From: an uncultured virus (IMG/VR IMGVR_UViG_3300028394_000079) | Taxonomy: Duplodnaviria > Heunggongvirae > Uroviricota > Caudoviricetes | IMG/VR virus record: IMGVR_UViG_3300028394_000079 | DNA: 64,000 nt | Strand: one strand, 5' to 3' | Shown: positions 1-64,000 of the stretch, one piece after another | Layout: each line of letters begins with the position of its first letter | Position numbering within the stretch: the stretch's first letter is position 1 | Program-made: the position numbers and the translations under genes | The notes under the pieces: model-generated | Told to the model about the DNA's origin: nothing | Databases searched by the model: none | The model's input: the letters and a program-made list of their open reading frames with translations, nothing else

Positions 1-117
1 GCCACTTCTGCCTTTTATCCAAGTTAACCCACCTTTGGTAGACAAGTCAATATTATTGGTAATGGTCTGTGTAGCACCTGTACCTGTGTAGAGAAAACAG
101 GAGAACACATCCTCAAT
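1..117. repeat. 117-bp exact direct repeat of 63490..63606
   Basis: Base-by-base match; first mismatch at 118 vs 63607. Confidence 0.95.
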
Positions 118-180
118 ATAAATGGGAGGGCCAGAGCCACCTGCGCCTTCGCCCAGTAGTAGTTGCTGTGTTGAACTCAT
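1..180 (-). CDS. Tail fibre-like protein, 5' part (runs off window start); paralog of 61702..63687
   Basis: ATG at 180 directly after the stop of the upstream gene. Translates MSSTQQLLLGEGAGGSGPPIYIEDVFSCFLYTGTGATQTITNNIDLSTKGGLTWIKGRSG, identical from YIEDVF onward to the 661-aa fibre protein. Confidence 0.8.
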   Translation of the reverse strand, partial: MSSTQQLLLGEGAGGSGPPIYIEDVFSCFLYTGTGATQTITNNIDLSTKGGLTWIKGRSG

Positions 181-181
181 A

Positions 182-1369
182 TTAGGTCACGTTTCCTGAA
201 ACGACAACGAGAGTACTGGTAATAAACAAAGCAGTTGCTACACCTGCCGCCGCCAAGGTCATCGTGGCTTTGTCAGTGAATGTGCCTGCAATGTACGCTG
301 TAGTGATTGAGCAAGTGATTGTTGCTGTGCTGGCGGTGTTGTTAAAAATGGTGACAACGTCACCCGCCGCAAATGTAGCGTCAGGAATCACAATCGCACC
401 GCTTGCGCCAAGCAAGATGTACTTACCAACATCACCTACAACAAGTGTGTAACTTGTTGTTTTGGAAGAGCCTGACTGCGGAATGTTGAGATAGCCAACT
501 TTGTTTGTGCCATCAACTGTGCAAGCTGAGAGTGTGCCGCTAGTTGGTGTTCCAAGAAGAGGAGTTACTAATGTTGGGCTTGTAGCAAATACATTAGCTC
601 CTGTGCCTGTTTCGTCTGTTAGCAAGGCCGCAAGGTTTGCACTGGTAGGCGTTCCAAGGAACGTTAAAGCACCTGCCGCTGTTGTAGTTGTTGATGGTGC
701 TACGCCAGCGCCCCCTCCAATCACTAGCGCATTTGCTGTCAATGCCGCTGAAGAAGCCAATGTGCCGGATGCTGTGTAGGCTAAAACGCCGCCAGAGGTT
801 CCTGCTGTTAAGCCTGTACCGCCGTTGGCTACTGGAAGCGCAGTACCAGAATAAGTCATTGCCAATGTACCAGATGTGGTGATTGGCGAACCTGAAATAC
901 TAAAAATGCTTGGGACTGATGCCGCAACGCTTGTGACTGATCCAGTACCCGTGCTGGTAGCCACTTTGACGTAATCAGTGCCGTTGTAATACACAAACGC
1001 TTTTTCGCCAACTGCAATAGAAACACCTGTTTGACCAGAGGCTTTGAATGTTACCGCGCTGGTAGCGCCTGCGTGATCCACCATGTACAGCTTGCTGTAG
1101 CTTGGGCCTGTAATAACCTTGGTAACCGTTTGTGTACCAGTAATACGGATTACCATGTACTGCGCTGTGGTAGTAGTTATTGCGTTTCCTGACGAGCTAC
1201 CTGTTGTGTTAGCTAAAGTAATAGCGCCATCACCTGCAAAAGATAATGTGCCTGCAATAGCAATATCAAGGTAATCAGAAATACCGTAGTTGACTGTGTC
1301 GCCCCACGTACCAGAGAGCGTTCCCTGTGTGGGGGTAACTAAGCCCAAAAGAGTTGTTGTAGCCGCCAT
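182..1369 (-). CDS. Tail fibre/tail structural protein
   Basis: 395 aa, very T/G/A/S-rich, fibre-type motifs (GTxSGTWG, LPVANGGTG, SPTLVTPxLGTP); tail gene context. Confidence 0.75.
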   Translation of the reverse strand: MAATTTLLGLVTPTQGTLSGTWGDTVNYGISDYLDIAIAGTLSFAGDGAITLANTTGSSSGNAITTTTAQYMVIRITGTQTVTKVITGPSYSKLYMVDHAGATSAVTFKASGQTGVSIAVGEKAFVYYNGTDYVKVATSTGTGSVTSVAASVPSIFSISGSPITTSGTLAMTYSGTALPVANGGTGLTAGTSGGVLAYTASGTLASSAALTANALVIGGGAGVAPSTTTTAAGALTFLGTPTSANLAALLTDETGTGANVFATSPTLVTPLLGTPTSGTLSACTVDGTNKVGYLNIPQSGSSKTTSYTLVVGDVGKYILLGASGAIVIPDATFAAGDVVTIFNNTASTATITCSITTAYIAGTFTDKATMTLAAAGVATALFITSTLVVVSGNVT

Positions 1370-1379
1370 TTAAATGCTC

Positions 1380-2123
1380 CTAAGTCGTTACCACAGCAGT
1401 CCAAGCCGCTGTTTGTGTGTTGCTGATATTCTGCCAGTTTGCAGTCTGCGTGTCATCAATAATTTCCCAAAAAAACCGTGCCGTGATTGAATCTGTCCCA
1501 GTTGCTGACTCAGTAAGAGAAGCTATGAAAGCCACAGCCGCCGCATCTACATCTGTACCCGTTGCAGTTTCTGCTACCGCTCCTAAAAAAGTTGCCTTTG
1601 CCGTTACCGCTTCGGTTCCTGTCGCACTTTCAGTAATGTCTGAACTGACCGACAAACTACTTACTACTGCGTCCGTCCCAGTAGCTGTTTCAGTTATAGA
1701 CCCAAAGAATGTAAAACTAGAATTTACAGCATCCGTACCTGTTGCAGTTTCTGCAACTACAGCCGCATATATCGGCACACTTGATACCGCATCCGCCCCA
1801 GTTGCTGTCTCCGTTATGGTTGGGTTGTACGTTAGTAATGCTGTTATTGCATCGCTACCCGTACCAGTTTCAGTAACTGCCGCCTCAAACCCTTGCGCCG
1901 CTACAACAACATCTGTACCTGTAGCCGTTTCTGCGACTACCGCATTTACTGAAGCCAAGGAAGTTACAGCATCCGTTCCCGTAGCAGTCTCGCTAACCGG
2001 GGCACTTAAACTAGCTATTGCCGTTACCGCATCTGTGCCTGTTGCACTTTCAGTAACCGTGCTTGAAAAAGCCGTGAAGCCCCAGCCACCATCACCCCAT
2101 GCGCCGGAACCCCACGCTGACAT
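1380..2123 (-). CDS. Tail-associated repeat protein
   Basis: 247 aa with WGxGxWG N-terminus and ten ~19-aa repeats of xE[TS]ATGTDAV. Confidence 0.7.
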   Translation of the reverse strand: MSAWGSGAWGDGGWGFTAFSSTVTESATGTDAVTAIASLSAPVSETATGTDAVTSLASVNAVVAETATGTDVVVAAQGFEAAVTETGTGSDAITALLTYNPTITETATGADAVSSVPIYAAVVAETATGTDAVNSSFTFFGSITETATGTDAVVSSLSVSSDITESATGTEAVTAKATFLGAVAETATGTDVDAAAVAFIASLTESATGTDSITARFFWEIIDDTQTANWQNISNTQTAAWTAVVTT

Positions 2124-2124
2124 A

Positions 2125-2703
2125 TTAGCCCGCCAAGCTGAATGTGTAAGTCACAGACAAAGTGTCACTGCTCACCACAGAGCGGTCACCCGGTGAGCCA
2201 AAGTCAGCCGCTGAGAACAAAGTTCCTGCTGTACCACTCTTAGCACTACCGCTGGTCAGGAACGCCCCGCCCACAGTTGTTGTGCCGTTGATGTTAAACG
2301 TAGCAGGAGAAGCTGAGTTAGTCACCACAGAAGGGTTAGCAGTCGTAGCCGTAACAAACGTAGCCGCCACACGGGTTGCATTGCTGTAAGCCACAACCTC
2401 AGTCCAGCCAGCATGGGAAGACATCGTGTCGCCAGCCGCAGGTGTATTAGAAGCACCAGCCCCGTACAGGCCAAGATACCAAGTAGTAATCTGGGTGACT
2501 GAAGTCAGTGCAGAACCAGCCATATAAGCCAGACCAGCATTAACTACCAAGTTCTTAGACTGCGCTTCCCACTTCAAGTTGCCGTCTTTGTCATGGCACT
2601 TGATTTCAAACAGGCCGGTAGCTTTTGCTTCCTCACCGGATTTAAGATTACAAGTCAGACCGCCAGAAACATGGTCGGTGGCTGTGAGTTTTTCGGTGGT
2701 CAT
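2125..2703 (-). CDS. Virion structural protein
   Basis: 192 aa, beta-rich, NLVVNxG motif, AGGAG SD; structural operon. Confidence 0.65.
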   Translation of the reverse strand: MTTEKLTATDHVSGGLTCNLKSGEEAKATGLFEIKCHDKDGNLKWEAQSKNLVVNAGLAYMAGSALTSVTQITTWYLGLYGAGASNTPAAGDTMSSHAGWTEVVAYSNATRVAATFVTATTANPSVVTNSASPATFNINGTTTVGGAFLTSGSAKSGTAGTLFSAADFGSPGDRSVVSSDTLSVTYTFSLAG

Positions 2704-2712
2704 ATTGACTCC

Positions 2713-3129
2713 TTAGTTAGAAGAACGAATTAATGCCGCCGTTGCTGTGTTAGCAGGCATTGTGATGGTGAAATTAGCAGAAGTCTTGTCAGACCCAAAG
2801 TCCAAAACTGCAATAGATTTGTTCCCCTGCGTGACGTTGTAAATCAGAGCACAACGAGCCGTGACGGATGCGCCAAAGACTACATCAGAAAAATCCACAT
2901 AAGCGGTATATCCAGAAGAACTGATTGTTACGCCTGTCAAAGTTACTCCGCCTGCAACGTAACCAGTCCCAGTAACTTCACCAGAGGCCGTGTAAACAGT
3001 GGTTGCTTCGTTTAAATCAGCATTGGCTGTGTACAGGGCAATCTTTAATGTATCCGTAGATAGATTGTGGACGGCTGTATATAGCTCTGTTTTAAAGCTA
3101 GTGGTCTGGGTCTGGAGAATACTACTCAT
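2713..3129 (-). CDS. Virion structural protein
   Basis: 138 aa, TSFKxEL...KIALYT...VLDFGSDK motifs typical of aquatic phage tail proteins. Confidence 0.7.
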   Translation of the reverse strand: MSSILQTQTTSFKTELYTAVHNLSTDTLKIALYTANADLNEATTVYTASGEVTGTGYVAGGVTLTGVTISSSGYTAYVDFSDVVFGASVTARCALIYNVTQGNKSIAVLDFGSDKTSANFTITMPANTATAALIRSSN

Positions 3130-3656
3130 GAGACTGAAACCCTATTAGCTTTAGATAAATTATCAACCCAAGAAATAACTTGCAAGTTTTGAGGTACGTG
3201 CAATCCAGATACAGTCTTACCCTGTAATGGCAAAACATGATCAACGTGCCAAGTAAAACCAAACATTTTTGTCCTTAACTGAGCTAAAGCATACGCCTCG
3301 CGCATCATCCAAATATCATCAACTGTAAGCCATTTTGGTGTTCTTTGCAGAACTCTTGCCTGCCTACGTCTAACATTTTCGGCTTCGGCACTTTTATTTT
3401 TTTGCCGGTAGCTTTGCATAGTAGCTTTGCGTTTTTCAGGATTTTGTTGCACATAAACTTTAGCCCGTTCAGCAATTAACTCTTTATTGCGAGCTTTGTA
3501 TGCTTTTGCGTATTCACGCATTTTTTCTTTGTTTTGTTCCGCCCATTTTTTGCCGCGAGCTTGCATACATTTTTTGCAAGTGTAGATATGGTAACCCTTG
3601 GCAATCGTATAGTTGCCAAGAGGTTGTTCCAAACTACAAACTTTGCAAGTTCTCAT
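3126..3656 (-). CDS. HNH homing endonuclease
   Basis: Probable start MRTCKVC at 3656; CxxC pairs, basic helix, HVDHVLPL...GLHVPQNL...N motif; AT-richer than neighbours. Confidence 0.85.
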   Translation of the reverse strand: MRTCKVCSLEQPLGNYTIAKGYHIYTCKKCMQARGKKWAEQNKEKMREYAKAYKARNKELIAERAKVYVQQNPEKRKATMQSYRQKNKSAEAENVRRRQARVLQRTPKWLTVDDIWMMREAYALAQLRTKMFGFTWHVDHVLPLQGKTVSGLHVPQNLQVISWVDNLSKANRVSVS

Positions 3657-3657
3657 A

Positions 3658-4497
3658 TTAAGACACCGCAACTCGGACTTGGCCATCTCTGTAAGCATCA
3701 GCACGTTGCTTGCCGTCTGACAAGTTTTTATACAGAGCAATAGCCTGTACATAGCGATCTTGAGCCAGCTTAACCATGCCCTCTTCACCCTTCATGTAGG
3801 TGTAGGCTTCGCAAATAGTGCCGTACAACAAAACAGAATCAAAGTTATCACCTAGCCAAGTATTAGTAGCTGTGACAATAGACTCAGGATAGTAGTTGTA
3901 GTGAAGCTCTGCATAGTAAGCTCCGCTAGGCGTAGGGCCAACAATGAATGTTAACTCGTTTACATCGTTTGATTGGGGGCCAAAGATTGCGTAGTGTTTA
4001 GGTTCACTAAGCTGAGATGTCAAAGGATACGCCTCACGGATGAAGTTAACGTCCTTGTTTAATAAGTACAGATAGTCGCCTTGGAACACAACAGCACCAG
4101 ATACAGTGCCGCTGTTAGCTACAGTCAAGGTAATGGTTGTGCTGGCAATGCTTCTAACTAACGCATTTGTACCAATACCTGTCCCAGTTACTTGCTGACC
4201 CACCTCAATACCTGTAGTACTTGCCACAACAATTGTTTTAAGCCCAGATGTTCCTGTGGCAGTTGTAGCGTTGTACGGATACACGGCAAGGCTATATACA
4301 GACAGGAAATCCGAAGGACACTGTAAGTACTTATTACCAACAGTCAATACGCCTGTCACGTTCTTTCGCAAATTAGCGGGTTGCGCGGTATTGTAGATGC
4401 GCTGTTCCGCCTGACGGATGAAAACATCCATGTTGACAGTTGGGAAAGAGTTCTCGCAGTAATCGTTTACTTGCGTGACAAGCTCACTGTAGTTCAT
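3658..4497 (-). CDS. Head-tail connector/adaptor-like protein
   Basis: 279 aa, MNYSEL...AEQRI start and PTP...LLYG motifs; T/G-rich internal insertion. Confidence 0.6.
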   Translation of the reverse strand: MNYSELVTQVNDYCENSFPTVNMDVFIRQAEQRIYNTAQPANLRKNVTGVLTVGNKYLQCPSDFLSVYSLAVYPYNATTATGTSGLKTIVVASTTGIEVGQQVTGTGIGTNALVRSIASTTITLTVANSGTVSGAVVFQGDYLYLLNKDVNFIREAYPLTSQLSEPKHYAIFGPQSNDVNELTFIVGPTPSGAYYAELHYNYYPESIVTATNTWLGDNFDSVLLYGTICEAYTYMKGEEGMVKLAQDRYVQAIALYKNLSDGKQRADAYRDGQVRVAVS

Positions 4498-4760
4498 GCC
4501 ATTGGGCCTCTAGACATAAAGCCTTTAGTCGCCGCACCCGCGCCACGCATTTTGATGCCAGTTGTCTTGGGTTGCTCATCACCAGCCGATTTGCTAAAAG
4601 CACCAACACTCATATCAAGCGTATCAAGCTTGCTACGATTTGGTTCTTTGCCGGGATTGGTAGAAGCTTTAACTTCTTTGCCGGTCATAGTGTGTGGAGT
4701 GGCATAGACTGCGGCATCGCCAACTTCTTTGCCCATCATCTTTTTGCTAAATGTAGCCAT
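4494..4760 (-). CDS. Small basic protein ending RGAGAATKG...GPMA
   Basis: 88 aa, ATGA overlap with next gene, GAGG SD. Confidence 0.7.
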   Translation of the reverse strand: MATFSKKMMGKEVGDAAVYATPHTMTGKEVKASTNPGKEPNRSKLDTLDMSVGAFSKSAGDEQPKTTGIKMRGAGAATKGFMSRGPMA

Positions 4761-4762
4761 GA

Positions 4763-4948
4763 TTAACCTCGCTTTTGGTTCATTGCACGGGCTAAGTTAC
4801 GACCGACCTTACGCATTTCCATGCCTGTAACGCCAGCAGTCTTTTTTCCACCCATCATTTCTTTTTGCACGGGGCCACTGTTGCCCAAATTTTTACCCTC
4901 GGTTTTGCCTTTTTTAGCAATGCCGTCGGCTGATCTTGTGTATGCCAT
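4763..4948 (-). CDS. Small basic protein with N-terminal ADGIAKKGKT motif
   Basis: 61 aa, AAGGAG SD. Confidence 0.7.
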   Translation of the reverse strand: MAYTRSADGIAKKGKTEGKNLGNSGPVQKEMMGGKKTAGVTGMEMRKVGRNLARAMNQKRG

Positions 4949-4959
4949 GTTTAAACTCC

Positions 4960-5373
4960 TTAAGATATCGATACTGTACCAACAAATGTCGTTGCCACCA
5001 AGTAGTTGGGGGTCAATCCTGCATCAAAATTACTAGCCCCACCCACCGGATACCAACCCCATTGAATATCCCGAGATCCACCCGTAACAAAACCTCCGGA
5101 AGGACTATTTACAGGATAAAGCTGTAGGCCGTTTGTGCCAGCCGTTACATATGTTGTGTCTCTACGTGGGTTACGCAAAGCCTGAGGATCTTCTACAGGG
5201 AATGTTCCCAACATCAATTGAGGTTGATCTGGATCCCAGCATTCATGGCAGACCAACAGTTGGTACTTGCGTTGCTTAATGATCTCTGTCTTAAGCGTCT
5301 TAAGTAAAAACTGTTGCCCACAGCGGTCGCACATGGCAATCGCTTTTTTGCCAGAAGCAAAACGATTACTCAT
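4960..5373 (-). CDS. Zinc-finger protein
   Basis: 137 aa, CDRC...CHEC followed by DPxQPQ. Confidence 0.7.
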   Translation of the reverse strand: MSNRFASGKKAIAMCDRCGQQFLLKTLKTEIIKQRKYQLLVCHECWDPDQPQLMLGTFPVEDPQALRNPRRDTTYVTAGTNGLQLYPVNSPSGGFVTGGSRDIQWGWYPVGGASNFDAGLTPNYLVATTFVGTVSIS

Positions 5374-6299
5374 TAGGAACCACCAATATACATCTGACGG
5401 GGTACAAACCTAGAGGGAGCCTTCTCCCTGTCTTCCCCTGCCGCTATCTCAAATGTCTCGTCATAGATCTGCTTAAGCATCTGAATGCGGGGCATTAAAT
5501 CTGGTGTCTTAATTGCAATGTGGTATGCCAATCCGGCAACCAAACAAGGCAAGAAACGGAAGTTCATATCTGCGGTTTCTACACCAGCGCCAGCATCCTG
5601 AACCCGGCGCAGTCTCCAATACACAAACTGATAAGGAGTGCTATTGTCTGGCGTAGGCCAAAGAGTTACCGCAGGAAGCTGAGGAACATAAATTGCAGTC
5701 CCAGTTGTATGAGCGGCGGCAGTTGTATTGTTTTGTCCACGGAATACACCACCAAGAACATTGCTTGAGATGTAAGTGTAGTAAATATCTTCAGAGTCAA
5801 TGCGGATAAATCCAGACCCAGCTAATCCAACTACAGTGTTCAAAGTAATTGTGGTGTCTGTGGCAGTAATGGCTCCATCCAAAACCGCAGTTGTTGGGTT
5901 AACCTGTCCAGAAAGCCTTTGAATCCAGACTTGGATAGGCCTTGCTTGCTGAAGTTTGTTTGGAATGGTTGCGTAGGTAGAAACACTAATACGGCTGATG
6001 GTTAGATCTGCCTGTGTAGAGGCTGTGTTCTGCCCTGTGCGAATAACATGCTCTAACAGGTCAATTGTATCCACTGGTAGGGCATATGTAGGCAAGCCAG
6101 CAGTCAGGTTAATGAAGCCCTGCTCCATCGTCCACATGTTGATACCTTTATTCTGCCACTCTATGGTCATTAGGTTCATTGACCTACGTGCTGTACGCAA
6201 GTCATAACCTGAACGCATTTCCCGGCCAGCCCTCTCCCATGCTTCCTCGGCAATCTCCGTGAAGTCCATATTGAACAGGGTTGAGCCGGTAGTGGTCAT
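5373..6299 (-). CDS. Head-tail adaptor/tail tubular-like protein
   Basis: 308 aa, EIAEEAWER...ARRSMNL...W and LWPTPD motifs; translationally coupled. Confidence 0.6.
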   Translation of the reverse strand: MTTTGSTLFNMDFTEIAEEAWERAGREMRSGYDLRTARRSMNLMTIEWQNKGINMWTMEQGFINLTAGLPTYALPVDTIDLLEHVIRTGQNTASTQADLTISRISVSTYATIPNKLQQARPIQVWIQRLSGQVNPTTAVLDGAITATDTTITLNTVVGLAGSGFIRIDSEDIYYTYISSNVLGGVFRGQNNTTAAAHTTGTAIYVPQLPAVTLWPTPDNSTPYQFVYWRLRRVQDAGAGVETADMNFRFLPCLVAGLAYHIAIKTPDLMPRIQMLKQIYDETFEIAAGEDREKAPSRFVPRQMYIGGS

Positions 6300-6964
6300 T
6301 ATCTTGCTTTCAAAAGCTGAATAAGCTTTGCTAAATCATCTTGTTGCGTTAGTTGAGAGCTAAACGGATTACTCATTTCTTTTATTTTTTTCAACAACTC
6401 GGGTGGAATTGAAGAATAATCAACTTGAGGCGGATTTTGAGTTGCCAATCTAGCGGCATCTATTGCGCTACGGTTTAACTCCGGTACACTGCCATAATCA
6501 TATGGCGGCTGTCCAGTTGTCCGTGGCATATCAGGCTCATTCAAACCTTCATTGGGCATGTATGTTAGCGGGATATCTGCTGGCTGTGGAGGAACATTAA
6601 AAGTACCAGATCCTTCTACAGGTGGTAGGGAGGGACGAGCTTCAAAAGGATTAATTCCTGCATTTCCAAAGTAATCGCTAATTTGACTAGATGAGTAACC
6701 TGTTGCGCCTGCAAGGTCGTCCATACTCACCCCATATTGACGAGCCGCGTCAGCTATTGCTTGAGGATTCCCAATATTTGCTTGCACAAAACTATTGATG
6801 TCTCCAGCCGTTGGAGGAGGAGATCCAACCCCGCCGCCATCAGCATACTTTTGCATGGCAGAGCGCAAGTTCATGGGAGCGCCACGAAGCTGGGTTGTAT
6901 TTGGATTATTGGCGGCACGAGGTGCGCCTTTTTCAGCCATTAGTCTGTTGTATAAGGGGTTCAT
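6299..6964 (-). CDS. Hypothetical virion-associated protein
   Basis: 221 aa, YADGG motif, helical domain, Pro-rich; coupled stops and starts. Confidence 0.6.
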   Translation of the reverse strand: MNPLYNRLMAEKGAPRAANNPNTTQLRGAPMNLRSAMQKYADGGGVGSPPPTAGDINSFVQANIGNPQAIADAARQYGVSMDDLAGATGYSSSQISDYFGNAGINPFEARPSLPPVEGSGTFNVPPQPADIPLTYMPNEGLNEPDMPRTTGQPPYDYGSVPELNRSAIDAARLATQNPPQVDYSSIPPELLKKIKEMSNPFSSQLTQQDDLAKLIQLLKAR

Positions 6965-7446
6965 TTTTTAGCAGTCTTTGCAGATTGAACAAAAGCGTCA
7001 GCGGTAGGAGCACCCTTCTGACCGGGCTTACGCATCTTTTCCTTAGAACCAGCGGCTATCCGCTTTTTCTTGGCGTTAATGTTGGCATAAAGGCCAACAG
7101 CACCACCTTCAGCAAATCGGTGTGTTAACTGAACGCCACCGCCCGGAATTCCAGCGCCACGGTTGCCAATCTTGGCATCTAAGTAAGCTTGCAATGAAGT
7201 GTTTGGGCCTAATTGCTTTTCAGCAGTTAAACGACCACCAAGTTCTTTCATGCCTTTAGCCATGTTTAAACGTGGATTTAAAACGCCAAACTTAACAGCA
7301 TCCGCATCTTCTTTCTCTTTTTCTTTGTCAGCGACAGAACCGCCTTCATCAAACTGAGTGAAGTTGGTGTCATCACGGCGAGCCTTACGGCTCCCTTTTG
7401 GCATTTTGCTTGGGAGAACGGCTCCCATTCCACGGCTTGCCATCAT
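6961..7446 (-). CDS. Hypothetical basic protein
   Basis: Start MMASRG after GGAAG; FDEGG and FAEGG motifs; GLYANINAK C-terminal region. Confidence 0.65.
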   Translation of the reverse strand: MMASRGMGAVLPSKMPKGSRKARRDDTNFTQFDEGGSVADKEKEKEDADAVKFGVLNPRLNMAKGMKELGGRLTAEKQLGPNTSLQAYLDAKIGNRGAGIPGGGVQLTHRFAEGGAVGLYANINAKKKRIAAGSKEKMRKPGQKGAPTADAFVQSAKTAKK

Positions 7447-7448
7447 GA

Positions 7449-7850
7449 TTACTTCCTTTTCATCATCCCACCACCACACATGGCAATCATTGTGCCCTTG
7501 GTTTTACCCTTAGTAGCAATGCCATCTGCACGGCGGGAGGCTGAACCAACTTTACCGCCCTTGGCATAACCCATGTCACTAATCTTTTTACGAGCACGAG
7601 CATCGGCAACTTCTTGCTTGGATTCTTCAATTGCATCAAAGTTGGAAGGTTTAGGAACATTGCGGGATTCACGCTTCATTTCGGCTTCAGCTTCACGCTT
7701 TTCTTGAGCGTCTTTTTCGGCTTTGCGATCCATTAGATAGTTTGCTCCTACCGCAGTGCCTGCTACAGCACCTTTCATACCAAGCATCGTACCAAGGCCG
7801 CTACCGCCACCTTTAGACTGATCATCGTAATATGTAGTTTCTCTTGACAT
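7449..7850 (-). CDS. Basic protein with RADGIA motif
   Basis: 133 aa, ends YAKGGKV...SRRADGIATKGKTKG. Confidence 0.7.
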   Translation of the reverse strand: MSRETTYYDDQSKGGGSGLGTMLGMKGAVAGTAVGANYLMDRKAEKDAQEKREAEAEMKRESRNVPKPSNFDAIEESKQEVADARARKKISDMGYAKGGKVGSASRRADGIATKGKTKGTMIAMCGGGMMKRK

Positions 7851-7859
7851 AATTATTCC

Positions 7860-8753
7860 TTAGCACATGCGGCCACGGGTCTTGCCTTTAGTGGCAATAC
7901 CATCAGCACGGCGAGAAGCTGAACTTACAGAGCCACCGGAAGCCATCTTTTTGACACTGCCGCCACGTTTATATTCACCACTGCCCTTGTCAAAAGGGCC
8001 AAAACCTTCGGCTTTCTTTTTCTTGTTCATATAACGAGAAGTAGATTCAAGACTTCCAAGGTAATCAGCAATCCCAGAAGTGGCTCCAGAAACTACTTTT
8101 CCAACACCCTCACTCATCATGCGGCGACTTTCGTCACTCTTTGGAAACGGTGTCATGCTAGTTTTAGACTTTGGCGCTTCCGAAACAGGTTTTGGTTTTG
8201 CAGTAGAGGTTTCTGCCGCAGGCTTTGGTTTTGCCGCAGGTGATTTTTCAGCTTTAACGCTTGGGTTATCCGCTTCCATCATTTCTTCTGTATAGCGTTG
8301 GACATAAGCTGGCGTTTTAGGCGCTGATTGAATCTTGCTTTCAGTTTTTGATGTGGAAGGTTTGGAAGCTGTCCTTCTTGGATTGTCAGCTTCCTGCTCC
8401 GCTTCTGGGTTGCGTGGTCGTCTTGCAGATTCTTCAGCCACACTTGCATCGCCAGAGGGCTGGCGTTTACCTTGCTCTAGGCCAGCGGCAAAAATAGGAT
8501 TAGGTTGTGCTGTTGGTCTGCCTACTGCCATAGGCTCATTGACAGAAACAGACTCGTTTACGGGATTGCGTTCTGAGCGTCCACGGCCTGCACCGAAGCG
8601 TTTGTATGCCTCAGAGTTGGGATCGTCTATATTGCCCATGCGTAAACGCTGGAAGAAGCCTACATCCTCACCTTTAGAGGCCTTAAGACCAGCTTCTTTG
8701 TCAGCGACTTCACCGCCTTCATCGTAACGTTTAAATTTCATAGGTTTTTTCAT
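7860..8753 (-). CDS. Low-complexity protein with RADGIA motif
   Basis: 297 aa, P/S/K/E-rich, ends SRRADGIATKGKTRGRMC. Confidence 0.7.
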   Translation of the reverse strand: MKKPMKFKRYDEGGEVADKEAGLKASKGEDVGFFQRLRMGNIDDPNSEAYKRFGAGRGRSERNPVNESVSVNEPMAVGRPTAQPNPIFAAGLEQGKRQPSGDASVAEESARRPRNPEAEQEADNPRRTASKPSTSKTESKIQSAPKTPAYVQRYTEEMMEADNPSVKAEKSPAAKPKPAAETSTAKPKPVSEAPKSKTSMTPFPKSDESRRMMSEGVGKVVSGATSGIADYLGSLESTSRYMNKKKKAEGFGPFDKGSGEYKRGGSVKKMASGGSVSSASRRADGIATKGKTRGRMC

Positions 8754-8762
8754 GATTAATCC

Positions 8763-9128
8763 TTAGCAAGCGCCGCCGCCCATCATTTTAATCTGTGTGC
8801 CTTTGGTCTTGCCTCTTGTGGCGCAACCATCAGCCGCCCGTGTGTAGCCGCCAGAAGCAAGCTTAGTCATGGGCTGACCCTTGTGTAAACGGCTTTCATG
8901 CTTGTTTACAGCCTTTTGCATCATGGCCTTGTCTTGTTTCAAGTCCATTGCCATGTCTTCTTTCATGTCGCTCTTAGCCATAGTTCCACCTTTTGAGAAT
9001 TTACGGCCTTTGTCGGCCTTTGAAAAATCTTTGCCCACTGACATGGGTACGCCTGCTTTCTTGGCAAACGCTGGGTTGTGAGCCACCGCTTCCATAAAAT
9101 TGTGTTGTTTTTTGCTAGTGCTTGGCAT
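8763..9128 (-). CDS. Basic protein with ADGCA motif
   Basis: 121 aa, MPSTSKKQHNFM start, RAADGCATRGKTKG. Confidence 0.7.
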   Translation of the reverse strand: MPSTSKKQHNFMEAVAHNPAFAKKAGVPMSVGKDFSKADKGRKFSKGGTMAKSDMKEDMAMDLKQDKAMMQKAVNKHESRLHKGQPMTKLASGGYTRAADGCATRGKTKGTQIKMMGGGAC

Positions 9129-9565
9129 TAGAGCATCCTTCCGCGAGTTCTACCCCGTTGAGCAATACCATCACCCCTACGGGATGCTGTGCTAGATTTT
9201 GCCGCAGATTTAACTTTACCGCCACGTTTAAACGCATCTATATCGTCATCTGCGTAAGTACTGAGAGCTAATTTGTCATAGCCGCCGTTATCACTAGATG
9301 ATGAAATACTGCGGTCTTCTACGGGAACTTCGCTTCTTTCTCTTAAATAATCTTTACCAACATCTTTGGCTAGATCTTTTAAGAACCCTTTAGGGTTGGC
9401 TACTGCCTCTGCTGTGCCGGGGGCTGTGCCTAAAGCTTCATTAATTTTTGGGCCAAAATAATCAATAGCAGAGCCAATGGGATCGGCTAACACTCTAACG
9501 GGTTTAGGAACATCAATACCAGCTTTGTCGGCTAAAAATAAAGCGGCTTTTGTTGCGGGGTTCAT
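9128..9565 (-). CDS. Protein with RGDGIA motif
   Basis: 145 aa, ends SRRGDGIAQRGRTRGRML. Confidence 0.7.
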   Translation of the reverse strand: MNPATKAALFLADKAGIDVPKPVRVLADPIGSAIDYFGPKINEALGTAPGTAEAVANPKGFLKDLAKDVGKDYLRERSEVPVEDRSISSSSDNGGYDKLALSTYADDDIDAFKRGGKVKSAAKSSTASRRGDGIAQRGRTRGRML

Positions 9566-9571
9566 AATTAC

Positions 9572-9817
9572 TCACCCCTTTTGAATAAGCTGGTCAATTT
9601 TTGCTTCAAGCTTGTTAAAGCGTTGGTCAATGTGGTTCGTAATTCTGTCAATTTCTGCTTGAGTAACGTTATCACGGGCAACCTCCTCGCGTGTTTTGTT
9701 CAACAGGATAGTGATACGAGTCAATTCCCTGAACTTTTCATTCATCATGTAGCCAATTAATCCCAACACTAAAGTTAGGACTGCTGACCATGCGGTGTTT
9801 AAATCTAGCATTTCCAC
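9572..9817 (-). CDS. Single-TM coiled-coil protein
   Basis: 81 aa, hydrophobic helix then heptads (RFNKLEAKIDQL). Confidence 0.65.
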   Translation of the reverse strand: MEMLDLNTAWSAVLTLVLGLIGYMMNEKFRELTRITILLNKTREEVARDNVTQAEIDRITNHIDQRFNKLEAKIDQLIQKG

Positions 9818-10065
9818 CTCGCAAGGGAAGCCGCCTTACGGGTAGGTCTACCTTTTTCATCTTTCATTGGGCCGGGCATTCCTGACATCCGAGCGCAGAA
9901 TGAGTCTTTCCTTGCACCACCTTGAGGTTGTGGAGCTTTTAAATTACTGCCTGTAGCGGCGTTGTACTTGGCTCGACCCTTGGCAGTTAGACCAGCGCCC
10001 TTGGATACAGGTAATTTTTCACCACGACCAATAGCTAATGAGGGGCCTTTTTTCTTTGTCGCCAT
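9805..10065 (-). CDS. Conserved basic phage protein (RKDSFCARMSG...RWKC)
   Basis: 86 aa; motif recalled from aquatic phage head modules. Confidence 0.7.
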   Translation of the reverse strand: MATKKKGPSLAIGRGEKLPVSKGAGLTAKGRAKYNAATGSNLKAPQPQGGARKDSFCARMSGMPGPMKDEKGRPTRKAASLARWKC

Positions 10066-10799
10066 TACGCCACCTTTAATCTTGACTGGTGAATGTTCTC
10101 TAGCATTGGCATTACAACTTCTTCTCGGAAGTTACGCTCAAATCTTTCTTGTCCTACGTGTGGCAAGCTAATGTCTACATCAATATAAACTTTAAAGCCC
10201 ATTTGCGTAGCCCTGTCGCAGAACAAATAGTCTTCGCCAACATACTTGCCGTTCACAATGGCGAAGTCAAACACTGCCGACATTTTTTCTGTTGGGGACT
10301 TCTCATAAGTCCACTCTGGATGTGCTTTTACCAACGTCTCAATAACATGACGCTGAATCAACATAAACCCAGTAGGTGCACGTTCTAAGCGCATTAACGA
10401 GCCATCAAACTCTAGGTCGCCGTTGGCATCAAAATACACATCCGCAAAAAACTTTGCATCTTTAGCTCTGCGTGGATAAGCTCCGGCAGTGATATCTTTA
10501 TCGCCGCTTTGGGCCATCAAACGCAAAATGTCATCAGCATTAACAATTAGATCAGCATCAATAAACAGAAGCTCTGTGCAGTCTGTTTTTAAGAATTCGT
10601 GTACCAAGGCATTTCGTGCCATGGTAATAATTGAGCAATTAGACAAATCAGACAACGTGACGGACACACCAAGACTCATCGCTTTGGGCATTAACTGCGC
10701 CAGTGCAAATGCGGTCTTAATGTTCAGCTTGCCGTCATAAGCTGGAATGCCTATGAACAGATTGCGCCCCATCAATGTTGTCTGTTTTGTTTCAGCCAT
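10065..10799 (-). CDS. GT-A fold glycosyltransferase
   Basis: IGIPAY start, ARN, LLFIDAD (DxD), TGFMLI, GEDYLFC and PHVG motifs. Confidence 0.85.
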   Translation of the reverse strand: MAETKQTTLMGRNLFIGIPAYDGKLNIKTAFALAQLMPKAMSLGVSVTLSDLSNCSIITMARNALVHEFLKTDCTELLFIDADLIVNADDILRLMAQSGDKDITAGAYPRRAKDAKFFADVYFDANGDLEFDGSLMRLERAPTGFMLIQRHVIETLVKAHPEWTYEKSPTEKMSAVFDFAIVNGKYVGEDYLFCDRATQMGFKVYIDVDISLPHVGQERFERNFREEVVMPMLENIHQSRLKVA

Positions 10800-11343
10800 A
10801 GAACACCGTTACGCCGTTTTGGTTTGTACCAGCAGTACCAAGTTGGCAATAAATTCCAGTGTTAACTTTTATGCCTTCACCGGGAATCACAATGTTTACA
10901 GCCGCCGCTTGACCCGAAGTAGTTGTTGCGGCTGTGTCCAAAGAGAATATCCAACGCCCGCCGGATACAGTTTGCGTACCGCCCGTGCCAGAAGTAATGG
11001 CGGCAATGTTAATATCTTGTACCGTATATGTACTAGAAGTTAACACGGTAACAACATAGTTACCATTTGTGCCGTATCCGCCCGTACCAGAACTAAAAGT
11101 CAAACCAATAGTTTGGCCTGTAACCAATCCATGCGACGCTAAAGTAACCGTAATTACCCCGGCAGAACTACGAACATACGAAGTAATTGCAGTAGGGGTT
11201 GTCACCGTGTCAAAAATATTGATTGTGCCTGCGGAAGTGCCGCTGGTGTAAATAATACCTTTTAAACGATTTGGGCCATTCACCACAATACCGCTAACGT
11301 TTAAGTGCCCGACTAGGACATCATATTGCATTGCCATAATCAA
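10792..11343 (-). CDS. Virion structural protein
   Basis: About 183 aa, T/G-rich, ends IPGEGI...VTVFYG. Confidence 0.65.
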   Translation of the reverse strand: MIMAMQYDVLVGHLNVSGIVVNGPNRLKGIIYTSGTSAGTINIFDTVTTPTAITSYVRSSAGVITVTLASHGLVTGQTIGLTFSSGTGGYGTNGNYVVTVLTSSTYTVQDINIAAITSGTGGTQTVSGGRWIFSLDTAATTTSGQAAAVNIVIPGEGIKVNTGIYCQLGTAGTNQNGVTVFYG

Positions 11344-11354
11344 TCTCCTTGTAA

Positions 11355-11372
11355 ACGGGGGCCGAAGCCCCC
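11355..11372. terminator. GC-rich hairpin between genes (weak terminator or stabiliser)
   Basis: GGGGC-CGAA-GCCCC, giving a UUCG loop on the minus strand; no clear U tract. Confidence 0.4.
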
Positions 11373-11380
11373 TAGATCAA

Positions 11381-11908
11381 TTAAGCAGACGCTGGAGATT
11401 GAGTGCCATTAGACTCTGCTACAGAGTACACAACGGTGTATTGCACAGTACCAACAGTTACGTTGGCAACGGTAGGACGTACCGTAGCAATAATTATTAC
11501 GTCTGTAGCTCCAATACCAGCACCGTTAGGAGAAGCTGTAGTAGCCGCGCCAGCCCAATTTCCCAACTTAGCCGCCGCGCCAGTATTAGCTAAACGACCT
11601 TGAGTTGTAATATCTGTAGAAGCAAAATACAAAGCTGTTGAGCCTGTAATGCCTAAAGACATATTTGCGGCAGTAGAACCAGTAAACGCTACCAAAGTAT
11701 CAATGTGGATACTGGTAATTTGTGCGCCTGCTGGAAGCGTAAACAAAGTAGTTGTTGTATCGGCAGTATAAAGAGCGCCGTCATAAACAACTTTTTTGGT
11801 CTGAGTTACCGAAGTAGCGCCAGTGTTTTGGATTGTTCCAGCAGTAGTGCCGGTAGTGTTTTTAACAGTGCCCAAGAGCCAAGGGCCAAGGTGAGTTGCG
11901 AATCCCAT
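11381..11908 (-). CDS. Capsid-associated (decoration) protein
   Basis: 175 aa, T/A/G-rich, immediately downstream of the capsid gene, AAGGA SD. Confidence 0.6.
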   Translation of the reverse strand: MGFATHLGPWLLGTVKNTTGTTAGTIQNTGATSVTQTKKVVYDGALYTADTTTTLFTLPAGAQITSIHIDTLVAFTGSTAANMSLGITGSTALYFASTDITTQGRLANTGAAAKLGNWAGAATTASPNGAGIGATDVIIIATVRPTVANVTVGTVQYTVVYSVAESNGTQSPASA

Positions 11909-11997
11909 GATGAGTTCCTTACATACAAGTTAAGTGCATCAATCAGTATGCTGTCTGCCGGGACAGTTTGATACACCGGAAAGCCCGGATTAATATG

Positions 11998-12026
11998 TTT
12001 ATACCACTACGTTTAAACCAATGCAA
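11998..12026 (-). promoter_or_regulatory. Sigma70-type promoter
   Basis: TTGCAT-17 nt-TATAAA with TGn extension; spacer contains GTTTAAAC. Confidence 0.6.
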
Positions 12027-12059
12027 CAAAAAAGGAGGCCGAAGCCTCCTTTTTCTTTT
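12027..12059. terminator. Bidirectional intrinsic terminator after the capsid gene
   Basis: AAAAAA-GGAGGC-CGAA-GCCTCC-TTTTT. Confidence 0.85.
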
Positions 12060-12065
12060 CGTCGA

Positions 12066-12977
12066 TTAGGACGAACCGGGTGAACCGAAGATACCTAATG
12101 GATCTGACACGCCGAAGCTGTAACGCTCACGGGCTTTGTAACGAACGTTACCTGTGTCAAAGTCACCGTCCATGCCTGTAGACATGGGGGTACGCACGAA
12201 GTGCTTCAGACCGTTAGGAACGTCAGTCAACAAGAACCAAGCGTTTGTGTCGGTCAAGAAGTGGTTAACGCAATATCCTTCAGGGATAGAGCCGTTGTTC
12301 TTCAATGCATTGATATCGTTGTCGGTTGTGCCAACACGCAATTCAGTCTCAAGGAGACGAGTTGCAACGAACATCAATGAAGGAGGAACCACCAATTTCT
12401 TGGGTTTAGCGGCAATCAGCAAACTGCGCTCGTCTGTCCAAGCGGCGATCTGAATAACAGCGTTTTCCAACGATGTTTCATTCAAGTCAGCGCCTGTAGT
12501 AGGACGATTGCTGTTAGTACCACCGGAAACCAAGGGGTGAGCAGTAGAACAAAGCACCACGCCGTCGCCATAAGTAGGGCCACCAGTGAAAGCGTTGTTC
12601 AGGACGTAAGCGGCCTTAACTTGCTTTGTGTAGGACATACCACGGGCCAAAGCCTTGGTGTAACGTGAAGACAAAGAGTCATACAAGTTATCTTCCACAG
12701 CTTCCTCTGTGATGGAAAATCCCATCGCAATGGTTTCGTGGGTGTAACGTGCAGTCCATGCTTCCTGTGCATTGTCATAAGCGATGGCAGAACCCTCGTT
12801 TTTGACAGGAGCGGCAGAGAAACCAGACAGTTTTGTCTCTTCTTCAAAGCTACGCTCAGATGTCTCTGTTTCGTAGATCTCTTTGTGCTCTTCGCCGTAT
12901 TTGGCGTATTCCAGACCAAACAATGCGTTCAGACCGGGGAGCAACTCTTTCAATAGTTGTGCGCGTGAAATAGCCAT
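12066..12977 (-). CDS. Major capsid protein
   Basis: 303 aa, MAISRAQLLKELLPGLNALFG start, KARERYSFGxSD end; strong SD and terminator. Confidence 0.9.
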   Translation of the reverse strand: MAISRAQLLKELLPGLNALFGLEYAKYGEEHKEIYETETSERSFEEETKLSGFSAAPVKNEGSAIAYDNAQEAWTARYTHETIAMGFSITEEAVEDNLYDSLSSRYTKALARGMSYTKQVKAAYVLNNAFTGGPTYGDGVVLCSTAHPLVSGGTNSNRPTTGADLNETSLENAVIQIAAWTDERSLLIAAKPKKLVVPPSLMFVATRLLETELRVGTTDNDINALKNNGSIPEGYCVNHFLTDTNAWFLLTDVPNGLKHFVRTPMSTGMDGDFDTGNVRYKARERYSFGVSDPLGIFGSPGSS

Positions 12978-12990
12978 GGTAAGTTACTCC

Positions 12991-13605
12991 TTAAATACCG
13001 GTAGTATTGTTGTACTGCGCGGTGTTGAATTTAACGAGAAACTCGTAATATGTCGTGGCGGCTACGGTTGGCAAGCCAGTCGCAGTATCGGGCACAACGT
13101 CAACAACACGGACGGGAAGTGTCGCAGTGGTAGCGGCGGAAGAACCGTCAATACCATAATACGAATCACCAGTGGTGGTAGAACCAACGGTTGCAACCAA
13201 AGCCACGTTAGCGCCAACAATCGCACGGCTATAAGCCGTAGGAGTGGAACCAGCGGCAACAGTAGCGCAGACCTTAAACACAGCACTAGGATCATCCACA
13301 ACATAGGCAAAAGCCAATGCGGTAGTAGTTGAAACTGCGGCTGGGTAGTACTGACTAAACGTCGGTTGACTCAACGAGTTGATGTAAGAACAGCCAACCA
13401 GCACACCAACGATTTTGCCTGAATCAGTGGTTGAAGCGGCTACAATATAGCCGTTTGTATCCACTTGCACAGTATCACCGTTTAGAATTGCTGTAGCGTA
13501 AGCGGCCGCGATTGGGATTTGACGGATCGCTCCGGCGTAGGGTAGACCATCCAGTCGATTGACTGGCTTGAAACCATACGTCTTATCAATGGTAGGGTAT
13601 GCCAT
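12991..13605 (-). CDS. Capsid cement/decoration protein
   Basis: 204 aa, YGFKPV and VVDDP motifs, just upstream of the capsid gene. Confidence 0.65.
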   Translation of the reverse strand: MAYPTIDKTYGFKPVNRLDGLPYAGAIRQIPIAAAYATAILNGDTVQVDTNGYIVAASTTDSGKIVGVLVGCSYINSLSQPTFSQYYPAAVSTTTALAFAYVVDDPSAVFKVCATVAAGSTPTAYSRAIVGANVALVATVGSTTTGDSYYGIDGSSAATTATLPVRVVDVVPDTATGLPTVAATTYYEFLVKFNTAQYNNTTGI

Positions 13606-13622
13606 CTATAGACTCCAAAAAG

Positions 13623-14075
13623 TTAAACACCTTTACCGAAAGTGACCGTGGACTTACGTTCTTTGAACATAGGCATCCTCGGATCGTTCTCTCGCATGTA
13701 AGTATTGTCCACTGACTGCATTTGCGCTTCCGCTTGTTGGCGGTAGTAAGCATCACGCTGTTCAGTAAACTCTACTGGGGTTTTGCAAAGCAACAAACCT
13801 CCCACTTCGATACTGTCCGGGAACTTTGCCGTTGTGGCATTGAACAGACGTATCTCGGGGTGATCGGAAGCCTTAACAGGTTCCCAGCCCTCGGCAAGCT
13901 TTGAGGAATAGTTCGTGGCATCATCTTTTCCTTGCACTGCAATCCGAATCCAGCGAAACGCATAACCTTCTTCCGGGTTGGGATCAGGTAGTAGTTTTGG
14001 TGGCATCCATTGCTTTGGACGCTCCGAAACTTCGCGGGTACTCAGGTCACGGCCTGTACGAGCAGATTTTTCCAT
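13623..14075 (-). CDS. Conserved head-module protein
   Basis: 150 aa, GYAFRWIR...EGWEPV...GGLLLCK motifs. Confidence 0.7.
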   Translation of the reverse strand: MEKSARTGRDLSTREVSERPKQWMPPKLLPDPNPEEGYAFRWIRIAVQGKDDATNYSSKLAEGWEPVKASDHPEIRLFNATTAKFPDSIEVGGLLLCKTPVEFTEQRDAYYRQQAEAQMQSVDNTYMRENDPRMPMFKERKSTVTFGKGV

Positions 14076-15022
14076 TATATTTTCCTCATTTCATTTGCAA
14101 CCGCACGGGCATACTGTTCATTTGTCAGTCCTAACCGCTTGGCGAGATTCACTTGTGACTGCGTAAGTACGATCTTTTTAGGCGCTGTACTACGGGTTGC
14201 AGGTGAAACAACATTGGATTTGGTACGTTGAGGTTTCGCATCAACGGACTCCCCGACTCCAATTTGGTCGGGAAATCTTTCGCGGATGTCAGTGTCTATA
14301 CGTTTATAGTATTCGTCACTGCCAACCCGTACACCACTCTCCACAAGCTCTTCATGCAACCCTAGGGCGTATGAAGTCATCCGTTTGTTGCTACCGAACC
14401 ATCGATTTTGGTCTTGCCATGCAGATAGTTTTTCGTCCACGGGTGCAGGCTGTGGAGCCTGTTGGGTGATTTGTACAGGAGTTTCTTCTTCCTGTAAAGG
14501 GGCAGGCCTAAAATTATTTACTTTATCTGCGCGGATCCTAGCGGTAGTGAGTGCTTCCTGAGCATCCAACAGCTTATCTGCATCTCCAGACTCGTAGGCT
14601 TCCTTGTAAAGGCGCTTGGCCTCTTCAATCTCGCCAGTAATAACTTTCTTAGCCTGCTCCAGTAGAACAGTCTGTCCCTGATTAACAGAACCTTTGAGCT
14701 TTTTGTTCTCCTCAACCATAGACTGGGCAAACCTAATTGCCTCATCTTTTTCTCGTTGAGCAGACTCCTTAGCCCTACGTTCCTCGTGGTAGCCCTTGGT
14801 AAAGTGTTTAAACCTATTCTTTACACTCTCTGAATAGGTTGCTAACTCTTCATCTGTGGGATCCTGCGGGGGTTCAGCCATAGGCGTTCTGTACTTGTCA
14901 TCTTCGGGGGTATCGTCTACCACCTCAATTTCTGGTTCAGCATCTACAACTTTACCGCCCTTACGGGGGTTCTCTTCCTTTTCATCAGGGAACTCAAATT
15001 CAGTCTTTTCGATTTCAGCCAT
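14075..15022 (-). CDS. Capsid scaffolding protein
   Basis: 315 aa, acidic N-terminus, coiled coil, C-terminal AKRLGLTNEQYA helix; lies between portal and capsid genes. Confidence 0.7.
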   Translation of the reverse strand: MAEIEKTEFEFPDEKEENPRKGGKVVDAEPEIEVVDDTPEDDKYRTPMAEPPQDPTDEELATYSESVKNRFKHFTKGYHEERRAKESAQREKDEAIRFAQSMVEENKKLKGSVNQGQTVLLEQAKKVITGEIEEAKRLYKEAYESGDADKLLDAQEALTTARIRADKVNNFRPAPLQEEETPVQITQQAPQPAPVDEKLSAWQDQNRWFGSNKRMTSYALGLHEELVESGVRVGSDEYYKRIDTDIRERFPDQIGVGESVDAKPQRTKSNVVSPATRSTAPKKIVLTQSQVNLAKRLGLTNEQYARAVANEMRKI

Positions 15023-15031
15023 GATTTCTCC

Positions 15032-15436
15032 TTAAGTTGGACGTTGAATGCCACGGGGGTCTTGAACTACCGCCTGCACTGAGTCGTCATTAATGAGTCT
15101 CCACTCCGTACCGTGAATCTTCATGCGGGTTCCCGTGTTAGGACGTACTAACACAAAGTCTCCCACCTTACAGGACGGGCCAGAAGGGAATCGGGCTTTA
15201 TCTCCAAACGCATCGGGGCCAATCTTGGCTACAAATAACACGGGGGAAAGAAGCTCCTCGTGGTACATCGCAGTTGCAGATTTAAGGATACCTGTTTCGC
15301 TAAACTCTTCTTCTGCTTTGGGAAGCATACAGAGGAGGTGGTAAGTGGCCGGATCGGGCACTTGTTTGGCTTTCTCTTCGATGGAGGTGTTAAGCACTCC
15401 ACTAAGATCCACCGCACTAACATCAAAGTCAGTCAT
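15032..15436 (-). CDS. GroES-like co-chaperonin
   Basis: ETGIL mobile loop, VAKIGPD, KVGDFV and RLINDDSV motifs; start MTDFDV assumed. Confidence 0.75.
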   Translation of the reverse strand: MTDFDVSAVDLSGVLNTSIEEKAKQVPDPATYHLLCMLPKAEEEFSETGILKSATAMYHEELLSPVLFVAKIGPDAFGDKARFPSGPSCKVGDFVLVRPNTGTRMKIHGTEWRLINDDSVQAVVQDPRGIQRPT

Positions 15437-15626
15437 CTTCATACTCTTTCGTTTTTCGCACAAGGTCAGCAATTTCATACTGCGCGGTTTGCAGACCTCG
15501 GATATTGCCGCACAGTTCTTTGTAGTGATCGTGGGATTTAGCACCACCCTCACTGACAATCTGAATCAACTGCTTGAGGTGTTCATCAAGCTTCTTGTTT
15601 AAACTTTCAAGCAGAGGATTCATCAT
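15429..15626 (-). CDS. Small conserved protein
   Basis: 65 aa, HYKELCGNIRGL; overlaps portal stop. Confidence 0.7.
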   Translation of the reverse strand: MMNPLLESLNKKLDEHLKQLIQIVSEGGAKSHDHYKELCGNIRGLQTAQYEIADLVRKTKEYEDD

Positions 15627-18109
15627 TCACCTTTCGGTTGGTTTTTCGAGTTAATAAGCATTTGAAGAAGTTGTTGTTTAGCCTGTAAATCCTGCGTCTG
15701 TTGGTTGTGAGACAAAGACTGCTGGTGGGTTTGTTCAGCCTGACGCAATTCGGCTTGATGCCTCATTGCTTCCATGGCAATTTCCTGTTGCTGGCGCTGT
15801 GCGGCCATGGCAGGGTCTTCGCCTTGTTTAGATGCCATATCTTGAGCCTTGAGTTGCAGTTCTGCTTGCTTGATGGCAAGCTCTCCCTGAACCTTTTGAG
15901 CTTTGGTTTGAGCATCTTGTTGCTTGATCTGAAGCTCTGCCTGTTGCATCTGCATGACGGGGTCTTGCATCTGCTGTTGGGCTTGTTGTTGAGCCGCTTG
16001 GCCCTTGTTGATCTGAAGCAACTGAGCCGCCGCTTGAGCCACAAGTTTGGACAACTGAACTTCCACCTCCTCAGGCATTTCAATGTCTGGTTTGGGTAGA
16101 GTCGCTCCAAGGCGTTGTTCAATCTTGGAACGGTACTGGAAGGCAATGTGTTCAGCTACGTGGGCCATGATTGCGGCCTGCATCTGTTGAGCCATGGGGT
16201 TCTGGCCCATCTGACCCATAACCATGGGATCTTGCATCATGGATGTATGTACAGCTATGTGTGCATCATGATCCTGATAGATGAAAGCCTTTGTAGGTTT
16301 ACCTGTAAGGAATGCCATGTTCTCGGAGATAGGATCTCTGGGGGTCATGTCATCGTCTATAGGTACTAGCTTGTCTGCGTTCTTAATACCTAGAACTTCA
16401 ATCATCTGGCGGTGCAGGACTGGTAGGTTATAGATCTGAGGAGCACCCTGAGCTAACTGGATCACAGCTTGATACTGCATGATCCTTTGGGCCATCGTGG
16501 CTGAGTTAGGATCTGATACGGGTATCACATCCACCATGTCGTAATCAGAGCGTTTAGCCTGTGGCGTTCCTGCAACAGGTGTGTACTCATAAGACTCTGG
16601 GGTGTAGTCCCTGATGATTGACTTGAGGAGTTTAAACTCTTGTTTCATTGAGTAATGAACACGAGCCTGTACCGCAGACATTGTTTTGAGTTGTCTCTCA
16701 AGCAGGGCCAGAGTTGTACCTACAGGGGCGTTGGCAGACATATCGCTGATGTTCATATCTGCGATGGATCCAAGTCTCCGACCTTCGTCTGTGATCTGGT
16801 TTAAGAGAGCCAATAGAACCTGAGAGGGTTCCTTGTATGGCAGGGCCATGATGTTCTCTTTGACTGACCCGCTTGGTACGTCCACATCCCTAAACTCACC
16901 GGGATTGATTGGGGTGTCGTCGTCTTTGATCCTCAGTCCACGGGTTTTTAATCCACCGGGCAGATTAGACAGAGTACCTGCGTCTACCAACTGACGGATT
17001 AAGGATGTGCCTGCACGGGCGTATCCACCGATCAAATGGATTAATCCAAGGCCATAAGCACCAAATCCCGGTACGTAGGTGTACTGGACAAAATGCTGGC
17101 GCTTTAAACGGTGCTCATCATCCTCATCCCAGTTACGGCGGATAGCAAGAATTTTTGTAGTCCCACGCTCTAAGGTAACGACGTAGGGAAGAGCAATCCC
17201 GTCTTCATCTTCATAACCCGGTAAGTCGTAGTCTACGTGGATCTCATAGATCTGGTAGCGGTCATCATCTGAGAGGTTGTAGCCTTGATCTTCAGCCTTC
17301 TTCTTCTCAACGTCAGTGTAAAACTGGAGGGGATCGCCAAGATCCTCATCTACATAGAAACCCGAGACTTGAAGCTTGCGGATGTCATTCTTGGTCTTAC
17401 GCATGATGTGCGTAACACGCTCGGATGTCATGGCGCTGGAAGCACCGTAAGGGATGATCACATCTTCAGCAGGGATAAAGATGGATGCCTGACGGCCCAT
17501 AGAGGGGTCGTAGTAGACTTTCTTGAAAGCCGCTCCGGCCAAACCTAGGGAGTAGAGCATTCTTTCATGCTCAGGACGGTACTCAGGCATACCTTCCGTG
17601 AGCTTGTAGTTCATGTCATCTTTGACACGCTCCGCCGCCTCCTCTTTAAGACGATCAATTGCGCCGATAATTTCTGTTTTAACCGGCCCTTGCGCTGGAA
17701 AAGTTTCAATAATAGTCTCACTTTGAAACCTAACTGCCGCTTCGGTGAGTACGGTGGAAAAGACACCACAAGCACCGAGCCAAGGCTCCGTTCTCTCTTC
17801 ATATTTCATTCCCAAAACATCTAGGCCTTTGACATACATATCAACCCAGTCTTTTCTGGAATTAATATCTGAGTCCACCATTTCAATCAAGTCGCTGGCA
17901 ATCTTCTCCAACTCACCTTTGTCCATGTATTCGGCAAGGTTGTCCCCAAAGCCTTCTTCCTCATCTGGCATGAGATCTATCTCCATGCCGTCCATGTTTA
18001 AACGCACCCCTTCTGGATTCTCAATCTCAATCTCAAGGACTGGTGTGTTGTCAAGCTCTAGGTCGTTTAAACCCATTGGGGCTTGGCTCAATGATTGTTC
18101 AATACTCAT
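15623..18109 (-). CDS. Portal protein (P22-like)
   Basis: 828 aa, GAAFKKVYYD, YGLGL...LVDAGTLSN, Q-rich C-terminal barrel; follows TerL. Confidence 0.85.
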   Translation of the reverse strand: MSIEQSLSQAPMGLNDLELDNTPVLEIEIENPEGVRLNMDGMEIDLMPDEEEGFGDNLAEYMDKGELEKIASDLIEMVDSDINSRKDWVDMYVKGLDVLGMKYEERTEPWLGACGVFSTVLTEAAVRFQSETIIETFPAQGPVKTEIIGAIDRLKEEAAERVKDDMNYKLTEGMPEYRPEHERMLYSLGLAGAAFKKVYYDPSMGRQASIFIPAEDVIIPYGASSAMTSERVTHIMRKTKNDIRKLQVSGFYVDEDLGDPLQFYTDVEKKKAEDQGYNLSDDDRYQIYEIHVDYDLPGYEDEDGIALPYVVTLERGTTKILAIRRNWDEDDEHRLKRQHFVQYTYVPGFGAYGLGLIHLIGGYARAGTSLIRQLVDAGTLSNLPGGLKTRGLRIKDDDTPINPGEFRDVDVPSGSVKENIMALPYKEPSQVLLALLNQITDEGRRLGSIADMNISDMSANAPVGTTLALLERQLKTMSAVQARVHYSMKQEFKLLKSIIRDYTPESYEYTPVAGTPQAKRSDYDMVDVIPVSDPNSATMAQRIMQYQAVIQLAQGAPQIYNLPVLHRQMIEVLGIKNADKLVPIDDDMTPRDPISENMAFLTGKPTKAFIYQDHDAHIAVHTSMMQDPMVMGQMGQNPMAQQMQAAIMAHVAEHIAFQYRSKIEQRLGATLPKPDIEMPEEVEVQLSKLVAQAAAQLLQINKGQAAQQQAQQQMQDPVMQMQQAELQIKQQDAQTKAQKVQGELAIKQAELQLKAQDMASKQGEDPAMAAQRQQQEIAMEAMRHQAELRQAEQTHQQSLSHNQQTQDLQAKQQLLQMLINSKNQPKGE

Positions 18110-18117
18110 AATGTTCC

Positions 18118-19617
18118 TTAGTAGTAGGCTACTTTTCTGCGGTAGTTAATAGGCTCATCTTCTTCATCTGAGTCGATGGATATAAAGCCCCCCAGTCGAA
18201 ACCGCATCAAAGCTTGACTGCTTGAGTCCACGAGGTCATCATGATCTCCGTTGGGGAAGGAAGCCATCTCATCCATGACTTCTTCTGCCCATCGGGTATC
18301 GGGACACCAGACCATGCCGGACTCAAACAAAGCAGAGATTGCGTTTACACGCGATATCTTATCGTTTCCTTTCCCCGGCGTATACTCTGCGATAGGAATT
18401 CCCATCTTCCGCATCTCGTAGATCAAAGGAGCGCCAGCCGCTCTCTTCTCAATGATCAACGTGTCTGGTTCAAACTCTTTGTATAGATCTAAAGCTCTGC
18501 GTTTGAGTTCAGGAAACTCCATGCGCTCCTTCATTGCGTCCAGAAGGATGATGTTTGGCTTTAAATCACCAGATTTATTGGGGTGTTGGAAGACACCCCA
18601 TGTTGTGCAAGCTGAATAGTCGGCCCGATTGTTTTTTTCAAAGGCGGTATCCCAAGATTGGATGATGTATTCACACGAAGGAGGACGTTTCTCCTCCCAA
18701 ATCTGCCAATGTTCTCTCTTTACAATCGCACCTTCTTCAGATGTGGGGTTCTGTTGGTACTGAGCCTCCCATTTAGAGACTGGAAGCTCTGATTTCAGGG
18801 CTTCTAGAGCCTCTTTTGACCAGAATCCGGGCCATAAAGGGTTCCCATTGGGCATAATTGCCGGAAAATCAATGATTTCCCACTGATCTACGCCGTCTTT
18901 GCCCGAATTCTTGAGGATTTGACCTGTCAAATCCCTCTTAGACCACCTAGTCATCACAATAATGATGGATCCACCCGGCTGGAGACGCTGTCTAGGCCCA
19001 GATGTGTACCATTCATACACATTATCAAACACTGCGGGGTTGCCTTGCTTGGCTTCTTGCTCTGAATGGGGGTCGTCAATGATTAAGAGATCAGCGCCTT
19101 TACCTGTAACAGCGCCGCCAACACCGATAGCAAAGTAATCACCACCCACGTTAGTGTTCCAGCGACCAGCGGCCTTTGAATCGCTCGACAGCTTTGTAGA
19201 AAACACCTTCTGATAATGTTCTGAAGAGACAAGATTCCTAACCTTCCTTCCAAAGCCGGTGGCAAGCTCTGCGGTGTGAGCAGTCTGAATAATCTTCTTC
19301 TCAGGATACTTTCCTAGAAACCACGCAGGTAAAAGAAAAGAAGCAAACTCAGACTTGGTATGCCTAGGAGGCATATTAACAATAAGACGCTTAAGCTCTC
19401 CCCTAGCTACACGCTCAAAAGCATCTGCCATCACTTTGTGATGCGCTCCAGAGATAAAGATAGGCCACATCTGGGTAACGAAATAAAGAAAGGACTCCTT
19501 ACTCCGTTCAACCTTGTCCATCTCTAGTAGAGCTTGGATCTTTGCACGGTTCTCCTTAGATGCCCCCGGAACCATTGCCATGTAGTTCTGTATCTCTGTG
19601 TGGGTAAGGAGACTCAT
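18118..19617 (-). CDS. terL: Terminase large subunit
   Basis: MPPRHTKS Walker A, LIIDDP Walker B, MTRW, SWDTA and HDDLVD nuclease motifs. Confidence 0.95.
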   Translation of the reverse strand: MSLLTHTEIQNYMAMVPGASKENRAKIQALLEMDKVERSKESFLYFVTQMWPIFISGAHHKVMADAFERVARGELKRLIVNMPPRHTKSEFASFLLPAWFLGKYPEKKIIQTAHTAELATGFGRKVRNLVSSEHYQKVFSTKLSSDSKAAGRWNTNVGGDYFAIGVGGAVTGKGADLLIIDDPHSEQEAKQGNPAVFDNVYEWYTSGPRQRLQPGGSIIIVMTRWSKRDLTGQILKNSGKDGVDQWEIIDFPAIMPNGNPLWPGFWSKEALEALKSELPVSKWEAQYQQNPTSEEGAIVKREHWQIWEEKRPPSCEYIIQSWDTAFEKNNRADYSACTTWGVFQHPNKSGDLKPNIILLDAMKERMEFPELKRRALDLYKEFEPDTLIIEKRAAGAPLIYEMRKMGIPIAEYTPGKGNDKISRVNAISALFESGMVWCPDTRWAEEVMDEMASFPNGDHDDLVDSSSQALMRFRLGGFISIDSDEEDEPINYRRKVAYY

Positions 19618-19844
19618 AGGCGTACCACTTCACGTACGCTTGTATCGACCAGCTTAATAGAACAAAACTTATAAGGACGGACGGTCAGGTGACCGTCTTC
19701 CTTTAAACGATGGACAATCCTGTGGACATTTGACTTAGAACTCAATCCTATTCCTTTGGCAATAACTTCATAAGACGGAGGAACTCCGTGTAACCTAATG
19801 TAGGCACGTATGAACTCCAAAACTAATTGGCGATGCTTGGTCAT
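19614..19844 (-). CDS. LexA N-terminal-like winged HTH protein
   Basis: GVPPSYEVIAKGIGLSSKSNVHRIVHRL; no peptidase domain. Confidence 0.8.
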   Translation of the reverse strand: MTKHRQLVLEFIRAYIRLHGVPPSYEVIAKGIGLSSKSNVHRIVHRLKEDGHLTVRPYKFCSIKLVDTSVREVVRL

Positions 19845-20059
19845 GCCAAATAACTTTTAAGCTCCGTCAATCCACCTACATGGACATCATCAATAAAAAC
19901 CTGAGGCACTTCCTCAGAATGGTTGTACTTAAGCCACAACCTAGCATCATTGTCCTGCGTGATGTCATATTCCAAGAACTTAGGGTCTAACGACCCAATC
20001 AAGTTCTTGACGTTTAAACAATCTTCACAACCGGGTTTCGTGTAAACAGTGATGTCCAT
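19841..20059 (-). CDS. Glutaredoxin/NrdH-like protein
   Basis: VYTKPGCEDC and VPQVFI...GG; AAGGAG SD. Confidence 0.85.
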   Translation of the reverse strand: MDITVYTKPGCEDCLNVKNLIGSLDPKFLEYDITQDNDARLWLKYNHSEEVPQVFIDDVHVGGLTELKSYLA

Positions 20060-20358
20060 GATGATCTCCTTTATATAAGTCCTAGGGATTCCACCAAGGC
20101 CCACCTCTCTTTAACGTCTGCGTGTCCAAGACAATGTGAGTTTAAACGCATATGCGAACGTTCGCAAGGGGTAAATTAAAAATATATATAGGGGTGGGGG
20201 TGGACGATTTGGAAATGAAGGGGGGGGTGTTTCCTATGTGGAACGTAATCGTTTGTGTGGATTCGAGCGTAATAGGCGGAAGGGTGTCGCATCGTGCCAA
20301 GTGGGGGTCGGGGGGCGGTGGGGGACGGCTAACCTACGTTTACACGCACCTCATGCAC

Positions 20359-21027
20359 CTAGGCATCTGGCTCTGGAGTGCTGTTTAAACGGGTCATGCT
20401 CTTAGCCTCTACGTCTAGCACATTGGCTTTGCCTTGCTCCATCAGCTTCATATGTCCTGACAGTTCCCGCTTCAATTGCTCTGCGCTTACCACTGCTTTG
20501 TCGATTACCTCTGACGGTGCGAACAGGCCACAGGCCTTGCCCATTAGTTCTAAGGCTCTGATACGTGACTGCTCTGACTGAGCGTCCTTGCTTAGTGCTA
20601 ACAACCCCTTCAACACATACCTCTTACTTGCGGCAACGTCTTCTGATAGGTGTTCTATGGTTTCCCCCCATGCCTCTTTAAGAGCCTGTTGAACCCTCGG
20701 GTCTTTCATGAGTTTATTGGCACTTGCCGATATAGAGGCATCTGATCCTGTGTAATTCTTAAAGGCCTCTCTGTATGTTGACCTTAGGCTTTGCCCTCTG
20801 ATAACCCCGATTGTGAAGAGTTGCTGATTCTCTGTTAAGGCATTGCTTCTCTTATGTTCACTTGCCACTGGTAATCCATCTACTCTCTTCCTTGGTTTAG
20901 GTGCATTCTTTACTAGGGCATCCGCTGTCCGTTCCGCTTCGCTCATGTTGTCTGCGTTTAAACCATCCCATTGATCACCCGCCTCGGCTATTGCCGCCTG
21001 ATACTCAGCCTTGCTAGTCTTCCCCAT
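20359..21027 (-). CDS. Terminase small subunit-like protein
   Basis: LTENQQLF, ASANKLMKDPRV and RIRALELMGK motifs; GGAGG SD; upstream of TerL. Confidence 0.7.
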   Translation of the reverse strand: MGKTSKAEYQAAIAEAGDQWDGLNADNMSEAERTADALVKNAPKPRKRVDGLPVASEHKRSNALTENQQLFTIGVIRGQSLRSTYREAFKNYTGSDASISASANKLMKDPRVQQALKEAWGETIEHLSEDVAASKRYVLKGLLALSKDAQSEQSRIRALELMGKACGLFAPSEVIDKAVVSAEQLKRELSGHMKLMEQGKANVLDVEAKSMTRLNSTPEPDA

Positions 21028-21117
21028 GATCGATCCCTCCATTTTGTGACTGATCCGTCTACATTATAGACACCTAGTCCATTTCATGCACTGTTCGTAT
21101 TATATGTTACTAACAGG

Positions 21118-21255
21118 TTATCCAAGCCTGTGGATAAGTACAAAAGTTATCCACAGGTTATTCATTTTGGTGCAGTTAGGGTTTACCCACGTTATCCACA
21201 GCAGTCGGAAAGTTATCCACATTTTTTGTGAACAAAACAGGGGTAGTTATCCACA
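21118..21255. promoter_or_regulatory. Cluster of DnaA boxes
   Basis: Perfect TTATCCACA at 21129 (reverse), 21147, 21192, 21213 and 21247, plus near-matches at 21118, 21183 and 21227. Confidence 0.85.
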
Positions 21256-21701
21256 AAATAAGGGTTTACCCTTTGGCCTCTAGAATCGATTTTAAGGGGT
21301 CTAGGAGCGTCCGTTTTGCAAAGTGGCTACCCTACCCTACCCCAACCCGTTTTGAACGATCCTGAGGCGTTCTGAGAGGTTTTTAATACTTTTTGACCGA
21401 GTATTACTTTGGCCTCAAAGTGAGTACTTGTGATTACACAGGGTTTGTCCCTATGAAAATACTTGTAGTCTCTTGTCAACCAATACAGTTACACTAGCGT
21501 TGAACCACTTGTAAGCACTAGTGTTTACACGCAAGTTGACCGCTTTGATCCACTGACCCGTGATGGGAAAATTACAGTGAGTAGTGCGACTAATAACTTT
21601 TCACCATCATTAGTGATCGTACTAATGGTGACTAAAGAGTTTAGTCTGTAGCCCTGTGGGCTACGGAGTGCGCTCTTTGCACTACAACCTAAGGAACAAA
21701 A

Positions 21702-21896
21702 ATGTTACAAGCTTTCTACCCTTCAAAAAAGGCTCTCAAAGAATCAATCGGCAAGCCATTACGTTACACCGAGACTTCATTTTTCGGTCTTGAATTTAAA
21801 GAAAACGGTTCATTTTGCGTGGCAGACGGTAGCCCATCACGCAAGTGGTTTGCTCAGGTCACCATGAAAGATGGCGTGATTGCCAAGGTTTCTTAA
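21702..21896 (+). CDS. Small early protein
   Basis: 64 aa, YPSKKALKESIG...RKWFAQV; TAAGGA SD. Confidence 0.75.
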   Translation: MLQAFYPSKKALKESIGKPLRYTETSFFGLEFKENGSFCVADGSPSRKWFAQVTMKDGVIAKVS

Positions 21897-21957
21897 GCTA
21901 TCAGCGGTATGCCCCTAGGGCATATCAGTGCTAGTTCGCACTTCTACTGGAGACACT

Positions 21958-22113
21958 ATGAAAATTTATCAGTTCTACGTTTTCAAGACCTTGGTCTGCA
22001 TGATTGGGTTCTTGATCAGCGCTTTGGCCTTAGGCAGTGAGTCACTGCTGTTCTTTTGGGTAGCAATTGCATCCTTGGTTGCCTCCCTTGTTTTTTACTT
22101 TTTGGGAGAATAA
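21958..22113 (+). CDS. Small two-TM membrane protein
   Basis: 51 aa, two hydrophobic helices; GGAG SD. Confidence 0.65.
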   Translation: MKIYQFYVFKTLVCMIGFLISALALGSESLLFFWVAIASLVASLVFYFLGE

Positions 22114-22115
22114 AC

Positions 22116-22307
22116 ATGTATACAGCGCAGATTGACCGCCACGGCAACATCATTGTTTGCCGAGGTGAAGTAGAACGCTCAGGCTATCAGATCTTTTGTT
22201 GGGGCACGTATAACGATTGCCTTAACCGCAAGGTCAACCGCCCCTCTGAGCAACCCGCCCGTTGGCATACACGTTCCAACGGCCAACCCCTCGACACCGA
22301 GGATTGA
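22116..22307 (+). CDS. Small early protein
   Basis: 63 aa from MYTAQID; GGAG SD. Confidence 0.65.
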   Translation: MYTAQIDRHGNIIVCRGEVERSGYQIFCWGTYNDCLNRKVNRPSEQPARWHTRSNGQPLDTED

Positions 22308-22376
22308 ACTGTCAGCGTGATGCACCTTGCAAGGGTGCATTGCAGTGCTAGTTCGCACTACCTTAGAAAGGACATC

Positions 22377-22616
22377 ATGAGAGCAAAAATACTTGTGACT
22401 TGGCGGGACAACCGCAAGCATTTTGGGTTTAAGTTGCCGACTGTACGCAACGATTTTTGCGAGGTGACTCGCACCATCACCCTAGAGTCTGACCCCTCGG
22501 GTGTTTATGAGGACGGCCAATGGGGCTACATCACGGCCAACGGCAACAAGGTAAGGGTGTATCACTCTGATTTTGATGTCAAGCCCGAGGATGCCACTTG
22601 GCAAATTTGGAATTGA
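22377..22616 (+). CDS. Small early protein
   Basis: 79 aa from MRAKILV; AAGGA SD. Confidence 0.65.
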   Translation: MRAKILVTWRDNRKHFGFKLPTVRNDFCEVTRTITLESDPSGVYEDGQWGYITANGNKVRVYHSDFDVKPEDATWQIWN

Positions 22617-22686
22617 GTTTTGACTGTGATGCCCCCTTGCACGGGGGTATTGCAGTAGGAATTTTCCTACGTTTTGGAGATAAACC

Positions 22687-23301
22687 ATGACCCTTCCCAT
22701 CATTCATGCCAACCGTGAGGCGTGGCAACACGCTTGTGTGGACGAATTGCGTTCGTTCTTTTCTTCCCGTGGCTACACCCTACCCGCTGAAATTCGGGTA
22801 GCTTGCGGCTACCCTACCAATGCAAAACGCTCAGGCTTCAAGGTGCTTGGCGAGTGCATCCCCAATACCAATTCTGCTGATGGTCATTGGGAAATTTACA
22901 TTTCCCCCATTCTCTCTGACCCCTCTAAGGTGACCGAGACATTGGTTGCCCAGTTGTGCCGCACGGCCAAGGGTGCTTATGCGGTGACAAACCTTGCCTA
23001 TGCCAAGGTTGCCGAGGCCTTGCACATTCTGCCTGATGGCACTGCATCCAACCCCTACAAAGAGGTGACCCATGCATCGGCTTTCGACATGGCCTATCAG
23101 GACATCATCGATTCACTGGGTGTCTACCCTCACGGTAAGGTTGACATTTCAATCCATAAAAGCCAAGGCACTCGCATGTTGCTTGCCAAGTGCCCGACAT
23201 GCCAATGCAGTATTCGCATGACATCCAAGTGGGTCTACAACTCCCATGGTGATGTTGAGTTGCCCACTTGCAGATGCGGTGACACATTCGCCCTTGCCTG
23301 A
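22687..23301 (+). CDS. SprT-like protein with degenerate zinc-protease motif
   Basis: REAW, GEC, EIYISP and TRML..CPTC...CRC motifs; AQLCR where HExxH is expected. Confidence 0.6.
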   Translation: MTLPIIHANREAWQHACVDELRSFFSSRGYTLPAEIRVACGYPTNAKRSGFKVLGECIPNTNSADGHWEIYISPILSDPSKVTETLVAQLCRTAKGAYAVTNLAYAKVAEALHILPDGTASNPYKEVTHASAFDMAYQDIIDSLGVYPHGKVDISIHKSQGTRMLLAKCPTCQCSIRMTSKWVYNSHGDVELPTCRCGDTFALA

Positions 23302-23319
23302 CCCGTTTAAACAGAGAGA

Positions 23320-24747
23320 ATGAAAATGAACAAACCCCTTACCCTCAAAGACCGCTTGCTGTCTATCCCCATTGGGAAAATTGTCGGTGCTACTACTGCA
23401 CACGGTGCACCGTCCAACCTCAGCACCAAGATTGACCGTGTCAATTGGCTTGTCGAGCAGATCGACAATGGCAAACTGACCTTTGACCAAGTGCAGAATG
23501 CCACGCCTGTGGTCAATGCACCCATGACCATTGACACCGCCCGTGTCGATGCCTTAGAAGCCGTTGCCAACCGTGCCCATGGCTACGCCTTGCAAGGTCT
23601 TGACGCTACCCGTGCGGTTGAATCAGCGGTGACCCTGATGGTTCAAAAGCTTGCCGCCTCTGAGGTTGCCATTGATCAGATTGCCAAGATGCAAGCCGCC
23701 TCAATGGTTGACGATTCAAAGGTTGCCGCTGATGTCGCCTCCGCCATTGCCAAGGCCTTTGCCCCGTTTAAACAGTCCGTCATTGATGCGGGTGCACAGG
23801 GTGCAATTGCCAATGCTACGGTTGCTACGGTGATTGACCGCAAGACCGTGCTTGATGTCTTCGGTGTCGATGTACTTGATACCAGTGGTAAGCAAGTCTA
23901 CGTGGACATATGGAATTCCCCCGATGCCCCTCAAATTGATCCCAATTTTGTATGGTCTGAGGCCATCTTGGCCTACCTCTTGTTGGCTCAGGACAAGGGT
24001 GAGAACCTGTGGTTCGGAGGCGAAAAGGGTACAGGCAAGAGTGAAACGGCCAAGCAGTTTGCCGCTAACACTGGACGTTCGTTCACCCGTATTAATTTCC
24101 ATAAGTACACAACCACTGAGGACTACATCGGCTCGGTTGGCTTAGAGAACGGTGCTACGGTGTTTAAACGTGGTGCATTCCTTACCGCCTTTACCGCCCC
24201 TTCAACCGTCATTTTGTTGGATGAAATTTCCAATTGTGATGCGGGTGAACTTGCCCCCCTCAATGGTCTGCTAGAAGTGAACAGTGCAGTCAACATCGGG
24301 GGTTCTCCTCAGCGCAGAGCACAAGGTGTCCTAGTGTTTGCCGCTGACAATACCCTGACCAACGGTGACTCCACAGGCCGCTATGCGGGTACTAGACAGA
24401 TGAATTCCTCATTGGCAGACAGGTTTTCCCATGTCGTCCAGTTTGAATTCCTACCCCGTGACCAAGAGGTTGAGGCCATTGTCCGTCACACTGCTTGCCA
24501 TCCTAAGTTGGCCTTGCACGTTGTCAATGCAATCAATGCCGCCCGTGCCAAGGTTGACACTGGTGACATCATCGATGCCCCATCGATCCGCTCTGCGCTT
24601 GCGTTCATTCGGGGACTGTCCGTCCTCTCTGTGGATCAAGCTTGGCACTCTGCCATTACCGCTCGGCAACCCGCTGAGTCCCGTGCCGCCCTTGACGCTA
24701 TCAAGGCCGCTTACATCAACAAACACGACATAGCCACTTGGCTTTAA
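23320..24747 (+). CDS. MoxR/CobS-like AAA+ ATPase
   Basis: GEKGTGKS, LLDEIS, ADNT.. and SLADRF motifs; N-terminal coiled region. Confidence 0.9.
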   Translation: MKMNKPLTLKDRLLSIPIGKIVGATTAHGAPSNLSTKIDRVNWLVEQIDNGKLTFDQVQNATPVVNAPMTIDTARVDALEAVANRAHGYALQGLDATRAVESAVTLMVQKLAASEVAIDQIAKMQAASMVDDSKVAADVASAIAKAFAPFKQSVIDAGAQGAIANATVATVIDRKTVLDVFGVDVLDTSGKQVYVDIWNSPDAPQIDPNFVWSEAILAYLLLAQDKGENLWFGGEKGTGKSETAKQFAANTGRSFTRINFHKYTTTEDYIGSVGLENGATVFKRGAFLTAFTAPSTVILLDEISNCDAGELAPLNGLLEVNSAVNIGGSPQRRAQGVLVFAADNTLTNGDSTGRYAGTRQMNSSLADRFSHVVQFEFLPRDQEVEAIVRHTACHPKLALHVVNAINAARAKVDTGDIIDAPSIRSALAFIRGLSVLSVDQAWHSAITARQPAESRAALDAIKAAYINKHDIATWL

Positions 24748-24755
24748 GGATCATC

Positions 24756-25760
24756 ATGACAAAATCAAAATACTTCGGATGGGAATTCAAACCCGCTCTT
24801 ACAGCCGCCATTCACAAGATCGCCTCTGACCTCGGCCTCGGCTCTGTCAAGGTGACCTTCAGTGCCGACATCCCTACAGCGGCCATCAACCGTCAGGGTC
24901 AGATCTACATCACCAACATTGCGGATGATGCAGTGCTGACCCGCCAAGATCTTGAACGGTTCACAGGCTTCGCCCTGCATGAACTCTTGCACTGGAAGTA
25001 CACCAACTTCAATGCCATCGACACCGCTCAGGTCAGCTACTTGCTCCAGTTGCACAATGCCCTTGAAGATGCGTTCATTGAGAACACCGCCATCCAAAAC
25101 AAGTTGACAGGCAATGTCGAACACTTGCTCACCGTGCTGATCGATGGCATGGCCGCTGAGGGGTTGGCCGAGGTTAAAGATTGGTCTGACCCCCGTCAGT
25201 ACCCCTTTGCCCTTGCAGTCTACGCACGTAAACATGGCACTGTAGTTGTGCCATTGGCTAAGGGTCTGAAGCCCATCTTCGATGAAGCTTGTGTGCGTTT
25301 AAACAAGTGCCAATCTACCCGTGATACATGGGACTTGGCAGTGTGGTTGTTTGCTCAGTTGTGCAATGAGTTGCCCGTTCAACCTCCCGTCCAACCTGAG
25401 CCGCCCGTGCAACCCCCAACTAATCCCACTAACCCGACTGATGAGCCTAGTGATCAACCCGATGGCGACAACCCCGATGAGGGCGGTGATGAGGATGGCC
25501 CTACAAAGGGCGGTAAGCCCCCTACAAGCCCCGCTGATGAGGGTGATGAGGGTGAGGACGTAGGTGATGCCAAGTCGCCTGTAAAGGACGTTAAAGAGAA
25601 GCCCAATGGTGCAAAGCACAAGACCATTGTCAAGCCCCGCTCGACTGAGCCAACCGCTGATGTCGGTGAGTCCTCCAAGTCGGGCGGCTCAACTGGTGAG
25701 TGGTCAATCAAAGAGAACGGTTACCACTTAGGTAACCGCAAGTGGACAGTCACTGTTTAA
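24756..25760 (+). CDS. CobT N-terminal-like protein (HExxH) with acidic/Pro-rich tail
   Basis: GFALHELLH, NALEDAFIE and PPVQP repeats; AAGGA SD. Confidence 0.75.
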   Translation: MTKSKYFGWEFKPALTAAIHKIASDLGLGSVKVTFSADIPTAAINRQGQIYITNIADDAVLTRQDLERFTGFALHELLHWKYTNFNAIDTAQVSYLLQLHNALEDAFIENTAIQNKLTGNVEHLLTVLIDGMAAEGLAEVKDWSDPRQYPFALAVYARKHGTVVVPLAKGLKPIFDEACVRLNKCQSTRDTWDLAVWLFAQLCNELPVQPPVQPEPPVQPPTNPTNPTDEPSDQPDGDNPDEGGDEDGPTKGGKPPTSPADEGDEGEDVGDAKSPVKDVKEKPNGAKHKTIVKPRSTEPTADVGESSKSGGSTGEWSIKENGYHLGNRKWTVTV

Positions 25761-25769
25761 GGAAACAAC

Positions 25770-26423
25770 ATGATCCCCGCAAAACTTCGTTTCGAGATCC
25801 GTAAGATGTTTGAAAACTCAGGTACTGAGGAATTCAACATCAACCGCAAACAGGGTTCACTCAACGTGAACGCCTTAGCCAACATCGGCCACACTGACCG
25901 CCTGTTTAAACGCAGGTCTGAGGTTGCAGGTACTGACTCAGCCGTGACCGTTGTGATCGACTGCTCAGGATCGATGGACGGTGAGCGTATGCAGAATGCA
26001 GTCAACGTCTGCTACGCCTTGCTGACTACCCTCTCACAGGCGGGTGTCGCCACCTCTGTGGTGACGTTCTCAGGTATCGTGTCCATCCTTAAACCGTGGA
26101 ACATGCCCTACCAAAAGACCAAGCAGATGCTTGAGGCCATTGATGCATCGGGCGGCACAAACGATTATGCCGCTGTCAACTTTGCCCATGGCCTGTTACA
26201 CCGTAGGACTGAGGCACGTAAGGTCTGCTTCGTATTGACCGATGGCGAGGGTAGCCCCACGGCAACCCGTGAACAATGCCTGTCAGGCTCACGCCTTGGC
26301 ATCACAACCATAGGCATCGGCATTCAAGAGAACGTGTCCCATGTCTACCCCAATGCCGTGCGAGTAGACAAGCTTGAGGATCTAGGCACGGTTGCATTCA
26401 ACAAGCTGAAGCTTGCCGCCTGA
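25770..26423 (+). CDS. VWA domain protein (CobT C-terminal-like)
   Basis: MIDAS motifs DCSGSM, GGT and LTDG. Confidence 0.9.
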   Translation: MIPAKLRFEIRKMFENSGTEEFNINRKQGSLNVNALANIGHTDRLFKRRSEVAGTDSAVTVVIDCSGSMDGERMQNAVNVCYALLTTLSQAGVATSVVTFSGIVSILKPWNMPYQKTKQMLEAIDASGGTNDYAAVNFAHGLLHRRTEARKVCFVLTDGEGSPTATREQCLSGSRLGITTIGIGIQENVSHVYPNAVRVDKLEDLGTVAFNKLKLAA

Positions 26424-26473
26424 GGGGGGTTACCCCTCACCCTTAAAAGAAACCAGTTGATAGGAGAGAAACC

Positions 26474-26719
26474 ATGGTAATTATGCCCAACGATCCCCGT
26501 GCCATCCGTGGCAATTTCAACCGCCCACGCACCAATAAATTGGTCAACGTGGTGACCAAGCAAGTGGATACATGGGGCGAACCCTGTGATCACTATGAGG
26601 CGGGTTGCCCCGTCTGTGAGGCATGGAAGTTATTTGATAAGAACTTTGCCGCCCCGTCAGTCGATGAGGTTATGGCAGTCATTAAAACAATACGTTTAAA
26701 CACAGGAGAGAGCAAATGA
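26474..26719 (+). CDS. Small Cys-containing protein
   Basis: 81 aa, WGEPCDHYEAGCPVC; AGGAG SD. Confidence 0.6.
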   Translation: MVIMPNDPRAIRGNFNRPRTNKLVNVVTKQVDTWGEPCDHYEAGCPVCEAWKLFDKNFAAPSVDEVMAVIKTIRLNTGESK

Positions 26720-26955
26720 GCAACATTAAATTAACAGTGGACACACTGGACAACATCTTTGGCTCTGCGGTGATCAACATCGGCAAGAGCAACGGGTACG
26801 TGGAGGCATTCATTGACCACGATAAGGTGCTGAACCTTGCCGTCTACAACAGAGAGGGTGACATCGTGCATGAGTACTACATCACCCTTAAAAACCTCCG
26901 AGCAAAAGATGGTAGCGGTTGGACTGCACCTATGTTCGAGCCAACCTTAGATTGA
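26716..26955 (+). CDS. Hypothetical protein
   Basis: 79 aa, AGGAG SD, ATGA overlap. Confidence 0.6.
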   Translation: MSNIKLTVDTLDNIFGSAVINIGKSNGYVEAFIDHDKVLNLAVYNREGDIVHEYYITLKNLRAKDGSGWTAPMFEPTLD

Positions 26956-26965
26956 GGGGATGATC

Positions 26966-27136
26966 ATGAACGAAAAGATCTACGCATACCTGACCAAGTT
27001 ACGTGCCAGTGGCCGCATCAACATGATGCACTCAGGCAAGTACTTGGAGCGGGAGTTTGGCCTGACCCGTGCTGAGGCAAAGACCGCAGTACTTCACTGG
27101 ATGACTACGTTTAAACGGGAGAAAACAAATGCTTGA
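26966..27136 (+). CDS. Small helical protein (LRASGRINM...EFGL...W), not in the ORF track
   Basis: 56 aa translated by hand; GAGG SD. Confidence 0.65.
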   Translation: MNEKIYAYLTKLRASGRINMMHSGKYLEREFGLTRAEAKTAVLHWMTTFKREKTNA

Positions 27137-27428
27137 GATTATCAAAACAAATGACGGGTACATGGTGCAAAAGGATGGCGGTGACTACATCTGTGATGCC
27201 AATGGTGACAACCTGTGGGACACCTACGAGGCGGCTGAGGCGGTGTACACCTATGAGGAAACCAAGGCGGTGTTCTGTGGCGTTTCTACACAAACCCCTT
27301 GGTCAAAGGCCAATGAGGCCTTCTACAAGTGGGAGAGTGACTGTATTGTGGGTGAGTCTAGCCTATCAGACGATGACCGTAGGGTATGGGTACAGGGCTA
27401 CCTACAGGCCTTGAGGGACGCATCATGA
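27129..27428 (+). CDS. Hypothetical protein
   Basis: 99 aa, GGAG SD. Confidence 0.6.
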   Translation: MLEIIKTNDGYMVQKDGGDYICDANGDNLWDTYEAAEAVYTYEETKAVFCGVSTQTPWSKANEAFYKWESDCIVGESSLSDDDRRVWVQGYLQALRDAS

Positions 27429-27592
27429 AAACCTACAAGGTATGGGCAAAGAACATCACGTACCACTACGCCTTTATCGAGGCCGCAGATGATGAGGAGG
27501 TATGGGATAAGGCTCTCGCCATGGACGGGTCAGAGTTTATCGATAGCAATCACATTGATTGGCAAATTGACAGTACAGAGGAGATCAAATGA
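27425..27592 (+). CDS. Small acidic protein, paralog 1 (MKTYKV...EA..EE)
   Basis: 55 aa; similar to the next gene. Confidence 0.65.
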   Translation: MKTYKVWAKNITYHYAFIEAADDEEVWDKALAMDGSEFIDSNHIDWQIDSTEEIK

Positions 27593-27870
27593 AAACCTAC
27601 AAAGTAGTTGCAAAGCTGACAACGTACTTCTATGAACACGTTGAGGCCGAGAATGAAGATGAAGCCTATGCCATAGCCAAGGACATGGACGGGGGGGCAT
27701 TTATCCCCGTAGATCAGGGTGTGGGCGGTGACTGGGCTATCGACTCGGTTTATGAGGCTGATAAGCCGCCTTGCCTGTACTGCGGGGGTAACTGTCCCAA
27801 CGATGAAGACCATGCCTGCGATGGGTACTCGGGCGACATTGACGGACTTTATTCTGAGGTGACACCATGA
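27589..27870 (+). CDS. Small acidic protein, paralog 2, with Cys-rich C-terminus
   Basis: 93 aa, CLYCGGNCP...HAC. Confidence 0.65.
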   Translation: MKTYKVVAKLTTYFYEHVEAENEDEAYAIAKDMDGGAFIPVDQGVGGDWAIDSVYEADKPPCLYCGGNCPNDEDHACDGYSGDIDGLYSEVTP

Positions 27871-27955
27871 ATCACACACTATGGCAAAAACTTGAGCGGG
27901 TCTTACTGCTCATCGGCCTTATCGTTTTAATGCTTGATTTGTTTTACTGGAGGCC

Positions 27956-28225
27956 ATGATGTTTAAACATACAACATCTCACCCTTGGACTTTGGGCGGT
28001 TCGGGTCTTACTGTGTGGGGCTACGAACAAAAATATGGTAGGCCTTTGGTTGTGAACTGTGACGCAAAGAATGAGCGTATATCCATGCCAACCGCAACAA
28101 AACGTGCCAACGCCCGTTTGATTAGCATAGCCCCGCAGATGTATGAGATCATTGAAAGACTAGGCACTGATGAGGCCAAGGCCTTGGTGCGTTACATGGA
28201 AAGGGATGATCATGAGGGTAACTGA
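27956..28225 (+). CDS. Hypothetical protein (HTxxPW...ANARLIxxAP family)
   Basis: Common phage early-gene motif. Confidence 0.7.
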   Translation: MMFKHTTSHPWTLGGSGLTVWGYEQKYGRPLVVNCDAKNERISMPTATKRANARLISIAPQMYEIIERLGTDEAKALVRYMERDDHEGN

Positions 28226-28451
28226 ATTGACAGAGGATGAGGCCAAGCGTTTGGGCGTGGCCTACGTGTCCCTTGTCCAATGGATACATGACAACGCCCT
28301 TGACGGGGAAAGTACCATGAGTATGTTGTTTAAGGCGGCTATGACCATTGCCGTGTCGAACAACGTACCAAGGGAAGAGGTCATATCCGTGGCGGGGACG
28401 ATCTATGACATGGAGAAGTTCTACCATCCAACTGCTGAGGATATCCACTGA
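28212..28451 (+). CDS. Hypothetical protein
   Basis: Start MRVTEL assumed; helical. Confidence 0.55.
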   Translation: MRVTELTEDEAKRLGVAYVSLVQWIHDNALDGESTMSMLFKAAMTIAVSNNVPREEVISVAGTIYDMEKFYHPTAEDIH

Positions 28452-28675
28452 TGGTCAAGGCCATCACTCAATCAGATCCTACGTTCCTTAAGACAGTCTA
28501 CAAGCATGACTCACTGGTTGACCTAGTCAACCATGAGCGGTTCGTTGACATTGGGGAAAGGTACATTGTCTACAACCAAAAAATGTGGCGTGTCTACAAG
28601 ATGGGTAAGGATAGAAACCCACGGCTCTGTGGGTACTTCACGAACCTACACCTCGCAGTCGCCAACGCAAATTAA
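28451..28675 (+). CDS. Hypothetical protein
   Basis: 74 aa, TGATG coupling, ends before the terminator. Confidence 0.55.
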   Translation: MVKAITQSDPTFLKTVYKHDSLVDLVNHERFVDIGERYIVYNQKMWRVYKMGKDRNPRLCGYFTNLHLAVANAN

Positions 28676-28683
28676 AAGGAAAG

Positions 28684-28712
28684 AAAAAGGAAGCTTCGGC
28701 TTCCTTTTTTTT
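28684..28712. terminator. Bidirectional intrinsic terminator
   Basis: AAAAA-GGAAGC-TTCG-GCTTCC-T8 between convergent units. Confidence 0.9.
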
Positions 28713-28831
28713 GGTCTGCTGTGGTGCGTTTAAACATATTCCTGCTGTCCTGAATTGCCTGCTGTGGCGTTTAAACGGGTCTGCTGGATATAAACTTTTT
28801 TATGCTGGGGTAAATTTTTTTACCTTGCTGG

Positions 28832-29209
28832 TTACAGTTTAAACGTAAAAGTTATAAACGCTGGGGTTCTTTCCCCAACATACGCCCCAAGAATATTAAA
28901 CTCAAAATATTCATACGCTTCGTCCTCGCTCATTGAGCGGCTCAGGATCTCCACAATCTTTGTTGCGTCATACGCAACCACAGTTTCATTGCCTATCCGC
29001 TGACAAACCCCAATGATTGCATCATCAAACTCCTCCTCGCTTAGGAAAAGAAGGTCAGCCTCCCACTGAAGCGCTAACTCAAGCCGCTTGTTTAAACGTG
29101 TGGGTAGCTCGTGTGATGAGCTATCTGTTGAGCTTACATCGTTTAAACGGCCTGAGCTATCAAGCTCGTCCGATGAGCTACCTGTTGGGTTGTTTAAATC
29201 AGAATGCAT
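28832..29209 (-). CDS. Conserved small phage protein with repeat-derived N-terminus
   Basis: C-terminal FDDAIIG...VAYD...EYFEFNILGAYVGERTP motif; start uncertain. Confidence 0.7.
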   Translation of the reverse strand: MHSDLNNPTGSSSDELDSSGRLNDVSSTDSSSHELPTRLNKRLELALQWEADLLFLSEEEFDDAIIGVCQRIGNETVVAYDATKIVEILSRSMSEDEAYEYFEFNILGAYVGERTPAFITFTFKL

Positions 29210-30881
29210 CTAGGTTCTCCGAGTAAGTGCCTGAGGTTTTGTTGTAAAGCATTGATGTCTCGCCTTGTGTGCCGACCCAACGATACCGACATTTCCACAC
29301 TGCAATCTCAACATGGTGATCCCTCCTGTGGACTGTCACCCCGCAATCGGTCTTCGCCCACCAAGCCATTGACCCCGCTATCGACATGCCATCGGGACGG
29401 GGTTGCTCAGTGCCTTGACGGGTGATCTTAGACGGGTGAGCAACGAACCATGTATGGACATCGTGGGACTTACAGAACTTCTGTACCCTCGTCAGCATGT
29501 CGCTGATGGCCGCAGTCTCTGTACCCTCTGACCTTGGCAGTTCAATGTAGTTGTAGGGGTCAATGACCAACCCCCGTACACCCATCCTCTTGACCGCTAC
29601 CCGTGCCCGTTCAAGTATTGAATCCAGTGTGCTTGGTTCTTCACCGTTTGTATCGATGAATAAGAAATGATCCTTAACGAATTTAAACGCATTGTCCCGC
29701 TCCTGCTCGGTCATCCTGTCCCGACCTTCAAAGAATCTGCGCTTGGTATAGATCTCCATTAACCTACTGATGTGAACCTCAGGTTGATTCTCAAACGAAC
29801 AGACAGCAAACTTCCAATCATGGGCACGGGCTAGGTTGACCATGATCTGATCCACAAAGTTGGACTTACCCGAGGACGGGTAACCTGTGACCACAGTCAA
29901 CTGACTCGGTGCTACTGTATAGATCTCATCGACCGACTGATACCCTGTTGAGAATCCCTTCCCCGTTCCCTTCGAGTAAAGATCGTTTAAACGGTCAAAG
30001 AATATCCCAGCATCGCTGATTCCCGAGATCGGGTACGCCACTGCACCATCGACCACCGCTTGGACTGCCCCTGTCCGAGACGGGTCATCTAGGTGTACCT
30101 CGTTTAAATCCTTCTTGGCAAACTTAGCCAGCCTACATTTTTCTTTTCCAATTCTTCTAGCCAACTCTTCGGCTAAGGCTTGCCCCGCAGTATCCTGATC
30201 TGTGGCTAGGACTACATAAGGGGCGGCATCGAATACCTCACGGGCATTCCATACATACGCAAATCTTTTATCTTCTGACGGAAGTACCTTCCCGTCTGCC
30301 ACCTTGATGGGTGCTCCACTTGGAACGCTGACCACGTTGTTGATGCCTAACTCCATTAGGGTTAGGCAATCTATCTCACCCTCTACGATGATGATGGGTT
30401 CACCCTTGACGACCTGATCGATACCAAAGAAATCATGTGCACCTCCTGAGTCTTGGGTAAAGTCTTTCTCAGGGAATGATCGGTACTTGGCGGCTACCAG
30501 TGCACCCTGCCGGTAATAAGGAAAGCCTATGGCATCTGCGGTCTTGCCTAGCTTGCCAAAGAACTTCTCTGCGGCAAACAGTTTCATCTTGTCTGCTGTC
30601 TGTTGGGATATCCCTCGTTGCTCTAGCCATGCGTAGTGGGGAGGTTGTAGTTTGTTGGAAACAATGATGGGGTTGGGTACGGCTGACAATTTTCTCTCCT
30701 GTTGTGGTTGGACTGAGCCGCTTGTTTGGCAGTGATGACAGTGATAGACCACTGCCCCGTCATCTTTACGGGTCAGGGTCATATCTTTCTGATTGGATTT
30801 TCTACGCTCGGTAGAACAATACGGGCAAGCTACCCGAGTAGATTCGTTGAAGTAAGTATCAGCTACTAATGCGTCGATCAT
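29199..30881 (-). CDS. DNA primase-helicase (T7 gp4/Twinkle-like)
   Basis: CPYC...CHHC zinc finger, TOPRIM EGEID/DQD, GYPSSGKS Walker A, VIDPY and VAHP. Confidence 0.92.
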   Translation of the reverse strand: MIDALVADTYFNESTRVACPYCSTERRKSNQKDMTLTRKDDGAVVYHCHHCQTSGSVQPQQERKLSAVPNPIIVSNKLQPPHYAWLEQRGISQQTADKMKLFAAEKFFGKLGKTADAIGFPYYRQGALVAAKYRSFPEKDFTQDSGGAHDFFGIDQVVKGEPIIIVEGEIDCLTLMELGINNVVSVPSGAPIKVADGKVLPSEDKRFAYVWNAREVFDAAPYVVLATDQDTAGQALAEELARRIGKEKCRLAKFAKKDLNEVHLDDPSRTGAVQAVVDGAVAYPISGISDAGIFFDRLNDLYSKGTGKGFSTGYQSVDEIYTVAPSQLTVVTGYPSSGKSNFVDQIMVNLARAHDWKFAVCSFENQPEVHISRLMEIYTKRRFFEGRDRMTEQERDNAFKFVKDHFLFIDTNGEEPSTLDSILERARVAVKRMGVRGLVIDPYNYIELPRSEGTETAAISDMLTRVQKFCKSHDVHTWFVAHPSKITRQGTEQPRPDGMSIAGSMAWWAKTDCGVTVHRRDHHVEIAVWKCRYRWVGTQGETSMLYNKTSGTYSENLDAF

Positions 30882-31167
30882 GGTATGGCCTGTTAAAACT
30901 TTGAGCCGTCCATTTATCCGCAATACGTAAATAGATGTTGATTAATGTGTTGTCTTCAAAAACTTGAACTTGTTCAACATCAGGGCTAATCCGTTTGGCA
31001 AAACAAATTGCACCAGTCATGTTTGTGCAATTTGAATAAGGCAAATAAAAATTAGCCACTTTAGTTTCAAAATCGTAAGTTACTCGGCTTATGTTGCACT
31101 GCAATAACTTTGTAACGCTAAAAGATTTTTTACCAACTGACCATTGCTTTATGTATGAATCAATCAT
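30859..31167 (-). CDS. AT-rich hypothetical protein
   Basis: 102 aa, ATGA-coupled to the upstream gene. Confidence 0.55.
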   Translation of the reverse strand: MIDSYIKQWSVGKKSFSVTKLLQCNISRVTYDFETKVANFYLPYSNCTNMTGAICFAKRISPDVEQVQVFEDNTLINIYLRIADKWTAQSFNRPYHDRRISS

Positions 31168-31403
31168 TTCATGCTCCCATCTGACTTGCGTTTAAACGAG
31201 CGGTTCTTGCTGGGAGCTTCTAATCGCACACCATCTGCGTTTGATCCACCTTTAGACAAAGCCTTGACATGGGCTACGTCCTTACCTTGACGGGTCACAC
31301 CCTTGGCATCAAGCTTACGCCTAGCCCTTTGACGTTCCATGCGGTTCTCATGTTCGCCCCGTGCTACTTGAGTTTTAAACTCTTGTTTATAGTCTCTCTT
31401 CAT
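31164..31403 (-). CDS. Small HNH-like basic protein
   Basis: GKDVAHVKALSKGGSN...NRS. Confidence 0.65.
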   Translation of the reverse strand: MKRDYKQEFKTQVARGEHENRMERQRARRKLDAKGVTRQGKDVAHVKALSKGGSNADGVRLEAPSKNRSFKRKSDGSMK

Positions 31404-31716
31404 CTTTACCCCCTAGGATGTAGACGCTTTGATTGCGTCCTGATAGTTTGGATCTGCGCTCTCCGATCTTAACGATTTGCCCTGATCTTCTCAATGGGGC
31501 AAACCTAGGTTGGATGCTATGAACTCTTCGGTGTGGGAGATGGGCAACCACCTCATCGTAGATTGCCCCGTCAGGATATTTAGATATAGCCCACATAACT
31601 TCTGACTCTACATGTCCAATGTTTAAATACACTGCGGCTGAGTGGCTGGTGTTGGGATCTGTGCTACGTGATTTGGGATCATGAGGCTCGGGGAATAGGT
31701 CAAACTGATCGTTCAT
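31387..31716 (-). CDS. Winged-HTH protein
   Basis: RSTDPNTSHSAA...PRFAPL...SGRNQ motifs; GGAGG SD. Confidence 0.65.
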   Translation of the reverse strand: MNDQFDLFPEPHDPKSRSTDPNTSHSAAVYLNIGHVESEVMWAISKYPDGAIYDEVVAHLPHRRVHSIQPRFAPLRRSGQIVKIGERRSKLSGRNQSVYILGGKDEERL

Positions 31717-31943
31717 ATTGCCCTCCATTCCCGCTCGGGTCTGCCTGAGTCAGACTTAACTGTGAAGCCAGTTAGTTCTATGCAGTTCATCCTTTGCAAA
31801 AGAGGCAGTGCCCTTGAGCATTGGTTGACATCTAAGCCTGTTCTTCTGCCTATGCCGTCCTTGCCCAGTGGGCCGTTCAGCTTGAGACACGTATAAATAA
31901 TTGCATGATGCCCTGTTAGTTCGGGCGTTTCTTTATTGATCAT
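31713..31943 (-). CDS. Winged-HTH protein
   Basis: GPLGKDGIGRRTGL...SGRPEREW. Confidence 0.65.
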   Translation of the reverse strand: MINKETPELTGHHAIIYTCLKLNGPLGKDGIGRRTGLDVNQCSRALPLLQRMNCIELTGFTVKSDSGRPEREWRAI

Positions 31944-31961
31944 TCTCTTACTCCATTTGTT

Positions 31962-32165
31962 TTAAAGTTCTAGTTCGATTTGCTCCGGAGGTGTGTAGTT
32001 TTCAATAGGTATACCTTTCGTTAGTTGGTTAATTAAATCTTCCTGTGTCGCTACCCTAACTGTCAAGAGAGTTAACGATACATGCGCTATCGCTTGTCTG
32101 CGATTGGATGCCCTGATCAGTCTGACCTGATCCCCCATCCCGACTGTGTAAACACGTTGCTTCAT
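31962..32165 (-). CDS. Small protein (RLIRASN..QA..HV...RVATQEDL)
   Basis: GGAGG SD before MKQRVY. Confidence 0.65.
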   Translation of the reverse strand: MKQRVYTVGMGDQVRLIRASNRRQAIAHVSLTLLTVRVATQEDLINQLTKGIPIENYTPPEQIELEL

Positions 32166-32299
32166 CTGTACCTCCAAATATTTCATATCGACCGCAGGCT
32201 TTGCAACTCCAAGATTCACGGCCTCTGGTCAGTTGTCCTTGCAGGACATTTCCCCCACACTGGCATAGTCTCATGTCATCTCCTAGTAAGCCTGTATAT

Positions 32300-32630
32300 T
32301 CCCTTTGGTGATTGTTTGAGCAATACGTAGCCTTACCGTACTCAAAAGTAAGGTTCGCTTTCGTGTATTCCCTTCGGAGCCATGCCGTCGCATCACGTTG
32401 AACAGACTTCAGGACGTAAGTCCCACCGCACTGGCTCTATTCTTTGCCCACCATCCCTGCTATGTGCTTGCTCGTGTGACAGGGTATTTAACAGGCAACC
32501 ACCGACGGAACCGCATTGCCTGCGAGTTGGTGTAGAAATTAAAAAAGCCACTTACAACTGCCCCGTCGTAGTTCCCCATAACGGGGCGAGGCATGTGTAA
32601 ATGGCTTTCCGTGTTGACTACGACGACAAC
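32300..32630 (-). ncRNA. Putative structured non-coding leader RNA
   Basis: At least eight complementary stem pairs in about 300 nt, downstream of a consensus promoter. Confidence 0.45.
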
Positions 32631-32636
32631 GATTGA

Positions 32637-32667
32637 ATTATAAGCACATCTTTTCAGGTTGTGTCAA
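32637..32667 (-). promoter_or_regulatory. Sigma70-type promoter
   Basis: Perfect TTGACA and TATAAT with a long 19-nt spacer. Confidence 0.5.
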
Positions 32668-32961
32668 GCAGTATCAAAAAAAAGACAAAAAATAATTTAG
32701 CGATGGCTAACCCAAATTCTGCCTTGCGCCGGGAATGCGCTATACGTTTAAACGTTACCGCCGGGTTGTTTAATGCAGGGGCCAAAAATTAGGCTGGGTT
32801 TTGTTAGTTACTCAGTAACCTATTGATTTTGTTGAGTTTATTAGTTTTGTATTATGAAACGAGTAAAAATAAAATTATTTGACCCCGCCTGCGTTATTGG
32901 TTTAAACTAACCCTCGACAGACTACTTTGCAGTTGCCTGTCCATTCTCTCTCCTGTTGGAG

Positions 32962-33432
32962 TTAGCCCTTCTGAGTACGCTTGGAGGGGCTTTTTTTTGG
33001 GTGCACCTCAGGGGTTTGCTCAATGATCATCTCTGTACGGGGCAACTCAGGGTCGAGATGCCAGTAGGTATGCCTCTCCTTAACCTGACGGTCGTTCACA
33101 TAAATCAATCCCTGAAGCAAGTCTAGGATCAGGCTCTCATCTAAGTCGGGTCGTCTTGATGCGTAGTAGATATGCATGGTGATCCTTAGATCACCCGTCA
33201 TCAGCACGGCCAATGGTTTGCACTGTTGTCTAAATACATCAGAGTAGCTTAATGCTTTCTTAGACTTAATCAGCCTAGACATACCACCGTAGTGTACAAC
33301 TCTACGAGAATTTGCTTTGGAAGCTGGCTCACCAAAAATAATTTGTGACAGTACTTGCAATTCTTTTATAACATCGCTATCATTGTGTTTTGTACTCATG
33401 ACAACCTTTGGAGAAGAGATGAAGATAACCAA
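32962..33432 (-). CDS. RusA-like Holliday junction resolvase
   Basis: GEPASKAN, RRPDLD...LDLLQ...NDRQV; true start probably further downstream. Confidence 0.8.
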   Translation of the reverse strand: MVIFISSPKVVMSTKHNDSDVIKELQVLSQIIFGEPASKANSRRVVHYGGMSRLIKSKKALSYSDVFRQQCKPLAVLMTGDLRITMHIYYASRRPDLDESLILDLLQGLIYVNDRQVKERHTYWHLDPELPRTEMIIEQTPEVHPKKSPSKRTQKG

Positions 33433-34297
33433 CGATCAGAAGCTACCCGCACCGTTAGTGGCTTTGCTCTCTAGGAACTACTACAGTAAAGGTGCATCAC
33501 AGTATAGCGTAACTGAGTTAATGTCACCACCAAAAATTAGAAGGTTACGCGAACAGTATGACGCAGACATGGAGGTTGATGTTACCAAGATGATTGCGTC
33601 CCAACTTGGGACTTTCATGCACGGCAAGCTTGAGGCAAAGGAAGTTGAGGGTTATATCAATGAGGAACGCATCTTTACTGAGATTGATGGCGTGGTGATC
33701 AGCGGTGCAATTGACCTCCAACAACAAGTAGATGGAGGCGTTGTCATCATCGATTACAAGTTTGTTAAGGCGTGGTCAGTCATGCAAGCCTTGGCAAACA
33801 ACAAGGATGACTGGGTTACTCAATTGAATATTTACAAGTGGTTGGTAGAGACTGTCAAGGGTACGCCTGTGGTAGGCCTACAGATCTGTGCCATTGTCAA
33901 AGATTACACGCCCCATTCTGCTCAGGAAAACTACCCTGAGGCAGAGGCGGTGATGATTGACATCCCAATGTGGAAGTCAGTTACGACCGAGACTTACGTC
34001 AGGGATCGTTTAAACATGCACCGTAATGCCAAGGTGCAACATGAATTCGGGGAGGACTTACAGCCCTGTACCGATGACGAAAGGTGGGTGAGCGAAACCA
34101 CTTATGCAGTGAAGAGAGAGGGTCGCAAGACTGCGATCCGTGTACTTAAAACAATAGATGAAGCCACAGAGTTGGCAGAAAAGGAAAAAGGATATGTCGA
34201 AACAAGAAAAGGCGAACCCAAGCGATGCACAGGAGACTTCTGTGGTGTCAGCAAGTGGTGCAGTCAATATCAAGGAGAACTCAATGTCTCCGCATGA
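33419..34297 (+). CDS. PD-(D/E)xK (Cas4/RecB-like) exonuclease
   Basis: GTFMH, E..GAID, IIDYK, QLNIY and terminal C...C...C. Confidence 0.85.
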   Translation: MKITNDQKLPAPLVALLSRNYYSKGASQYSVTELMSPPKIRRLREQYDADMEVDVTKMIASQLGTFMHGKLEAKEVEGYINEERIFTEIDGVVISGAIDLQQQVDGGVVIIDYKFVKAWSVMQALANNKDDWVTQLNIYKWLVETVKGTPVVGLQICAIVKDYTPHSAQENYPEAEAVMIDIPMWKSVTTETYVRDRLNMHRNAKVQHEFGEDLQPCTDDERWVSETTYAVKREGRKTAIRVLKTIDEATELAEKEKGYVETRKGEPKRCTGDFCGVSKWCSQYQGELNVSA

Positions 34298-35015
34298 TTT
34301 ACTCAAGATCAACGTCAATGATCACACCGAGAAGAAGAACGGCCTAACGTACCTCTCATGGGCGTTTGCGTGGGCTGAAGCCCTTAAGGCTGACCCTGCC
34401 GCTACATTTAATGTACATACATTTAATCGGGATCAGTACTCCCCAATGCCCTATATGGATGTCAATGGCACAGGCTTGGTGTGGGTCACTGTCACCATGT
34501 TTGGCAAGCCAATGACCTGTATGTTGCCCGTCATGGACTACAAGAATAAACCCATCCTTAACCCTGATGCGTTTGCCGTCAATACAGCGATTATGAGGTG
34601 CATGACCAAAGCCCTTGCGCTTCATGGTTTGGGCATTTATATCTATGCGGGTTCCGACTTACCGGAGGATGATGGGAAAACGGCTTATACGCCACAGGCA
34701 ACGGCTCCAATGGGGGAACTAACCCGCAAGGAAGATGCGCCTAAGTACGAGAAGATTGTGGCTAAGGTTGCCCCAAAGGTTTTGGTCAAAGCACAACCCA
34801 CCGAATGGGATCCATCGGACGAAAGCCGCAAGCTGTTTACCGAAGGAATGATTGAGTGGACATCCGACTGCACCAGCGTAGCAGGTTTAAACAGCTACTG
34901 GAAGAGCAATGAGCTTCAGCTTGACTCGCTGAAGGCAACGCACCCTCCCCTTTACGAGGAGGTTTTATCCCGCTTCAAGACCTTGAAGCTTCAACTAACT
35001 GAGGAAAAGAAATGA
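34284..35015 (+). CDS. Sak3/DUF1071-like single-strand annealing protein
   Basis: LTYLSWAFAW, LPVMD, RCMTKALALHGLG.YIYAG; AAGGAG SD. Confidence 0.85.
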   Translation: MSPHDLLKINVNDHTEKKNGLTYLSWAFAWAEALKADPAATFNVHTFNRDQYSPMPYMDVNGTGLVWVTVTMFGKPMTCMLPVMDYKNKPILNPDAFAVNTAIMRCMTKALALHGLGIYIYAGSDLPEDDGKTAYTPQATAPMGELTRKEDAPKYEKIVAKVAPKVLVKAQPTEWDPSDESRKLFTEGMIEWTSDCTSVAGLNSYWKSNELQLDSLKATHPPLYEEVLSRFKTLKLQLTEEKK

Positions 35016-35338
35016 GTACCTACCAAAAGAAAGCATATAGCAAGCCCTTTGAGGAGCGACCTGACTCCGGTAATCTTCATGCCAGTCAGATTAAGAAGAC
35101 GGCTGAATCCCCCGATTACTGGGGAACGATTGCCATCAATCTTAAAGACTTGACCAACATAAAGACTGAGAACGGTTTGACCGTGATTAAGTTATCCGGA
35201 TGGAAACGTGTCAGCGAAACCAACGGCAAGACTTACTTGTCATTGGCAGTCAACCGTTGGGTTCCTGAGGAACAGGCCGGAACCCGTCAAGAGAACCAAG
35301 CGCAGAGTCATCCTGACGACAGTGATGTGCCATTCTAG
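35012..35338 (+). CDS. Putative ssDNA-binding protein
   Basis: PDYWG...LSGW...YLSL with acidic tail DDSDVPF; follows the annealase. Confidence 0.6.
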   Translation: MSTYQKKAYSKPFEERPDSGNLHASQIKKTAESPDYWGTIAINLKDLTNIKTENGLTVIKLSGWKRVSETNGKTYLSLAVNRWVPEEQAGTRQENQAQSHPDDSDVPF

Positions 35339-35376
35339 AATGGTATACTTAAGGCATACCGTTTTAAGGAGTAATC

Positions 35377-35850
35377 GTGAAAGTATGTCGAGAGTGCCGT
35401 GTAGAGAAGCCTTTAAGTGATTTTTACAAACATGCCGCGATGGGTGATGGGCATTTAAACAAATGCAAACCGTGCGTCAAAAGCAGAGTTAATAAACACC
35501 GAGAGGTTAATTTGGAAACGATACGTGAATATGACAAGAGGCGGTCTAACAAACCGCATCGTGTTAAAGCACGTAAAGATTACCAACAAACAGAAGCTGG
35601 AAAACTTGCAAAGAAAAAAGCTATGGATGCGTATAACAAACGTTACCCAATGGCATACGCCACTCATGTTATTGCAGGCAATGCAATACGTGATGGGAAA
35701 CTTATCCCCGCAAGTAGTTGCTCAATCTGTGGATCTGTTGAAAAGATTGAGGGTCATCACGATGACTACACCAAGCCACTAGATGTACGGTGGTTATGTG
35801 AGCAATGCCACAAAGCGTGGCACAAAATTAACAAGCCAATTTATATTTGA
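35377..35850 (+). CDS. HNH endonuclease
   Basis: CREC...CKPC and CSIC...GHHDDY..PLDVRWLC..CH...H. Confidence 0.8.
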   Translation: MKVCRECRVEKPLSDFYKHAAMGDGHLNKCKPCVKSRVNKHREVNLETIREYDKRRSNKPHRVKARKDYQQTEAGKLAKKKAMDAYNKRYPMAYATHVIAGNAIRDGKLIPASSCSICGSVEKIEGHHDDYTKPLDVRWLCEQCHKAWHKINKPIYI

Positions 35851-35860
35851 GGAGAGAGAA

Positions 35861-36214
35861 ATGTTATCTAAAAAAATTCGTGCCTACAAATTAGCCAACC
35901 CTAAAGCTACGGCCAAAGAGATTGCCACCGAAGTTAAATGCAAACCCGCTTACGTGTATCAGGTTCTTCAAAACGGGGTAAAGAAGGAACCTAAGCCAAC
36001 CGAAGGCCAGCAGATACTGCGACAAGAGGTTACTCGTTTAAACGATGAGATCACGAAGTACAAGAACCTGACCACGTTCCAAGAAGAGAGGATTCGTTTC
36101 TTGGCAAACAAGGTAAAGGAATTGAGATTGCACCACGAAGGACTTGAGTACGTCATCTCTTACCTTGAGTCACGCCTTGGCATTGCGAGCAAAGATGATG
36201 GCGCTACAGTTTGA
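35861..36214 (+). CDS. HTH plus coiled-coil protein
   Basis: ATAKEIA...PAYVYQV; GAGGAG SD. Confidence 0.6.
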   Translation: MLSKKIRAYKLANPKATAKEIATEVKCKPAYVYQVLQNGVKKEPKPTEGQQILRQEVTRLNDEITKYKNLTTFQEERIRFLANKVKELRLHHEGLEYVISYLESRLGIASKDDGATV

Positions 36215-36590
36215 AGCCCGTAAAGTTGCGTTAAAGCAAGACCGCACAGGTTTTGTTTTAACCATTGCTATCCACCCTGACGAAGTTCCCGAGGAGTTAA
36301 TGCGGGACTTTGTGGGTGCGAGGTATGGTTGTGCTTTTGTCCGGATACAGGACGATGAGTCAGCAACCCCCTATGACAACCGTGTCAAAAAAGCAGGGAT
36401 GCTTTGCCGTGACCCTGACTTCCAAGAGTTCCTGATGTGTGACAACGAAACAGATGCCGCGCACATGTTGTGTAAACGCTGTGGGATTGACTCCCGGACG
36501 GAACTTCATGGAAAAGCAGACGCTAAATATAAGTTTGATTTGATACTCCATGAGTTTGAATCCATAAGGAAAACCGATGACCCCTTCTAA
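36195..36590 (+). CDS. Conserved hypothetical protein
   Basis: AGMLCRDPDFQEF...CGIDSRTEL. Confidence 0.65.
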   Translation: MMALQFEARKVALKQDRTGFVLTIAIHPDEVPEELMRDFVGARYGCAFVRIQDDESATPYDNRVKKAGMLCRDPDFQEFLMCDNETDAAHMLCKRCGIDSRTELHGKADAKYKFDLILHEFESIRKTDDPF

Positions 36591-36897
36591 AAAAGAAAAG
36601 CTTAAACCGTTTATGACGTATATAAACGATGCAGACTACGTGAAGCTACGTAAGTTTGCTAAGTCTAAGAAACTAACCATGGCTCAAGTTTTAAGAGAGG
36701 GATTGTCTATGAGGGTAGCGGTAGACAACCCTTACCTACGGGGCTTTAACGAGGGGCTAGACGCATCCATTAATATTATCAATGGTCACCATGCGGCACA
36801 GATGAGGTTCCCCTCGGGACAATCTTTTGCAGACTTGATGGCAGACGAAATCATGAAGCAACGACTCAGGAGCGACAATGAAAATATTAAAGGGTGA
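36577..36897 (+). CDS. Ribbon-helix-helix-like protein
   Basis: FMTYI...LRKFA...MAQVLREGL. Confidence 0.55.
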   Translation: MTPSKKEKLKPFMTYINDADYVKLRKFAKSKKLTMAQVLREGLSMRVAVDNPYLRGFNEGLDASINIINGHHAAQMRFPSGQSFADLMADEIMKQRLRSDNENIKG

Positions 36898-37108
36898 CAG
36901 GAACCAATGCAAAGGATGCATGGAATTCTTTAATAGCAATGGAGCATTTGAGAAACACCGCACCGGTCAGTATGGTGTAAACAGAAGATGCAGAACCCCA
37001 GAAGAAATGACTGCTCTGGGGTTCAGTGTAAACGCAAAGGGTTTCTGGATAACCAGCAAGCGTCCGGAGCATTTAAACCTAAGGGAGATTGAAGATGCTA
37101 ACAACTGA
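36878..37108 (+). CDS. Zinc-binding protein (CxxC...FxxHR)
   Basis: CKGC...AFEKHRTG...RRC. Confidence 0.7.
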   Translation: MKILKGDRNQCKGCMEFFNSNGAFEKHRTGQYGVNRRCRTPEEMTALGFSVNAKGFWITSKRPEHLNLREIEDANN

Positions 37109-37274
37109 ACAACTACGTCGCAAGGCAAGGCAGATCTACAACAACGACTTGGCTCCGGAACATACTAATCGCCATAACCAACGCAAGTGGGTTCGTGCAG
37201 TCCTAAGACTGGGTGATCATTGGCTGACCGCCAAACCATTAAGGAGACTTGATGCAACAGAAGGTAATACTTGA
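37095..37274 (+). CDS. Hypothetical protein
   Basis: NRHNQRKWVRAV..LGDHWL; GGAG SD. Confidence 0.6.
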   Translation: MLTTEQLRRKARQIYNNDLAPEHTNRHNQRKWVRAVLRLGDHWLTAKPLRRLDATEGNT

Positions 37275-37458
37275 GTTCACTTACCCTGACGATGAGGACA
37301 GTTTACTGTTCGCCATCAAGGGGCCGGAGATGTACAGGGCACTGACTAACATCAAGATGGCGGTGACGGGTAGCTTTCAAACGAAGGCTGATTTAAACGC
37401 AGTCCTTGATCGAGTACAAGATTTAACAGACCAAATATTTGAGGAGTTAGGAGAATGA
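37252..37458 (+). CDS. Hypothetical protein
   Basis: KVILEFTYPDD; AGGAG SD. Confidence 0.6.
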   Translation: MQQKVILEFTYPDDEDSLLFAIKGPEMYRALTNIKMAVTGSFQTKADLNAVLDRVQDLTDQIFEELGE

Positions 37459-37640
37459 CAAACGAGGAGAGAGAACTGGATTTGCTGGTGGGTAACTTGG
37501 AAATGGAAGTTAAGCGCCTGAGACACATTGAGAAAACAGCCAGTCTGGTCGTCAATGTTTTTAGTAACACAATGGATTATCACATTTGGGATCAAGCTAT
37601 GGATGCGCTAGAGGCCGCGCTGAAGGAGAAGAACACATGA
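37455..37640 (+). CDS. Hypothetical protein ending LKEKNT
   Basis: 61 aa, coupled. Confidence 0.6.
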   Translation: MTNEERELDLLVGNLEMEVKRLRHIEKTASLVVNVFSNTMDYHIWDQAMDALEAALKEKNT

Positions 37641-38242
37641 CTAGATACAAGAAAATTCATCACCCGCCATTGTTAACTGCACAAAAACCAACGGAGGCTC
37701 CTCTTTTGGGAATGCTTTACATCGTAGATGTAAATGTAATGGATAAGGAAACAGGCGAAACTGCCAAACATAAATTACTTGTAGTTGGTTGTGAGGCTGA
37801 TGATATTGAAAGAAAAATGAGATGGATTTTTGATACTGGAAACGTATCAGTGATGATAAAGGGTGCTGAAAAAGTAAGAGAAAAGGTTCATTTCTTAAGC
37901 ACTATTATTACAAAAGACCAATCAATAAGCAGTCCTGTCATCATGCGTGATGAGAATTCGCAACCTATCAATCAGTTTTCCCCCCAGTTAACTGAGCCGT
38001 ACGACCCTAAGCTATTTGCCGTTGGCATAGTAACGACCATGTTGGCTAAGGACTCAGACCATGCACTGCGTAAGATTGCAACGGCTTTAATGAACCGTGC
38101 CACTGTAGGTAAGTCACATACAGGAGCCAGCTTACATGACGACTCAACAATAAACATAGAAGAAATTCCTAAGTCCAATGCATACGCATCTGCTAGGGAT
38201 GTATCCAATGAAGCAAACAAAGCACACATGGTGCGTGGATAA
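37637..38242 (+). CDS. AT-rich hypothetical protein
   Basis: 201 aa from MTRYKK. Confidence 0.6.
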   Translation: MTRYKKIHHPPLLTAQKPTEAPLLGMLYIVDVNVMDKETGETAKHKLLVVGCEADDIERKMRWIFDTGNVSVMIKGAEKVREKVHFLSTIITKDQSISSPVIMRDENSQPINQFSPQLTEPYDPKLFAVGIVTTMLAKDSDHALRKIATALMNRATVGKSHTGASLHDDSTINIEEIPKSNAYASARDVSNEANKAHMVRG

Positions 38243-38245
38243 AAC

Positions 38246-38416
38246 ATGACAAGCAGAACACATACACCCGAAGATGTGCAGAAAATTATGAAGCCGTGGG
38301 TTGGTCTGACAGCCAAAGAACGAAGCGAATTGTGGTGGAAAACGGACATGAGCAAAATGCCTGAACACGATTACGGCAAAGCCGTTGAAGCCAAGCTTAA
38401 GGAGAAGAACACATGA
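38246..38416 (+). CDS. Small protein WVGLT...EAKLKEKNT, not in the ORF track
   Basis: 56 aa translated by hand. Confidence 0.6.
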   Translation: MTSRTHTPEDVQKIMKPWVGLTAKERSELWWKTDMSKMPEHDYGKAVEAKLKEKNT

Positions 38417-38720
38417 GCGCCATCACACCACAAAAAATGGCACAAGACATTCTAAAAATAATGAATGACGTTGCTTCTGATTTCCCAGAAGAAGATCGAG
38501 AGCGTTTAAAAGCGGTCATGCTTGGGCAGTTGGGCATGGCTATGTTTAACGGCCCTGTGGAGATTGACGATGGCAAAGATAAGTGAAACAACTGCACGAA
38601 CAACCATCGGCATGATGCGTTCAATGGCAAGCCACAAACCGATCAGCCCATTTCATTTGATGGCGGCTGATGAGATGGAACGTTTACTCAAAGAAGTATT
38701 GGAATACAGAAAGGCAAACA

Positions 38721-38921
38721 ATGAGCGAACCAAGTTTAAACATATGGGAAAAAGCGTTGGGGTGGAGAAAAAGGCAGATGATCATCAAGCAACTTGATCC
38801 TGTAAGCAATCAGATCAGGAACAACACCTTGGAAGAGGTGGCTAAGGAGTTTGACGGTATGAAGAATGGTGGAGACACAACTGCAAGCTTTGCAAGTTAT
38901 GTACGGAGCATGAAGAAATAA
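38721..38921 (+). CDS. Hypothetical protein
   Basis: RNNTLEEVA...TTASFA.YVR.MK. Confidence 0.55.
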   Translation: MSEPSLNIWEKALGWRKRQMIIKQLDPVSNQIRNNTLEEVAKEFDGMKNGGDTTASFASYVRSMKK

Positions 38922-39115
38922 ATGGACACCAAAGAATTCCTAGCCAAAGCATGGCATAACTGGATTTGTAAACGCCTTGTAGATGTGAATACATTTCCAG
39001 AGCAACGTTGGGTTTTGGCTAGTGCTTGTTGTTTTGATCCTTGCGTTGCTATCCTATAACGTGACCGAGGGGGCACGTAATCTACAAAACCCCCTCACTT
39101 TATTAAAGGAAAAAA

Positions 39116-39307
39116 ATGCCCAGACCTAAGCCGCCATCACCACTTAAGCAACGCAACATGCGAATGTCTGATGTGGAGTGGTTGATTTTTCAAGAACTTG
39201 GCGGGGCAGATTGGCTCCGTCAGTTTGTCAAGAAGAAAGCCAAGCTACCGATTAACCACTACGAGAAACAGGTTGAAGATGAACGAATGCAAAAAAGAAT
39301 ACTGTGA
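39116..39307 (+). CDS. Small DNA-binding-like protein
   Basis: MPRPKP...LGGADWLR; AAGGA SD. Confidence 0.6.
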   Translation: MPRPKPPSPLKQRNMRMSDVEWLIFQELGGADWLRQFVKKKAKLPINHYEKQVEDERMQKRIL

Positions 39308-39477
39308 CTTCATAGGCAGTAAAGCGTTTGAAGACGACGGAGGTTGGAGTTACGAGGTCTGGCAAGCGGCCCAGCAGGCGGCGTTTAAACGACTGTCTAC
39401 AAGGTTTGCCGGTTATGGAGACATTGACTACACAGGCCATGAGATAGCCCGATATGTAAACTTCTTGGCAAAGCAAG

Positions 39478-39774
39478 ATGTACCGGAGTAGGAAGCTACT
39501 AGACATTGTTCGGGAATCGCCCTGTCAGATATGCGGGGCAAAGGATGGGACGATAGTGGCCGCTCACTCTAACCAACAACGGGATGGAAAGGGAATGGGC
39601 ATAAAATCCCACGACTACAGGATTGCCGCTTTATGTTATCTCTGTCATGCAGACGTAGACCAAGGACAACGTTTAAACAAGGAAGAGAGAAAGGCTGTCT
39701 GGGATGAAGCCCACAGAAGAACCATTGGATGGCTCTTTGATGGGGGTTACCTTACTGTGACAGACCTTTCTTGA
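39478..39774 (+). CDS. DUF1364-like zinc/HNH-type nuclease
   Basis: CQIC...AAHSN...GKGMGIK...LC..CH...D. Confidence 0.75.
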   Translation: MYRSRKLLDIVRESPCQICGAKDGTIVAAHSNQQRDGKGMGIKSHDYRIAALCYLCHADVDQGQRLNKEERKAVWDEAHRRTIGWLFDGGYLTVTDLS

Positions 39775-42700
39775 TCTCTTGGATATCACTGGTCATAGTG
39801 ATCAGTGCTTCATTGATACCGGATAGGGCATCCCGCTTTTCATCGGGATCCATGTCTGAGGCACGAATCTTCTTGGCATTTTCAAGCAAAGGTTTTATTT
39901 TGGCATCCATGTTTTTAATTAATCCACGAGCACCTAAAAGTTGTGCGTTGGGTAGACCAAACATACGGTGCTTACCTTCCATAAAGTCGGAAAGCTCATC
40001 ACCTTGACCTGTGCCTTTAAGGACATTCATTGTCCTGACAGTTTCATCAACCGCATCTTTTAGTTCAAAGTATGCAGAAAGACTTCCCTTGGCTTCTTTG
40101 TTAACCGCAAAGCGTTTATTGATTGGGTATTGATCAGGTCTAAGAGAGGGTTTTTTAACATCACTCATAGAATCAAAGACTGCATCTATAGCGCTAACCA
40201 AATACATGCCCATGGTTCCTGTGTAACCTTGAATCAAGTGATCAATCAAGATTGGAGATTCATTGATAGCCTTGCCCACTGTTTGTGCAATCTGCGTTGT
40301 GTTGGGGCCAACTTGTAAGCCGGGTCGAACCCCCTCTAAGCCCTGACCAACAATGGGTCGCATTGTAAAGTAAGAGTAGTTAGTACGTGCTTCCACCAAA
40401 GGCAAGACAACTTGAGGGATGTAGTTAACCGCAAAGGTACTACGCAGTGCACGTTCCATAGACTTAGCTAAGTCTTCTCCGGTATCACTACCAAACATGT
40501 ATGCCAAGATCCGCTCAGGAATCACTTTAAACAGAACACCAACTTCAAACGGAATGGGTATCAGGCGATTAATACCGGGGATGATCCAGTTGTTATCCTT
40601 GACTTCTTGTTCTTGCTTTTTGTATTCATCATCATCCTTCATCATGAACCAATACATAGAACTCAAAGCCATCATTGTGGCTCCACGGATGATAAAGGCT
40701 TTTTGAACACGCTTTTGGTAATCAGTCTTGCTTACGCCCTCTGGCCTTGGAGCCATACCAGCGCGGTACAGAACATCTAAGCCTTGGATACGTGCGTTTA
40801 AAAACGGTATAGCCGCAGTCACAATACGGATGATGGCAGAGCTACCCTTGCGGTTAAAGTTCATTACCTCCATCGCTTGACGGATAGCCTCGGCTTCATT
40901 GCCTGTACGAGCTAATGTATCCTTGTAAACGGCAATACGGGTAGCGGCATCAGATGCTTCTGTACCCTTCTCAAGGAATCCCCATAGACTTGTGATGGGT
41001 CGCAAGGCTTTCTCGGTGTCAGTTTGAGTCTTGGACTTCTTACGAAGATCTTTAGCCAGTTGACTACCGCTAGTGGCTACGTCTTTAGAGAAGTCATAAC
41101 CACCAATTGCGCCCGCATTCATCAAATCATAGAACTCAGGTGAGCGGTTAGCCATCACGCGACCAAAGTTACGGATGGTATCTACCATAGGGGTTATATC
41201 TGCACCGCTAGTTGCGTAAGCTGACAATGAGTCACGCATCATGTTGGCAAGGATAAAGCCGGGGTCTTTTGTAACCATGCTACGAAGCAAGTTGGCAGGG
41301 CCAGCCAAGATGCCAAGGAAAGGCATCTCTGGTAGGTTTAAACTCTGCATTGAATCGAACAGCAGACGGTCATATACAACGTAGGAAACGGGAATGCCGT
41401 TACGCAAAACGGTTACCGTATTGGGAGCACTAGAGACTTCAGGCAACTGAACCGCAGTACCCAAGAACAAGGCTTGGTCAATCGCTCTGTTAGCCGCAAT
41501 GTTCTTCATGCCTGACTGGACAGAAGCCTGAGTGTTCCGGACAACAGTCTCAAGGAAGTCAGCCAGTGGAGCCTCGCTACCTTTAGCTTTCTTAGGAGCC
41601 TTGACGTTAGACAAGCTTTGGAAGATGTTGGGGCCAAAGGTTTCTTCACCCTCTAACTGGCGGTAGAAAGGAATGTAGTCGGCATATTTCTTAAAGATTG
41701 CGCCCTTCTCAGGGGTAAGTACACCAGTTTTGACCATGTAATCCACATGGCCGTTGTTGTACTTAATCCAGTCAGCATGGACTTGTTTAAACTCAGGATA
41801 GAGAAGTTCCAAGTCATCCGCAAATTTAAGATCTTTTGTGTCAAACAACTCTTCTTTGTACTTGCCATTGCTTGTAGCTTCTAGGCGAGTACCCCGTCTA
41901 ACACCAGAGTAGAACTGAAATGCCCGATAGATGTAAGGATCACCACGTTTAGCCAAAGGCATTAACAACTCAGTCAAGCCTTTGACAGTACCGTTTAAAT
42001 CACTGACTGTTGTGTAGCCCTTTTCGTAGACTGGCACACCACCTTTGGATTCTCCATAACCCATGACTGCGGCGGCAACGCCTGCGGATGTATCAGACTG
42101 AAGAGCGGCAAACTCTGCGCTTGAGTCTGCAAGGAGTTCAATACCGCCCATCGCCTGAGCCATCTTCTTATCGTTGACGCTCATCTGGTTGTAACGATTA
42201 ATAGCACTGGCACGAAACTTAGATCTTGCTTCAGGAGAGATGGCGCTCATCATGCGCTCAATGAATCCTTCTTCTTCACGGACAGTGGTTGTGCCCAAGA
42301 TGCTTTGGTTAATATTTGCACCGTTGTTAGTCTGAGCAATCTGATCAGCAATGCTTGGGAAGCTAAACTTCTGCATTTTGCCGCCTTCACCGACAAGGCG
42401 AATGCCATTGTCTGCTGTTAAGGCAACTGCAAAATTATCATAGAAGCCGTCATAACCCAAGGTGTCAAAGATTTTAGGCCATGCAACGGCCATTTCCCCT
42501 TTGTTGGTTTGGTATCGATCAATGGTGCGAGAGTTGGTTACCGCCCTGTAGGCCGCAATGTCAGCACTGTCGCCTTTTTTCAAGAGTTTGTAATCAGGTA
42601 TACCCAAAACCTCGTTTAAATTATCTGCTTCTTTTTGTGTAAGCACATAATTTTTATTCATTAATTTATACGGGCGATCCGTAGCAGTCTCAAACACTAC

Positions 42701-45700
42701 GCCCGGATTGCGGCTTTCGCCACGATTTCTAGCGGCTTGAACCGACATTGGGTCTGCTTCTGCATTTGCGTAATTTGTGGCCGTATTTTTGCCGCCAAAA
42801 AACACCAAGCCACCCTCATCTAAAGTCCCGCTACTTGTTTTGATGGGTGAACGTGAGACAAGGACTTGACCGGAGGTTTCAATCTCTTTGGCTCGTTCTT
42901 CATGAGCACCGTGATAAAGCAATGTGTCGGCGGGTAATGTGTATTCTTTTTTATTCTGAGGCAGTTCTTTAGAATTAAACGAACGCAAGCTATAACGGAT
43001 GTCAGGGTTAGTGGGATCGTATGTACCGATGTTTCCTGTAGCAGACTTAATCTGTGTAGGTTCAAAAGCAACAGCCCACTGAACAGAACCATCTTTCTTC
43101 CTTAACAAAACACCGTCATAGCCAGCATCTTTTAATTCTTGTCGTTTAGGAATTTTGTCTAAAACGGAATCAACAATTAAAGGATTTTGCAAACTAATGT
43201 AAGCGGGGATAATGTTTGGCTTTGAGCCATACTGCATTCCACTCTTACCTGCATATGCCTCTGCATCAGCGGGGTCTGAAGTAAAATAAGATCCTTTACC
43301 AAGCAAGGCTCCAAAGTCCTTGGTGTTAAATGCGGCAATGTCTCCCTTGGAAACATAATCGTAGGGAGTGCCGTGGTACATAACAAGCGGCTCGCCATCA
43401 GCATCCACAACCTTACTGTCAGCAAAGAACCGTTTAAACTCAGGCGTATCTGGAGCCTGACGCAAGCTTAGTTTTGGCGGGTTGTATTCAACTACGGCAT
43501 CAGGGTTATATCCTTGGCCGTAGTCCACCACTAACTCACGCTCACCAGTGTGACCAATCATCACAATGTGTTCGGGCGTTAGATCCATCTCAACTACTGT
43601 AAGTTGGTCTTTAGGGATCTTCCGGAAGGTGGCTAAGTTGGCAAAAGATTGAGCAACATCAGGACGTAATGTAAAAGAAGCTAATTGGCTACCCATAGCG
43701 CCAGCTTTAATCTCCTCAAGTTCCTCTACGTGCATTAAACGATAGCCTTTAAACTCATTACCAAAAGACTGGCGCACCAAGTCTTGTACATTCTGCATGT
43801 ACTGCTTACCGCCTTGTACACGGTACAAGTCATATGCAGAATCACGATCACCTAACCCAGAGACGCTACCAATCCAGTTTTCACGAATAATTTCTACGCC
43901 TTCGGGTTCTTTAATATCGTCAGCTTTGTTAAAGAAATCATCAATTTGACGCAGACTAAAGCGCATGTCTTTAGTCTCGCCAAACTCACCAGTGTTACCT
44001 GTGGCTGACTTAACTTGGTTGGCATCAAAGACTGCGAGATTCTTCTTACCGTTCTCTTTTACATAGAAGGAATCAAAACCTAGACCTCTAATAGCTTCTT
44101 GTATTTCAGGACTTTCAATAGTATCCCAATCACCTTGTGCAACCTTATCAAACAAAGCTGTTACATCTAAATCTGGATTTCTTCCAAAAAAACTGTCTAA
44201 ATAAAAATTTAAACTATCTAAATTGTCAGAGTTTTCAAAGTCAAAGGGATTTTCTGCACGTACCCACAGAGGATAGACATTAATCTTGTTCTCACTTTTG
44301 ACAGATTCATCTTCATGTGCTCTTCCAAAGTATTCAGCTTCTTTGGCATATGGACTAATAAATATGGGAGCATTTTCCCTAAAGGCATTAAAGTCAACAC
44401 GGGAAGCGTGGTACATCACCAGAGGACGACCTTCTTCTTTAACAATGCTTTTGCCAAACCAGCGTTTAAACGCATTATCTGTAGGCGGGGCTTTGCGGTA
44501 AGCGGCATTTTCTGCTTCTTCAGCCGTTGGGAAAGATGTGCGGAGACTTAACTTTGGTTTGCTAGTTACATCAGGCTCAATATTAGAATCAGTTGCCCAC
44601 TCAGGCATTAACCCAATTTTTTGATCTGCGTAAATAGTATCTTCACCAGATGCGGTTTTATTAAATTCGGCATTGGGGCCAAAATTTACGTCTGAGTTTT
44701 GTCCCCTTGTGCCAGCAGTCATTGCTCTGGCGGCAAGTGGTGAATACATCCTAACGTGAGACTGGAAGGCGTTCTCTTCACCCTCTGCTCTAAATCCAAA
44801 ACCTTCCTTAACATGACCATAAAAATCATGCGTTGCTCTAAACACCTCAACTACTCGGGCTTGTCTGCCGGAAATAATAATATCTGTTAAAGCTAAAGCA
44901 GGGTTGATTCTGATTTGTTTTTCAGTAATGGCATCTTTGCCAAAACCACCATCAGCAGGGAAAACGTAAAGATGATTGTTGTTTAAAACATCAAGTATTG
45001 CATTACGTGGGTTTCCATAAGGATCCCTGTTGTTGGGCATAAACTCAATTGTTATGCCCGTTTTAATCATGGCTTCGTATTGAGCAATAGTTTCCTTAGC
45101 CCAAGCTTGATAAGCTTCTTTTACCTCTGACGCAAGCGGTCTGTTTAACATGCTAGCGTATGTGTTAGCCAGCAATGTAGAGAACTTTTTATCTAGTTTG
45201 TGGTAACTAGCTTGTTGGCGATATGGAATTCCCATTTGTTCCGCATACAAAATAGCCGCTTCTCTTGCAGGTATGTAAGGGCCAAATGTAACTTCAACAC
45301 CATCAACTTTTACTTTTGCTGGTAATCCTTCAACCGGTTCTTCAAGGTACGGATACTTTGCCCTTGTCTCATCATCCAGTAGTTGTATGTCTCTTCGTAC
45401 TCTTCGTTGGTCTGGAAGTTCTTGCGCTGAGGCTTTGAGTTTTCCAGTTCTTTGATTTTGTTTTCTAGATCCATACCCTTCTCCTTCTTCAAAATAATTC
45501 TTTACAGCCCTAACTTGTGCCGCTACTAATTCATCAGAGTCGTCGTAGTATGGGCCGGGATTTTCTAACAAAGTTGTGCTGTCGTCCGGATCATATGACA
45601 TGTAAACAACGTCAGGCTCACCCTTGTTGTAGTCTTCAAATGTTATCTTGTTCCAGTTGTCAGGTATGTATTCTTCATTCCAAGTCATGCGGCCAACAGC

Positions 45701-48700
45701 TTTAAACCCATTGGCGTGGTAAAGGGTGGGAAGAATTGTGGCAAATGCGTCAAGCCTTCTACCGCCTTCTTGTACCGCTAACTGGAGCGATGAGTTGGCA
45801 GATCCTCTGTGTGGCTTACCTGAGAAGACGGAAACAATATCGTCTTTCTTAAGGGCAATGCCAGACTTACCATCTTGGGTTAAGAACAGGCGCATCTTGG
45901 CGTAGTCCTCTACAGGATACACAAAGACAGCCGCACCATATTCAGTTGAATCTTTGGATGCCTGAATGGCATCCGCATATGTCTGAGCATCATCACCGCT
46001 AATCTCATAGAACACGGGCGATTCAAACCCGTGGTCGCTGATGATGTCTTTAAACCCTTGAGTAGGTCTGTATCGGGCAATTGGCGCTACGCCTAGAACC
46101 CGAATTCCTTCGCCATCTTCAATGCTTTCTCGCGTGTGAGTCCCGGGTTCAGATTCATTGCGTCCTCTATAGGATCGTACGGCTTCTCTGAGGGAGTATT
46201 TTGGCCCGTAGTCAGACTTCCCACGAAGTTCCTCAGCGTTCTTGACCGCTCCTCCGGATTCATCCCTGCCGTTAAGTTCTGTATCGAAGACCACACTGGG
46301 TCTTGCTCGTCCAGTAGTCTTTCCGGACTGAGCGATGATTGCTTCTTCGTATCCGATGTCATCGGCTTTCCTTCCGCTTAGTTTTTCGTAGAGGCGTTTC
46401 TCATAATACCAAAGAGCCGCTTGGATGTCAGCTAAAGTTAAATTAATGCCGTCTTTACGCAACATAGTTTGCGCTTTACGGCCTGCGTCATACATGAACT
46501 TGCGGTCGGTAGCTGTAAACGGTGCTTCCTCCAGCATCTCAAATTCATTCTTGTAGATGGTGTTAGCCATCTTCTCAAGGTTGTGTTCAAACAACAGTTG
46601 GTCGTAGGCGGCTCCGGCTTTGGCTTTGGCTTTCTTAAACCATGCTGGTTTCTTGTCTTTCTTGGCAGGCTCTTTCCCCTTAGCCAAATGCTCAAGCTCA
46701 GTGCTATAGCCGTATTCCTCGTACTTATTACGCAGGGGAATCGTAGCGGCAATCACTTCATCACGGGTTGCGCTAGGCATTTCCATCATGTCACGGAACT
46801 TGTTAATAGACGCTTCAGTTGCCTGAGGAATTAACAAGCCACGCATCCGGTTGACAGAGCGAGTCCACCACAGATCCATGGTGAGATAGCCCTCTGAGCC
46901 AGAGAGGTTGGCGTAGAACGCACCCAGCTTAGGCCCAAAGTAGACTGCGGCGGCAGGGACAGTCGTGTCCTTGAGGTAGCTACCATCAGTGTCTTCACCC
47001 ATCTCACGCAGACGGGCATTCATTTCTTTGACCGTAATTTCTTCTAAGAGAACCTTCTCAAACTTTGTGCCGTGCAGATTAAGCAGGTCTTGGATCATCT
47101 TGAGGTTGTTCTCAAGAGCGGTAGCTCTACGGTTGCCCATGGCAATCAGAGGCTTACCATCACGCAGTTTGGAATACAGCGTGATAGCGTTAGTAATGTT
47201 CTTGTTAACCTTTTCACCGTTAGATGTAACTGCCACCAATGCAGAGAATACAGAACGGGCGTGTTTGTTATCGCTCAGTTCAGGGAAACGGCTTGCCAAG
47301 CGTTTAACCGCCTTGGGATAGTTGTTTGAATACCAACCCAGACCTGTACCAGTTGTGGCTTGAGTGCCCAATTGGAATGCAACCTCATCTGCCATTGCCC
47401 TAGCAAGCTGAGTAGATTGCTCTTCGCTCAAGTTGCTTCGATCCATCTGGCCGAAACGATCTATGGTGTATTGGTTTAAAGCACTGGCGATGTCCCGGAC
47501 ATTATTGAATATGCCACGCTTGGCCTTGGTGTTTAAACCAAGATCCTGCTGGGACGCAGTCATGTCCTGCTCCATAAAGTTACGGGTAGACAGCGGCGTA
47601 TAAACGGGCTGTTTTTCATCCCCGTAGAAAGCGCCAAAGGATGTAAGCGACTTCTTAACTTCTTTGTTTGCCTCGGCAGGCTTAGAAGGTTTTAGTTCAC
47701 CCTTCTCAATCTTGCCAAAGATGTCCTTGTAGGACTCGTAGCCTTGACCATTGAGGTATGACTTGAGGGTAGAGAAGAAGTTGCGGAGTTTGTTCAGCAA
47801 CGCAGTCAACATTCCCGGAGGAGCCTTGTTAGCATCAAAGTCACCAAAGGCATCTGCGATTGCTTCTTCCAGAATGTCTGCTTCGTTTAAACCCATCTCA
47901 ACATAGGCATCGTACCGGCTGACAACTCGCCCGTCGGATGTCTTTGTTTGATTGTTCTTAAGGTACTTGTCTACCCACTCAGCTTTAGCTTGACGCTCTA
48001 AAGAAGCCCACTGGGAATCAGTAAAGAACCCTAGTTCTTTTAAAGCATGGAGGGCTTCATGGCGCATAACCCTTACAGGGTTCTGTGCATCGATAGCTAA
48101 CTGGATAACCTTAGCGGCATAGGAGCCATCTGCGCCCTGTTCAATGGCATTAACAATCTTTAGGGCTACATCCTGTAGGCCAAACCGTCCCAACATGGAT
48201 TGGAGGGAAGCTTGTACGGCTTGAAGCCCTTGTGTTTGTTCTGGTGTTCTAGGTGCTGGTGCTGGCGCTGTAGACCGGCGGGCAATCTCTGCGTTTAAAC
48301 GAGCCTTTAACTTAGGAGATTTGGTTTTTGCCAACTCTTGAATTTCTTTGTCTGACAGGTCTTCAAAGATAGATTGCTCGGCTTCCTCACGGGTAGCCTT
48401 GGTTCCTTTAACAACCTGACCCTTGGTAACTCGGTATGTCTTGGGCGTAACCTTCTTTGTGCCAACAGGCACAACAGTGACAGGCCTGCTATAGATCTCT
48501 TCTTGATTCTTAAGGTTAGCAATGACGGGCATAGCCTCGTCTAGCACGGCTTGGTGCGCTTCTTCTGCAACCTTATATGCGGGGGTATCAACCAACCCAT
48601 TGAGTTCAAACTTGTGCAGTTCGTTCTCGGACTTAGTAATCTTTGCGTCTTGAGCCTTTAAAGCTTCTTGCGTTTTCTTAAGTTCACCCTGTGCAAAACT

Positions 48701-50674
48701 GTTTAGTTTCTCAGCATGAGTATTGGCTTGCTCCATGGTGTCCATAGAGCGAACCTTTTGGTCACCGCTCATGACATCATAAGATTCTGCCTGCTCTTCT
48801 TCTTGCCCAACTTCCTCCTGAATGTTGTATCCAGTAGGTGTGGTACGTGAGGGAACACTAACTTTCTTGTCTTCCGTGACAATACTTCCGTTCTTAGTTG
48901 CATCGTTAAGCAAGGCATTAACGGCAGAACCCTTTAGTCCTGTGGCCGTCTCTATGGCTGTTGTTGTTTCTTTAAACGTTAACTCATCCTTACCAACTTC
49001 ATCCATCTTGGCGTTTAAAGCATCTACAGCCTGTGTAACTTGTTCAGGTGTGTAGCGTGTAGCGTTAGTGCCTTCGGGTAGGGCTTGCTTAGTCTCAAAT
49101 GTAGGGAGCTTCTGTAGGGCTGTAACCGCAGAATGCAACTGGGGCTGAGACATCTGAGCAAGATCAGCGATGCCAGTTGATCTAGAAAGGAAGTCCCCAA
49201 ACCCGGGAGCGTTTACATCCACATTCTTTTCAGTAGCCAGCGCAGTTACCGCGTCAGGCGTGTAAACCTGATCTGTGTGACCGGTCTTCTGGGCGATCAA
49301 TGCGTTTAAAGCGGCAGTCTCTTTAGCTACATCTTTGCCCGGCAGGGCATCAACCACATCATCCAAACTGTACGCAGATAGCGTAGGCTTACCTGTTGCT
49401 GTCCGGTGCTCGTTTACATATGAGGTTAACTCAGGGCCAAGGTCAGCCTCTGTCAAAGCACCAATAGGGTTCTTAACAACCTCCATCTGCTTGGAGATTA
49501 CTGCCCGCTTTTCTTCAGCTAGTTTGGTGTCTTCAGCCCTGCGCTTCTCAAACTCTGCGTTCTTGACATCTTCAGGATTAATTGTGGGTTTACCACCAGA
49601 GATAGCACCTGCACCACCACCGATAAGGCCTGCGCCTAAAGCGGCTTGACCTAGGGTTTGTCCTAGTCCGGCAGTGAGACTTTGCTCTGGATTGACTTCA
49701 CGCAAGGCAAGGTTCTGGGTAACTTTACCGCCACCCTCTTCAACCATTTCCTCAGGGATATTCTTAAGAGCGCCAGCGATTGCACCTTTAATACGACCTG
49801 TACCAAGTCTTTCGCCTGCAAGGGCACGTTCTAGGGCTTGTGCACCGGGTAATTTCTGTGCCAAAAGGGAAATAGCCGCACCACTTACTCCGGAGGCTCT
49901 GGCAAGGTTTAAAGCCTCTGCCGAAGCCTGAGGCTCGGACATGCCTTTTTCCTTCATCAGGTACTGTTTGATCTCCTCAAAGCTACCTGAGCCGATGTCT
50001 GCGCCCTGTTGGGCGGCTCCAGTGCCAATAGCGGCGGCAGTACCACGAGCTATTTGGGATTTTTTAGCGGCATCTTCAGCTAAATCAACAATGGCTTTGG
50101 CGGCTTTTTCTTTAGCGGCATTACCGACTGCGGCCTTGGCGGCAGTCTGAGCGGCACGTAACTCTGCGGCGGCGGCAGGGCCAACACCGGGAATAGCGGC
50201 GGCAAGAATAGAAGGGATAGCCTGAGGAAGTTGCTCTGCGGCAAAACCGATACCCTGAGTTAAAGGGTTCTTAAGGACTTCACCAAACTGAGTGCCTAAG
50301 GCTGAAAGAACACCCTTTTTCTCGGCTTCTTCAACCTTACGGGCAGTTTCTGCTTCTTCAGATACAAGCTTTTCAGAAAGCTTCTTCTTGGCATAGTCCT
50401 GTAATTCTTGACCTAGGCCTTGCAGGCCAGTGGTTCCAAAGTCTTTCTCTTTGATAGCACCTGTAGTCAGGCCATAGATCTGACCGGGGAACTGAATTAA
50501 TGAGCCAATGCCTGAGGCAAACTTAGCCGCAGGGTCGGTAAAGGCTTCAGTAACTGTGCGCTCTTTAACGGGGCGTGACGTACCGCCTAGCTCTTTGGCT
50601 AATTTCTCTAGATTAACTGGTTCAATTTTGGTTGAAACACCGCCATACTGTTTTGCCAGTTCTTCTAGATCCAT
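39752..50674 (-). CDS. Large polyvalent (probably virion-injected) protein
   Basis: 3640 aa, following the ejection genes. HEALH zincin motif (~48050), HhH-like domain (~46400-47400), GNAT-like (~45600-45900), HDFYGH domain (~44800), two ART-like PLVMYH...QxKSATGN domains (~44000-44470, ~43000-43440), LPD38-like C-terminus. Confidence 0.85.
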   Translation of the reverse strand: MDLEELAKQYGGVSTKIEPVNLEKLAKELGGTSRPVKERTVTEAFTDPAAKFASGIGSLIQFPGQIYGLTTGAIKEKDFGTTGLQGLGQELQDYAKKKLSEKLVSEEAETARKVEEAEKKGVLSALGTQFGEVLKNPLTQGIGFAAEQLPQAIPSILAAAIPGVGPAAAAELRAAQTAAKAAVGNAAKEKAAKAIVDLAEDAAKKSQIARGTAAAIGTGAAQQGADIGSGSFEEIKQYLMKEKGMSEPQASAEALNLARASGVSGAAISLLAQKLPGAQALERALAGERLGTGRIKGAIAGALKNIPEEMVEEGGGKVTQNLALREVNPEQSLTAGLGQTLGQAALGAGLIGGGAGAISGGKPTINPEDVKNAEFEKRRAEDTKLAEEKRAVISKQMEVVKNPIGALTEADLGPELTSYVNEHRTATGKPTLSAYSLDDVVDALPGKDVAKETAALNALIAQKTGHTDQVYTPDAVTALATEKNVDVNAPGFGDFLSRSTGIADLAQMSQPQLHSAVTALQKLPTFETKQALPEGTNATRYTPEQVTQAVDALNAKMDEVGKDELTFKETTTAIETATGLKGSAVNALLNDATKNGSIVTEDKKVSVPSRTTPTGYNIQEEVGQEEEQAESYDVMSGDQKVRSMDTMEQANTHAEKLNSFAQGELKKTQEALKAQDAKITKSENELHKFELNGLVDTPAYKVAEEAHQAVLDEAMPVIANLKNQEEIYSRPVTVVPVGTKKVTPKTYRVTKGQVVKGTKATREEAEQSIFEDLSDKEIQELAKTKSPKLKARLNAEIARRSTAPAPAPRTPEQTQGLQAVQASLQSMLGRFGLQDVALKIVNAIEQGADGSYAAKVIQLAIDAQNPVRVMRHEALHALKELGFFTDSQWASLERQAKAEWVDKYLKNNQTKTSDGRVVSRYDAYVEMGLNEADILEEAIADAFGDFDANKAPPGMLTALLNKLRNFFSTLKSYLNGQGYESYKDIFGKIEKGELKPSKPAEANKEVKKSLTSFGAFYGDEKQPVYTPLSTRNFMEQDMTASQQDLGLNTKAKRGIFNNVRDIASALNQYTIDRFGQMDRSNLSEEQSTQLARAMADEVAFQLGTQATTGTGLGWYSNNYPKAVKRLASRFPELSDNKHARSVFSALVAVTSNGEKVNKNITNAITLYSKLRDGKPLIAMGNRRATALENNLKMIQDLLNLHGTKFEKVLLEEITVKEMNARLREMGEDTDGSYLKDTTVPAAAVYFGPKLGAFYANLSGSEGYLTMDLWWTRSVNRMRGLLIPQATEASINKFRDMMEMPSATRDEVIAATIPLRNKYEEYGYSTELEHLAKGKEPAKKDKKPAWFKKAKAKAGAAYDQLLFEHNLEKMANTIYKNEFEMLEEAPFTATDRKFMYDAGRKAQTMLRKDGINLTLADIQAALWYYEKRLYEKLSGRKADDIGYEEAIIAQSGKTTGRARPSVVFDTELNGRDESGGAVKNAEELRGKSDYGPKYSLREAVRSYRGRNESEPGTHTRESIEDGEGIRVLGVAPIARYRPTQGFKDIISDHGFESPVFYEISGDDAQTYADAIQASKDSTEYGAAVFVYPVEDYAKMRLFLTQDGKSGIALKKDDIVSVFSGKPHRGSANSSLQLAVQEGGRRLDAFATILPTLYHANGFKAVGRMTWNEEYIPDNWNKITFEDYNKGEPDVVYMSYDPDDSTTLLENPGPYYDDSDELVAAQVRAVKNYFEEGEGYGSRKQNQRTGKLKASAQELPDQRRVRRDIQLLDDETRAKYPYLEEPVEGLPAKVKVDGVEVTFGPYIPAREAAILYAEQMGIPYRQQASYHKLDKKFSTLLANTYASMLNRPLASEVKEAYQAWAKETIAQYEAMIKTGITIEFMPNNRDPYGNPRNAILDVLNNNHLYVFPADGGFGKDAITEKQIRINPALALTDIIISGRQARVVEVFRATHDFYGHVKEGFGFRAEGEENAFQSHVRMYSPLAARAMTAGTRGQNSDVNFGPNAEFNKTASGEDTIYADQKIGLMPEWATDSNIEPDVTSKPKLSLRTSFPTAEEAENAAYRKAPPTDNAFKRWFGKSIVKEEGRPLVMYHASRVDFNAFRENAPIFISPYAKEAEYFGRAHEDESVKSENKINVYPLWVRAENPFDFENSDNLDSLNFYLDSFFGRNPDLDVTALFDKVAQGDWDTIESPEIQEAIRGLGFDSFYVKENGKKNLAVFDANQVKSATGNTGEFGETKDMRFSLRQIDDFFNKADDIKEPEGVEIIRENWIGSVSGLGDRDSAYDLYRVQGGKQYMQNVQDLVRQSFGNEFKGYRLMHVEELEEIKAGAMGSQLASFTLRPDVAQSFANLATFRKIPKDQLTVVEMDLTPEHIVMIGHTGERELVVDYGQGYNPDAVVEYNPPKLSLRQAPDTPEFKRFFADSKVVDADGEPLVMYHGTPYDYVSKGDIAAFNTKDFGALLGKGSYFTSDPADAEAYAGKSGMQYGSKPNIIPAYISLQNPLIVDSVLDKIPKRQELKDAGYDGVLLRKKDGSVQWAVAFEPTQIKSATGNIGTYDPTNPDIRYSLRSFNSKELPQNKKEYTLPADTLLYHGAHEERAKEIETSGQVLVSRSPIKTSSGTLDEGGLVFFGGKNTATNYANAEADPMSVQAARNRGESRNPGVVFETATDRPYKLMNKNYVLTQKEADNLNEVLGIPDYKLLKKGDSADIAAYRAVTNSRTIDRYQTNKGEMAVAWPKIFDTLGYDGFYDNFAVALTADNGIRLVGEGGKMQKFSFPSIADQIAQTNNGANINQSILGTTTVREEEGFIERMMSAISPEARSKFRASAINRYNQMSVNDKKMAQAMGGIELLADSSAEFAALQSDTSAGVAAAVMGYGESKGGVPVYEKGYTTVSDLNGTVKGLTELLMPLAKRGDPYIYRAFQFYSGVRRGTRLEATSNGKYKEELFDTKDLKFADDLELLYPEFKQVHADWIKYNNGHVDYMVKTGVLTPEKGAIFKKYADYIPFYRQLEGEETFGPNIFQSLSNVKAPKKAKGSEAPLADFLETVVRNTQASVQSGMKNIAANRAIDQALFLGTAVQLPEVSSAPNTVTVLRNGIPVSYVVYDRLLFDSMQSLNLPEMPFLGILAGPANLLRSMVTKDPGFILANMMRDSLSAYATSGADITPMVDTIRNFGRVMANRSPEFYDLMNAGAIGGYDFSKDVATSGSQLAKDLRKKSKTQTDTEKALRPITSLWGFLEKGTEASDAATRIAVYKDTLARTGNEAEAIRQAMEVMNFNRKGSSAIIRIVTAAIPFLNARIQGLDVLYRAGMAPRPEGVSKTDYQKRVQKAFIIRGATMMALSSMYWFMMKDDDEYKKQEQEVKDNNWIIPGINRLIPIPFEVGVLFKVIPERILAYMFGSDTGEDLAKSMERALRSTFAVNYIPQVVLPLVEARTNYSYFTMRPIVGQGLEGVRPGLQVGPNTTQIAQTVGKAINESPILIDHLIQGYTGTMGMYLVSAIDAVFDSMSDVKKPSLRPDQYPINKRFAVNKEAKGSLSAYFELKDAVDETVRTMNVLKGTGQGDELSDFMEGKHRMFGLPNAQLLGARGLIKNMDAKIKPLLENAKKIRASDMDPDEKRDALSGINEALITMTSDIQEIKKGLSQ
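45310..45474 (-). CDS. Putative nested gene in the +1 frame of the polyvalent gene
   Basis: AAGGAG-6 nt-ATG; 54 aa, helical and charged: MDLENKIKELENSKPQRKNFQTNEEYEETYNYW... Confidence 0.55.
   Translation of the reverse strand: MDLENKIKELENSKPQRKNFQTNEEYEETYNYWMMRQGQSIRTLKNRLKDYQQK
46093..46362 (-). CDS. Putative nested gene in the +1 frame of the polyvalent gene
   Basis: GGAAGGA-6 nt-ATG; 89 aa ending DPIEDAMNLNPGLTREKALKMAKEFGF. Confidence 0.55.
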   Translation of the reverse strand: MTSDTKKQSSLSPERLLDEQDPVWSSIQNLTAGMNPEERSRTLRNFVGSLTTGQNTPSEKPYDPIEDAMNLNPGLTREKALKMAKEFGF

Positions 50675-52101
50675 TATTTTGCTCCACTAGCTAGTCTAAA
50701 CGCATCAGCCGCCGCTTGGGTTGGGAATGTGTGAACCATTCCTCCTGCCGTAACAGTATATCCTCCAGCGGTTGGAGTCGCACTAGGAGTTGCACTTGGA
50801 GTTGCGCCGGGAACGGCAGAAGGCAAGCCTTTTTCAGCTAGTGGGCCAATGTTGTACTTAGAATAATGCTTATTAATACCTTCAAGATCGGCGGCTTTCT
50901 CAGTTTTCCACGCTTCTTTTTCAGCTTTTTGATACTGGCGTGGATCATCTTTATATTTTGTATCGTGTTCTTTAATTGCTCTTTCGTATTGACCAAGCAA
51001 TGCGGCATCTGCTTGACCAGTTCTATTTCCATACACGCTTGCAATACCTTCTCTGATAGCATTTAAACGATCTGGGTCGGCTTTTTGGAGGGCATCTGCA
51101 ATTTGCAAAGCTGGGTTAATTTTCATAACGCCAACTTTGTCACGCTCAATAGCAAGCTTCTTAAGTTCAAGATCTTTCTCTTGAGCCAACTTAAGCTTTT
51201 CTTGATCTGTTCTAGCCACTTGGATAGCCGCATCGTACTTCTGCTTGATAGCGGCTTCAGCGGCAGTGTTACCTGTCTGGTACAGTTCTTTCTTATACTG
51301 ATAGCCAGTGTCAGACTTCCTCTGAGCCAGATCAATCATTTTGTCAGTCAAGGTGTTCTGTTCTGCTTCACGGGCTTTCTGCAATGCTCTTTGTTGCTGT
51401 GCACCATAAGAGCCAGCCGCCGCACTAGAGCGGGTACTAACTGGAGCATTGGCAACCTGCTCAAGATACTCCATCACTGCGTCATAGCCGGGTTTAGGAG
51501 GAGCAAGCTTCTCCTTACGTGCTTGGTTCTCAGCAATTAAGCGATCAATCTGCGTCGTGTCGGGAGCACCAACTTCAGCCCTTTGACGCTCAATAGCGGC
51601 TGTACGTTTAGCTTCCTCGTTTACACGCATCTGTTCACGAAGAATGTCGTCTGCGCTTCTTGTGTCTGGTGTTGGGCCACCCTCATCAAACGAGACTACC
51701 CCGCCATGGAAATAGGATTCGCCCACATTAGAGGTTAGGCTATCAATGCCCTGTTCCTCAGGTTGAGGTCTAGGTTGTGGAACTCCCATAGGAACAATAC
51801 CGGGTCTGCCATCTTTAGCCATTTGCTTCTGAGCCTCCTGAACCATACGAGCCTGTAAAGCCTGCTTGGCCTTGGCCTGAACATCTTCTGCAACTGTTGG
51901 CATGTTAGGAGGAGCGTTTAAAGCGGCCTGAATACCAGCACCCTGACGCATCTGGTTGATGTCGTTTAAAGCAAGAAGCTGGCGCAAATCCTGTGGGATT
52001 CCACCATGTTGTTTTTTATCTTGGTCAACTTTCTGAGCCAAGGGCGCAGGGTTGCCTTGATATGCTGAGGCAATCTGATTGACGGATGGAGGTGTAAACA
52101 T
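50674..52101 (-). CDS. Internal virion/ejection protein
   Basis: 475 aa, A/Q-rich coiled coil, FHGGVVSFDEGG. Confidence 0.6.
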   Translation of the reverse strand: MFTPPSVNQIASAYQGNPAPLAQKVDQDKKQHGGIPQDLRQLLALNDINQMRQGAGIQAALNAPPNMPTVAEDVQAKAKQALQARMVQEAQKQMAKDGRPGIVPMGVPQPRPQPEEQGIDSLTSNVGESYFHGGVVSFDEGGPTPDTRSADDILREQMRVNEEAKRTAAIERQRAEVGAPDTTQIDRLIAENQARKEKLAPPKPGYDAVMEYLEQVANAPVSTRSSAAAGSYGAQQQRALQKAREAEQNTLTDKMIDLAQRKSDTGYQYKKELYQTGNTAAEAAIKQKYDAAIQVARTDQEKLKLAQEKDLELKKLAIERDKVGVMKINPALQIADALQKADPDRLNAIREGIASVYGNRTGQADAALLGQYERAIKEHDTKYKDDPRQYQKAEKEAWKTEKAADLEGINKHYSKYNIGPLAEKGLPSAVPGATPSATPSATPTAGGYTVTAGGMVHTFPTQAAADAFRLASGAK

Positions 52102-52112
52102 TTAAATATCCT

Positions 52113-54941
52113 TCAGGCTAGGCCAAGATTCTTTAACAAAGCATTAACGGTGGAAGCACCTTGAGAAGCTTTAAGCAACGCAGAAGGCTCAATACCTTGA
52201 TAGCTCTGAGCCGCCAAAGGCAGGCCTTGCAATAAAGACTGTTGGTACTGAACCATCTTATAAGGATTGGCCCTAGCTTCTTCAAACTGTGCTTTGTCTG
52301 CGGCAATACCTTCAGACTCAATGCCACGTTGTTGACCGCCAGCGGTCAGTTGTGCGTTGAGGTTATTAATGTCGGCTTGGTTCTGTTGAACGCCCAAAGC
52401 GCCTTGAGCCGTGGCGGCTTGTAAGCCTGCCTGTAGACCCTGCAAACCGTAGCCTGCACCGTATTGAGCTTCTTGCATCTTACGGGTCTGATCAGCATTG
52501 AACTGCTGTTGTGCATTGTTAAACGCAGTGTTATAGCCCTGACCAGTGATATTAGCTAGGTTAGTGCCTAAGTTACGCTGTGTTTCGGCATCAAGGATAG
52601 CCTGACGGGAGCCTCCAAAAGCACCTGCCTGAGTCATCTTGGCGGCATTACCTTGTTGGGTAATCTGAGACTGACGGCGAGCTTCATCTAGTTGAGGATT
52701 CAAAGAAGCCTGCAAATAGGGGTTCATGTAATTCTGAGCCTGTGCCGCATCAAACGATGTGGTTGTAGGCGTGTACTTCAACCCTTGAGCCGCAGTACCA
52801 ATAGTTCCTGCGTTTGTAGCGGCAGTACCAATGCTAGACGGTGTTTGTAGATTGGAAGCATTGCTGAATGCTGAAGTCTGTAAAGGAGATTCACCCGCAG
52901 ACAACTGACCCATGTAAGCCTGATAAGGCATGTTAGCCAAGGCTTGGCCTTGACCAAGCATGTTGGTTACATATGGGCCTGCCCAGTTGGATAGGTTAGA
53001 TTCAACGCCTGCAAGACCTGCGCCGTAGTTAGCCGCAGGAGTTCCTGTGGAACCACCATTGTCAAAGTGCTTAACTGAGCCACCTGAAGCGTAAGCTTGA
53101 GCCAATCCACCGGGCATAAACTTATCAGGGTTGATACGTTTACCTTGTTTCTTTGTACCTGTACGTGCCATACGAATTTTGTCCATCATTTGATAAAGCT
53201 TCTTAGCTCCGGCATCAGAGTTGCCGTTACCCATATGGGAAACCACATCCGCAGGGATAACAAACTCACCATGGCTTAAAGCGGCGGGTTGGTCATTACC
53301 AATTTGGGCTGGAAGTTTATCTGCCATGCCATCTGTTTCACCTTGTAGATAACGACCTTTAGCCATACCACCCTCGGCAAATGCTTCGCTGTAAGGATCA
53401 TAAAATCCAACCTTATTAGAACCAAGAGCCGCATCATATGCGGCCTGAACATCAGCCACATTTGAACCTGTAGCTTGTGCTACTTCGGCTGGAGAATAAC
53501 CCAAAGCTTGCATGGTTTCAGCAATACCTCGTGTATTACCAGAGGCAAGTGCGGCTTGTGTTGAGGGGTCGGCAAAATACTGATAAATCTCGCTCATCTT
53601 GCCTGAGTTGTCAGGCGCAGTATTTTGAACCGCTGTAGGTGTTGATGCGGCTTGCACAACATCAGCCACTTTAGTAGGAGGAGGTGGTGTAGAAGTATCC
53701 GCTACATTAGTAGTGGGTAGATAGTTAACAGTAGCCGCCGCAGATGTAGGATTAGCGGTGTAATTTTGCGCCGTGGCAAATTTATTAGCGGCATTGATAT
53801 CACGTTGATCAAGTCCCGTAGCCGCTAATGCGGCGGCAACTTCAGCAGAAGAATGACCTGCGGCTTGGTAGTCCAAGATATTCTTGTACAACTGATCTAA
53901 GCCCATGTCATTAATGATTGCAGATTCTTTGCCAGCAGAGGCTGACAGGCCGTTTAAACCACGGGCAATATCCGCATCATTAACTCCTGCGGCTTTCATT
54001 GCATCTTGTATCTCTTTGTTTGTTGCATATGGGTGTTGAGAAACCCAATCAGCAATCTTGAAATTCAACTCTTGCAAACCTTGACCATGAGTCAAACCAT
54101 ACTTTGTGTAGTCTGAAAAGTTTGTGGTTCCTAAAGCCGTTTGCAAATCTTCTTGGCTTACGCCAAACTGGCTCATGGCGGCATCAACTTGCGCTTTACT
54201 TGCACGGGGATTATCAATAAGCCATTGATTAATATTGCCTAAATATTGGGCGGGAGTAAGTCCTGCCGCAATAGCGGCTTGGTATCCCTTAGAACCTAGG
54301 TTGGTAGGTGGTGGAGGCTTAACATCAAGTGGTAAAGGTGTTATTGTTTTGGGTAATGGGGGGGTTACTACTTTTGTGCCACCGGGAGTCACGGTTGTGC
54401 CACCGGGAGTTGTGCCGCCTGCAATAGTGGTTAAACCTCCGGAAGTTGTGTCGCCGGGAGTGGTTAAATTTGCACCAGCCGCAGAACCTGAAGTTCCTGA
54501 CAGATTGGCATAAGGAGCTTGACCCGGAGCAAGCGTGTAGGATACATCACCACCATAATCAATCCCACCTGCGCCGGGACGGTAGCCTTGTGCACGGGTA
54601 GGAGGAGCGGCAATCATTGAACGAGAAGCGGCTAATGTAGGAATAACGCCTTGGTAGCCTGTCTTCTTATCAGCGTTTGTACCGCCACCATAGACACTAG
54701 CCAACGCGCCTGCACCAGTTATAAATGCTTTGTTATCTGTTACAAACTTCTTTAGCCCTGCTATACCAGCAGATGGATCCATCACAGTTTGGTTTGTAAA
54801 AACATCACCGCGTGTAAACGGTGAATTGGGGCCGGTACTAGTGTTGGGGTTGGTATTTGGATCCGTATCTGCGCCGGGGAACGGTGCGGCTACTGTATAA
54901 CCACCGCCAGCATCTTCTACGTCATATGCATTTTCATCCAT
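52113..54941 (-). CDS. Internal virion/DNA transfer protein
   Basis: 942 aa; GDG..D...LSHGEFVIPADVV domain; YMNPY...GAFGGSRQ Q/G-rich C-terminus. Confidence 0.65.
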   Translation of the reverse strand: MDENAYDVEDAGGGYTVAAPFPGADTDPNTNPNTSTGPNSPFTRGDVFTNQTVMDPSAGIAGLKKFVTDNKAFITGAGALASVYGGGTNADKKTGYQGVIPTLAASRSMIAAPPTRAQGYRPGAGGIDYGGDVSYTLAPGQAPYANLSGTSGSAAGANLTTPGDTTSGGLTTIAGGTTPGGTTVTPGGTKVVTPPLPKTITPLPLDVKPPPPTNLGSKGYQAAIAAGLTPAQYLGNINQWLIDNPRASKAQVDAAMSQFGVSQEDLQTALGTTNFSDYTKYGLTHGQGLQELNFKIADWVSQHPYATNKEIQDAMKAAGVNDADIARGLNGLSASAGKESAIINDMGLDQLYKNILDYQAAGHSSAEVAAALAATGLDQRDINAANKFATAQNYTANPTSAAATVNYLPTTNVADTSTPPPPTKVADVVQAASTPTAVQNTAPDNSGKMSEIYQYFADPSTQAALASGNTRGIAETMQALGYSPAEVAQATGSNVADVQAAYDAALGSNKVGFYDPYSEAFAEGGMAKGRYLQGETDGMADKLPAQIGNDQPAALSHGEFVIPADVVSHMGNGNSDAGAKKLYQMMDKIRMARTGTKKQGKRINPDKFMPGGLAQAYASGGSVKHFDNGGSTGTPAANYGAGLAGVESNLSNWAGPYVTNMLGQGQALANMPYQAYMGQLSAGESPLQTSAFSNASNLQTPSSIGTAATNAGTIGTAAQGLKYTPTTTSFDAAQAQNYMNPYLQASLNPQLDEARRQSQITQQGNAAKMTQAGAFGGSRQAILDAETQRNLGTNLANITGQGYNTAFNNAQQQFNADQTRKMQEAQYGAGYGLQGLQAGLQAATAQGALGVQQNQADINNLNAQLTAGGQQRGIESEGIAADKAQFEEARANPYKMVQYQQSLLQGLPLAAQSYQGIEPSALLKASQGASTVNALLKNLGLA

Positions 54942-56568
54942 TTTGCTTCCTTAGTAAACGAGCAAGAGCATCCATATCCGTAGATGCTTGGTTTTTAGGT
55001 GCTCCAAGTGCTCTGAGCTTGTAAGCTGTATCACCGCCAAACAACTCTTCCATCAATTTTATATTGGCATACGGATCTTGGCTAGGCATTGGTGCGTTTA
55101 AACCAAGATTCATTAATGCCTGCTCTGTGGTTGTTGTTCCCGGCACAGTTGTTTTTGGCGTAACAGTTGCAGGAATAACCGTCTTGGTTGGAGTAACAGT
55201 TTTTGTGTCGCCCGGAACGGTAACAGTTTGCAAGATATCATTAAAATCAATATCTGGAAACAACTTGTCAATCTGATCGGAAGTTATCTCATCCGGAATG
55301 TCAGACTTAATATCTTTGGTTCTAAGGCTAGAAATATACGGCGCGGGACGATCACCTGTAATAACCACTTCATCAGGGTTATCTACTGGAACCACATTGC
55401 CCTTGGGTGTATCTGTGGTGGGAACCATAAAGTCGCCAAGGCCTGTAGGCCTATCGCCCGTTACAGTAACAGTGCCTTCATCTGCGGCAGTTTTTCCTTG
55501 GCCTTTAAGCAAAGTTTCAAGCTCCGCAGAACCTTGAATTTCACCCATATTGGCTTCAAGGAATTTAACTAAATCGCCTTGAGACATACCTTTAACATCT
55601 GCGGCTGGGTACATCTCATTAATTAAATCAACAATTCCTTGTGTTGACCCATCATCAGACGCTGGCTGGTTTAAAACTGCGTTTTCAATTTTGTTTAAAC
55701 GTGCGGTTTCTCGATTGGCATTACGTTCCGCCTGTTCGCTTGCGGTTAAACCGCTAAAGTCTGTTCCTTTAGCTAAACCTGTAATAGCGTCAAATATCTT
55801 TTTGTTATCTCCACTACCAAAAGCTTGCGCCGTGTTAACGCCTTTAAGTAAATCGTTAGTGGTAAATCCAGTATCACCAAGTTCAAAGTTGGTTGTCATG
55901 TAAGGAGAGGCAATATTTGCCGCTCCGGCTAGGGTGGGGTTTTGAGCAAAGTTAATTGCTTTGGTTATATCGCCTATCTTGGCATTTTCAAACGTTTTGC
56001 CTAAAGTATCAGCACCAAAAATATCTGCAAGTTTTGCAGAGCCTGCGCCCGATACACCACCAAGCAATGCGCCTTTAAGGATGTTGCTGTCATTTCCATA
56101 AGCGTTTAAACTGCCTGCCAAAGCTCCGCCAGCGGCTGATGCACCTGCACCTGTCAGGCCAAATAATGCATTTCCTAGCAAAGCATTACCGCCACCCATT
56201 GTCATGGCGGCCAGAGCTAAAGGCCCAAGATCCTTGATCATGGTCTTTAAAAAGTTATCATGATCCATCTTCTCACGTTTAACAACGTTGCCGTCTAAGT
56301 CGTAGGAAGTGATGTAATCGCCTTCTTGCTTGGCAAAGCCACCAAGTTTTTTGTCAGTGCTATAAATTGGAACGGGCTGATCACCGCCTTCTCCACCGCC
56401 TGCACCATCTTGATATCCAATAATTTCAGGCGCTTTATCCCAAGCAGTCCATCCTTGCCCATATTGAATAGGTTGGTAATCTACGGTGTCGCCCTGTTCA
56501 GATACGCCATGAACGGCTTCAGTAGCGCCTTTCTCGGCATACAGGGCTTTAAGTTCTTCTAAAGTCAT
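54934..56568 (-). CDS. Internal virion/ejection protein
   Basis: Gly/Ala-rich helices, T/P-rich tail; TAATG coupling. Confidence 0.55.
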   Translation of the reverse strand: MTLEELKALYAEKGATEAVHGVSEQGDTVDYQPIQYGQGWTAWDKAPEIIGYQDGAGGGEGGDQPVPIYSTDKKLGGFAKQEGDYITSYDLDGNVVKREKMDHDNFLKTMIKDLGPLALAAMTMGGGNALLGNALFGLTGAGASAAGGALAGSLNAYGNDSNILKGALLGGVSGAGSAKLADIFGADTLGKTFENAKIGDITKAINFAQNPTLAGAANIASPYMTTNFELGDTGFTTNDLLKGVNTAQAFGSGDNKKIFDAITGLAKGTDFSGLTASEQAERNANRETARLNKIENAVLNQPASDDGSTQGIVDLINEMYPAADVKGMSQGDLVKFLEANMGEIQGSAELETLLKGQGKTAADEGTVTVTGDRPTGLGDFMVPTTDTPKGNVVPVDNPDEVVITGDRPAPYISSLRTKDIKSDIPDEITSDQIDKLFPDIDFNDILQTVTVPGDTKTVTPTKTVIPATVTPKTTVPGTTTTEQALMNLGLNAPMPSQDPYANIKLMEELFGGDTAYKLRALGAPKNQASTDMDALARLLRKQNG

Positions 56569-56909
56569 TACCCGACCTTCCAATTCGTGCCGTCAGAGTA
56601 GACGGGCACTGCCACTGCCCCGCCAGTCGCAACGGTTGCCCCAAATACAGGAGCTAAAGCATCAGTAACAAAAGACCTTGCACCTTTACCTGAAGTGACT
56701 GCGCTAGGTAATGTTGCTACAGTGTAATTAGTTAACGGTGGGATGATTTCATCTGTCTTAAGCTGACCAAGAATAGCATCAACCCTATTAAAGTACAGGC
56801 GTAGTACGTTGTTTAGCTGATTGGTGTATTGCTGGTTGTACTCAAGCGGAGACAGTGGTAGGTTGGGCGAAGCAACCTGATTGATCTCAAACTCGGATAT
56901 AACAATCAT
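56568..56909 (-). CDS. Small tail protein
   Basis: PNLPLSP.EY...LRLYFN; C-terminal SDGTNW. Confidence 0.65.
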   Translation of the reverse strand: MIVISEFEINQVASPNLPLSPLEYNQQYTNQLNNVLRLYFNRVDAILGQLKTDEIIPPLTNYTVATLPSAVTSGKGARSFVTDALAPVFGATVATGGAVAVPVYSDGTNWKVG

Positions 56910-58804
56910 GAATTACCCCTGCGGCCATCTTGTTTGATGTCAATACGGGGTGAACCCAATTGCCAAGTACACCCAATCTGGCTAGATTCAACTTGAAGAA
57001 TCATTTGACGGCCTCGCACCCTAACGTACACCTGACCCGTAAACTGCTCAATCACTGAAGTAGATGTACGGGTTACTGTCGCACTTGAGTTACCGCCCAC
57101 AGAGACTGGATTGTTATACCCGGATCCTGAGTTCTGCATGGGGATTAGTGTCATAGTCACTTGCGGAGAAACCGCGTCAGACCCACGGAATGTAATATCT
57201 GGGAGCATTCTCCAGACAAATCCAAGATGATCGCCGTCATCAATGTCAAACTCAGCAGAGCCAATTAAAGCGTTAATTGCTACAGGTGTTCCAGTTTCAT
57301 TGTTGTTTACACCATACTCATGGTTTACAAGGTTACCAGTACTTGTGGTTGAGTTGTATGTAGCCGCCAACGGATAATCACGCAAACCCGAATCAAGCCA
57401 TGCTGTACGACTTAGCGTTCCATAAGACCAAACATCTTCTGCGTAGTTATAGATTGCGTACAGGTCAATAGCGGTGCTAGTAGCAGAACAATAAAACCAC
57501 CAGACTTCATTAAAGCCTTCATTGGTTCCCGCAAACACTTGCGTTGATTGAACTAAGTTAATGTCTTGGTAGATAAAACGAAGTAAATCGCAACGCAAAG
57601 TTTGGACTCGCCCGTCATATTTATAAAACTTATCTACACCCATCCAATACACAACACCGGAAGCAATTACAGCCGCATTAGGGCTAATAATTGAAATGTT
57701 GTCGCCAAGAAGTTGAGAACTCCATATTACTGGTGGGCCTTGGTATTGCAATGAATAAATAGACGAATCAGTAAATACTACAATTTCTTGCCGAGCTTGG
57801 ACAACTGTAATAATTTCTGAGCCGTGAGATAACACCACACTACCAGCTTGATTGATTGTTGCCGGTGTCCAATTTACTACAGATTCTTGATCTGACCAAC
57901 GGATTAACATAGGGTTTAGTGTTCCTGAACCAATGTCATTACAACCAAATGCAAATACAAATCTGCTTGTATCAGATACAAAAATAAAATTTTGAACTGT
58001 TGGGACATCAGAAGCACCGGACAAAGATGAAACAAGAACACCCCTAGTTGTCAAACCAGATGCGGCATCCCAATAATAAATAGGACTCCCACGGTAACTG
58101 AAAATTAAATTTTGACCAAAATTGCTTTGACTCCAAATGCGAATACTAGATAAAGAAGTACCTCCAGTACCCCACACACCTTGCCCCCAAGTACCACCGC
58201 CCCAACCAACAAATGGGCCAACTATGGCAGGGCCAACACTGATTTGATACGCCGCTACGACAGAAGCACCACCACCGGGAGAGCCAGAAGCATCCGTTGC
58301 ATTGGCTGTGGCTGACGCTGTAAATGTGTATGTATTTGCAGTAAGAACTGTTATTTGATATTCAGCGTTTAACACCGTAGCCGTGATATTCCCGCCCAAC
58401 CCTATAGCACCACTAAAAGTAACAAAGTCACCCGTAATAGCACCGTGACTTGTATCTGTTACTGTGATTGTGGCAGAGCCATTTGTAGCTACAAACGGGT
58501 TGTTGTTAATTGTGCTAGATGCCCGAATAGGTGTAATGTCGTTGTATGCGCCGCCGCTCTCAATATAAAACTTTAAGTTAGTGCCAACCCCAACTAAATT
58601 TAAAAATCCAAGAGTGACCCAATTCCACAAAGAACGACAAACACCTAAGAATGTTGCCGCTGATATGCGTTCCCAACCACCAATTTTTTCAGGCGTACCT
58701 TGGCGAAACCGCACTTTATCGGATTCATACCAACCATTTTCATTGGTATAACGGGTGTTTTCTTTGTTTACACCAGCTTTCAAAGTTAGTTTTTTAAGTG
58801 CCAT
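56906..58804 (-). CDS. Tail nozzle/DNA stabilisation protein (P22 gp10/T7 gp12-like)
   Basis: 632 aa beta-rich, VRFR.G.PEKIGGW, IRWSDQE, EVWWFY and RVRGRQ. Confidence 0.7.
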   Translation of the reverse strand: MALKKLTLKAGVNKENTRYTNENGWYESDKVRFRQGTPEKIGGWERISAATFLGVCRSLWNWVTLGFLNLVGVGTNLKFYIESGGAYNDITPIRASSTINNNPFVATNGSATITVTDTSHGAITGDFVTFSGAIGLGGNITATVLNAEYQITVLTANTYTFTASATANATDASGSPGGGASVVAAYQISVGPAIVGPFVGWGGGTWGQGVWGTGGTSLSSIRIWSQSNFGQNLIFSYRGSPIYYWDAASGLTTRGVLVSSLSGASDVPTVQNFIFVSDTSRFVFAFGCNDIGSGTLNPMLIRWSDQESVVNWTPATINQAGSVVLSHGSEIITVVQARQEIVVFTDSSIYSLQYQGPPVIWSSQLLGDNISIISPNAAVIASGVVYWMGVDKFYKYDGRVQTLRCDLLRFIYQDINLVQSTQVFAGTNEGFNEVWWFYCSATSTAIDLYAIYNYAEDVWSYGTLSRTAWLDSGLRDYPLAATYNSTTSTGNLVNHEYGVNNNETGTPVAINALIGSAEFDIDDGDHLGFVWRMLPDITFRGSDAVSPQVTMTLIPMQNSGSGYNNPVSVGGNSSATVTRTSTSVIEQFTGQVYVRVRGRQMILQVESSQIGCTWQLGSPRIDIKQDGRRGNS

Positions 58805-58807
58805 CGG

Positions 58808-59251
58808 TTAATCCAACAAAGCGCACTCAGCCGTGCGGCGTTTAAACAGACCCGGCAGTACCCGACCGCCACCTTTAGTCCAGAGCATCAGTTGTTCTTT
58901 TGCGCCTTCCCAATCATTGGCATTGATTTTCCTCTTTAACGTAGATGTTTGCAAGCGTCCTGTGCCTAGGTTGTAGCAGAAGTCCACGATGGCGTTGCAC
59001 TTACGTACGTCAGTAATCAAGCCGGGGCAGTTACGCAGAACACCGGGTAGGTACGTGTGCTCAAGCTCAATCATTAAAAGCGCCCTAGCCGTAGGTTCGT
59101 CCATCGGAGCGTCTTCCAAAGTTACCTTGCGTTTGTCTGCGTAGTAGGTAGAACCGTAGCCAATCGTAGCCACGCCAGCCGGACAAAGGTAGGGCTTAGC
59201 CCGATACCCTTCATACCGGCGGCACAGTTCAGCGGCTAGTTCTAGGTTCAT
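58808..59251 (-). CDS. Endolysin, GH24 lysozyme
   Basis: EG...PYLCPAGVATIGYG, FCYNLG and GL..RR..E. Confidence 0.92.
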   Translation of the reverse strand: MNLELAAELCRRYEGYRAKPYLCPAGVATIGYGSTYYADKRKVTLEDAPMDEPTARALLMIELEHTYLPGVLRNCPGLITDVRKCNAIVDFCYNLGTGRLQTSTLKRKINANDWEGAKEQLMLWTKGGGRVLPGLFKRRTAECALLD

Positions 59252-59364
59252 TCTTGTTCAAGATGCTCTTGTTCGGCTTCTCTTGCCTCGTCTTCAAGAA
59301 TCTCTTCAAATCCACAGGTGCATGGGCCGTCTTCGTGAACTAAACAGTTGTTTGCGTGTGCCAT
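59248..59364 (-). CDS. 38-aa His/Cys-rich acidic peptide, not in the ORF track
   Basis: MAHANNCLVHEDGPCTCGFEEILEDEAREAEQEHLEQE; fills the gap exactly with an ATGA overlap. Confidence 0.55.
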   Translation of the reverse strand: MAHANNCLVHEDGPCTCGFEEILEDEAREAEQEHLEQE

Positions 59365-59859
59365 TTAAATACCCCTTTGCTTTAAAGTACGATCAAGAAA
59401 CCAATAGTTAATTGTCCCAGACAACAGGGCTGAGAAGTCAGGTGTCATCATGGTCTTAAACACTTCTACGGCAGGCGCACCGGCAAGCCATGCGTTCCAT
59501 GCAAACCATACGTGGATGAACGACCAAACAAACAGCACCCAATAGGTAACCACCGGACGGACAGAAGCTGAAAGGCTGGCTACCCAACCGCCTGCGGCTT
59601 TGACCATCTCGGCCTGCTGGGTGATGGCGTTGTTAAACGCATCCATAACACCTACGTCAATAGCGGCTTCACGCTGTGCGCCAATCTCAGCCAATTTCTG
59701 CTGGCCGCGCTGGGCTTCCAAGTCGCATTGGTTTTTGAACATTGCCAACTCGTGCTGGCGTTCGTTCTTCTTGTCAAAATATTTGAGCACTTCGGGGGCC
59801 ATACGGAACAGCCCACCAAAGATGGAACCCATCAGTCCACCGGAAAGAATATCAAGCAT
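59365..59859 (-). CDS. Holin-like (3TM type) protein
   Basis: HEL, W...SVRPVVTY and YWF.DR motifs; next to the lysozyme. Confidence 0.65.
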   Translation of the reverse strand: MLDILSGGLMGSIFGGLFRMAPEVLKYFDKKNERQHELAMFKNQCDLEAQRGQQKLAEIGAQREAAIDVGVMDAFNNAITQQAEMVKAAGGWVASLSASVRPVVTYWVLFVWSFIHVWFAWNAWLAGAPAVEVFKTMMTPDFSALLSGTINYWFLDRTLKQRGI

Positions 59860-59868
59860 GGTTACTCC

Positions 59869-60591
59869 TTATTTAGCCATTTCAGTGGCGGCTAGGTTGA
59901 TACGGGTTTTGACTGCGCCAAGGTCTTGTGGTTCTTTGGTAAAGCCCACAGAGATGTACCCCTCAAATGCACCCATTTCAGGTGGTATTGAACCACGGCA
60001 GATGTAGCCTACGCCTTGTTTCTCTTCCCAGTCTGATGTTTTACCAGAGGCCACAAGCTTATCGCAATGCACCTCGCCATTCATCATTGCAATTACGGCA
60101 GAGTTACGGGTGGCATCTTTGCCAAACAAGGTAGAGTTATAGCCATCAAGCGTTATGTCTCGACCCTTTGGGCCATACGCAAGTAGCGTAATCCGGCTAT
60201 TAACTACCAGAGCTACTTTGTGAACCAGCACAGTCTCAGCTTCTAAGTCTTTCTTCAGTTTTTCAGCTATGTGCTCCAGCACTTTGATTTCTTTAAGCTG
60301 GGGCTGGTGGCTTGAGCTTGTAATGGCGTTCAAAATGACTGTACGTGAGTCCCAAGCAAAATAACCCGCAAAGAACAAGAACGACAGCAGGATAACCGTA
60401 AACAACTTGAAAGGATTGTCCACCCATTCAATTAAACCAATCACTTTACCAACGGTGCTGTCGTCTTTCTTAGCTTCAGGCTTGACAGGGGCTGGCTCAG
60501 AAATAGATACATTGATTATCTGTTCTGGTTTGGGCTTGGGTGTACGCTGTTTGACAGGCGCTACCTTGGCTGGGGGTTTCTTTGTAACCAT
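59869..60591 (-). CDS. Single-TM protein with a large soluble domain (T4 holin-like architecture)
   Basis: One TM helix then a ~150-aa alpha/beta domain with two Cys. Confidence 0.55.
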   Translation of the reverse strand: MVTKKPPAKVAPVKQRTPKPKPEQIINVSISEPAPVKPEAKKDDSTVGKVIGLIEWVDNPFKLFTVILLSFLFFAGYFAWDSRTVILNAITSSSHQPQLKEIKVLEHIAEKLKKDLEAETVLVHKVALVVNSRITLLAYGPKGRDITLDGYNSTLFGKDATRNSAVIAMMNGEVHCDKLVASGKTSDWEEKQGVGYICRGSIPPEMGAFEGYISVGFTKEPQDLGAVKTRINLAATEMAK

Positions 60592-60827
60592 TACACGTAT
60601 ACATCCAGTTTGCGGTTGTTAAATATCTCCATACGGAGCCGGTCTTGCACTGTCTTCTTGCAGTAAATCTCAAACCCTATGTCTTGCAACTGCACCTGTT
60701 TCTGTTTGGCTAACTCATTTGCCTTGTTAACTTCATGCTGTCTTTCCATCTTTTTCTGAGCAAGGTCATGCTTGTCTGGATACCCAGACGGCTGAACGGT
60801 CGGAAATAATTTGATGGTGTCGATCAT
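60591..60827 (-). CDS. Hypothetical protein
   Basis: 78 aa, coupled at both ends. Confidence 0.6.
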   Translation of the reverse strand: MIDTIKLFPTVQPSGYPDKHDLAQKKMERQHEVNKANELAKQKQVQLQDIGFEIYCKKTVQDRLRMEIFNNRKLDVYV

Positions 60828-61111
60828 TTCTTTTCACGCTCTTGTGCCTCTTTGTACCCATGAATGACTAACTCTCTAATCTTTGGTGAGTCTGCCGTTC
60901 CCGCCCATTCGCCCAGATTGTTCCAGATGACCACGTAATCCGTTGTCTTGCAATAGGGCGCATTCTTGTCGAGCCACGCTACCATCTCTCTGTGCCGCAG
61001 GGTTGGGTCGTGGACTGTGTAAGCAATCCCATAGAACTCGCGCACATGGCATCCGCTCTTGGCTACGGCTCCAACTAGCCCCAACAGCAGTAACAGTATG
61101 AGCCAACGCAT
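60824..61111 (-). CDS. Small exported protein
   Basis: Signal peptide MRWLILLLLLGLVGAVA; two Cys. Confidence 0.65.
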   Translation of the reverse strand: MRWLILLLLLGLVGAVAKSGCHVREFYGIAYTVHDPTLRHREMVAWLDKNAPYCKTTDYVVIWNNLGEWAGTADSPKIRELVIHGYKEAQEREKK

Positions 61112-61114
61112 TTA

Positions 61115-61207
61115 TCACACCACACTCCATGCAATTATGTACGTACCAAAAACAATAAACGCAGTGATAGAGACTGCCGCAATGATTGCTTCAGTCCAGT
61201 CTTTCAT
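61115..61207 (-). CDS. 30-aa single-TM peptide, not in the ORF track
   Basis: MKDWTEAIIAAVSITAFIVFGTYIIAWSVV fills the intergenic gap. Confidence 0.45.
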   Translation of the reverse strand: MKDWTEAIIAAVSITAFIVFGTYIIAWSVV

Positions 61208-61209
61208 GA

Positions 61210-61692
61210 TTAGGGCGCGTCAGGCCAAGTGATTGTCCAAGGGAAGCCAGACTGAGCAGTAACATCACGCAATGCTTGACGGTACGTAGCCCATGCAGTT
61301 TTATCCGCAGTGCTATCAGAAATCTGAGTCCAGTCGCAGTCCTTGAGCTTTTCCGTGCGTGAGGTGCGTACAGACTTGGCTTGCTCTGCGTCTTTAATGG
61401 CTTTGTAAGCGGCTTCTTGTTCTGCGGCAGTTGTCTCACCATCTGTAAAGACAGGGCCAAGCACATACTTGGTGTACCACTTGCCATCAATCTGCTCAAC
61501 GCCGTCTTGCTGTGAGTATTGATATACCGTACCACCTGATGCTTGTGGGCCTTCAAACACAATGTCTGATTCAAACCTATTGACCGCCTCTTCGGTAATG
61601 CCACTCAAAGATTTGGCGTAAGTTTGGGCGACCCACTTTTCCCACTCGTGTTGTAAAAGCACTTGACCTGTTGCGCGAATTCGTATTTGCAT
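61210..61692 (-). CDS. Tail fibre assembly chaperone
   Basis: R..R...L..CDWTQ..D...W..YRQALRD...WP..P. Confidence 0.85.
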   Translation of the reverse strand: MQIRIRATGQVLLQHEWEKWVAQTYAKSLSGITEEAVNRFESDIVFEGPQASGGTVYQYSQQDGVEQIDGKWYTKYVLGPVFTDGETTAAEQEAAYKAIKDAEQAKSVRTSRTEKLKDCDWTQISDSTADKTAWATYRQALRDVTAQSGFPWTITWPDAP

Positions 61693-61701
61693 GATTTTTC
61701 C

Positions 61702-63687
61702 TTATGCGATTGCCAAAAAGATGTAGCTTGCTGAACTTGTGTTAATTGCTACTGTAATTGCCGCATTTAAAGCAAAGCCTGTTGAGACTGTTGTAACAGA
61801 GCCAAGAGTTGCCACTTCAGCTACTGAATCGTTTAACCATAAATATGGGTCTGTCAATACTGTCATGCCACGGGCTGTGTCGTATACATACCAATCACCC
61901 GTTGAGTCTGTGCGTTTGATAAGAACAAACCTTGCACCACCCGCACCGAATCCGCAATCAATTGTTTGAGTTGAGCCATTGCCTGTGTATGAGCCTACTT
62001 TGGAAATACCTGCAAGAGTTGCAAAAAGGTAAGTCACAAATGTGTATCCGTTACCATTTGAATACGAATTATTTCCAACACTAAACACAGACGAAGTGGG
62101 GGCTGTGCTATTCCAATAACTACCACCTCCAGCAGATATTGCGCCAGTTGTAGATAGTTTTAAATATTCATCATTGGCATATGATAAATATGTTGACCCA
62201 ACTAACCAATATGGCCCTGTGTTGCTTCTACTTTTTCGAATTACTAATTCGGGCATAACTCCTAAGTTATGCGTCACAGTTTTTGCTACACCCGTCCCTG
62301 TATCGCAAACCTCATCAAAGAAGCTAGGGGCGCGTCTGAAGTTCCAGTAAATAGTAGACAAACCACTGTAGTTACTAGATATTGTAATTCCAGTACTGCC
62401 CCAATTCCTAGTGAAACTAGATAAAGTTTCTGCGCCAGTGCCATCGCTTTTTAAGCGAGGTGTGGACGTCCCCACAGTTGTTGTATCTACTCCGCGAAGT
62501 CTGTCACCCCAAAACGCTGGGTCTCCCAAACGATACTGAGAAATTGATAAATCAACGGGGAATCCAGTTGTAATAGCTGTACCTGTTGTGCCTGATGAAG
62601 TGTTAGGACTAAACACACTCGTCCCCACAGTAGGCACTTTCATCGGGCCTCTGCGAATGGCTATGTAGATGTAGGGTGTTGACGCATATTGATTTGCTAC
62701 AAAACCTGTACTTGTTGGGTGAACACTTCTGTTGAAATTATTATCTTCTGCGCCTGAAGTGTTTGGAAATAATCCACCAACCCCGTCAGTTGTAGGAGGT
62801 GCTGGCATACCACGCATATTGTCAGCAATAACCCAATTTGTTTCTCCGTAAATCCCACTAGTTGCTTTGGTTAAAACCCATTGAGGCTCATAGCCCAAAC
62901 TTACAGTTGCAACGCCACTGCCATCAGTAGTGTATGTTCCACACGAAATCACATTGTCTGTACCAGTTAGGCCAAAGCCTCCTGCGTCATGGGCGAATAG
63001 GTAGGCAACGTATGTATTACCATTGGCGTTTGTGCCATTTGTACCGCTTGGATTTCCGACTTGAAAATTAGTTGAAGTTGGTAGAGCATTATTAAAAGCG
63101 GTATTAGTTTGTGCAATATACGTATCGTTTAAAAGTATTATAGTGTCGCCTGTCCCGCTACATCCTCTATGATAAACCGGCCAATTAGTAGAATCTGATG
63201 TATTTTTAACAATAATACAACCGGGGACACTTCCAAGATTATGTGCAATTGTCTGAGTTGACCCATTCCCTGTATAAGTCACAATATCAAAGAACTTTGC
63301 TTGTTTACGGAATGTCCATGAAACATAAGTAGCCGCAGATGTGTTGTAATCCGCATCAGCACCAATCGTAAATCCAGTTGTGCTAAACGCAGTTAATCCT
63401 GTGCTTTCAGTTGCTTCTGCGTCAGTAGAGTTAGATGCAAGTGATTTTGTAACACCTCTTGCGGTATCGGTTAAACGATGACCAGTTGCGCCACTTCTGC
63501 CTTTTATCCAAGTTAACCCACCTTTGGTAGACAAGTCAATATTATTGGTAATGGTCTGTGTAGCACCTGTACCTGTGTAGAGAAAACAGGAGAACACATC
63601 CTCAATGTAATTAGGCACAGCAGATGCTTGAGCAAACTCCCCAAAGCCTTGAGCAGAAGCCGCACCCCTTGTTTGTACTAATGGCAT
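61702..63687 (-). CDS. Tail fibre/receptor-binding protein
   Basis: 661 aa, repeated YTGNG/HNLG..P/YVAYLFA units; followed by a chaperone. Confidence 0.8.
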   Translation of the reverse strand: MPLVQTRGAASAQGFGEFAQASAVPNYIEDVFSCFLYTGTGATQTITNNIDLSTKGGLTWIKGRSGATGHRLTDTARGVTKSLASNSTDAEATESTGLTAFSTTGFTIGADADYNTSAATYVSWTFRKQAKFFDIVTYTGNGSTQTIAHNLGSVPGCIIVKNTSDSTNWPVYHRGCSGTGDTIILLNDTYIAQTNTAFNNALPTSTNFQVGNPSGTNGTNANGNTYVAYLFAHDAGGFGLTGTDNVISCGTYTTDGSGVATVSLGYEPQWVLTKATSGIYGETNWVIADNMRGMPAPPTTDGVGGLFPNTSGAEDNNFNRSVHPTSTGFVANQYASTPYIYIAIRRGPMKVPTVGTSVFSPNTSSGTTGTAITTGFPVDLSISQYRLGDPAFWGDRLRGVDTTTVGTSTPRLKSDGTGAETLSSFTRNWGSTGITISSNYSGLSTIYWNFRRAPSFFDEVCDTGTGVAKTVTHNLGVMPELVIRKSRSNTGPYWLVGSTYLSYANDEYLKLSTTGAISAGGGSYWNSTAPTSSVFSVGNNSYSNGNGYTFVTYLFATLAGISKVGSYTGNGSTQTIDCGFGAGGARFVLIKRTDSTGDWYVYDTARGMTVLTDPYLWLNDSVAEVATLGSVTTVSTGFALNAAITVAINTSSASYIFLAIA

Positions 63688-63696
63688 GGTTTTCCT

Positions 63697-64000
63697 TTAA
63701 GCAAACTTGGTCTGTGAAGTGAACACAGTAAATGCCGCATTACCCGTTTTGATGATCGTGTACATATACACATCAACTGCACTTGCATTACCAGCCGCAT
63801 ACGCTGTACCGCCCTGATACTTAGGAGTAACAGTTGAGCCATCCACTTGCACCACAGAGTTGTAATAGGCAGTAGCACCTTGAGTCACCAAGAAAGCCAC
63901 AGTCACAGACTGACCCGTGGACATGGCAGTGTTCAAAGATGTACCTGATGAGGCTCTGAAGTTAACTGTCCAGTTAGCACTTGCGTTGCTGGTGTAGTAA
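63697..64000 (-). CDS. Tail fibre-related protein, 3' part (starts beyond the window)
   Basis: Frame open to the window edge (YYTSNASANWTVNFR...DVY.YTIIKTG). Confidence 0.7.
   Translation of the reverse strand, partial: YYTSNASANWTVNFRASSGTSLNTAMSTGQSVTVAFLVTQGATAYYNSVVQVDGSTVTPKYQGGTAYAAGNASAVDVYMYTIIKTGNAAFTVFTSQTKFA

What the first reader, a model, noticed from the sequence alone, without database searches (positions are those of the whole stretch)
45310..46362. Small genes nested in the +1 frame of the polyvalent protein, each directly after a putative enzyme domain
Seen: two same-strand ORFs (46362-46093, 89 aa; 45474-45310, 54 aa) lie in the same +1 frame inside the 3640-aa gene. Each has a good SD 6 nt before the ATG and a helical, protein-like sequence. 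The host frame over them is R/G/S/E-rich and linker-like. The first starts right after the HhH-like domain and the second shortly after the GNAT-like domain. Other off-frame ORFs in this gene look like noise. Known: phage polyvalent proteins carry conflict enzymes, and polymorphic toxins keep immunity genes immediately downstream. Inference: these may be embedded immunity or chaperone genes that travel with their domain without breaking the polyprotein frame.
Basis: partly seen in the sequence, partly recalled or inferred. Interest (0 to 1): 0.85.

Follow-up and report, generated by a model that had tools for sequence, protein, structure and literature searches.

The report
Hidden small genes inside phage polyvalent gene
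Two small genes are written in a second reading frame inside a giant phage protein gene, and one of them probably makes a plug for the acetyltransferase domain encoded just after it.

Summary
Both +1-frame ORFs exist as described inside the 3640-aa polyvalent gene (39752..50674, minus strand). Their length and openness are no more than chance: the host protein sequence alone keeps the +1 frame open. Comparison with relatives shows both are real dual-coding genes.

- **Starts:** ATG and SD-like sites are conserved.
- **Substitutions:** they follow the +1 codon phase, and host synonymous divergence drops 4- to 7-fold.
- **Whole-gene scan:** in well-aligned parts it flags only these two ORFs and the first 90 nt.
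- **C-terminal motif of ORF1** (…NPGLTREKALKMAKEFGF*): found upstream of the GNAT-like module in the +1 frame in 57 of 140 loci, and in 0 of 140 in either other frame.
- **High-GC bacterial copies:** codon-position GC follows the nested frame in 31 of 31.
- **Host frame:** stays open in 29 of 29 lineages against 1.4 expected.

The downstream module folds as a GNAT. A complex model puts ORF1 residues 62-89 in its cofactor/substrate groove (score 0.87, best of 3 controls 0.00).

ORF1's C-terminal module and ORF2 travel with the domain downstream of them, as in toxin-antitoxin operons. Translation and inhibition are untested.

The parts
39752..50674 (-). Host gene: 3640-aa polyvalent protein, with ART-PolyVal at aa 2424-2551 and LPD38 at aa 3348-3518.
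   Evidence: It lies in the late/structural gene block of a ~64-kb phage genome.
46093..46362 (-). Nested gene ORF1: 89 aa, +1 frame, stop included.
   Evidence: The ATG is conserved at the homologous site in 19 of 19 viral loci. +1-frame dN/dS is 0.44 (CI 0.29-0.63).
46366..46375 (-). SD-like GGAAGGAAAG upstream of the ORF1 ATG. It is built from host codons S-G-R-K, and the Arg codon is always AGR.
   Evidence: AGR makes up 47 of 177 Arg codons in the host gene.
46198..46362 (-). ORF1 N-module (codons 1-55). It co-occurs with the upstream host domain that ends ...LWYYEKRLYEKLSGRKADDIGYEEAII.
   Evidence: In codons 29-55 the diversity at host codon positions 1, 2, 3 is 0.539/0.409/0.311.
46096..46179 (-). 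ORF1 C-module (residues 62-89, YDPIEDAMNLNPGLTREKALKMAKEFGF). It is conserved in the +1 frame in front of GNAT-like modules and is the predicted GNAT-binding part.
46187..46201 (-). Host junction motif KYSLR (aa 1492-1496), lying between the N- and C-modules of ORF1. It is one of six [KR][FLYM]S[LF][RKP] motifs at module borders.
   Evidence: In L006-L020 the nested ORF ends at the equivalent junction.
45479..46108 (-). GNAT-fold module of the host protein (210 aa modelled).
   Evidence: AF2 pLDDT 92.6, pTM 0.87. All top Foldseek PDB hits are GNAT acetyltransferases.
45310..45474 (-). Nested gene ORF2: 54 aa from ATG, +1 frame, stop included.
   Evidence: +1-frame dN/dS is 0.22 (CI 0.13-0.37) against 0.75 in the control. 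The HMM hits the +1 frame in 9 of 45 unique module-3 loci and no other frame.
45481..45486 (-). SD AAGGAG, 6 nt before the ORF2 ATG. The ATG itself is formed by host codons Tyr-Gly (TAT GGA).
   Evidence: duplex energy -8.8 kcal/mol.
44558..45307 (-). Host module 3, the module ORF2 travels with. Its function is unknown. Residues H160, D161, H165 and E177 of the modelled piece are invariant.
   Evidence: pLDDT 86.3. There is no clear PDB match.
46363..47707 (-). Upstream host domain of unknown family (about aa 990-1437), whose 3' tail carries the start of ORF1.

Best explanation
ORF1 and ORF2 are genuine small protein genes overprinted in the +1 frame on inter-module linkers of a virion-type polyvalent protein gene. 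Each is translated from its own SD and ATG while the host frame reads the same DNA as a tolerant G/R/S/E-rich linker.

The nested pieces are module-specific. The C-terminal two-helix module of ORF1 belongs to the GNAT module that starts where ORF1 stops, and ORF2 belongs to the unknown module that follows it. The first 55 codons of ORF1 belong to the tail of the upstream domain. The two ORF1 pieces are joined in frame at the host KYSLR junction.

Most likely mechanism (inferred): the ORF1 product binds the GNAT domain through residues 62-89 and occupies the acetyl-CoA/substrate groove. That would keep this effector domain inactive in the producing cell, as an antitoxin or immunity protein does. 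ORF2 would do the same for its module.

Shown here: dual coding and module linkage. Predicted only: binding. Inferred: inhibition and translation.
For: **Independent start.**
- The ATG sits at the same site in 19 of 19 viral loci plus the window, and in phage DC33.
- Anti-SD pairing of <= -5 kcal/mol occurs at 70% of 33 nested starts against 19% of 2257 control ATGs (MWU p = 1.5e-9; starts are not phylogenetically independent).

**Selection in the +1 frame.**
- ORF1: diversity at host positions 1/2/3 goes from 0.161/0.119/0.443 upstream to 0.539/0.409/0.311 in codons 29-55.
- ORF1: +1 dN/dS is 0.44 (CI 0.29-0.63) and host dN/dS 0.88. Host synonymous distance is 1.445 upstream and 0.346 in the overlap.
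- ORF2: +1 dN/dS is 0.22 (0.13-0.37) against a control of 0.75 (0.55-1.03). Host dS falls from 1.66 to 0.32.
- C-module: host dS falls from 1.579 to 0.211.
- The whole-gene scan of 3 genomes flags only the ORF1 and ORF2 spans and the first 90 nt in well-aligned parts.

**Deep conservation.**
- The C-module HMM hits the +1 frame in 57 of 140 unique loci, and the host and +2 frames in 0. Among the 118 loci not used to build it the counts are 35/0/0.
- In 31 of 31 high-GC bacterial loci GC by codon position follows the nested frame: 0.64/0.43/0.83.

**Both frames kept.** The host frame is open over the nested ORF in 29 of 29 lineages; 1.4 are expected under synonymous recoding.

**Partner.**
- GNAT fold: pLDDT 92.6, and all top PDB hits are GNATs.
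- Complex model: score 0.87, best of 3 controls 0.00. This mark was reached by 116 of 157 solved complexes and 2 of 215 mismatched pairs. These counts hold only roughly here because my own alignments were used. The runs agree in at least 58% of contacts and the partner pLDDT is at least 55.
- The interface is ORF1 residues 62-89 against GNAT residues 55-57, 82, 94-97, 100-105, 123-132, 159-161 and 177-184. By the secondary structure these are strand 90-96, the loop before helix 103-113, and strand 118-122 with helix 126-132. Assigning these elements to the acetyl-CoA site is from general knowledge of GNATs.

**Module linkage.** ORF2 is missing in L005/L023, where another module follows the same GNAT.
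Against: - No evidence of translation: no Ribo-seq, MS or expression data were examined.
- The open +1 frame is fully explained by the host amino-acid sequence (100% of shuffles).
- The +1-frame dN/dS estimator is biased low in this frame: controls give 0.70-0.75. For ORF1 the confidence intervals overlap slightly.
- Binding is a model's confidence, with a low partner pLDDT (55-58) and self-made alignments.
- The nested proteins match no antitoxin or immunity family. None of 29 members shares a Pfam family and there is no PDB sequence relative.
- Toxicity of this GNAT is unknown.
- ORF2-like sequences were found only in the 8 module-3 loci of >=67% identity and one at 48%. They were not found in 36 loci of <=51% identity.
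- 83 of 140 loci gave no C-module HMM hit. These include the Rhodococcus/Nocardia variant and distant stand-alone GNAT genes.
Confidence: 0.55

Rival explanations
1. The small proteins are real, but they are not inhibitors. They could be folding or packaging chaperones, adaptors that prepare the module for encapsidation or ejection, or required subunits or regulators of the enzyme.
For: The evidence for coding and module linkage is the same as for the main reading. The complex model shows only contact, not effect. The ORF1 N-module travels with the upstream domain, whose function is unknown. The gene sits among virion genes.
Against: The predicted footprint covers the strand-loop-helix elements that bind acetyl-CoA in GNATs (the site assignment is from general knowledge). 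That placement is more typical of an inhibitor than of a chaperone. The gene order, small gene first with its stop just inside the enzyme module, matches toxin-antitoxin operons.
Confidence: 0.3
2. The +1 segments are reached by programmed ribosomal frameshifting rather than by their own starts. That would give truncated polyvalent isoforms ending in ...FGF, or an N-terminally different GNAT isoform.
For: The +1 ORF ends a few codons into the GNAT module in all lineages. In 8 of 19 viral loci the +1 frame is open 25 codons upstream of the ATG.
Against: There is no conserved slippery heptamer: 5 of 24 lineages have one in the nested frame and 6 of 24 in the host frame, at scattered places. ATG and SD are conserved. 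In many lineages the ATG lies 0-10 codons after a +1 stop: 19 of 32 rows, by my count.
Confidence: 0.08
3. They are chance ORFs. Hydrophilic linkers lack the codons that make +1 stops, and the apparent conservation is a by-product of host-frame or nucleotide-level (RNA structure) constraint.
For: The +1 frame is stop-free in 100% of synonymous shuffles, and ORF counts match chance. The dN/dS method is biased low for this frame.
Against: In the overlaps the host frame evolves almost neutrally (host dN/dS 0.88, and 1.30 in ORF1 codons 29-55) while the +1 frame is constrained. The motif is found only in the +1 frame, 57/0/0 of 140. GC3 phase follows the nested frame in 31 of 31 loci. The start, SD and stop position are all conserved. 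The neighbouring +1 ORF decays in 7 of 15 homologues.
Confidence: 0.04

Closest known systems
Type II GNAT toxin / RHH (DUF1778) antitoxin pairs (TacA-TacT, AtaR-AtaT, KacA-KacT)
   Same: A small protein is encoded immediately upstream of a GNAT, with its stop at the start of the GNAT coding region. Its C-terminal two-helix segment is predicted to sit on the GNAT and cover the acetyl-CoA region. In KacA-KacT the antitoxin's C-terminal strand and two helices wrap the toxin and impair AcCoA binding (PMC6698736; passages read).
   Different: There is no RHH/DUF1778 domain and no sequence similarity. The small gene is overprinted inside the larger ORF rather than separate. The GNAT is an internal module of a 3640-aa phage protein. 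Tool hits are generic GNATs, and no toxicity or tRNA acetylation is shown.
Embedded +1-frame gene pairs of phages (lambda Rz/Rz1; phiX174 B in A, E in D) - recalled, not checked in a call
   Same: A complete gene lies within another gene on the same strand in another frame. In Rz/Rz1 the two products bind each other.
   Different: The function differs: those are lysis or replication genes. Here the host frame over the overlap is only a linker, the arrangement recurs at several module junctions, and it is conserved from phages to actinobacterial elements.
Polymorphic toxin-immunity cassettes (CdiA-CT/CdiI, Rhs, phage MuF toxins) - recalled
   Same: Delivered multi-domain proteins carry swappable enzyme modules, each with a cognate small binding protein that travels with it.
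   Different: In those systems the immunity genes lie downstream as separate ORFs and the toxins are C-terminal. Here ORF1's C-module and ORF2 lie upstream of the module they travel with, nested and in another frame, and the modules are internal.
Polyvalent proteins of phages and conjugative elements (Iyer et al. 2017, PMC5512222)
   Same: The host gene is a member: it carries ART-PolyVal and LPD38. The paper describes RimI-like GNAT families in such proteins, with solo versions in Firmicutes and Actinobacteria (passages read).
   Different: In the passages returned for 'nested', 'frame', 'immunity' and 'antitoxin' the paper does not mention genes embedded in other frames. Its supplements were not examined.

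Membership tests
Same-strand overlapping (overprinted) protein-coding gene | An ORF with a conserved start codon and ribosome-binding site inside another gene | tested here: met
   The ATG is conserved in 19 of 19 loci and the ORF2 ATG in all 6 relatives. SD enrichment is 70% against 19%.
Same-strand overlapping (overprinted) protein-coding gene | Purifying selection in the alternative frame and loss of host synonymous divergence | tested here: met
   and the GC phase in 31 of 31 loci.
Same-strand overlapping (overprinted) protein-coding gene | Both frames kept open beyond expectation | tested here: met
   The host frame is open in 29 of 29 lineages against 1.4 expected. The reverse direction carries no information: 100% of shuffles keep the +1 frame open.
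Same-strand overlapping (overprinted) protein-coding gene | The product is detected (Ribo-seq, MS) | not testable with these tools
   No translation data were examined.
Type II GNAT-RHH toxin-antitoxin system | The toxin has a GNAT fold | tested here: met
Type II GNAT-RHH toxin-antitoxin system | The antitoxin gene lies directly upstream, abutting or overlapping the start of the toxin | tested here: met
   In most motif-bearing rows the nested stop lies about 1 to 31 nt after the position aligned to GNAT residue 1, and up to 11 nt before it in a few.
Type II GNAT-RHH toxin-antitoxin system | The antitoxin carries an RHH/DUF1778 (or HTH) DNA-binding domain | tested here: not met
   No such Pfam match appears in 29 members, and no family is shared by more than one member.
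Type II GNAT-RHH toxin-antitoxin system | The antitoxin binds the toxin and blocks acetyl-CoA binding or activity | tested here: inconclusive
   Model only: score 0.87 against controls of 0.00, with the interface on the strand-loop-helix elements.
Type II GNAT-RHH toxin-antitoxin system | The GNAT is growth-inhibitory (acetylates aminoacyl-tRNA) | not tested
Polymorphic toxin-immunity cassette | The immunity gene lies immediately downstream of a C-terminal toxin domain | tested here: not met
   The C-module and ORF2 track the module downstream of them, and the modules are internal.
Polyvalent protein (host gene) | A giant multi-domain protein with polyvalent-specific domains in a phage | tested here: met
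   ART-PolyVal at E 1.8e-36 and LPD38 at E 3.8e-35. Phage structural genes surround it.
Programmed -1/+1 ribosomal frameshift site | A conserved slippery sequence at the frame junction | tested here: not met
   Heptamers occur in 5 of 24 (nested frame) and 6 of 24 (host frame) lineages, at non-homologous places.

The most novel reading that the evidence does not exclude
Polyvalent effector proteins of phages and conjugative elements carry a hidden second layer of genes. Many enzyme modules would bring their own small binding or neutralising protein, overprinted in the +1 frame on the linker in front of the module, so that module and antidote recombine as one unit at the SLR-type junctions.

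At least five such nested families were seen here. They are the ORF1 N-module, the GNAT-linked C-module, ORF2, the MATVREFKEKPGQMFGG family and the DC33-type MENPQSLPNQEPE family. The GNAT-linked one reaches from freshwater phages to Rhodococcus and Nocardia genomes.
Probability: 0.4. Interest if true: 0.9.

Novelty: new variant of a known kind. Interest (0 to 1): 0.8.

Why it matters
Gene callers rarely report ORFs nested inside another gene, so this class of small proteins goes largely unannotated. The DC33 GenBank record lists only the 3125-aa gene. The 27 database proteins that resemble ORF1 are unnamed or called hypothetical, and a further 294 clusters turned up in a library that carries no names.

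If the products neutralise the enzyme modules, three things follow:
- It would explain how phages and plasmids can make large multi-enzyme effectors in the producer cell without self-harm.
- It would give a ready set of natural, specific inhibitors for unknown effector domains.
- It would offer a clean natural case of long-lived dual coding in which one frame is reduced to a linker.

It also gives a practical rule for finding more: look in the +1 frame of polyvalent-protein linkers.

Tried and rejected
- **Nucleotide and peptide searches of cultured phages.** blastn of the region found nothing. tblastn of ORF2 found nothing.
- **Family searches on the nested proteins.** Pfam, PHROGs and NCBIfam gave nothing meaningful. 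The two PHROG rows for ORF2 (E 0.039 and 0.096) are noise.
- **PDB sequence searches.** For the GNAT alignment and the nested alignment they returned only TAL-repeat or designed-protein rows, which I regard as helical-repeat artefacts.
- **Module 3.** There was no Foldseek match at E <= 0.001. VIA-align's best Z was 2.7, including small metallopeptidase-like chains, which is too weak to use. The Atlas gave only unnamed viral clusters scoring 0.84 or lower.
- **A true in-frame fusion of the upstream domain with the small protein.** P0157 (448 aa) looked like one, but it reads as a frameshifted run from the host frame into the +1 frame.
- **A stand-alone two-gene cassette (small gene, then GNAT).** Distant stand-alone GNAT genes (L074, L076-L083) have unrelated small ORFs upstream and no motif. 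Rhodococcus and Nocardia copies are again nested inside a roughly 400-aa ORF.
- **The plasmid pHG203 record** was not in the annotated collection.
- **Prior reports of genes nested in polyvalent proteins, or of antitoxins inside toxin genes.** Five searches (listings and abstracts only) showed none.

Full report
**What is there.** The window is essentially a ~64-kb phage genome. It encodes terminase, portal, major head protein, tail fibres and endolysin, and GC is 47%. On the minus strand, 39752..50674 encodes a 3640-aa protein with Pfam ART-PolyVal (aa 2424-2551) and LPD38 (aa 3348-3518), so it is a polyvalent protein. ORF1 is 46093..46362 (89 aa) and ORF2 is 45310..45474 (54 aa). Both have SD-like sequences: GGAAGGAAAG, and AAGGAG 6 nt before the ATG. 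Anti-SD duplex energies are -5.7 and -8.8 kcal/mol. The host frame over them is a G/R/S/E-rich linker.

**Is it more than chance in this sequence alone? No.** When the host gene is recoded synonymously, the +1 frame stays stop-free over both spans in 500 of 500 shuffles. The linker lacks the Leu/Ile/Val/Met codons that create +1 stops. The gene has 7 off-frame ATG ORFs of >=54 aa against 4.7 expected, and 2 of >=89 aa against 1.2. The other five overlie ordinary domains and read as noise. Everything below therefore rests on comparison with relatives.

**ORF1, first half.**
- A scan of viral contigs with host aa 1300-1800 gave 19 loci of 52-100% identity.
- In all 19 a +1 ORF of 55-89 aa starts with ATG at the same nucleotide. 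The ATG is made from host Asp-Asp/Glu codons GAT-GAN.
- It is preceded by GGAAGGA, GGGAGAA or GGGAGGA, made from host Ser-Gly-Arg-Lys with Arg always AGR. In the host gene AGR is 47 of 177 Arg codons and GAT is 128 of 217 Asp codons.
- Among the 15 unique sequences, mean pairwise diversity at host codon positions 1/2/3 is 0.161/0.119/0.443 in the 415 nt upstream. It is 0.226/0.173/0.180 over nested codons 1-28 and 0.539/0.409/0.311 over codons 29-55. The last pattern has the phase of the +1 frame.
- A simplified OLGenie-type count gives +1-frame dN/dS 0.44 (bootstrap CI 0.29-0.63), and 0.36 in codons 29-55. Host-frame dN/dS is 0.88, and 1.30 in codons 29-55. Host synonymous distance falls from 1.445 to 0.346.
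- Controls: the +2 frame gives 1.14. The upstream +1 frame gives 0.70 (0.53-0.94), which shows the known downward bias of this estimator.
- The 104-aa +1 ORF just upstream (46438..46752) has stops in 7 of 15 homologues.

**ORF1, C-terminal module.**
- tblastn of ORF1 against cultured phages hit Limnohabitans phage DC33 (E 4e-3, residues 63-89). The hit lies inside DC33's 3125-aa polyvalent gene, again in the +1 frame. There a 71-aa ATG ORF ends ...DPIEAVMQNNPGLTRQEIVEMAEKFGF*. The record annotates only the large gene.
- Scans with an alignment of the downstream host module gave 63 metagenome, 27 viral and 73 bacterial-genome loci.
- In most loci where this module sits in a long ORF, a +1 ORF of 47-182 aa from ATG ends, in most rows, about 1 to 31 nt after the position aligned to the module's first residue. 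Its last ~27 residues fit a two-helix motif (h-h-x-x-h-x-x-x-P-x-L-T-x-E-x-A-x-x-M-x-x-x-G-F-stop).
- An HMM of that motif, run on all three forward frames upstream of the module in 140 unique loci, hit the +1 frame in 57 and the host and +2 frames in 0. Among the 118 loci not used to build it the counts were 35/0/0.
- Over the last 28 codons in 34 lineages, the mean BLOSUM62 score per site is 0.248 in the nested frame, -0.078 in the host frame and -0.418 in the +2 frame.
- In the 9 window-like sequences host synonymous distance is 0.211 in the overlap against 1.579 just downstream.
- In Rhodococcus, Nocardia, Bradyrhizobium and other high-GC genomes a variant ending ...IEEAEALGF* occupies the same place. 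One copy is on the record titled Rhodococcus opacus plasmid pHG203. In 31 of 31 such loci GC at codon positions follows the nested frame (0.64/0.43/0.83). This is the same pattern that the GNAT region shows in the host frame (0.67/0.44/0.78).
- The host frame is also maintained. Recoding the nested proteins synonymously would leave it open in an expected 1.4 of 29 lineages, and it is open in 29 of 29.
- Nested starts have stronger anti-SD pairing than other ATGs in the same loci (70% against 19% at <= -5 kcal/mol; p = 1.5e-9; lineages are not independent).
- No conserved slippery heptamer exists.

**ORF2.**
- Homologues lie in the +1 frame with ATG at the same host Tyr-Gly and a GAAGGA SD, for example MELRDRLKMLEDSKPKVKDFPSKEEYEEAYGYWMTRQGQSI.... 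They occur in L025, L026, L029, L126 and L128, in L130-L132, and more distantly in L145.
- In six sequences host position-3 diversity is 0.205 in the overlap against 0.477 downstream. +1 dN/dS is 0.22 (0.13-0.37) against 0.75 (0.55-1.03) in the control. Host synonymous distance is 0.32 against 1.66.
- ORF2 is absent from L005/L023, which share the GNAT (82% identity) but continue into a different module.
- Its HMM hits the +1 frame in 9 of 45 unique loci that carry the downstream module and no other frame. It misses all 36 loci of <=51% identity. ORF2 therefore tracks the downstream module within one clade.

**An unbiased scan.** I aligned the whole gene with the two held relatives (G002, G003; 84-91% identity). 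In the well-aligned parts, the only 90-nt windows in which host position 3 is not the most variable are nt 4366-4590 (ORF1), nt 5176-5310 (ORF2) and the first 90 nt.

**What the partners are.**
- The module after ORF1 (45479..46108) has no Pfam or NCBIfam match. It folds with pLDDT 92.6, and every top Foldseek PDB hit is a GNAT acetyltransferase.
- Iyer et al. 2017 describe RimI-like GNAT families in polyvalent proteins. In the passages I retrieved they do not mention embedded genes (PMC5512222).
- The complex model of this module with ORF1 passed. The score was 0.87 with the best of 3 controls at 0.00. This mark was reached by 116 of 157 solved complexes and 2 of 215 mismatched pairs, roughly, since my own alignments were used. 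The runs agree in at least 58% of contacts and the partner pLDDT is at least 55.
- The confident interface is ORF1 residues 62-89 against GNAT residues 94-97, 100-105 and 123-132, plus 55-57, 82, 159-161 and 177-184. By the model's secondary structure these are the strand, the loop before the following helix, and the next strand-helix. In GNATs these elements hold acetyl-CoA (general knowledge).
- In KacA-KacT the antitoxin's C-terminal strand and two helices wrap the GNAT toxin and impair AcCoA binding (PMC6698736; passages).
- The module after ORF2 (pLDDT 86.3, with invariant H/D/H/E residues) has no recognisable fold match.

**Modularity.**
- The host protein has six [KR][FLYM]S[LF][RKP] motifs at module borders. 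The one at aa 1492 (KYSLR) falls between the N- and C-modules of ORF1.
- In L006-L020, where another module follows, the nested ORF stops at that junction.
- So each host module seems to carry its own nested piece, and the window's ORF1 is an in-frame join of two pieces. An 87-aa database family has the same join, and a 168-aa one strings further motifs together.
- Other nested +1 families were seen in relatives.

**Reading.** Dual coding is well supported (about 0.9). Binding of ORF1 to the GNAT is predicted (about 0.7). An inhibitory, antitoxin- or immunity-like role is an inference from the footprint and gene order (about 0.5). Chaperone or adaptor roles remain open. The nested proteins belong to no known antitoxin family, so they may work like a GNAT antitoxin but are not members of that family. 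Five literature searches (listings only) showed no report of such nested genes in polyvalent proteins.

Noticed in passing
L008 2735.., L009 2729.., L014 2729.., L015 2747.., L020 2747.., L016/L017 2717..: A further +1-frame nested family of 66-73 aa (MATVREFKEKPGQMFGG...) starts at a host Tyr-Gly with an AAAGGAA SD. It lies in front of the 'GIHFSKQ...YGTGL' module. Host position-3 diversity is 0.255 there against 0.534 upstream.
   Followed up: partly
L001 6718..6906 and the same place in L037-L041, L093-L109: DC33-type phages have a second conserved +1 ORF (62 aa, MENPQSLPNQEPE...). It starts at the host Tyr-Gly (or His-Gly, Asn-Gly) right after the GNAT module, at the position homologous to the window's ORF2, but shows no detectable sequence similarity to it.
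   Followed up: partly
window 46187-46201, 44540-44554, 43949-43963, 43460-43474, 42983-42997, 42356-42370 (-): Six [KR][FLYM]S[LF][RKP] motifs (KYSLR, KLSLR, RFSLR, KLSLR, RYSLR, KFSFP) mark the module borders of the polyvalent protein. They may be recombination joints or protease sites.
   Followed up: partly
L149-L160, L164, L175, about 100 nt upstream of the module-3 match: In distant module-3 loci the +1 frame holds a different conserved peptide (…ETEEDG[LI]RA..[LI]R[LR]LK…) over a G/R-rich host linker. A similar stretch occurs inside the 168-aa database protein P0042.
   Followed up: no
L176-L213 (for example L191, titled Rhodococcus opacus plasmid pHG203): The GNAT module with its nested +1 ORF also occurs in Rhodococcus, Nocardia and other bacterial genomes. 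There it sits inside ORFs of roughly 400 aa that begin with a conserved ~110-aa N-domain (MC.K.PGPRCTPH...).
   Followed up: partly
window 44558..45307 (-): Module 3 is well predicted (pLDDT 86.3) and has invariant His, Asp, His and Glu residues. No PDB fold match was found: Foldseek gave none at E <= 0.001 and VIA-align Z was <= 2.7.
   Followed up: yes
L001 (PQ492659.1): The record's taxonomy line files this 39-kb phage, which has a 3125-aa polyvalent protein, under Inoviridae. That looks like a misclassification.
   Followed up: no
P0157 (database protein, 448 aa): This predicted protein runs from the upstream domain in the host frame into the +1 frame and ends with the C-module. It is most likely a frameshifted contig or gene call.
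   Followed up: partly
window 50674..63687 (-): Large genes of 475, 942, 549 and 632 aa precede the polyvalent gene in the same operon. Three of them have no PHROG match. The 632-aa one is a 'virion structural protein'.
   Followed up: no
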